Shown here piece after piece: positions 1 to 24,291 of a stretch of 24,291 bases of DNA. Origin of the DNA: a virus (lineage: Duplodnaviria; Caudoviricetes); the IMG/VR virus record IMGVR_UViG_3300037419_000644, positions 1 to 24,291 of that record; one strand, written 5' to 3'. The translations under genes were made by a program, and so were the position numbers. Under the pieces are notes generated by a model that saw nothing but the letters and a program-made list of their open reading frames with translations, made no database searches and was not told where the DNA came from. Numbering within the stretch: position 1 is the first letter of the stretch; every line of letters begins with the position of its first letter.

Positions 1-279
1 GGTGGGTTAGGGTTTGAAACAGATTTGGAATTAATGGATGATTTGATCTTCCGAAAGTTGACAACTGTTGTCTGTCTTTCGGATCATACCGATTATGAAC
101 ACGGCGATTTTATCCTATTTGATGGTGGTGTCTTACCAGAACAGGCTATATGTTTGTTCAAGATGACAAAGGGGGAAGCAATTATTTTCCCGGCATTCAT
201 GATGCATAAAGTAAATCCAGTAACTTCTGGAAAGAGAATTTCTTTAGTAAATTGGTTTTGTGGGCCTAGGTGGCGATAA
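1..279 (+). CDS. 2OG-Fe(II) oxygenase (PKHD/prolyl-hydroxylase type), C-terminal part, truncated at window edge
   Basis: Frame is open from base 1. Motifs RKLT..V.LS..DYEHG.F and G.AIIFP.FMMHKV.PVTSG.R.SLV.W (distal His plus R-x-S) are typical of phage 2OG-Fe(II) oxygenases. Confidence 0.85.
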   Translation, partial: GGLGFETDLELMDDLIFRKLTTVVCLSDHTDYEHGDFILFDGGVLPEQAICLFKMTKGEAIIFPAFMMHKVNPVTSGKRISLVNWFCGPRWR

Positions 280-283
280 ATAA
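276..283 (+). promoter_or_regulatory. T4-type late promoter candidate (GATAAATA)
   Basis: ATAAATA overlaps the oxygenase stop and is directly followed by SD AGGAGG. Confidence 0.55.
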
Positions 284-289
284 GGAGGA

Positions 290-553
290 ATGATGAAAAT
301 AGATTATACTTTGATCGGTGTAGAGGAATTTCTTGAGCATCTCCACCTGAAAGTGGAATACCGCACTGAGAATGCTAAACTTATAAAATTGGTATATATT
401 CCAGCCGGTACAACTGATTTCAATAAATTGGCTGAGATGCATATCCCAAAAGCCGAAATGAAAATATATTCGAATTTTGCGAAAACCAAAAATAAAGATG
501 GTTCTTTTGAACTTGAGGATAATAACCAAGGAGAACTCCTCCTAGAAGGATAA
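290..553 (+). CDS. hypothetical protein (87 aa)
   Basis: Strong SD AGGAGG just upstream; fills the gap between neighbours; no recognisable motif. Confidence 0.65.
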   Translation: MMKIDYTLIGVEEFLEHLHLKVEYRTENAKLIKLVYIPAGTTDFNKLAEMHIPKAEMKIYSNFAKTKNKDGSFELEDNNQGELLLEG

Positions 554-556
554 GAA

Positions 557-883
557 TTGGCCGCATATACTGAATTTGTTATTGATGCGAATTCTGATTT
601 TAGTGTCACCATATCATTAACAGATAATAACGGTGATATCGTAAATCTGACTGGTTATTCGCTTGCTGGCACCATAAGAAAATCGTTTGATTCGGAATTG
701 TCATTTTCATTCAATGTCACAACTGCGAATGCGAACACTGGCAACGTGAATGTTGCTTTACCTGGATATGTTTCAGCAAACATGGATCCAGGAAAATATT
801 CGTTTGATTTGAATATCTATAATTCCAATTCTTGTATTAGAATATTGGAAGGTGTTGTAACTATTACTCCAAGTGTATTTTAA
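557..883 (+). CDS. small beta-rich virion structural protein (possible fiber anchor), TTG start
   Basis: Pattern 'IDANSDFSVTISL..NG.IVNLTGYS..GTIRK...G.V.V.L...S.NM.PGKY.FDL...RILEG.VTITPSV' resembles small structural ORFs placed before fiber genes in T4-like phages. TAATG overlap with the next gene. Confidence 0.7.
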   Translation: MAAYTEFVIDANSDFSVTISLTDNNGDIVNLTGYSLAGTIRKSFDSELSFSFNVTTANANTGNVNVALPGYVSANMDPGKYSFDLNIYNSNSCIRILEGVVTITPSVF

Positions 884-3822
884 TGGCTGATAATATTAAA
901 GTTACTATAACTGGTAATCCTCCTCTTGTTGTATCTGGTGTGACACAGGGTGTTGCCGCAAATGTCTTGCCAGCATTCAATCAAGCTAATTCAGCATTTT
1001 CACAAGCCAATTCCGCTAATTCCCAGGCCTCGGCTGCTTTTAATCAGGCTAATGGAGCTTGGTCGGCCGCCAACACTGGTATCGCAATTGCCACTCAGTC
1101 TGGAAATCAAGCTAATTCAGCATTTGTAGAAGCTAATGTTGCAAACACAATCTCTGTTCAATCAGGTAATATTGCGAATGTAGCGTTTTCTACAGCCAAT
1201 GCCGCATATTCTTCATCTAATACATCTAATACTATAGCAATACAATCTGGGAACCAGGCTAATTCCGCATTTGTTGGTGCAAATATTGCCAATTTAATTG
1301 CCATACAGTCTGGTACTGTGGCAAATTCAGCATTTGCAGCCGCTAATACAGCAAATATTATTGCCATCCAATCTGGTAATCAGGCCAATTCCGCCTATAT
1401 ACAAGCTAATACATCAAACAGCACTAATGGTTTTGGTTATATTGCTGCCAATGCCGCTTTTGCTCAAGCCAATAGTTCATGGACGACGGCAAATACTTCC
1501 AATATTATTGCCATTCAATCTGGTAATCAGGTTAATTCTTCCTTTTCTGCCGCCAATACAGCAAATGCAAGAGCAATTGGAGCATTCGCTCAAGCTAATG
1601 GTGCTTGGAATAGTGCCAATACAGCGAACAACATTGCCTTGCAATCTGGTAATCAATCCAATTCTGCATTCTCTGCAGCCAATACCGCAAACTCTATTGC
1701 CATTCAATCTGGTAATCAGGCTAACTCCGCCTTCGTGGCAGCCAATACAGCCAATACCATTGCAATTCAATCTGGATCACAAGCTAATTCTGCCTTCACT
1801 GGTGCCAATACAGCAAATAGTATTGCTATGGGAGCATTTTCTCAAGCCAATAGTGCATGGACAACAGCTAATACCGCTAATACCATTGGAATACAATCTG
1901 GTAATCAGGCAAATTCGGCATTCAGCCAAGCTAATACTGCGAATGCAACGACCGGTTTGGGTTATATTTGGGCAAATTCTGCATTCAATCAAGCCAACGG
2001 TGCATTCGCTAGAGCCAATGCTGCTTATGCACAAGCTAATACTTCTCCTGGATCCAATACTAATATTATATTTAATGATAGCGGTGTATATGCAGGATCC
2101 AATAATACATCATGGAATAAAGCAAACAGTTCGCTTCTAATTTCTGGTAACACATACACTACAGAAATTGTAGTCGGGGATAATGTTGCATGGTCAAAAA
2201 TCCCTTCATGGAAGTATGATTTCCGTTCTGAAGTTCTTCCTTTTGGATCAACTTTTACAAGAAATTCAATAGCCACATATTATGCTGCAAATGGTCAGAT
2301 GATGACTGTTAGTGCAAATGTAGCGCGGTTTGATCATAATCCAATTGATGGTTTACCATTTGGTTATCTAGCCGAAGTGCAGAGTACGAATGCTGTAACA
2401 TATTCTGCCGACCGCACCCATTGGACAGTGAGTATTACAACCCTTTCAACTGATGGGACGCTTGCTCCAGATGGTTCATTAGCCACACTTGTTACTGCCA
2501 ATTCTGGTGCCGGAAAACACTATGTTGCCAGCGGTCAGGCATCTGGTGCTGGTTCTACACTTCTTGGATTAAGTATTTTCGTCAAGCAAGGAAGCACTCG
2601 CTATGTCTGTCTTGCTGAAACACAGGATAGTATCAATCACGCTGGCACCTTCGATTTTCAAACTGGTGTATTTGTCAATGCTGGTCAGGGGATATCAAAT
2701 CCCACTGCCAGACAACTTGCTAATGGATGGTGGCGCTTATCGTTTCAGATGACGGCTACCAGCACAAGTACAACAACTCAGCTTTCAGTTTCACCTACAA
2801 CCAGTAGCACAGGTACAGCGGCAGATAATACTTACACTGCAATTGGTAATGAAACTGTTTATGTCTTTGGTTTCCAGAATGAAGCAAATGGTGTAGGAAC
2901 TACAACCTATATACCAACTGCTGGTAGTGCCGTCACACGCTTGTCAGATGTACTCACATTACCTCTAACATCTCTACCTGGATGGAGTTCTTCTATTGGT
3001 GGTATGTTAGTTTGTACTTATCGTTTACATTCCCGCGCAAGAACTGGTGTTGTTTCTTCGATTGTGGATAGCGGTGCTGGCGCTAATGCCGTTTTGTTAT
3101 ATGAATACTTTGGTGGAGCGGCATTCTCAAGATTTAATACATTTGCCTCAGGAAACATTGCCCAATTGGGTGGTCCTGCCTCTCCTGCACAATTCGTGCG
3201 TAGAAAGATATCAGTAGCATGGATGGTTGGGCGCCAACAGATTGCTCATGATGGTATACTCGATGCCACAAATGGCGGTCAATCTACTGCATTACCGTCC
3301 TCTCTTGTCAACCTTAGAATCGGAACAGATGATGGAACTAATAGTCTCTGTGGTACCATCGAAAGTATTGCTTATTATATGGGCAATAAGACAGACAACG
3401 AAGTACAATTCACAAGTGCCAATGGCACTGTCTTAGGATCAACTGTTACCTACCTCCATGATCAACTAGAAATTATTGGTTCAACTGCTCAATCAGCATT
3501 CTCTCTTGCCAATTCTATGTCAGTTGCTGCCAATACAGCCAGAATCAACATTCAAACTGCAAATTATACGGTTTCGAATACAGATTCGGGCTCTATCATT
3601 GTCATGAATAGCTCCAGCAATCTAAATGTTACTGTACCATTTCTTTCTACTGGTATGTTTGTTCGCATCATCCGTGGTGGGTCCGGTACTGTCAATATCC
3701 AAAATACAAATATTGTGATGAATTCAACTAATACCGGAAATACCTTGATTACCAAGCAATATGCGAGTGTTACCTTACTTGTTTGGAATGCAAATACGGT
3801 TATTTTGGATGGTAGTGTATAA
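883..3822 (+). CDS. fiber protein at the fibritin/wac position: N-terminal AN-heptad coiled coil, central lectin-like/head-spike-fiber-like domain, C-terminal beta domain
   Basis: 979 aa. About 350 aa of ANSAFxx/ANTANxI/AIQSGNQ heptads; central 'TFTRNSIATYY..NG...VSANVARFDHNP..G...GYLAE.QSTN' and 'TTYIPTAGSAVTR.SD.L' motifs seen in phage fibers; immediately upstream of gp13. Confidence 0.75.
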   Translation: MADNIKVTITGNPPLVVSGVTQGVAANVLPAFNQANSAFSQANSANSQASAAFNQANGAWSAANTGIAIATQSGNQANSAFVEANVANTISVQSGNIANVAFSTANAAYSSSNTSNTIAIQSGNQANSAFVGANIANLIAIQSGTVANSAFAAANTANIIAIQSGNQANSAYIQANTSNSTNGFGYIAANAAFAQANSSWTTANTSNIIAIQSGNQVNSSFSAANTANARAIGAFAQANGAWNSANTANNIALQSGNQSNSAFSAANTANSIAIQSGNQANSAFVAANTANTIAIQSGSQANSAFTGANTANSIAMGAFSQANSAWTTANTANTIGIQSGNQANSAFSQANTANATTGLGYIWANSAFNQANGAFARANAAYAQANTSPGSNTNIIFNDSGVYAGSNNTSWNKANSSLLISGNTYTTEIVVGDNVAWSKIPSWKYDFRSEVLPFGSTFTRNSIATYYAANGQMMTVSANVARFDHNPIDGLPFGYLAEVQSTNAVTYSADRTHWTVSITTLSTDGTLAPDGSLATLVTANSGAGKHYVASGQASGAGSTLLGLSIFVKQGSTRYVCLAETQDSINHAGTFDFQTGVFVNAGQGISNPTARQLANGWWRLSFQMTATSTSTTTQLSVSPTTSSTGTAADNTYTAIGNETVYVFGFQNEANGVGTTTYIPTAGSAVTRLSDVLTLPLTSLPGWSSSIGGMLVCTYRLHSRARTGVVSSIVDSGAGANAVLLYEYFGGAAFSRFNTFASGNIAQLGGPASPAQFVRRKISVAWMVGRQQIAHDGILDATNGGQSTALPSSLVNLRIGTDDGTNSLCGTIESIAYYMGNKTDNEVQFTSANGTVLGSTVTYLHDQLEIIGSTAQSAFSLANSMSVAANTARINIQTANYTVSNTDSGSIIVMNSSSNLNVTVPFLSTGMFVRIIRGGSGTVNIQNTNIVMNSTNTGNTLITKQYASVTLLVWNANTVILDGSV
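973..2040 (+). repeat. coding tandem repeat, 21-nt heptad units organised as a 63-nt (21-aa) super-repeat
   Basis: Recurring caatctggtaatca(g/a)gc.aattc.gc.tt units encoding QSGNQANSAF. Confidence 0.9.
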
Positions 3823-3825
3823 ATA
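3818..3825 (+). promoter_or_regulatory. T4-type late promoter TATAAATA
   Basis: Exact T4 gp55 consensus, 16 nt before the gp13 ATG, followed by SD GGAG. Confidence 0.8.
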
Positions 3826-3841
3826 ATATTTCGGAGATTTC

Positions 3842-4807
3842 ATGAAGCATATCACAACCAAAGCCGATTTCATCAAATATTGCAAGAGACAACTGGGTTT
3901 TCCAGTAGTCCAAATCAATGTGTCTGATGAACAAATTTCAGACCGTATTGATGAAGCTCTTGGTTTGATGCAGGAATATCATCCTGACGCCACTCAGAAG
4001 ACCTATGTTAAATACCAGATTACCCAACAGGATATGGATAATCGTTACCTCGACATGAATAGAGCCTCTGGTACAGCAGACATCGAATCTGGTTCTGTCA
4101 ATGTTATTGGTCATGGTACCTCTTTCCCAGAAGATACCCAGCTTGAAGACACTTTGATCAAAATCAATGGAGAAACAAAAGAAGTTATTTCTGTATCAAA
4201 TACTACATTCTTGACTGTCAATTCGGCTTTCTCATCCACTGCTACGAATCAATTGATAACCTTCCCGAACACTTACAGATTCTATAACGTTATCAAGATT
4301 TTCCCTATTGGTGACTCTATTGCATCTGGGTCCTATATGTGGGATTTGAACTACCAAATTCGCTTGAATGAATTGTATGATTTCACAACTACATCATACA
4401 TTCCATATGAAGTCACAATGCAACATTTGCGTACTATCCAGATGTTATTCGTTGGCGACTCCGAGATACGTTTCAACCGTCGCAACAATCGCCTTTATCT
4501 TGATATCAATTGGCAAGGAAGCATTAAACTCAGTGTCGGAACCTGGATGGTGATCGAAGCTTATCGCATCTTGACACCTGACATGATGCCAGAATTGTGG
4601 GATGATTGGTGGTTGAAGAGATATGCTGTTGCCTTGATTAAGAAACAATGGGGATATAACACCAAGAAATATAAGAACATTGCTCTTATTGGAGGTGTAA
4701 CCATGTCCGGTCAGGAATTATATGATGAAGCGGTAAAAGAAGTAGAAGAATTGGAAGATCAATTGCGTGACAATTTGCAACCGCCGCCTCAATTTTTCGT
4801 AGGATAG
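3842..4807 (+). CDS. gp13: neck protein gp13 (with a ~65-aa inserted domain)
   Basis: YCKRQLG.PVVQINVSDEQI.DRIDEAL...EYH.D; IRFNR.NNRLYLD..W; W.D.WLKRYA.ALIKKQWG.N.KKY....L.GGVT..G; ends PPQFFVG. Confidence 0.95.
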   Translation: MKHITTKADFIKYCKRQLGFPVVQINVSDEQISDRIDEALGLMQEYHPDATQKTYVKYQITQQDMDNRYLDMNRASGTADIESGSVNVIGHGTSFPEDTQLEDTLIKINGETKEVISVSNTTFLTVNSAFSSTATNQLITFPNTYRFYNVIKIFPIGDSIASGSYMWDLNYQIRLNELYDFTTTSYIPYEVTMQHLRTIQMLFVGDSEIRFNRRNNRLYLDINWQGSIKLSVGTWMVIEAYRILTPDMMPELWDDWWLKRYAVALIKKQWGYNTKKYKNIALIGGVTMSGQELYDEAVKEVEELEDQLRDNLQPPPQFFVG

Positions 4808-4808
4808 T

Positions 4809-5675
4809 ATGCCGACTAATAACTTTTTTCAAGATTACTCCATTGGAAGCCAGGAATCCAGCCTGGTAGAAGACCTTATTATCGAATCTATACAAATACA
4901 TGGTGTAAACGTGTATTACATACCTCGTGAGTCGGCCACAGGTAATATTGACAAATTATATGGAGAAGATACTTTATCTAAATTTACACAAGCCTATCAT
5001 ATGGAAGCTTATGTTGAGTCAACAGAAGGCTTCGATGGACAAGGAGAATTCTTATCTAAATTTGGTCTTGACATGAACAACCAGGCTGAATTGATAGTGT
5101 CAATTCGTCGGTTCGGGGAAGCAACAAGCCAACAATTCGTTAGACCACGTGAAGGTGATCTTGTCTATCTTGGCTTTAAACCAAATCTATTCGAAATCAA
5201 ATATGTCACTGACAAGACAGAATTCTTTCAATTAGGTAAGCTATATTTCTACAAGCTTAGACTTGAAGCCTTCCGTTATGGAAATGAAAGCATTGATACT
5301 GGAATCACTGATGTTGACGATATTGGCCGTGAAGTAGGCTTTAGAATCGCTTTTGTTCTCGGATCGGGTTCTGGTAATTACCAGATAGCGGAACAAGTCT
5401 ATCAGGGCACAAGTTTTGCAACTGCGACGGCGGTTGCCGACGTAGCATCATGGGATCATCCAACTAAAGACCTTCAAGTCATTAACATTGTTGGTGAATT
5501 TGTCGCAAATACAAATATTGTTGGGGTTGTTTCTGGAGCATCATACCAGTTGACTTCATATGATGATATGCAAGATGAAAATGGTGGATTGATTGTTAAT
5601 CAGGAAGTCAATGATGAAGCTAACACAATCATTGATTTCTCAGAGGAAAATCCCTTCAGCGAGAATCTTCCATGA
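4809..5675 (+). CDS. gp14: neck protein gp14
   Basis: E..LVEDLIIESIQIHG..VYYIPRE; DKLYGED..SKF; EGF.GQGEFLSKFGL; RPREGDLVY; FFQLGK; DFSEENPF. Confidence 0.95.
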   Translation: MPTNNFFQDYSIGSQESSLVEDLIIESIQIHGVNVYYIPRESATGNIDKLYGEDTLSKFTQAYHMEAYVESTEGFDGQGEFLSKFGLDMNNQAELIVSIRRFGEATSQQFVRPREGDLVYLGFKPNLFEIKYVTDKTEFFQLGKLYFYKLRLEAFRYGNESIDTGITDVDDIGREVGFRIAFVLGSGSGNYQIAEQVYQGTSFATATAVADVASWDHPTKDLQVINIVGEFVANTNIVGVVSGASYQLTSYDDMQDENGGLIVNQEVNDEANTIIDFSEENPFSENLP

Positions 5676-6670
5676 TTTCGAATCTCGATTTTGACAACCA
5701 CTCTATCAGAAAAGCTACTGCTGCATTTGGTGCATTGTTCAATAATATAATCCTGGTTAAACGAGATTCTAATGGGAATGAGTTAAAAAGGGTAAAAATC
5801 CCGTTGGCCTACGGCTCCAAAGAAAAATATCTTGCCATCCTAACAGAAGACCCAGAAAAGAAGCGCGCAACACAATTGCCTGTTCCCAGAATGGCATACA
5901 GTCTTGTTGGTTTGAGCTATGATGCCGGCCGCAAACAGCAAACAATGCTGAAAAACAAGAGTGCAATTGCTGGTAATCCCTTGAAACTGAACACACAATT
6001 CGTTCCGGTGCCATATGATTTGATGTTTGACTTGAACATCATCACAAGAGAAATTTCCGATGGGCTCGAAATTATTGGTAAAATCCTACCATTTTTCACT
6101 CCAGACTACACAGTCAGCATCAAATATTCGGATACAATCGGGCAACAGGCAACAAAAGACACACCAATTATCCTAAGTAATACTACCTTTGAAGATAACA
6201 CAGTTGGTCCATCGGGTGAAGTTCGTCTGATCATTTGGACTCTAAGCTTTATCATGAAGGCATATGTATTCGGCCCAGAAACTTCACAGAGCCAGATCAA
6301 GAAAGTACAAATCAGTTTCTTTAATGATGGTTTGACTCCAACTGATATTACAATTTCTGGTATTCCTGTAACCGCAATAAGCCATCGTGGATCGAACACC
6401 CTCTATACTTCGGCAAATGTGGCTGGTCTTGTCAACGCTAACGATTCAATCATTGTTGATGGAACCACCATCAGAGTAACAGGTGTTTCATCCAACGTAT
6501 TGACAAGCAATTTGATCTTTACAACGGATGCTCAACAATTGTCGCTACAATATAATAATCCAAGTACAGTGATGGTAGCCAGGTATACAGCCGAAGTTAC
6601 ACCAAATACAGCCTTGATTACCGACAACTATGTAATTACTGATTTATTTGAGGATTTTTCCAATGAGTAA
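5672..6670 (+). CDS. gp15: tail sheath stabilizer / tail terminator gp15
   Basis: SIRK...AFG.LFNNI; KIPLAYG.KEKYLA; PRM; YDA.RK; PVPYDL.F.L; D.LEI..KILP.FTPDY; IIWTLSF.MK.Y.FGP. Confidence 0.93.
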   Translation: MISNLDFDNHSIRKATAAFGALFNNIILVKRDSNGNELKRVKIPLAYGSKEKYLAILTEDPEKKRATQLPVPRMAYSLVGLSYDAGRKQQTMLKNKSAIAGNPLKLNTQFVPVPYDLMFDLNIITREISDGLEIIGKILPFFTPDYTVSIKYSDTIGQQATKDTPIILSNTTFEDNTVGPSGEVRLIIWTLSFIMKAYVFGPETSQSQIKKVQISFFNDGLTPTDITISGIPVTAISHRGSNTLYTSANVAGLVNANDSIIVDGTTIRVTGVSSNVLTSNLIFTTDAQQLSLQYNNPSTVMVARYTAEVTPNTALITDNYVITDLFEDFSNE

Positions 6671-7157
6671 TATCAAAAAAAGCCTAGATGATATCTTCGA
6701 AGTCCCACAGCCTGTAATAACGGAGGTTTTTGATGATGAAATATCAATATCGCCACCGACAATCATTGGAACACCGCAGGAAGCTAGACCGATATCTAGT
6801 TCATACTACACGGAAGAAAGACCAGAAGAAATTGAAAACCAGGATGAAGATTTTAGAAAGGCTCGCAAGAATATTCGCAATATCGTGGATAAAGGCGACA
6901 CTCTTCTAAAAGGCATCATGGACGTTGCTTCTGAAACCGATAAACCAAGTGCTTATGAGGCTGCCGCTCTCATAATGAAAACTCTCATGGAGGCAAACAA
7001 GGATTTGATCGACATCCATGAGAAAAACAAGAAATTCAAAGCATTACCAGAAAGCAATTTACCAGTTAATAATGGCGATATCAATGTCAACAATGCTGTG
7101 TTTGTTGGCAATGCTACGGATTTGCTGAAGAAAATCAGAGAAGTTAAAGAGGATTAA
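6663..7157 (+). CDS. gp16: terminase small subunit gp16 (start moved to ATG 6663)
   Basis: D.DF..AR.NI..I..KG...L..I..VA.ETD.PSAYE; NNAVFVG..TDL. SD GAGGA at 6650-6654; position before gp17. Confidence 0.9.
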   Translation: MSNIKKSLDDIFEVPQPVITEVFDDEISISPPTIIGTPQEARPISSSYYTEERPEEIENQDEDFRKARKNIRNIVDKGDTLLKGIMDVASETDKPSAYEAAALIMKTLMEANKDLIDIHEKNKKFKALPESNLPVNNGDINVNNAVFVGNATDLLKKIREVKED

Positions 7158-8812
7158 TGTCTAAAAAGAATTCTGGTGTACGTGGAAATAAACAACTTGT
7201 AAATCCAAATGAAATTCATGGCTATACTCTAACCGAAGTCGAAGAATTTGCTAAATGTGCATCTGATCCGGTCTATTTTGTCAAAACTTATATGAAGATC
7301 AGAACTGCCGATGGTCAAGTTATCCCATTTACTCTATGGCCATGGCAGGAGGATTTGCTCAGACTTTATCATGAAAATCGTTTCGTAATCAGTCGAATCG
7401 CTAGACAGTCTGGTAAGACTTCGGTTTCTATTGCATATTTCTTGTGGTTGGCTCTATTCCATGAACAGAAGTTGATTGCCATTCTTGCCAACAAGGCTTC
7501 TACCTCCCGAAGTATTCTAGCACGTATTCGTCTTGCCTATGAACATTTGCCGAAATTTCTACAACAGGGTGTCATCACATGGAACAAGGGTGACATTGAA
7601 CTTGGTAATGGATCTAAAATCTTCGCTTATTCAACCTCTGCCGAATCAGTCCGAGGCGAAACCTTCTCTGCTATCTTGCTTGACGAGTTGGCATTCGTTG
7701 AACCAAATGTGGCTGAAGAATTCTATACCTCGACTTATCCAGCCATCACAGGTGGTAAAGACACGAAGATTTTCATTGTTTCTACTCCTAATGGAATTGG
7801 TAATCTATACCATACTATGTGGGTCAAAGCGGAGACCGGTAAATCAAATTTCAAACCATTCACTGTCAACTGGTGGGATGTTCCAGGTCGTGATGAAAAA
7901 TGGAAACAAGAAACCATTGCCAATACAAGTGAACGTCAATTTGAACAGGAATTCAACATCGAATTCCTTGGTTCTGCCGATACATTGATCTCGGGCCAAA
8001 AACTCCGCTTGCTACAAGGTATTGATCCGGTTGTCACAAACCAAGATGGACTTGCCATATACGAAGAACCAATTGAAAAACATCAATATGCTATCACAGT
8101 AGACGTAGCAAGAGGTGAAGGCCAGGATTATTCTGCATTTACCGTATTCGATATTACAACGATTCCTTACAAGATTGTTGCTCGTTTCAGGAACAACAAG
8201 ATTGATCCAATCGTATTTCCCAATCATGTATTTACAGTTGGCAATCGCTATAATGAAGCATTCGTATTGGTTGAATTAAATGATATTGGAGCCCAAATTG
8301 CCGATATTCTTCATTATGATCTAGAATATGAAAATATGTATTATTCCTCACCTAAAGATCATCTCGGAGCACTAACAGTTGGCTCGACAAACGGCCGATA
8401 CAATTATGGTCTAAAAATGTCGGTCAGTTCAAAGAAAATTGGTTGTGCAAACTTGAAGGCGCTTGTTGAAGACGACAAATTGACAATCCCAGACTGGGAA
8501 ACCATCAAGGAATTGGCTACATTCGTGCGTCATAACAACACCTACAAAGCTCAAGAAGGTATGCATGACGACTTGGCAATGACATTGGTCATGTTTGGCT
8601 GGCTTGTCGCCCAGAAAGAATTTAGAAATACCTCTGAAACAGATATTTTCAAGCATCTTAGTGGTACCGAAGAAGAGGTGCCTAACCCAATCGTATTCGT
8701 GGATGAAAACGTTTATCCTATTTTGTCAGCAAAATCAGGTAAATTTGCAGAGAAAACCTCCACTGAGGTCTGGGTAACCGTGGATACAGAAGATAATAGC
8801 TGGTTCCGATAA
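7157..8812 (+). CDS. gp17: terminase large subunit gp17
   Basis: KCASDPVYF; Walker A ARQSGKT; Walker B ILLDELAF; coupling motif STPNG; nuclease VDVARG and HDDLAM. Confidence 0.98.
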   Translation: MSKKNSGVRGNKQLVNPNEIHGYTLTEVEEFAKCASDPVYFVKTYMKIRTADGQVIPFTLWPWQEDLLRLYHENRFVISRIARQSGKTSVSIAYFLWLALFHEQKLIAILANKASTSRSILARIRLAYEHLPKFLQQGVITWNKGDIELGNGSKIFAYSTSAESVRGETFSAILLDELAFVEPNVAEEFYTSTYPAITGGKDTKIFIVSTPNGIGNLYHTMWVKAETGKSNFKPFTVNWWDVPGRDEKWKQETIANTSERQFEQEFNIEFLGSADTLISGQKLRLLQGIDPVVTNQDGLAIYEEPIEKHQYAITVDVARGEGQDYSAFTVFDITTIPYKIVARFRNNKIDPIVFPNHVFTVGNRYNEAFVLVELNDIGAQIADILHYDLEYENMYYSSPKDHLGALTVGSTNGRYNYGLKMSVSSKKIGCANLKALVEDDKLTIPDWETIKELATFVRHNNTYKAQEGMHDDLAMTLVMFGWLVAQKEFRNTSETDIFKHLSGTEEEVPNPIVFVDENVYPILSAKSGKFAEKTSTEVWVTVDTEDNSWFR

Positions 8813-8831
8813 TAGGTAACAATTGAATGGG

Positions 8832-8839
8832 TATAAATA
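8832..8839 (+). promoter_or_regulatory. T4-type late promoter TATAAATA for the HNH gene
   Basis: Exact consensus in the gp17-HNH intergenic region. Confidence 0.8.
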
Positions 8840-8841
8840 GT

Positions 8842-8896
8842 ATGGGTCGCGAGCGCCAACTCCACCCATTTCTATAACAATAAGAGGTTACCCATG
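8842..8896 (+). promoter_or_regulatory. structured 5' leader of HNH endonuclease gene
   Basis: ATGGGT/ACCCAT stem, CGC/C internal loop, GAG/CTC stem with CGCCAA loop, then a TAAC/GTTA hairpin with the purine-rich SD in its loop. Confidence 0.6.
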
Positions 8897-9508
8897 TTAC
8901 AGCGTTCAGATATATTTATTGAGTCTAAATATGTTAAATGGTATTTTGAGTTAATGGAAAAAGCAAGATACCAACCACCTATAAAAGGTCAGACAGAAAA
9001 ACATCATATTATTCCAGAAGGATGTGGTGGTGAAGATAAAATGGAAAATAGGGTAAATTTGACATATCGACAACATTACATTTCTCATATGCTTTTGGCA
9101 AAAGCCGATTATGTCGAATCATCTTCTAAGAGAAAAATGGTTCAAGGATTTCTTGCATTGGGCCGATTTCGTAAGTTAGATTGGTGGATTAATAGAGATA
9201 GGAATGGGTGTAAGACAAATTTACATGCTCAATTGAAAAAAAATCTCAGTTGCCACATTCGAGGTGAAAAAAGTGTGGTTTTTGGTCAAAAATTCTCTGA
9301 AGAGAGAAAACGACTCCAAAAAAATGGATTAATTGGGAAATCATCGTCTGGTGAGAACCATTATCTTTATAAAAAGAAAATGTCCGAAGAACAAAAGAGG
9401 AAGATAAGCCAGACACTCAAAAAGTATAGTTTCACAGAAGAACATAAAAGGAATATCAGTCTATCAAAAATTGGTCGTCCTCGAAAAGTGAAACTCTTAA
9501 AGTCCTAA
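8894..9508 (+). mobile_element. free-standing HNH homing endonuclease (Mob-like) with NUMOD3-like repeats
   Basis: KY.KWY..L...A; EKHHIIP.GCGG.D..EN.V.LT.RQH...H.LL; C-terminal SEEQKRKIS / TEEHKRNIS; AT-richer than flanks. Confidence 0.9.
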
Positions 9509-9511
9509 ATA
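9504..9511 (+). promoter_or_regulatory. late promoter variant CCTAAATA upstream of gp18
   Basis: CTAAATA about 40 nt before the gp18 ATG; the same octamer precedes gp22. Confidence 0.65.
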
Positions 9512-9552
9512 TACAATAGAATTCAAAATTTTTACTCCAAAGGAGTTTTTAT

Positions 9553-11445
9553 ATGCCTTTCCAAATCTCACCAGGTATTGTAACAACTGAAACCTCTCTG
9601 GCTGGTATCGTCCCTTCGGTAGCAACCACAGGTGGTGCTTTCGTTGGTGACTTCCTATGGGGTCCTGTACTAGAACCAAAGTTGATTTCCAATGAAGTAA
9701 CATTGGTTAATACTTTTGGCAAGCCTGGCGCAAACAACTACGAATCATTCTTCTCCGCAGCAAATTTCTTGGGCTACGGTAACAACCTACGTGTCGTCCG
9801 TGTCATTGATAGTGCTGCACGTAACGCAACTGCAACTGGAAATACTGGCGTTGTTATACGTAATCAAGCGGATTATGAAGCAAACGCAAAGTCAAGCCAG
9901 ATTTCTACACAGGCCGGTCTAACTACCGCTCGTTATCCAGGTGTTCTAGGTAACAACCTTAAGGTATCTCTATGCCCTGGTGCGAATGCTTATTCAAACA
10001 CACTAACAGCAACAGCAAACGTAACTGCTGGAAATACCGCTATTATCTTCTCAGCAAACGTTGCAACAGTCCTAACTACTGGTGACTATATCGCTATCGG
10101 TAATAACTCAAAACTCCAGGTTTCCGCTGTAAATAACACAAACGTAACTGTCGCTCTTTCTCCAACATTTTCAGCAACAGCAAACACCGTTGTTCGCTCT
10201 TGGGAGTATTCTGCTCAGTTCAATGGTGCTCCAGGCACTTCCGACTATGTAAGCACACGTGGCGGCTCCGCCGACGAATTGCACATGGTTGTTGTTGATG
10301 CTACTGGCGCAATCACAGGTACCGCTGGCACAATCCTTGAAAAGTATTCAAACCTTTCAAAGGCTTCCAATGCTCTAAACAACGATGGTACAGCAAACTT
10401 CTATGTAGAAGCTTTGGAACGTCAGTCCCAGTATGTATTCTGGACTTCACACCCAACTGGTGCCACAAATTGGGGTAATGACGCAACAACAACTTTCACT
10501 ACAGTCGCTCGTCCAGTTACACTGACAATGGCTGGTGGTGTTGATTCCGGCACTCCAACAACAGGTCAAATCGAATCAGGTTACGACCTATTCCTAAATG
10601 CTGACCTATACGATATCGGATTGGTCGTCACTGGTCCATGGGGAGCAACAGTCGGGGCCTATGTCATCAACAACTTGGCTGAAGTCCGTAAGGATTGCGT
10701 AGCATTCGTATCTCCAGCTAAGACAGACGTTGTTCAACAGGTTGGAAACGAAGTCGATAATGTCATAGCATGGCGTAACAGCCTTCCTCTATCCTCATCT
10801 TATGGTGTAGCTGATAGCGGTTGGAAGTATCAATACGACAAGTACAATGACCTATATCGTTGGATCCCTCTAAACCCCGACATTGCTGGTCTATGTGCAA
10901 GAACAGACATGACCAACGATCCATGGTGGTCTCCAGCCGGTATCACACGTGGTCAAATCAAGAATGTCGTCAAACTTGCTTGGAATCCTAACCAGGCAGA
11001 ACGCGACCTTCTATATCCAAATGGCGTCAATCCAGTTGTCACTTTCCCTAATGAAGGTACAATCCTGTTTGGTGACAAGACCATGTTGGCAAAACCAGAC
11101 GCATTCGACAGAATCAACGTCCGTCGTCTTTTCATCGTTCTAGAAAAGTCTATCTCCAAGGCTTCTCGTACAGAGCTATTCGAGTTCAACGATGACTTCA
11201 CAAGAGCAGGCTTCAAGTCAATGATTGAGCCTTTCCTACGTGACGTTAAGGGCCGTCGTGGTATCACCGACTTCTTGGTAATCTGCGATACTACAAACAA
11301 CACACCACAGGTTATCAACTCAAACAACTTCGTTGGTACCATCATTGTACGTCCAGCACGTTCAATCAACTTCATCACACTTTCCTTTGTTGCGGCTCCG
11401 GAGGGAATCGCCTTCGAGGAAATTGTGGGCACTGGAGCCTTCTAA
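9553..11445 (+). CDS. gp18: tail sheath protein gp18
   Basis: MPFQISPGI...E; G.F.WGP; FGKP; FFSAANFL.YGN.L.VVRV; ARYPG.LGN; R.DC.AF.SP; YDKYND.YRWIPLN.DIAGLCARTD; PWWSPAG..RG; FDRINVRRLF; FEFND.FTR. Confidence 0.98.
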   Translation: MPFQISPGIVTTETSLAGIVPSVATTGGAFVGDFLWGPVLEPKLISNEVTLVNTFGKPGANNYESFFSAANFLGYGNNLRVVRVIDSAARNATATGNTGVVIRNQADYEANAKSSQISTQAGLTTARYPGVLGNNLKVSLCPGANAYSNTLTATANVTAGNTAIIFSANVATVLTTGDYIAIGNNSKLQVSAVNNTNVTVALSPTFSATANTVVRSWEYSAQFNGAPGTSDYVSTRGGSADELHMVVVDATGAITGTAGTILEKYSNLSKASNALNNDGTANFYVEALERQSQYVFWTSHPTGATNWGNDATTTFTTVARPVTLTMAGGVDSGTPTTGQIESGYDLFLNADLYDIGLVVTGPWGATVGAYVINNLAEVRKDCVAFVSPAKTDVVQQVGNEVDNVIAWRNSLPLSSSYGVADSGWKYQYDKYNDLYRWIPLNPDIAGLCARTDMTNDPWWSPAGITRGQIKNVVKLAWNPNQAERDLLYPNGVNPVVTFPNEGTILFGDKTMLAKPDAFDRINVRRLFIVLEKSISKASRTELFEFNDDFTRAGFKSMIEPFLRDVKGRRGITDFLVICDTTNNTPQVINSNNFVGTIIVRPARSINFITLSFVAAPEGIAFEEIVGTGAF

Positions 11446-11454
11446 TACTATATC

Positions 11455-12039
11455 ATGATTATTTCAGAGAAGGTGGAAGTAACAATATCAAACCAAGGGA
11501 AGTATTATTCTTCCCTTGGTTACAAAGATACTAAACAAGGCACTAAAATAATAGTACCAATTGAACATTTATTAAAAAATTCTAATATTAAAGTTGAATG
11601 TCAATGTGATCAATGTGATTCAATATTCTGGAGACAATATCAATTAGTAAGAAAAGAAGGTAAACTCAATTTAGGACTATTATGTTTTGATTGTGCCAGA
11701 AAAGAAATAGGCGTTCAATCGGATAAGACTAATGCAAAAATTGCAAATAGTAAAAGAACTGGTGTTAAACATCCACGTTGGAATCCTAATAAAAGTGAAT
11801 TTGTTAAATTTGCCAATCAAGTAAGATGGTTAAGTGAAAAGAAATATATTGAATATAAAGATATTATCAATCCACACGACTACCCAAGAACATTATGTGG
11901 TGTTGAAGGTGGTTATCAGTTAGACCATATTATTTCCATCAAAAGAGGTTTTTTGACAGGTCTTAATCCAGAATTTTTAGCAGAAGTAAATAATCTGCGA
12001 ATGGTTCCATGGAAAGTAAATCGTGATAAGTGGTACTAA
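11455..12039 (+). mobile_element. free-standing HNH endonuclease (C-terminal HNH, N-terminal CxxC zinc motifs)
   Basis: CDQC...CFDC; G.KHPRWNP; YQLDHIISIK.GF...NNLRMVPW.VN..K; AT-rich insertion between gp18 and gp19. Confidence 0.8.
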
Positions 12040-12046
12040 CCCACCG

Positions 12047-12054
12047 CATAAATA
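12047..12054 (+). promoter_or_regulatory. late promoter CATAAATA upstream of gp19
   Basis: One mismatch to consensus, followed by SD AAGGAG and ATG 12078. Confidence 0.7.
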
Positions 12055-12077
12055 TTCTCGCAAGGAGTTATAAACAA

Positions 12078-12659
12078 ATGCCTTTTAATATTTCAAACTT
12101 CAGATCAGAACTACAATATGACGGCGCAAGAGCGAACCTCTTCGAAGTCACAATGCAGTTCCCTATTCTCCTTGGTAATTCCGATGCTGCAAGAAAGCTG
12201 ACTTTCATGTGTAAGTCAGCCTCTCTGCCTGGTGTGTCCGTTGGAACTGTTCCAATGTACTACTTTGGTCGTGAGCTAAAGTTTGCTGGCAACAAGAATT
12301 TCCAGGATTGGTCAATCACAATCATCAATGACGAAGACTTTCTGGTCCGTAACGCATTCGAAGAATGGTCAGACGGCATCAATCGTCACGTCGAAAACCT
12401 AAGAACACTTGGCAATAATCCAAATTCTTATCAGGTTGATATGCAAGTTGTCCAGTACGGTAAGTCTGGTAACGGCATCAAGGGTTACAACCTAGTTGGT
12501 TGCTGGCCTACTGACATTTCAACTATCGATTTGGATTGGGGTACAAACGACACAATCGAAGATTTCACTGTTACTCTAGCATACCAGTGGTGGGAAGCGT
12601 ATGGTCCGTCTGGGGTGCAAATCACAGATGGTGAATCCTCACCTGTCGTGTTGCCTTAA
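12078..12659 (+). CDS. gp19: tail tube protein gp19 (start moved to ATG 12078)
   Basis: GARANLFEV; F.CKSASLP; YFGRELK.AG...F..W.ITIINDEDF..RNAFE.W; WPT.IS.IDL.W...DTIE.F.VT..YQWW. Confidence 0.97.
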   Translation: MPFNISNFRSELQYDGARANLFEVTMQFPILLGNSDAARKLTFMCKSASLPGVSVGTVPMYYFGRELKFAGNKNFQDWSITIINDEDFLVRNAFEEWSDGINRHVENLRTLGNNPNSYQVDMQVVQYGKSGNGIKGYNLVGCWPTDISTIDLDWGTNDTIEDFTVTLAYQWWEAYGPSGVQITDGESSPVVLP

Positions 12660-12675
12660 TCTTTTATTTTTTATC

Positions 12676-13338
12676 ATGTTGTGTACAATCTACAAAGCAA
12701 CTAACAAAATTAATGGCAAATCATACATTGGTTTTGATAGTAATTGGCCAAGGCGGCAAATAGAACACAAGTCTAATGCCGCCTTGGCTCGCGATGCTAC
12801 ACACTTTCATAAAGCCATCCGTAAACATGGTTGGGATAATTTTGTTTGGGAAATTGTCTGTCAATTTCCAGACAAAAATTATACATTAAAGGTATTGGAA
12901 CCATATTTCATCAAGTATTATGATACATACGAAAATGGATATAATCTAACACATGGTGGTGATGGTAATCCTGGTTATAAATGGTCAACTGAAATGACCG
13001 AGTATATGAGAAAAATTATGACAGGTAAGAAACAATCAAAAGAAACACTGAAAAAGAAAAGCCTGGCTGCCAAAGGAAGAAAATTGTCTCAAGATCACAT
13101 TTTAAATACTTCTATTGGTCTCATAAAGAGATATGAAACTGAAAACCAAGAAAAAATTTTGGTAAATACAAAATATGGGTCAGTTATGTTTGGCTCATTT
13201 AGGTCTGCCGAAAGATCATTAAAAAATGGTTCAAAATGTGACCTTCATTGGTGCTTCCGTTTCTATAGAAAAAATGATCGTCTTCCACCAAAATTATTAA
13301 ATGAAGGTTTCATCATTAGCGTAGAAAGAGTTGCCTAA
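12676..13338 (+). mobile_element. free-standing GIY-YIG (Seg-like) homing endonuclease with NUMOD3-like region
   Basis: TIYKATNKINGKSYIG; R..EH; F..AIRKHGW.NF.WEI; LE..FI..YDT..NGYNLT.GG.G. Start ATG 12676 lies after the gp19 stop. Confidence 0.9.
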
Positions 13339-15047
13339 TGGCTGGCATAAAGTTATTTGGTTACGAGCTAATAAAGACTAAGCAGGAAGAGGCTAACTCC
13401 TCTCCTTCCCTTAAGTCTTTTGTTGGTCCGGAAAACGATGATGGTGCTATTACAATCCAATCGGGTGCCGGGGGATTCTCCGGCACCTTTCTTGACTTGG
13501 ATGGTGTCATCAAGAATGAGCAAGAGCTTATTGTACGTTATCGTGAAATGGCTCAACAGCCCGAAGTTGAGTCGGCAATTGACGATATCTGCAATGAAGC
13601 CATTGTCCATGACGACGAAGGTAAGACCGTTTCGTTGGTCATGGATCAATTGGATGACTATGATGAAACAGTAAAGAAGGCCATTCGCGACGAGTTTGAC
13701 AATGTTCTGAGATTGTTGGATTTCTCCAACCAAGGTTATGATATCTTTCGCCAATGGTATGTAGATGGTCGTATCTTCTACCATGTCATCGTGGATGAAG
13801 CCAATCGGGATGAAGGTATCAAAGAAGTAAGATTTATTGATCCTCGCAGGATCAAAAAGATTCGTGAAATCCAGAAGGTGAAAGACCCACGTACTGGAAT
13901 GGACATGGTTGGTAAAGTCCAGGAATACTATCTGTTCAATGAGTATGGAACTCCTGGTAAGAACAATTCTGGGGCTAATGGCACTGTAGGCAAGATTGCC
14001 AAAGACTCTGTGGTCTCTATCACTTCTGGTCTTGTTGACCCGAAACGTGGACTCGTTATTGGTTTCTTGAACAAGGCTATCAAGCCTGCCAACAACCTTA
14101 GAATGATTGAAGATGCTTCTGTCATTTATCGTTTGGCAAGAGCACCTGGTCGTCGTGCGTGGTATTTCGACGTAGGTGGCATGAGTTCCAAGAAAGCTGA
14201 AGAATATGTAAATTCGATGATGGTGAAATATCGTAATCGTCTTCAATATGATTCGTCTACAGGTGAAATCAAAGACGATAGACGCCATATTTCAATGCTT
14301 GAAGACTTCTGGTTGGCACGTAAGGATGGTAAACAAACCACCGAGATCGTTACACTTCCAGAAGGTGCTAATCTTGGTAACATGGAAGACGTGGAATATT
14401 TCCTCCGTAAGCTATATTCTGCATTGGGTGTTCCACTTTCTCGTTTGCAGCCAGGTCAGCCCTTCTCTATGGGCTACAACAATGAAATCTCTCGCGATGA
14501 ATTGAAGTTCTCGAAATTCATTGATCGTCTTAGAAATCGTTTCTCTCACCTATTCGATGAACTACTTCGCCAGCAATTGATCTTGAAAAAGGTCTGTAAT
14601 GCCGAAGAATGGGAAGATATCCGCGAACGTCTGCATTATGACTTTTTGCGTGACAATAACTTTACCGAGTTGAAAGAAAGCCAATTGTTGCAGAATCGTC
14701 TCCAGATTCTAACTTCAATCTCTCCTTATGTTGGTGTGTATTTCTCTCAGAAATGGATCAAGACGAACGTTCTTCGCTTCGATGACGAGGACATTGAACA
14801 AATGGATGAAGAAATCGAGGAAGAGGGTTCACAACCACCACCACCAGGAGCAGAGGGACAAATTGATCCTCAGACTGGAATGCCATTTGAAATGGGTTCA
14901 GACGGTACTCCAACACAAAGCGGTGCAATGCCTAGTGAACCAGGTGAACCAGCTTTTGGACAGAACAATTCATCAAATGACTACAAGCCAAAGCTTCGTA
15001 GGAATAAGAAATATGGCGAAGAACCAAAAAGTCCGTTTGACAAGTAA
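13338..15047 (+). CDS. gp20: portal vertex protein gp20
   Basis: LI.RYREMA..PEV.SAI.DI.NEAIV; FRQWYVDGRI; IDPR.IKK.RE; AIKPAN.LRM.EDA.VIYRLARAP.RR..Y.DVG; EDFWL.R; ISRDELKFSKFI.RLR; DN.F.ELKE. Confidence 0.98.
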   Translation: MAGIKLFGYELIKTKQEEANSSPSLKSFVGPENDDGAITIQSGAGGFSGTFLDLDGVIKNEQELIVRYREMAQQPEVESAIDDICNEAIVHDDEGKTVSLVMDQLDDYDETVKKAIRDEFDNVLRLLDFSNQGYDIFRQWYVDGRIFYHVIVDEANRDEGIKEVRFIDPRRIKKIREIQKVKDPRTGMDMVGKVQEYYLFNEYGTPGKNNSGANGTVGKIAKDSVVSITSGLVDPKRGLVIGFLNKAIKPANNLRMIEDASVIYRLARAPGRRAWYFDVGGMSSKKAEEYVNSMMVKYRNRLQYDSSTGEIKDDRRHISMLEDFWLARKDGKQTTEIVTLPEGANLGNMEDVEYFLRKLYSALGVPLSRLQPGQPFSMGYNNEISRDELKFSKFIDRLRNRFSHLFDELLRQQLILKKVCNAEEWEDIRERLHYDFLRDNNFTELKESQLLQNRLQILTSISPYVGVYFSQKWIKTNVLRFDDEDIEQMDEEIEEEGSQPPPPGAEGQIDPQTGMPFEMGSDGTPTQSGAMPSEPGEPAFGQNNSSNDYKPKLRRNKKYGEEPKSPFDK

Positions 15048-15285
15048 GATCATCGAACACCGTGATAGAGCTACCGACCATTTCATTGCGGAAGGCTTAG
15101 GTGATTGGCTGAAACCGGGTTACAAAGGCACTGCCGATATCAAGCGTAGACGCCAACAACACTTGGCTAATAAGTATGTGTATAAGACCGATAAAGAAGG
15201 TACTTTCAAGTTTCATCATCATAACAGAGCGGCACAACGATATGGTCGTCTAGCTGCTGGTAAGAAACCATTTCAAGAAGGATAA
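15013..15285 (+). CDS. small basic protein (90 aa), candidate internal head protein
   Basis: ATG 15013 with AGGA upstream, overlapping the gp20 3' end; contains FIAE (end of the T4 capsid-targeting sequence) followed by a K/R/H-rich segment. Confidence 0.6.
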   Translation: MAKNQKVRLTSKIIEHRDRATDHFIAEGLGDWLKPGYKGTADIKRRRQQHLANKYVYKTDKEGTFKFHHHNRAAQRYGRLAAGKKPFQEG

Positions 15286-15289
15286 GAAA

Positions 15290-16036
15290 ATGAGCAGTAA
15301 AGATATCATCGACCATCTATACAATGGTGATTTGGATCAGATGCGTGAAGCATTCCATCAAACAATGCTTCCTCATGTCGCCAACATGCTTGAAACAAAG
15401 AAGCTTGAAGTAGCTTCAAAGATGATTGGAGATGGGGAACCTGTCAGTGAAGAGGTTCTAGCAGAAATTTCAAAGAAGACACTTGGCTCATATGTAAAGA
15501 AATCTGCCGAAAATATGGCTGCTGGTGAAAGTGACAAAGAAACATATCGCAAGTATCCGGTTGCCAGAAAAGAAGCTGAAAAACAGGTTGAAAAGCGCCG
15601 CACTGGAATTGAACGCGCCGTTAAAAAACTAACCAAAGAAGAAATGGAAACAATCATTGATGCTTTGGATGAAGAAACATTGACAGAACTATCAAAAGGT
15701 ACACTTAAGTCATATGTTCATAAAGCTTCAATGGATATGGTTAAAAATAATCATCTAGCAACATCACCTTTTAAAGGTAAAGGGTACGCAAAAAATAAGG
15801 TTGCAGAAAGAAAGTTTGGTAATAGAGTCGATGGTGTCAAAAAAGCCTTTAATAAAGTTACCAAAGAAGAAGTAGAAGAATTCCTAGGTACTTTAACTCA
15901 GGAAGAAATTGAAAATCTTCAGGAACTATCTTCCAAGAAACTTCTTCAGTACACAGCCAAGGCTGGTTACGATACCAAGAAAGATCGTGAAAAGGGTATT
16001 GACAAGGCTACAAAGAAGCTATCAAAAGACGAATAA
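15290..16036 (+). CDS. gp67: gp67-like prohead core protein fused to three copies of a basic repeat module
   Basis: N-terminal 47 aa (IIDHLYNGDL.QMREAF...M...VANMLETKKLEVASKM) matches the gp67 pattern and position; followed by 3 E[IL]S..TL.SY..K repeats. Confidence 0.65.
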   Translation: MSSKDIIDHLYNGDLDQMREAFHQTMLPHVANMLETKKLEVASKMIGDGEPVSEEVLAEISKKTLGSYVKKSAENMAAGESDKETYRKYPVARKEAEKQVEKRRTGIERAVKKLTKEEMETIIDALDEETLTELSKGTLKSYVHKASMDMVKNNHLATSPFKGKGYAKNKVAERKFGNRVDGVKKAFNKVTKEEVEEFLGTLTQEEIENLQELSSKKLLQYTAKAGYDTKKDREKGIDKATKKLSKDE

Positions 16037-16066
16037 GGTTCCTCGCGTAAAGGAGTAATTTTCCAG

Positions 16067-16354
16067 ATGAAAACATTCGAACAAATTCAAGAAGAAATTT
16101 TATCCGAATTGTCTGGCAAAACTCTTGTTGGTTATATCCAGAAAGCTACCGCGGAAGGTGACAAACAAAATAAGATCGCTCAAGGGCATATGAAAACCTT
16201 ACATAAGCTTCGCATGATTGACAACAAACTGGAAGACCCCAAGAACAAAGAATACTATACACAAACCCATGCTCATGCTCGTAAAGCCGTGAGCAAGCAT
16301 TTTAGAAGAACTGCTGGCTTGAAGCGAGCATATAGAAGTTTGGAGAAGAAATGA
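16067..16354 (+). CDS. candidate internal head protein; capsid-targeting-like N-terminus plus one repeat module
   Basis: MKTFEQIQEEILSE then LSGKTLVGYIQKA...RTAGLKRAY; SD AAGGAG. Confidence 0.7.
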   Translation: MKTFEQIQEEILSELSGKTLVGYIQKATAEGDKQNKIAQGHMKTLHKLRMIDNKLEDPKNKEYYTQTHAHARKAVSKHFRRTAGLKRAYRSLEKK

Positions 16355-16575
16355 AAATGTTAAATCAAATCCAGGAAGAAATCTTGAATGAGATTAGCTT
16401 CGACAAAATGACCGAATATACGAAAAAAGCCTATGCAAGTCGTGAAAAGGCCGGACAGAGAGCCCGCGCATTCGACAATGCAACAGCGAAAGAGGGTACC
16501 AAAACTTATAATAAAAGAGAAAAAGGTTTGAAACTTCTTCATAAGAGATCAAAGGGCTTTTACGGCGAAAAATAA
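16351..16575 (+). CDS. candidate internal head protein; paralog of the preceding ORF
   Basis: MKMLNQIQEEILNE then ISFDKMTEYTKKA...REKGLKLL; ATGA overlap; SD GGAG. Confidence 0.7.
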   Translation: MKMLNQIQEEILNEISFDKMTEYTKKAYASREKAGQRARAFDNATAKEGTKTYNKREKGLKLLHKRSKGFYGEK

Positions 16576-16580
16576 TCATC

Positions 16581-16766
16581 ATGAAGACATTCTGGCAACT
16601 TCTGGAAGAAATGAAGGTAACTAAAGAATCTGTAGACTACTCCAAGGGTATGCCAGAAAGTCATTGTGGTATCTGCGATCATTATAAATCACCAAATGCC
16701 TGCGAAAGAGTAAAAGGTAAAATCAACACAAATATGTGGTGCAAACTGTTCAAGAAAGAAGATTAG
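16581..16766 (+). CDS. HiPIP-like (high-potential iron-sulfur) 4-Cys protein with capsid-targeting-like N-terminus
   Basis: MKTFWQLLEE leader, then K.SV.Y(20)...HC29-x2-C32-x8-C41..V.G.I....WC54..F. Confidence 0.65.
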   Translation: MKTFWQLLEEMKVTKESVDYSKGMPESHCGICDHYKSPNACERVKGKINTNMWCKLFKKED

Positions 16767-16769
16767 ATC

Positions 16770-17264
16770 GTGAAAACCTTAAGCCAACTACTGTCAGAAA
16801 CGAGACATGAAAAGGTGCAAGAACAGACACCACCTGTTTCTATGGTAGAGGCAACAGACGTAATTACACCAGATCAACTATACCACGATTTCGATGTTGA
16901 TGGAGATGGTGTTGTATCTGTAGACGACTATGCATCAAAGATTCTTTGGCATGAGACTCATCCCGGAAAGTTGGAATGGATTATGGGTAATATGGACGGT
17001 GTCCATTTGGAACATGCTGCAAGCGAAGATTCATCATGTGCCGTTTCTCTTCATGAAGACTATGATAGAAGGGTCGAAACAGAGAATTTGGATGAAAATA
17101 CCAAAGGTTCTTTGATGCCACCGTCAATGATCGTAATGAAACGTGTTGCTATCCGACAATATCCCAATGGTCAGAAGGTGGCTCTTTACTACGCCAAGAC
17201 AATTAATAAATATTTGACAGTTCCCTACAACGACATTGGTATCGCAGACTTAACGAAGGAATGA
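16770..17264 (+). CDS. candidate head protein with capsid-targeting-like N-terminus, EF-hand-like loop and conserved C-terminal domain (GTG start)
   Basis: MKTLSQLLSE; DVDGDGVVSVDD; C-terminal PP.MIVMKR.AIR.YP.GQKVALYY...INKY.TVPY resembles ORFs found between gp20 and gp21 in environmental T4-like phages. Confidence 0.65.
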   Translation: MKTLSQLLSETRHEKVQEQTPPVSMVEATDVITPDQLYHDFDVDGDGVVSVDDYASKILWHETHPGKLEWIMGNMDGVHLEHAASEDSSCAVSLHEDYDRRVETENLDENTKGSLMPPSMIVMKRVAIRQYPNGQKVALYYAKTINKYLTVPYNDIGIADLTKE

Positions 17265-17269
17265 TCTAA

Positions 17270-17863
17270 ATGACTCTACAAATTGGTAGCCTAGTACGCC
17301 CAACGGCAGGGCCACACAAAAACCAGGTCCATGAAGTTGTCCATATTTTCGAAGATGGACATGCAAACATTCGCCCTGTAGAAGGCGAATGCTTGTATGA
17401 AGATGGATTGGTTACATGTGATCCAAAACTCCTTCAAGAAGAATTCATTGTTGAAGAATACCAGGAGCCCTATGGACACTGGTTTACGTCCATGTCTGAA
17501 AAGCAAAAGACGGCCTATCGCAAGAATCATCCAGATGCCCAAGGCACTTATGGTCATGCTCCTGGATCAGTCAAGCATTATAGGGCACTGTCACAGGCAC
17601 ATGAGAAATATGCCGACTTTCATAAAGATCGTTTGGAACATCATGAAGACAAGCGCCATGCAGAATCACAGAAAACCAAACCAGACTATGAAGCAATGGA
17701 TCATCATTCTAGTGCAAGACATGGACATGCTACAGAATTCCATAATCATACGATGGCAGCAGCACATTATGGCTCTCTAGCTCGCGGCGGGTCTCCAAGT
17801 TATGACAAATGGATTCCAAAGCGTCATAATGAAGTCTCACCCGCAGAACCAGCAAGGTATTAA
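17270..17863 (+). CDS. hypothetical protein: KOW/SH3-like N-terminus, His-rich helical C-terminus
   Basis: IGSLVRPTAGPHKNQVHEV; LLQE/FIVE linker; 21 His in 197 aa. Confidence 0.6.
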   Translation: MTLQIGSLVRPTAGPHKNQVHEVVHIFEDGHANIRPVEGECLYEDGLVTCDPKLLQEEFIVEEYQEPYGHWFTSMSEKQKTAYRKNHPDAQGTYGHAPGSVKHYRALSQAHEKYADFHKDRLEHHEDKRHAESQKTKPDYEAMDHHSSARHGHATEFHNHTMAAAHYGSLARGGSPSYDKWIPKRHNEVSPAEPARY

Positions 17864-17866
17864 TAA

Positions 17867-18310
17867 ATGCCAATTTCCAATACACAAATCCTTCTAGATA
17901 CCCAGAAACGCACCGTTGTTAAGGTAACGGGTTCTGGAACTGATGTTGCAAACACGACAATCATTAATGCCAATACATTGAATGGGGCCATTTCTGGTCT
18001 TGGATATCACGAGGTTGATGTTCGCAAGATCATCTATTCAATCACAGATGGTGGTGGTTATGTCAAACTTTATTGGCAGGGTGCGTCCGCCAACGTCGAT
18101 ATGGTAAACATCACAGGTCAAGGTGTTCTAGAATTCCAGCCAGAAGCAATGGTATTGAATAACAATGCTACCAATCCATCTGGAAATATTGGATTTTCAA
18201 CAACTGGTATGTCTGCAAACTCCGCATATACTGTAATCCTTGATTTGAGAAAGAATACCGCACACTTCGATCCAGGTTCAGCACTTGACCCAGCCGCTTT
18301 CAACAGATGA
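17867..18310 (+). CDS. conserved beta-rich virion protein upstream of gp68/gp21
   Basis: TQIL.DT.KR.V.K.TG; I.YS; L.W.G; N.SG.I...T.G.....AYT.IL.LRK...HFD.G...DPAAFN is a pattern I recognise from this locus in T4-like phages. Confidence 0.65.
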   Translation: MPISNTQILLDTQKRTVVKVTGSGTDVANTTIINANTLNGAISGLGYHEVDVRKIIYSITDGGGYVKLYWQGASANVDMVNITGQGVLEFQPEAMVLNNNATNPSGNIGFSTTGMSANSAYTVILDLRKNTAHFDPGSALDPAAFNR

Positions 18311-18584
18311 TTTTGAATTTCTAGACGAGGCGGCATTTAGATATGTCACACGAGTCAGAAATGGAAAAGTCATTCGACGCGCCAAAGTCAAAACTGTTAA
18401 GAGAAAAGGATATAAACTCCGTGGTAACAGATTGGTGCGAGAAAGTGCGGCTGAAATTCGAAACAGACGTCGTGCGGCGATTAAAGCTACAAGGAAGCGT
18501 AGGTCTAAACGCTCCCAATCAAACAGAAAGCGTGCAAGATCACTCCTAAAGAGACAAAGATTGCATCTAAAGAGGAAAAGATAA
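18285..18584 (+). CDS. gp68: prohead core protein gp68-like (start uncertain)
   Basis: FLDE followed by a very Arg/Lys-rich region ending R.R..AIKA.RKR.......RKR.RSL.KR..L.L, like the gp68 C-terminus; directly before gp21. Confidence 0.75.
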   Translation: MTQPLSTDDFEFLDEAAFRYVTRVRNGKVIRRAKVKTVKRKGYKLRGNRLVRESAAEIRNRRRAAIKATRKRRSKRSQSNRKRARSLLKRQRLHLKRKR

Positions 18585-19244
18585 ATGATCCTATTAACAG
18601 AAGAGATCAACGACATTGAATATTTGACTGAAGGTACCGGCGCGAACAAGGCTTATTATATTACTGGCCCCTTCATTCAGCCTGGTGTCAAGAATGGCAA
18701 TGATCGTATCTACCCAGAACACGTTATGGATCGTGAAGTAGAGTCTTACACCAAGAAATATATCAATGAAAATCGTGCTTTCGGAGAACTGGGTCATCCC
18801 GATGGTCCAAAGATCAATCTTGATCGTGTCTCTCACATCATCAAGAGCCTAAAGAAAGAAGGACGCGATTACTATGGTAAAGCAAAGATTATGGACACCC
18901 CTTATGGCAAGATTGTCAAGAACTTTCTTGATGAAGGTGCTAAAATTGGTGTTTCTACTCGTGGTGTTGGCACTGTTACCAAGAAGAATGGAATTGCCTA
19001 TATTAATGAAGACTACCGACTATCCACTGCCGCCGATATCGTAGGAGACCCATCAGCCCCGGATGCTTTTGTCCAAGGTCTAAGAGAATCCAAGGAATGG
19101 ATGCTGATTGATGGGGTCTATGAAGAAGTGGATGCTGAAAAGGCGAAGAAAATGTTGCTGGAAGCACACAGCAGCCAGCTAAATGAAGTCAAGATCACTC
19201 TTTTGGAAGGCTTTTTCAACAAGCTTGCCAAAGGAAAGAAGTAA
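18585..19244 (+). CDS. gp21: prohead protease gp21
   Basis: M.L.TE; YI.GPF.Q..VKN.N.R.YP; RAFGELGHP.GP.INLDRVSH.I; GKAKI.DTP.G; GVSTRG.G; AADIV.DPSAPDAFV.G..E.KEW. Confidence 0.97.
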   Translation: MILLTEEINDIEYLTEGTGANKAYYITGPFIQPGVKNGNDRIYPEHVMDREVESYTKKYINENRAFGELGHPDGPKINLDRVSHIIKSLKKEGRDYYGKAKIMDTPYGKIVKNFLDEGAKIGVSTRGVGTVTKKNGIAYINEDYRLSTAADIVGDPSAPDAFVQGLRESKEWMLIDGVYEEVDAEKAKKMLLEAHSSQLNEVKITLLEGFFNKLAKGKK

Positions 19245-19256
19245 ACCAATCCTAAC

Positions 19257-19264
19257 CCTAAATA
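19257..19264 (+). promoter_or_regulatory. late promoter variant CCTAAATA upstream of gp22
   Basis: Intergenic, followed by SD AAGGAG and ATG 19299. Confidence 0.65.
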
Positions 19265-19298
19265 CCAACGTAATTTGAAATCAAGGAGTTTCGTCCTA

Positions 19299-20906
19299 AT
19301 GTCTAAAAAGAATATCACTGATCTAGCACGTTCAATCATGGAAGGCAAGACAAAGACCTTGTCTGAAGGCGCTGACCCATTGGAAAACGTGAACGACCTA
19401 GGTCCTGCTATTGTTCACCCTCTGCAGTCACGTGGCAAGGACTATGGTTCTGGCGTGTCTGGTGGTAAGGACGGAACAATCCCTGGTTCAAGCAAGCCAG
19501 GTGAAAAGTACAACCCAACCAACAAAGACCCTGATCCAAAGGGTGATGTTAAGCCTAACGTAAATTCCAAGGATCATACGATTCCTGGTTCTGAAAAGCC
19601 AGGTGAAAAGTTTGACCCAACCAACAAAGGTAAGGGTGACGACAAGTCTGGTAACCCTGCTGATGGTCCAACAGGTGGTAAGGGTAAGGGCGAACCTTAT
19701 AACCCAACACATCGTACACAGTCCGTCAAGGAAGAAATTCTATCCGAACTTTCTAAGAATACACTTAGCTCATATGTCAAGAAAGCTGCTTCTGATAGAT
19801 CAATGTTGTCACCAATAACTCATAGCGCTGACACCAAAGGGGCTCAAAAGAAACGCGATAATCGTCGTAAAGGAGTCTCTCTCGCTTTTAATAAGCTAAC
19901 CAAAGAAGATGTAGAAGCAATCATGAACTTCATTGGTGGTGAAATCAATGAAGAAAATCTAGAAGCATTGGATGCAAACAAAAGAAATGAATTGTTGTCA
20001 TTCTTTGAATCATTGGAAGACGGCACATCTCTTCTTGAAGTATCCAAAGATGACGACGATGATGACGATGACGATAAGGATGATTCAAAGGATAAAGACG
20101 ATGACAAGGACGATGATGGCGACAAGGCAGACAAATTCAAGAAGCTAAAGGAAGCTCGTGAAGCTGCTGATCGTGCAATCGCTGAACACGTCGATGCAAT
20201 GCTTTCTGGAGAAAACCTAACAGAAGAATTCCAGAAGAAAGCAAAGACAATCTTCGAAGCTGCCGTAGCAGAACGTGAAGCAGTTCTCCGAGAAGAAATC
20301 GAAGCTGAATTCGCTGGCAAGCTTGAAGAAGCCATTGAAGAAATCAAGACCGATCTTGAAGCAAAAGTTGACGATTACATGTCATACTGTGCCAAGGAAT
20401 GGTTGAAGGAAAATGAACTAGCAGTTGAATCATCAACCAAGGTTCAATTGAGCGATGACTTCCTAAATGGTCTACGTAGCCTATTCATTGAACATCACAT
20501 CAATATTCCAACTGAAAAGGTTGATGTTGTTGAAGAATTGTCCTCTGAAGTAGAAGAATTGGAAGGCAAGCTAAACGAAGAGATTGCCAAGAATGTCGAA
20601 GTCCAGAAGGAAGTTTCTGAACTACGTCGTGAAAGAATGGTAATCGAAGCATGTGCTGGTCTAACAACCACTCAAGCTTCCAAAGTCATGAAATTGGTTG
20701 AAGGTATTTCTGCTGAAACTGACGATGAATTCAAGTCTAAGCTTTCAACAATCGTTGAATCTTATACTGGAACAAAGCCACCAGTCGGAAAGACCGTTGT
20801 AGAAGATAAGGATCCAGCTTCTAACGAAAAGAAGGAAGAAGTTGATAATCCAATGTCAAAGTACGTGTCCGCTGCAAAGCGCCATTCACCTTGGCAGAAG
20901 CTCTAA
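19299..20906 (+). CDS. gp22: prohead scaffolding/core protein gp22 with long N-terminal extension (start moved to ATG 19299)
   Basis: V.A.LSGE.LTEEF..KA.TIFEAAV; VD.Y..Y...EW..ENE.AVE; F..GL..LF.EH.I..P.EK.DVVEEL; PM..YV.A; located between gp21 and gp23. Confidence 0.93.
   Translation: MSKKNITDLARSIMEGKTKTLSEGADPLENVNDLGPAIVHPLQSRGKDYGSGVSGGKDGTIPGSSKPGEKYNPTNKDPDPKGDVKPNVNSKDHTIPGSEKPGEKFDPTNKGKGDDKSGNPADGPTGGKGKGEPYNPTHRTQSVKEEILSELSKNTLSSYVKKAASDRSMLSPITHSADTKGAQKKRDNRRKGVSLAFNKLTKEDVEAIMNFIGGEINEENLEALDANKRNELLSFFESLEDGTSLLEVSKDDDDDDDDDKDDSKDKDDDKDDDGDKADKFKKLKEAREAADRAIAEHVDAMLSGENLTEEFQKKAKTIFEAAVAEREAVLREEIEAEFAGKLEEAIEEIKTDLEAKVDDYMSYCAKEWLKENELAVESSTKVQLSDDFLNGLRSLFIEHHINIPTEKVDVVEELSSEVEELEGKLNEEIAKNVEVQKEVSELRRERMVIEACAGLTTTQASKVMKLVEGISAETDDEFKSKLSTIVESYTGTKPPVGKTVVEDKDPASNEKKEEVDNPMSKYVSAAKRHSPWQKL
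19467..19629 (+). repeat. two imperfect direct repeats (102-nt period) in the gp22 N-terminal extension
   Basis: KDGTIPGSSKPGEKYNPTNK and KDHTIPGSEKPGEKFDPTNK, plus a partial third GEPYNPT. Confidence 0.85.
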
Positions 20907-20929
20907 GTGACTAACAAAGATCACTAAGT

Positions 20930-20961
20930 AAAAAGCCGTCAATCCAATTGGATTGACGGCT
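20930..20961 (-). terminator. perfect 28-bp palindrome with A-run on its left; terminator-like on the minus strand
   Basis: AGCCGTCAATCC-AATT-GGATTGACGGCT at 20934-20961, preceded by an A-run (U-tract on the minus strand). No clean U-tract follows on the + strand. Confidence 0.55.
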
Positions 20962-20971
20962 GAATTTATAA

Positions 20972-21029
20972 GTGGATCACGGGATTGGCGTCCCTACCCA
21001 CACTATCGTCTGGAGGGACAACAGCTATG
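20972..21029 (+). promoter_or_regulatory. structured 5' leader of GIY-YIG endonuclease gene
   Basis: GTGGAT/ACCCAC stem, CAC/T internal loop, GGGA/TCCC stem with TTGGCG loop, then a GTC/GAC hairpin around SD GGAGG. Confidence 0.6.
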
Positions 21030-21749
21030 CAGATATTTAGTATATATAAAGCAACGAATAAAATAAATGGTAAATCATATATTGAATACACAAAAGATTT
21101 TGATTATAGGAAAAAACGACATATAGAAGATAGCCGCTATATACAAAATAAATTTTATATTGCAGTAAAAGAATTTGGTTGGGATAGTTTCGAATGGGAA
21201 ATCATCTGTCAATCCTTAGATGGTAAATATCTCTTAAACGAAATGGAACCATATTTTATACAATATTATGATAGCCATCTAAATGGATATAATTCCACAA
21301 AGGGTGGCGAAGGTATCAAGGTTTTGGTTCACTCCGAGGTAACTAAGAAAAAAATTAGTGCATCAAAAACTGGAATACCTCGTGATAGTGATACCAAGAG
21401 AAAACTAAGTATATCTATGAAAGGTAATTCGAAGGGTTGGACTGCTGAAAGACGGATGAAACAATCCGAAATAACCAGAAAACAGAATTTAGGTAGGAAA
21501 CTATCCGAAGAAACCAAAAATAAAATGAGTATTTCTTTAAAGGGGAAACCGCGCAAGTGGACCAATGAATTTAGAGAAAAAAAGAGTTTAGAGATTACTA
21601 TGCGGAATCTGGGTTCCAAACATTCTCCTGAAAGAATAGCTAAAGCTGTTGAAGGAAGACGTAGGGCCTATGAACAAAAGAAATTATTATCAACCAACGG
21701 AATTGTCAAATACAACAAAAACAATGTTGACATTCCTCAACTAACTTAA
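21027..21749 (+). mobile_element. free-standing GIY-YIG (Seg-like) endonuclease with NUMOD3 repeats; YIG motif reads YIE
   Basis: SIYKATNKINGKSYIEYT; R..RH; LNEME..FI; NGYNSTKGGEG; HSEVTKKKIS, LSEETKNKMS, HSPERIAK. SD GGAGG 10 nt before ATG 21027. Confidence 0.88.
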
Positions 21750-21760
21750 GGAGACCTCCA

Positions 21761-23110
21761 ATTTATCTCTCAGAAGAAAATGAAAAGAAATGGGGCGAAT
21801 TGCTTGACTTGGATGGTCTTCCATCCATCAAGGACCCATACCGTCGTGCGGTCACTGCTCTTGTCCTAGAAAACCAGGAAAAGGCATGCCGTGCAGACGC
21901 TCAGATTCTTAACGAATCTGCACCAACCAACTCAACTGGTGCTGGTGTTTCCAACTTCGACCCAATCCTAATCTCATTGGTTCGTCGTGCTCTACCTAAC
22001 TTGATCGCTTACGATATCTGCGGCGTCCAGCCAATGACAGGTCCAACAGGCTTGATCTTCGCAATGCGTTCACGTTACAACGACAACACAACAAGCCGTA
22101 TTGCATCTGTTGAAGCTCTATTCAACGAAGTCAATACCAAGTATTCCAACAACAACCAGATTAACGCTAACACCAATATTCAAAATGGTCTTTCTAGCGA
22201 TCCTATCTCAAATGGTGCTGTTGGTAACTCAAACGTATACTGGTCAAATACTGGTCAGGGTATGTCAACTGCAACTGGTGAAGCTCTTGGTGACTCTGTT
22301 TCCAACGCATTCGCTGAAATGCAGTTCACTATCGAAAAGATCAACGTCACCGCTGTTACACGTGCGTTGAAGGCTGAATACTCACTAGAACTTGCTCAGG
22401 ACTTGAAGGCAATTCATGGTCTTGACGCTGAAGCAGAATTGTCCAACATTCTTTCAACTGAATTGTTGGCTGATATCAACCGTGAAGTTGTCCGTTCCAT
22501 CTATTCTTCTGCAACACTTGGTGCTGCATACGGAACAGCAACTGCCGGTATCTTCGACCTTGACGTTGACTCAAATGGTCGTTGGTCAGTAGAACGCTTC
22601 AAGGGTATGATTTTCCAGCTAGAACGTGAAGCTAACGCTATTGCCAAGGCAACCCGTCGTGGTAAGGGTAACATCATCATCGCTTCCGCTGACGCAGTGT
22701 CCGCTATGGCAATGGCTGGTGTTCTATCTTACACACCTGCTCTAAATCCAAACCTACAGGTCGATGACACTGGCAACACATTTGCTGGTACTCTATTCGG
22801 CTTCAAGGTTTACATCGATCCATACTTCGGTGGTTCTGTAAACGGCTATGAATTGATCACTGTCGGCTATAAGGGTTCATCCCCTTACGACGCTGGTTTG
22901 TTCTACTGCCCATACGTTCCTCTACAGATGGTTCGTGCGGTCGATCCAGGCACATTCCAGCCAAAGATCGGGTTCAAGACACGTTATGGTCTTGTCGCCA
23001 ACCCATTCGCAACTAACCAGGCTGATGGTGTGGTAATGGGTCGCTCACAGGGCGGCACAGCTTACCAGAACAAATATTATAGGCTAATAGGAGTGAAGAA
23101 CCTCATGTGA
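21761..23110 (+). CDS. gp23: major capsid protein gp23 (probable ATT start at 21761)
   Basis: KW..LLD...LP.I.DPYRRAVTA.VLENQE; FDPILISLVRR..PNLIAYDICGVQPMTGPTGLIFAMR; RALKAEYS.ELAQDLKAIHGLDAE.EL; YDAGLFYCPYVPL; FQPKIGFKTRYG; ends VKNLM. Confidence 0.98.
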   Translation: MYLSEENEKKWGELLDLDGLPSIKDPYRRAVTALVLENQEKACRADAQILNESAPTNSTGAGVSNFDPILISLVRRALPNLIAYDICGVQPMTGPTGLIFAMRSRYNDNTTSRIASVEALFNEVNTKYSNNNQINANTNIQNGLSSDPISNGAVGNSNVYWSNTGQGMSTATGEALGDSVSNAFAEMQFTIEKINVTAVTRALKAEYSLELAQDLKAIHGLDAEAELSNILSTELLADINREVVRSIYSSATLGAAYGTATAGIFDLDVDSNGRWSVERFKGMIFQLEREANAIAKATRRGKGNIIIASADAVSAMAMAGVLSYTPALNPNLQVDDTGNTFAGTLFGFKVYIDPYFGGSVNGYELITVGYKGSSPYDAGLFYCPYVPLQMVRAVDPGTFQPKIGFKTRYGLVANPFATNQADGVVMGRSQGGTAYQNKYYRLIGVKNLM

Positions 23111-23116
23111 GTTATA

Positions 23117-23140
23117 CATCTTATGTAATTACATAAGATG
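23117..23140. repeat. perfect 24-bp palindrome
   Basis: CATCTTATGT-AATT-ACATAAGATG, 6 nt after the gp23 stop. Confidence 0.85.
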
Positions 23141-23151
23141 ATCCACAAAAG

Positions 23152-23183
23152 AAAAAATGGGAACCTTGTGTTCCCATTTTTTT
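23152..23183 (+). terminator. rho-independent terminator after gp23 (likely bidirectional)
   Basis: AAAAAATGGGAAC-CTTGT-GTTCCCATTTTTTT. Confidence 0.9.
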
Positions 23184-23228
23184 ATGTTACAATTACATAT
23201 ATTAAATAAATTGAAAACAAGGTAAATA

Positions 23229-23906
23229 ATGACTGTATATCATAATCATCACATTATACCAAGACATATGAATGGAACCGATGATCCATCAAATATTGAA
23301 CGTGTTACCATTGAAGAACATGCAGAGCGCCATAAAGCTCTTTATGAACAATATGGATACGAACAAGATCGTATTGCCTGGCTTTCTCTTTCTGGTCAAA
23401 TCTCTCAGGCTGAAGCGATCAAACTTTCACAACAAGCCCCTAAAAGCGAAAGATGGAAAGCCACTATGTCAGAAAGAATGGCTGGTGAGAATAATCCTAG
23501 ATATGGTAAAACATACGTTATGAATGAAGAAACAAAAGAAAAAATTTCTCAAACAATGAAACAGGAATACCAAAATAATTCTGAGAGACGGAAAAATCTT
23601 GATTGGACTGGTCGTAGCCATTCACCTGAAACCATCGAAAAGATTTCTCGTAAGAGAAAAGGTAAAGGTCTTTGGAAAGGAACTGATCGTCAATCTGGTA
23701 TGATTGGTAAATCTCAATCCGAACACCAGAAATCTACAGTCAAGGAACTATTTTCCAAGAAGTGGAAAGTGACCACACCAACAGGTGAGACAATCGAAGT
23801 CGTCAATCTCAGACAATATTGTGCTGATCTAGGATTCAATCCAGCAACAGCATTCAGCAATATGTCACGTGGTGATTACAAAGGTTATAAGGCAATACGC
23901 CAATGA
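23229..23906 (+). mobile_element. free-standing HNH homing endonuclease (Mob-like) with NUMOD3-like repeats
   Basis: YH.HHIIPRHM.GTDDPSNI...TIEEHAE.H..LYE.YG...D.IAW..L.G; GENNP.YGK; HSPETIEKIS; C-terminal TP.GE...V.NL.QYC. Confidence 0.9.
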
Positions 23907-24085
23907 AAAGACTAGGAATCGAACAAGTTATCAAACTCTGTAGACCTTGGTGTCATCACATGGAGAGACCCATTAATTCAGAAGGTTGGTGGTGTTCTTA
24001 TTATTGTGCAGAAACACCATTATCTGGTGAATTGTTTTGTCTAGCACATAGACCAAAGAATTATAAAAAATTCAATGAAACATAA
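23903..24085 (+). CDS. small Cys/His-rich hypothetical protein
   Basis: ATGA overlap with the HNH stop; 5 Cys; ends YC.....SG..FC..H. Confidence 0.5.
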   Translation: MKRLGIEQVIKLCRPWCHHMERPINSEGWWCSYYCAETPLSGELFCLAHRPKNYKKFNET

Positions 24086-24281
24086 ACCAGCACGACTTAA
24101 AAAACCATCAAGAAATCATTCTGTTGCGGAACTCTTGCATATAGTAGCAAGAAAGCGACGTGCTCATGAACGTGGATATCAACCAAATACCTTCAGAGTG
24201 TTGGAATATCCCAAATATTATGCTCATAGATTGAGACACAGAAACTTTCTCAATAAATTCCTAGGGAAATACAAACCATGA
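24075..24281 (+). CDS. small basic hypothetical protein
   Basis: 68 aa, K/R-rich, overlaps the previous ORF by 11 nt; no motif recognised. Confidence 0.45.
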   Translation: MKHKPARLKKPSRNHSVAELLHIVARKRRAHERGYQPNTFRVLEYPKYYAHRLRHRNFLNKFLGKYKP

Positions 24282-24291
24282 TAGACTATGC

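What the first reader, a model, noticed from the sequence alone, without database searches (positions are those of the whole stretch)
8832..21041. Shared structured leader in front of two unrelated homing endonucleases (candidate new cis-regulatory RNA)
Seen: the HNH leader (8842-8896) and the GIY-YIG leader (20972-21029) have the same architecture with different sequence. Each has a 6-bp P1 (ATGGGT/ACCCAT vs GTGGAT/ACCCAC), a 3x1 internal loop (CGC/C vs CAC/T), a short P2 (GAG/CTC vs GGGA/TCCC), a 6-nt loop (CGCCAA vs TTGGCG, which are mutual reverse complements), a CTAT linker, a mini-hairpin holding the SD in its loop, then ATG. Each also has a competing pairing that would hide the initiation site: ATGGGT with ACCCAT at 8890-8895, and GTCCCT (20990-20995) with AGGGAC (21014-21019). 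The other three endonuclease genes lack it. Inference: a portable translational switch that travels with endonucleases of different families. I do not recognise it as a named RNA family.
Basis: partly seen in the sequence, partly recalled or inferred. Interest (0 to 1): 0.78.

Follow-up and report, generated by a model that had tools for sequence, protein, structure and literature searches.

The report
Antisense cassette heading phage homing endonucleases
The two "leaders" are copies of a portable ~85-base cassette found in front of many unrelated selfish DNA-cutting genes of T4-like phages; its conserved fold fits the strand opposite the gene, so it likely makes an antisense RNA that would hold the nuclease in check, though no such transcript has been seen.

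Summary
Both leaders belong to one family (157 non-redundant members collected; 102 of 110 downstream ORFs hit endonuclease families). A covariance model built without them finds exactly these two sites in the window (E about 1e-7). In unconstrained stem positions the mismatches are A·C on the coding strand, i.e. G·U on the opposite strand (92 G·U, 0 A·C). There the cassette folds as two hairpins, one with the anti-Shine-Dalgarno at its top, one with two bulged G and a variable GC-rich 6–7-nt loop (commonest UUGGCG/CGCCAA, the loop of R1/pMU720 antisense targets). A second late-promoter box inside the first codons faces outward and is conserved at synonymous sites. Best reading: cis-antisense repression of the nuclease, like IS10 RNA-OUT or CopA (0.55). 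Against: no stranded RNA data, dedicated terminators rare (4 of 89), and about half the oriented cases are inverted insertions where the RNA could lead a host gene. No Rfam match; not CfrI. This scan noted the same cassette before on other genomes. Variovorax phage V45v66 offers a cultured test case.

The parts
8832..8839 (+). Copy 1: T4-type late promoter box TATAAATA that would drive the nuclease mRNA
   Evidence: one of two perfect boxes in the window; family has this box 3-5 nt before the hairpin base in 119 of 138
8842..8869 (-). Copy 1: hairpin SL-B, two bulged G, loop UUGGCG on the minus strand (CGCCAA on the mRNA)
8872..8902 (-). Copy 1: hairpin SL-A (12 predicted pairs, opens with CUG/UAG), complementary to the SD (8884-8887) and AUG (8894); here the start codon lies inside SL-A, as in 25 of 157 members
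8913..8920 (-). Copy 1: outward late-promoter-like box AATAAATA inside the first codons, 9 nt before GCUG (family mode 5-6)
8894..9508 (+). Free-standing endonuclease gene (phrog_655 homing endonuclease, NUMOD3) between terminase-like and tail-sheath-like genes
   Evidence: flanking gene names inferred from T4 gene order and sequence, not scanned
20929..20961 (-). Copy 2: perfect 28-bp palindrome followed by a U run on the minus strand only; terminator-like for the outward RNA, 10 nt behind SL-B
20963..20974 (+). Copy 2: degenerate sense late box (no TAAATA at the family's distance)
20972..21001 (-). Copy 2: hairpin SL-B, loop CGCCAA on the minus strand (UUGGCG on the mRNA); A-U middle pair and a G·U in the lower stem
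21003..21025 (-). Copy 2: 5' GCUG and hairpin SL-A with the anti-SD at its top (SD GGAGG 21012-21016 on the mRNA)
21034..21041 (-). Copy 2: outward box ACTAAATA inside the first codons, 8 nt before GCUG
21027..21749 (+). GIY-YIG endonuclease gene (second motif reads YIE) between the scaffold-like gene and the major capsid gene
20907..21763 (.). Extent of the optional unit (terminator + cassette + nuclease): a contig identical on both flanks joins 20906 to 21764 with 81 other letters between
   Evidence: run X4 record 26 (one contig, depth about 4)

Best explanation
Each leader is a two-promoter cassette whose conserved two-hairpin fold fits the strand opposite the nuclease gene, and it likely makes a late antisense RNA that would pair with the nuclease mRNA's 5' end and block its translation. 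Steps: (1) shown in sequence: a TAAATA box before the hairpin faces the nuclease and a second one inside its first codons faces outward; (2) inferred: both are gp55-type late promoters, so the mRNA starts at the foot of SL-B and the outward RNA starts at or just before GCUG; (3) shown by covariation and wobble bias: the outward strand folds SL-A, one A, SL-B; the mRNA keeps a weaker mirror of SL-B; (4) inferred: the two GC-rich SL-B loops kiss, the bulges let the stems open, and pairing spreads over SD and AUG, as for CopA/CopT and RNA-OUT; (5) inferred: repression rises with genome copy number late in infection, and the outward promoter also feeds the next host gene when the unit sits inverted. 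Copy 2's RNA would be about 100 nt and end at the 20929-20961 terminator; copy 1's 3' end is open.
For: Strand: in 79 members chosen by sequence motifs only, the free stem pairs were 429 Watson-Crick, 24 A·C on the coding strand, 0 G·U, 0 other; in 138 non-redundant members 974 Watson-Crick, 92 G·U and 0 A·C on the opposite strand, 10 other. SL-A's base pair forms in 67 of 68 minimum-energy folds of the opposite strand and 5 of 68 of the coding strand; SL-B in 67 and 62. Covariation beats all 500 shuffles and all slid controls. Outward box: present 4-9 nt from CAGC in 97 of 106 members not selected on it; Ile-Tyr next to the cassette is written as the box in 55 of 65 cases against 4 of 30 elsewhere in the same ORFs (p 2.5e-11), and the box occurs in all three frames. 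The two boxes do not covary as a helix (255 flank pairs against 247±10). Loops: centre 79% GC against 39% in the loci, sequence variable, commonest UUGGCG 12 and CGCCAA 9 of 142; PMC3753616 (passages) gives 5'-TTGGCG-3' as the loop shared by its loop-loop chimeras, built from pMU720, R1 and ColIb-P9 hairpins, and with PMC4878617 (passages) reports upper-stem interior loops as needed for antisense binding. The fold is kept equally in 40 co-oriented and 49 divergent settings, so it does not depend on a host gene behind it. Copy 2 has the top-ranked terminator-like site of the scanned region on the minus strand.
Against: No stranded RNA data: only assembled contigs were offered. A separate outward terminator was found for only 3 of 40 co-oriented and 1 of 49 divergent members; the rest have only a U-rich tail (mean 6.3-6.6 U in 12 nt), which is also the complement of the sense promoter. 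Both window copies have atypical box-to-GCUG spacing (9 and 8 nt against a mode of 5-6; 5 of 157 members at 8-9) and are the weakest hits; in the two cultured carriers the box lies 14 and 10 nt away, one with a mismatch. The near-invariant GCUG/UAG-A-G junction is more sequence conservation than pure antisense pairing needs. Loop diversity within genomes (1 equal pair seen, 2.8 expected) is not significant, so a specificity code is not shown. The folding-energy gap between strands is partly composition (G/U-rich strand).
Confidence: 0.55

Rival explanations
1. The outward RNA exists but works mainly as a stabilising 5' leader and promoter for the neighbouring host gene, and dampens the nuclease only by convergent transcription, without RNA-RNA pairing.
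For: 49 of 119 members with enough flank have a divergent upstream gene, and in 30 of 39 of these the gene on the far side is also on the outward strand, i.e. the unit is inverted inside a host gene run. Several host genes start 20-40 nt behind the cassette with no room for a promoter (UvsW-like gene in V45v66). Terminators are rare.
Against: The fold, wobble bias and box are as well kept in 40 co-oriented members, including both window copies, where no gene lies ahead. Some divergent neighbours show their own promoter-like boxes (by eye). A leader role does not explain GC-rich, variable loops with conserved bulges.
Confidence: 0.2
2. The outward RNA is a ligand for a protein (the nuclease itself, as an RNA antitoxin or scaffold, or a shared phage or host factor) that reads the GCUG/UAG-A-G junction and the two bulged G.
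For: CUG/UAG is invariant in 74 of 74 aligned hits and the linker is one A in 129 of 138; bulged G are kept while neighbouring pairs covary.
Against: The partner nucleases belong to several unrelated families, so a shared RNA-binding surface on them is unlikely; part of the invariance is built into my search patterns, and whole-genome scans gave variants of the core (unparsed rows).
Confidence: 0.1
3. The hairpins act in single-stranded DNA of the minus strand as a recombination or mobilisation signal for the nuclease unit.
For: G·T is also better than A·C in DNA; units occur in both orientations, up to 13 per genome, and swap nuclease families; an empty-site allele exists.
Against: With DNA parameters the strand advantage shrinks from 6.2 to 0.9 kcal/mol and SL-A forms in 110 rather than 153 of 157; 6-7-nt Y..R loops and a promoter box at start-site distance fit RNA; copy 2's unit boundary lies about 65 nt outside the hairpin.
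Confidence: 0.08
4. One reading: a cis translational switch on the nuclease mRNA, or the classic T4 mask in which the promoter arm pairs with the start region on read-through transcripts.
For: SL-B can also fold on the mRNA (62 of 68); in copy 2 the predicted mRNA fold does bury part of the SD; in copy 1 the read-through mRNA pairs the upstream ATGGGTA with the start region; such masks are established for T-even endonucleases (PMC2988022, passages).
Against: Zero coding-strand G·U against 24 A·C; competing pairings at chance rate; no covariation between the promoter box and its downstream complement.
Confidence: 0.07

Closest known systems
IS10/Tn10 RNA-OUT / RNA-IN (PMC5006887, passages)
   Same: A mobile element's enzyme gene with an outward promoter in its 5' part; a short antisense RNA (69 nt there) complementary to the translation start; inhibition grows with copy number.
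   Different: Phage late-type boxes instead of sigma-70 promoters; two hairpins and full overlap with the leader instead of one hairpin and 35 nt; heads nucleases of many families; here the RNA is only predicted.
Loop-loop plasmid antisense systems: R1 CopA/CopT, pMU720, ColIb-P9 (PMC3753616, PMC4878617, passages)
   Same: 6-nt TTGGCG loop (commonest here with its complement), interior loops or bulges in the upper stem, a mirror hairpin in the target.
   Different: They control plasmid replication proteins; no sequence homology was tested or claimed beyond the loop; the loops here vary widely.
CfrI of cyanophage S-PM2 (PMC2984593, PMC5931967, passages; the original ISME J 2010 paper seen only as a reference)
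   Same: An expressed antisense RNA starting inside a free-standing homing endonuclease gene and running over its start into the upstream gene (record coordinates).
   Different: About 200-225 nt, tied to psbA; no match to the model (best 8.7 bits, E 1.8; none in the genome).
RBS-sequestering hairpins with embedded late promoters of I-TevI/II/III, segB, Aeh1 mobE, and of fractured-gene endonucleases (PMC2988022, PMC2677866, passages)
   Same: Structured control region with TATAAATA at the head of homing endonuclease genes of different families.
   Different: There the hairpin is on the mRNA, hides the RBS and contains the promoter; here the box lies outside the hairpins, the SD sits in a loop, and the fold is selected on the other strand. 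T4 has no match. The motif logos of PMC2677866 (Figures 4A, S4) could not be seen.

Membership tests
Any Rfam 15 family | Match at gathering score | tested here: not met
   Window: 4 weak hits, none over either leader hairpin or at gathering score; 20 loci, most of them canonical members: only a tRNA
T4-type late-promoter/RBS-masking hairpin | Conserved hairpin folds on the mRNA | tested here: not met
   0 G·U and 24 A·C on the coding strand; SL-A forms in 5 of 68 coding-strand folds
T4-type late-promoter/RBS-masking hairpin | Late promoter lies in the 5' arm that pairs with the start region | tested here: not met
   No covariation between flanks of the two boxes in 136 members
T4-type late-promoter/RBS-masking hairpin | RBS sequestered on read-through transcripts | tested here: inconclusive
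   Mean unpaired probability of SD core 0.45 in 152 late leaders; copy 1 read-through fold pairs the start region; not tested family-wide on read-through RNA
IS10 RNA-OUT-type cis-antisense control | Convergent promoters overlapping the translation start | tested here: met
   As sequence boxes only: 97 of 106 outward, 130 of 138 sense
IS10 RNA-OUT-type cis-antisense control | Stable structure on the antisense strand | tested here: met
   (predicted and covarying, not probed)
IS10 RNA-OUT-type cis-antisense control | Discrete short RNA with a defined 3' end | tested here: inconclusive
   Terminator-like site for copy 2 but only 4 of 89 members overall
IS10 RNA-OUT-type cis-antisense control | RNA is made and inhibits translation | not testable with these tools
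   Only unstranded contigs available
CopA/CopT-type loop-loop antisense | GC-rich 6-7-nt loop and bulged upper stem, mirrored in the target | tested here: met
CopA/CopT-type loop-loop antisense | Kissing complex and four-way junction; control of a plasmid Rep gene | not testable with these tools
   Complex not testable; the controlled genes are endonucleases, so this works like, but is not, a member
CfrI | Sequence and structure homology; link to psbA | tested here: not met

The most novel reading that the evidence does not exclude
Free-standing homing endonucleases of many families in T4-like phages share a plug-in, kissing-loop antisense module, built like plasmid copy-number RNAs, whose variable loop gives each of up to 13 nucleases in a genome its own dose-dependent brake and whose outward promoter lets the selfish gene insert in either orientation.
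Probability: 0.35. Interest if true: 0.75.

Novelty: new variant of a known kind. Interest (0 to 1): 0.6.

Why it matters
How phages tolerate a dozen selfish nucleases is explained so far by mRNA hairpins and autorepression in a few T-even cases, and one antisense RNA of unknown function (CfrI). A single portable antisense module on unrelated nucleases would add a general mechanism, explain why about half of these genes can sit inverted in host gene runs, and supply a large natural library of short antisense/target pairs. A cultured carrier (Variovorax phage V45v66, PV558790.1) makes the key prediction directly testable.

Tried and rejected
RNA evidence: 18 RNA runs held parts of 15000-24291, all as contigs; four were laid on 19800-23400 and covered gp22-like and capsid pieces but not the cassette, which says nothing about expression or strand. 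No read data were obtained for copy 1. Relatives of the copy 1 nuclease: none in viral contigs; portal query gave one distant locus; a pattern for the capsid start found nothing in metagenomes. BLASTN of one leader against cultured phages found nothing real. 94 loci around sheath and capsid relatives (971 kb) gave 1 hit, so the cassette is patchy. Bacterial genomes: 39 pattern matches, 6 strong members, all on 1.8-3.8 kb contigs of metagenome bins, taken as probable phage fragments and not as host evidence. Cultured phages: 2 of 12 carry it (stricter filters may miss weak copies). Rejected: a long helix between the two boxes; conserved competing pairings; the box as a by-product of Ile-Tyr coding; within-genome loop orthogonality as significant; more U or terminators in co-oriented members (p 0.17 and 0.32). 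The counts (1689/142/3/9) come from a parser that accepts G·U on the minus strand and are not used as the strand test. Literature: searches found no paper describing this motif; the catalogue of PMC10690425 lists unnamed 58-105-nt candidates near GIY-YIG/HNH genes (e.g. DNAVirus_8080, 8282, 8377; supplement tables) whose alignments could not be read, so a bare listing there is not excluded.
Full report
Setting. The window is the virion-gene block of an uncultured T4-like phage: the capsid protein is 59-64% identical to those of T4-like Pelagibacter, Methylophilales and cyanobacterial phages, and five small endonuclease-like genes are inserted between structural genes. RNA-library contigs from rhizosphere samples match its scaffold and capsid genes with no differences over 146-438 nt. 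The names of the other structural genes rest on gene order and my reading of the translations.

Observation. On the coding strand neither leader folds better than shuffles (z -0.74, -1.16), while the reverse complement of copy 2 does (z -2.07). A pattern from copy 1 gave 33 viral loci, of which 20 by eye showed the same surroundings: TAAATA, a covarying stem, a CTCTA-like linker and in most an SD, CAGC and an endonuclease-like ORF. Two looser patterns gave 123 and 125 loci from 7 of 64 parts of the collection, with estimates of about 1200 and 1300 matching stretches including chance matches. A covariance model from 68 members, excluding the window, finds exactly two sites in the window, 8832-8920 and 20959-21041, and none at the other three endonucleases. 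After removing identical cores 157 members remained; 111 of 123 with enough flank lead into an ORF of 100 aa or more, and 102 of 110 such proteins hit a PHROG annotated as endonuclease (GIY-YIG, HNH, phrog_655, phrog_12324, endonuclease VII types; many hits are weak), 6 hit nothing and 2 only unknown families. Four large phage records carry 13, 8, 2 and 8 copies.

Which strand. In 79 members picked by fixed motifs and an upstream box, not by pairing, the free positions of the two stems were 429 Watson-Crick pairs, 24 A·C mismatches on the coding strand and no G·U or other mismatch. In 138 non-redundant members (19 of 229 profile hits did not parse and were left out) the opposite strand shows 974 Watson-Crick, 92 G·U, 0 A·C and 10 other cells. 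Read on that strand the cassette is G-CUG-stem-anti-SD loop-stem-UAG (SL-A), one A, then SL-B: six pairs, bulged G, one pair, bulged G, 3-4 pairs, a 6-7-nt loop. SL-A's outer pair forms in 67 of 68 folds of this strand and 5 of 68 of the coding strand. RNAalifold predicts the same structure on 74 hits, with both-sided changes at 14 of 19 pairs and a G-C/G-U/A-U series at the middle pair (that alignment was fitted to the model, but the unfitted one also beats 500 shuffles and slid controls). Both window copies fold this way at -21.2 and -22.3 kcal/mol. DNA parameters give a much smaller strand advantage (0.9 against 6.2 kcal/mol).

Two boxes. A TAAATA faces the nuclease 3-5 nt before the foot of SL-B (119 of 138). 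A second faces outward from inside the first codons, 4-9 nt from GCUG, in 97 of 106 members not selected on it; it is conserved at synonymous sites (55 of 65 against 4 of 30) and in three frames. T4 late promoters are an 8-bp box about one helical turn before the start (PMC2988020, one passage); that this puts +1 about 5-6 nt behind the box is my recall. The boxes do not covary with each other as a helix, so the second is better read as a promoter than as a masking arm. Both window copies have longer spacing (9 and 8 nt), and copy 2's sense box is degenerate.

Loops. Their centres are 79% GC in loci of 39% GC, with a pyrimidine first and mostly a purine last, but no fixed sequence; UUGGCG (12) and CGCCAA (9) lead among 142 loops not selected for loop sequence. 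This is what a cis-encoded kissing loop would look like, since any strong sequence is automatically complementary to its target. PMC3753616 reports TTGGCG as the loop shared by its loop-loop chimeras, which were built from pMU720, R1 and ColIb-P9 hairpins, and it and PMC4878617 report that upper-stem interior loops are needed for fast antisense binding (passages).

Both 6-nt competing complements exist, but 11% of native leaders and 13% of recombined controls have such a run, and cross-pairing in the ensemble is not higher in natives. They may matter locally, in copy 2 especially, but are not the family's mechanism.

Context. Of 119 members with 700 nt upstream, 49 have a divergent neighbour, 40 a co-oriented one, 30 were unclear (ORF-based classes). 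Most divergent cases are inverted insertions (30 of 39), and the fold is equally kept in both classes. A separate outward terminator was found in only 4 of 89; copy 2 is one, with a 28-bp palindrome and a U run only on the minus strand. One contig identical on both flanks lacks 20907-21763, so terminator, cassette and nuclease are one optional unit; a relative with 89% capsid identity has a plain 74-nt spacer with a late box there.

Known systems. No Rfam family matches. T-even hairpins hide the RBS on the mRNA and contain the promoter; those features fail here, and T4 has no hit. CfrI has the same geometry but no homology. IS10 RNA-OUT and CopA-type RNAs are the working models, not families to file it under. 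Six literature searches found no description; unnamed catalogue entries near endonuclease genes in PMC10690425 and the figures of PMC2677866 could not be compared. Two of 12 cultured phages tested carry it: Variovorax phage V45v66 (53.5 bits) and Pseudoalteromonas phage vB_Psh_XG4 (44.5 bits); for V45v66 I saw only the search listing of a preprint.

Earlier notes. I wrote the antisense reading down before consulting the scan's notes; they report the same cassette and reading on other genomes, none with RNA data, and none on this genome. They are not independent support.

Verdict. Real, widespread, apparently undescribed; most likely a cis-antisense control cassette (0.55); a new variant of a known kind; interest 0.6.

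Noticed in passing
window 21748-21766: The major capsid gene has no ATG: SD AAGGAG, 7 nt, then ATT-TAT where a relative at 89% identity has ATG-TAT. An RNA-library contig spanning 21617-21855 has no differences, so an AUU start in the nuclease-bearing allele is plausible.
   Followed up: partly
window 21027-21749: The GIY-YIG second motif reads YIE, and the sense late box of this copy is degenerate; the gene may be decaying while the cassette's outward parts are intact.
   Followed up: no
window 20934-20961: The palindrome arm CGTCAATCC is complementary (one G·U) to GGATTGGCG at the top of copy 2's hairpin, and CGTCAA/TTGACG is a loop variant in the family; it may derive from a duplicated cassette piece.
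   Followed up: no
window 8815-8834: An upstream ATGGGTA (repeat of the hairpin's 5' arm) and GTAAC are complementary to copy 1's start region; the read-through mRNA is predicted to pair part of it, a possible T4-type mask added on top of the cassette.
   Followed up: partly
L222 558-1520 (-): A cassette-led ORF whose C-terminal half hits head-closure PHROGs (phrog_218, E 1e-56) and which also hits an endonuclease family: possible nuclease/structural gene fusion.
   Followed up: no
L361 (Variovorax phage V45v66, 84492-87571): Cassette plus GIY-YIG gene sit inverted between UvsY-like and UvsW-like genes (names from my reading of the translations); the helicase ATG is about 20 nt behind SL-B.
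   Followed up: partly
window 15290-16575 and 19275-20906: Several head-region ORFs share a repeated 'LSELS.KTL.SY..KA' motif (also inserted in the scaffold protein).
   Followed up: no
window 23152-23182: A second long hairpin with a U run on the minus strand lies just behind the capsid gene, before the fifth endonuclease, which lacks the cassette.
   Followed up: no

Follow-up and report, generated by a model that had tools for sequence, protein, structure and literature searches.

Six copies of a small basic module, each preceded by a site of the type cut by the prohead protease gp21, are encoded in four head genes of the window, a stretch of 24,291 nucleotides (positions 1 to 24,291 of IMG/VR record IMGVR_UViG_3300037419_000644; Caudoviricetes). 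The copies had been reported in a preliminary description, and a sequence check finds them in frame at the positions claimed. They are read here, with about an even chance of being right, as cargo released by gp21, probably retained in the capsid and injected in the manner of the T4 internal proteins (IPs), with a constant foot that likely grips DNA and a variable arm that is likely specific for a target.

Modules and genes of the head region

15013..15285, plus strand: small ORF, probably a gene, overlapping the end of the portal gene; leader to I-A-E, then basic tail; without module
15290..16036, plus strand: gp67-like protein, 248 aa; gp67-type N-terminal helices, then three modules with acidic linkers
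15467..15640, plus strand: m1, 58 aa, after L-A-E at 15458-15466
15689..15868, plus strand: m2, 60 aa, after L-T-E
15926..16033, plus strand: m3, 36 aa, minimal arm, at the C-terminal end of the protein
16067..16354, plus strand: stand-alone ORF; leader like the T4 capsid targeting sequence (CTS) with two L/I-x-E sites, then m4
16109..16351, plus strand: m4, 81 aa, net +13
16351..16575, plus strand: stand-alone ORF; similar leader, then m5
16393..16572, plus strand: m5, 60 aa, net +10, most divergent
16581..16766, plus strand: leader (repeat D5) and HiPIP-like four-Cys domain; PioC 6xyv, E 3e-5
16770..17863, plus strand: two more cassette ORFs with leader/linker-type sites and charged segments; without module
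18585..19244, plus strand: prohead protease gp21; Peptidase_S77, E 8e-31
19299..20906, plus strand: scaffold gp22 with long N-terminal extension; PHROG 237, E 2e-76; Pfam T4_CASP, E 1e-65
19749..19907, plus strand: m6, 53 aa, within gp22
21761..23110, plus strand: major capsid protein gp23; Gp23, E 1e-137

The predicted mature starts (15467, 15689, 15926, 16109, 16393 and 19749) lie one codon after those first given; the locations stand, and only the exact starts shift, from the Glu of the site to the next codon, where the mature piece begins. The invariant residues of the six-copy alignment (A1) are E, L, E, S, Y, K, R, G and K. The copies form a true family and do not simply share a composition, as 11 of the 15 module pairs are matched by at most one of 1000 composition shuffles. 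The other four (three with m5, plus m3-m4) are equalled by 12, 23, 29 and 235 of 1000, and m5 is taken as the weakest copy because its pairs are among those most often equalled. A profile made without m3, m4 and m5 (A3) recovers the left-out copies (m4, E 3e-5; m5, E 5e-3; C-terminal end of m3, E 2e-3); across the six frames of the window it gives no seventh copy. The similarity previously seen at the DNA level amounts to 82% over 65 nt for the N-terminal ends of m1 and m6, and 82% over 39 nt for the C-terminal ends of m2 and m6. The acidic spacers described earlier are present only among the three copies of ORF 15290; the stand-alone ORFs both have a leader instead.

ORF 15290 is the first head-core gene, immediately 3′ of the portal gene, and has both the slot and the N-terminal helical domain of a gp67. 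It matches PHROG 1064 ‘prohead’ at aa 4-55 (E 4e-4) and phrog_5709 (E 1e-7). The short acidic C-terminal tail of T4 gp67 is absent, and three basic modules stand in its place. The AlphaFold model reaches a pLDDT of ~90 at aa 1-40; its overall pTM is 0.25, and no single global fold is therefore predicted. ORFs 16067 and 16351 both begin with a CTS-like leader that ends in L/I-x-E, ORF 15290 and gp22 having other N-termini. The two leaders start MK-x-[FL], contain a common DNA repeat (family D5) and have L-x-E at residue 14, a likeness to the T4 CTS that was judged by eye; the T4 leaders have L/I-x-E at residue 10 (IPII, IPIII) and 19 (IPI).

The gp21 of the window is 36% identical to T4 gp21 over 151 aa, and is presumably the processing enzyme of the module precursors. 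The product of 16581..16766, which also matches NCBIfam Iro (E 2e-7, under the cut-off of that family), is probably another cargo. In the close relative L102, the ORF at the same place as 15013..15285 has L-A-E there (49% identity over 76 aa), a counterpart of m3 is present, and both ORFs of 16770..17863 are kept.

Protease-type sites

The protease-type site reported ahead of the module recurs across the family. With anchors located by a pattern without the Glu, P1 is Glu in 807 of 807 anchors (259 proteins) and in 167 of 167 (76 loci), and P3 is L/I/V in 804 and 166 of these respectively; shared ancestry of the sequences makes these counts non-independent, and the queries used to collect homologues contained the Glu, so its conservation is inflated. 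P2 is mostly Asp (82%), a residue never found at P1; T4 precursors with Asp where the cut should fall are not processed (PMC9026906, section 10). None of the 807 anchored copies starts at Met.

Within 91 distinct modules there are four L/I/V-x-E sites, all at the C-terminal edge, against 24.2±4.5 in shuffles. In the window the mature parts are small, basic and free of such sites, with the exception of one internal V-A-E in m2, and mature T4 IPI, IPII and IPIII are also free of them. Unlike the modules, gp22 is full of internal cut-type sites. As an internal control, gp23 has three L/I/V-x-E sites, confined to its N-terminal propeptide, and none in the following ~395 aa.

The C-terminal boundary, L-T-K-E, departs from the textbook T4 motif L/I-x-E. 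The trailing Glu after the C-helix is found in 140 of 158 internal copies and in 0 of 9 chain-terminal copies of the loci set, and in 524 of 640 versus 7 of 28 copies of the protein set. It persists in 165 of 227 copies with no L/I-x-E within the next 15 residues.

Distribution of the family

A profile search with the six modules matched 3505 protein clusters (50% identity), with up to 10 matched stretches in one protein. Carriers include the cultured Caulobacter phage Cr30, with four modules in gp064, and three cyanophages; BUCT-ZZ01 has one module, in UTS52006. The four matches from assemblies of cellular genomes all lie in T4-like head clusters. Two gene slots hold 75 of 77 viral loci, portal-to-gp21 (n=34) and cytidyltransferase/DUF7207 (n=41), with two loci in neither assignment. 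The module follows either a gp67-type helix or a CTS-like leader, lies within gp22, or is part of long chains in which acidic linkers connect unrelated basic segments. The mobility between core genes proposed earlier gains comparative support. The copy m6 is present in the gp22 of the window and missing from that of L102, where similarity breaks at a V-K-E site just upstream of m6; T4, phiM12 and S-CREM2 have no module at all.

In line with the preliminary description, searches tied the module to no characterised family, no solved structure and no paper. No Pfam family matched more than two of 69 isolated modules, PDB sequences gave no match to the isolated module at E 10, and Foldseek gave none at E≤0.001 in PDB or BFVD. 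The best score of an Atlas fold search was 0.80, to an unnamed entry. The isolated module had no profile or fold match to HTH, integrase core-binding helix or histone-like proteins, and its sequence and fold searches gave no hint of DNA binding or of a target. The cluster phrog_5709 matches 31 of the 69 modules; it is an unannotated whole-protein cluster that matches Cr30 gp064 over its full length, and leaves repeat and function undefined.

The module is one kind of cargo within a wider linker-punctuated polyprotein system, a point overlooked at first. Identical linkers flank an entire HicA domain. Two Pfam scans, one of 20 and one of 69 proteins, reported above cut-off HicA (4 proteins), DUF3008 (2), DUF5824 (2) and, in one protein each, T4_CASP, DUF7207 and CTP_transf_like, with one HWE_HK score without a passing stretch; neither scan yielded a peptidase. 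S-CREM2 gp160 and the module-bearing P-TIM68 gp159 have two common non-module cargo segments (80% and 66% identity). Seven peptides of gp160 were detected in virions, the source paper cautioning about co-purification, and passages of PMC3037559 and PMC10665884 (Table 3) report cytidyltransferase in cyanophage virions.

Proposed release and alternative readings

The modules resemble T4 IPI, IPII and IPIII with their CTS (PMC9026906, sections 7 and 10; passages of PMC12373910) in that the mature pieces are small and basic and come after a short leader with L/I-x-E at its end, and share with them the lack of internal cut sites and a set that varies between phages. However, the T4 proteins have the leader alone in common and one product per gene, whereas the modules have a common structural foot, hundreds of arm types, several copies per chain and fusions to gp67 and gp22. 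Five of the six copies (36-60 aa) are shorter than mature IPI (76 aa). Profile A3 gave a best E of 0.4 against IPI, IPII and IPIII and no match in the T4 genome; sequence homology is not required among the T4 internal proteins themselves. In the relevant passages of PMC9026906 (section 7) and PMC12373910, these proteins are described as low-salt DNA binders, each of them an inhibitor of a different GmrSD.

The carriers are also like the T4 core proteins gp67, gp68 and gp22 in gene slot, gp67-type N-terminal helices, gp22 C-terminal domain and gp21 sites. T4 gp67 has an acidic tail, and all three T4 proteins are cut to small peptides; the gp67-like protein and gp22 of the window, unlike these, bear basic site-free cassettes. 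Passages of PMC9958956 describe gp22, gp67 and gp68 as degraded, with peptides presumed to leave the head, and a passage of PMC10052503 expects propeptides generally to exit. These fates tell against the favoured reading, as do the short length of five of the six copies, the departure of L-T-K-E from the T4 motif and the V-A-E within m2. A further likeness is to the polyvalent proteins (Iyer et al. 2017, PMC5512222), portrayed in passages of that paper as virion-delivered chains of many unrelated domains with supposed proteolytic release. Those are enzyme domains with embedded peptidases, unlike the module chains, in which 35-90-aa basic pieces mostly lack a Pfam family and the protease is a separate gp21. 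The combination of multiple catalytic domains and an embedded peptidase such as MPTase is not found here.

In the proposed mechanism, the precursor would join the prohead core and gp21 would very likely cut after the L/I/V-x-E preceding each copy. The acidic linker would probably be removed by further cleavage after L-[TA]-K-E, and this trimming would probably convert a near-neutral precursor into strongly basic pieces inside the head only. By analogy with the T4 internal proteins, the released pieces may be kept and ejected. The conserved foot might bind nucleic acid, and each type of arm might conceivably have a partner of its own, for instance a host defence protein. New arms may spread as modules duplicate and as the constant ends serve as points of exchange. 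In a bolder version, which is possible but doubtful, the hairpin foot serves environmental T4-like phages as a universal DNA-gripping display scaffold. Its hundreds of interchangeable arms would be linked in head polyproteins, freed by gp21, enter the cell on the genome and act at once against different host defences. Such a scaffold would amount to a natural binder library, and the injected anti-defence proteins to a very large and untapped pool.

The helical hairpin first suggested is reproduced by the AlphaFold model of m1 (helices H3-26 and H31-57, pLDDT 86), and the constant ends and variable middles by 389 arm types among 671 modules. Of 689 pairs of modules from the same protein, 8 are of one arm type. 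The dN/dS of 20 same-type pairs is 0.13 for arms and 0.18 for ends; same type was defined as arm similarity >45%, which lowers dN, yet several pairs combine pS of ~0.6 with pN of ~0.02. The many arm types, rare repeats and within-type conservation argue against mere basic filler. Arm lengths have a weak periodicity of 3.4-3.7 (R 0.13-0.16). An unlikely alternative is that the modules, though released and retained, are no more than basic counter-ions for condensing or neutralising packaged DNA, their middles needing charge and helicity only. Such a role would suit the net positive charge of 91 of 91 distinct modules (mean +8.7), the up to 10 stretches per protein, the minimal, nearly armless copy retained in relatives, the low-salt DNA binding of T4 internal proteins (PMC9026906, section 7) and the common ends in Caulobacter and cyanobacterial phages, which suggest a universal partner. 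It is at odds with arms that are conserved as much as the ends within a type, hardly ever recur as the same type in one protein and are not notably basic (K 13%, R 6%, D 9%, E 5%). Between the putative functions originally offered, DNA condensation or diversified effectors, the evidence thus leans towards diversified, sequence-specific cargo and away from plain condensation.

Quite improbable is a role as scaffold or core filler, in which the modules would help to set head size or balance acidic gp22 and then be cut and expelled like T4 core fragments. The fusions to gp67-type helices and gp22, the small size of the modules and the fate of T4 core fragments in passages of PMC9958956 point that way, but internal cut sites are avoided in the modules and abundant in gp22, the stand-alone forms are leader plus module and nothing else, and T4, phiM12, S-CREM2 and the gp22 of L102 do without the module. 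Hundreds of conserved arm types would also be hard to account for. Least probable are uncut beads-on-a-string repeat proteins with structural E-rich linkers, although AlphaFold renders the linkers, at low confidence, as helices running on from the modules. The invariant Glu adjoins a freely Asp-rich position, however, and the trailing Glu is lost at chain ends; the module also occurs alone behind a CTS-like leader, and unrelated domains are bracketed by the same linker.

To our knowledge, packed and injected non-DNA cargo of T4-like phages is known for few coliphage proteins only, each disarming one restriction enzyme. Cargo of the internal-protein kind in 3505 clusters (50% identity) would point to a far larger repertoire in environmental T4-like phages, and suggests how a single gene could supply a capsid with several small proteins. 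As module boundaries can be read from the sequence, exact predicted mature peptides are available for synthesis and screening. The carriers Cr30 (Caulobacter crescentus CB15) and BUCT-ZZ01 (Synechococcus elongatus PCC 7942) can be grown on laboratory hosts, which opens cleavage, retention and function to direct experiment.

The module family and its carriers

The window is a 24-kb piece of a T4-like phage, gp13 through gp23, from a virus record that is ~14% complete. Its gp23, the major capsid protein, is 59-64% identical to the capsid proteins of pelagiphages, Methylophilales phages and cyanomyoviruses. Whereas T4 has two short genes between the portal and the protease, the window holds ~3.5 kb of small ORFs in the same interval. 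Six copies (m1-m6) of a small basic module, with constant ends (the foot) and a variable middle (the arm), lie where the preliminary description placed them: m1-m3 in the gp67-like ORF 15290, m4 and m5 in the stand-alone ORFs 16067 and 16351, and m6 in the scaffold gp22. Composition shuffles were exceeded at the 1-in-1000 level by 11 of the 15 module pairs, m5 being the weakest copy. A profile made without m3-m5 recovered m4 and m5 as well as the C-end of m3, and a search with it found no seventh copy in the window. The predicted mature lengths are 58, 60, 36, 81, 60 and 53 residues.

These copies belong to a real family. ORF 15290 matched 143 proteins. Searched against 1.84 billion representatives, the six-module profile matched 3505 clusters at E<=0.001 and, at the stricter 1e-10, 1036; single proteins contain as many as 10 matching stretches. 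In IMG/VR ~1100 stored stretches are estimated to match, and 77 loci were retained for analysis. Cultured carriers are Cr30 (gp064, 4 copies), S-SKS1, P-TIM68 and BUCT-ZZ01; the module is absent from T4, phiM12 and S-CREM2. The view that no described family covers it was upheld, as nothing consistent was returned by Pfam, NCBIfam, PDB sequences, Foldseek or Atlas and the sole PHROG match, phrog_5709, is of unknown function. No description was found in the literature searched, where subscription journals are thinly covered, nor in the available text of PMC9503650. T4-like head gene clusters with modules were also seen inside four metagenome-assembled bacterial genomes (L090-L093); these are probably mis-binned phage contigs, and for this reason no host was inferred from them.

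The helical hairpin proposed earlier agrees with the AlphaFold prediction (69 rows) of two helices, 3-26 and 31-57 (pLDDT 86, pTM 0.57). Judged by register from the helix limits, the tip of the hairpin would consist of the variable middle, with the conserved N- and C-ends packed together at the opposite end. The whole of ORF 15290 gave no confident global fold.

Of the 77 loci, 34 carry the module with head genes, 41 beside cytidyltransferase or DUF7207 genes (slot B) and 2 are unassigned. In the head group, the interval from gp20 (portal) to gp21 (prohead protease) contains 37 of the 38 module ORFs, the remaining one being gp22. A small set was chosen by gp21 without use of the module; four of its six loci with upstream sequence have the module, two of them near-identical. 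Cytidyltransferase has been reported in cyanophage virions (PMC3037559; PMC10665884), the latter source cautioning on co-purification. The slot-B cytidyltransferase gene (L024:3292, L033:3006 and others) varies in length between ~190 and 1337 aa and has extensions punctuated by linkers. Near the module-bearing gene of Cr30, gp060 (L001:11149-11469) combines a leader resembling a capsid targeting sequence (CTS) with an RNA 2'-phosphotransferase-like domain (PHROG 5470, E 1e-6).

Protease-type sites and linkers

The gp21 of T4 cleaves after L/I-x-E; processing is blocked when Asp occupies the cut position (PMC9026906). Counted with an anchor pattern that leaves the site out, a Glu directly precedes the module in 807/807 copies of the protein set and 167/167 of the loci, a conservation inflated because the homologue-collecting searches contained the Glu, though most proteins hold several copies. 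The residue before this Glu is Asp in 82%. Internal sites number 4 in 91 distinct modules against 24 expected, all four at the C-terminal edge. The window gp23 has sites in its propeptide only; in other gp23s the mature part still contains one or two. Cutting at the N-terminal side of the module is very probable.

A Glu also follows the C-helix in 140/158 internal copies of the loci vs 0/9 chain-ending ones, and in 524/640 vs 7/28 of the protein set, some of whose entries may be truncated. It persists in 165/227 cases lacking L/I-x-E nearby, and therefore belongs to the linker. That it serves as a second cut site we can only infer, because L-T-K-E differs from the T4 motif.

In many carriers, copies of the module take turns with unrelated basic segments along a chain of 500-1300 residues. 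Short acidic linkers with L/I/V-x-E at their end connect the pieces. The strict linker pattern, itself taken from module ORFs, occurs 205 times in their 44,358 residues; other ORFs gave 37 matches in 179,227 residues, and none of the 20 classes of reference-matched neighbour proteins gave any. A complete HicA domain is flanked by the same linkers in four head-type polyproteins (L060:10059, L020:11388, L073:10938, L057:11205), three of which are closely related and have the module as well. Two cargo segments are common to S-CREM2 gp160 and the module-bearing P-TIM68 gp159. The detection of S-CREM2 gp160 in virions (7 peptides, 13% coverage; PMC10665884) comes closest to experimental support, and concerns these shared segments, not the module itself.

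Mobility, arm types and a proposed mechanism

The module was earlier suggested to be mobile between core genes, and comparison with a close relative, L102 (gp23 89% and gp21 74% identical), points the same way. The gp22 of L102 is without a module, similarity stopping at the V-K-E site, and its gp67-like gene has a different module set except for a counterpart of m3; a CTS-like ORF there holds two other modules. Within genomes, the synonymous identity of module ends modestly exceeds expectation.

The arms of 671 modules fall into 389 types, 306 of which occur once, with weak helical-turn periodicity in their lengths. The same type is found twice in one protein in 8/689 pairs. Within types (20 pairs, different loci), dN/dS is 0.13 for arms vs 0.18 for ends, values pushed downward by the similarity threshold for same-type pairs; arms are as constrained as ends. 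In several pairs the synonymous sites are close to saturation while the amino acids have hardly changed. This speaks for a type-specific function rather than charge filler.

Precursors would most likely enter the prohead core via gp67 helices, a CTS-like leader or gp22. The protease gp21 would release basic hairpins, which would remain with the DNA and then be ejected. The partner of the foot would be universal, with DNA as the most plausible candidate, and that of the arm specific to its type. A precedent is offered by the T4 internal proteins (IPs), which are basic, bind DNA at low salt, are injected and each block one GmrSD variant (PMC9026906; PMC12373910). The module system resembles them in working, but is not homologous and differs in its shared scaffold and polyprotein form. 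Against this scheme, T4 core fragments presumably exit the head (PMC9958956; PMC10052503), five of the module copies fall short of IPI in size, and nothing points to a target. We regard the scheme as a whole as evenly balanced. The feature tested for polyvalent proteins in the available text of PMC5512222, multiple catalytic domains with an embedded peptidase, was not found in Pfam scans of 20 and 69 proteins. What is new here is a constant-foot, typed-arm family.

Other observations in the window

At 15013-15285 a probable unannotated gene overlaps the portal end; it has an I-A-E site followed by a basic tail and is kept in L102. The ORF at 16581-16766 has a CTS-like leader and, fused to it, a HiPIP-like domain with four Cys (PioC E 3e-5; Iro E 2e-7), possibly an iron-sulfur protein loaded into the phage head; no counterpart was seen in L102. 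At 16770-17264 a leader and a weak EF-hand-like segment are followed by a linker-type site and a C-terminal domain that L029, L082, L091, L094 and L102 also have in this slot. A further two-copy repeat (19467-19629; 61 nt, 79%) lies in gp22, in a Gly/Pro/Lys-rich N-terminal extension that resembles the one in L102. At 21748-21763 gp23 is without an ATG, a Shine-Dalgarno-like AAGGAG being followed by ATT where L102 has ATG; the ATT is a rare start codon, a mutation or an error in the sequence. By eye, five ORFs lying among the core genes resemble homing endonucleases (8894-9508, 11455-12039, 12601-13338, 20985-21749 and 23229-23906).
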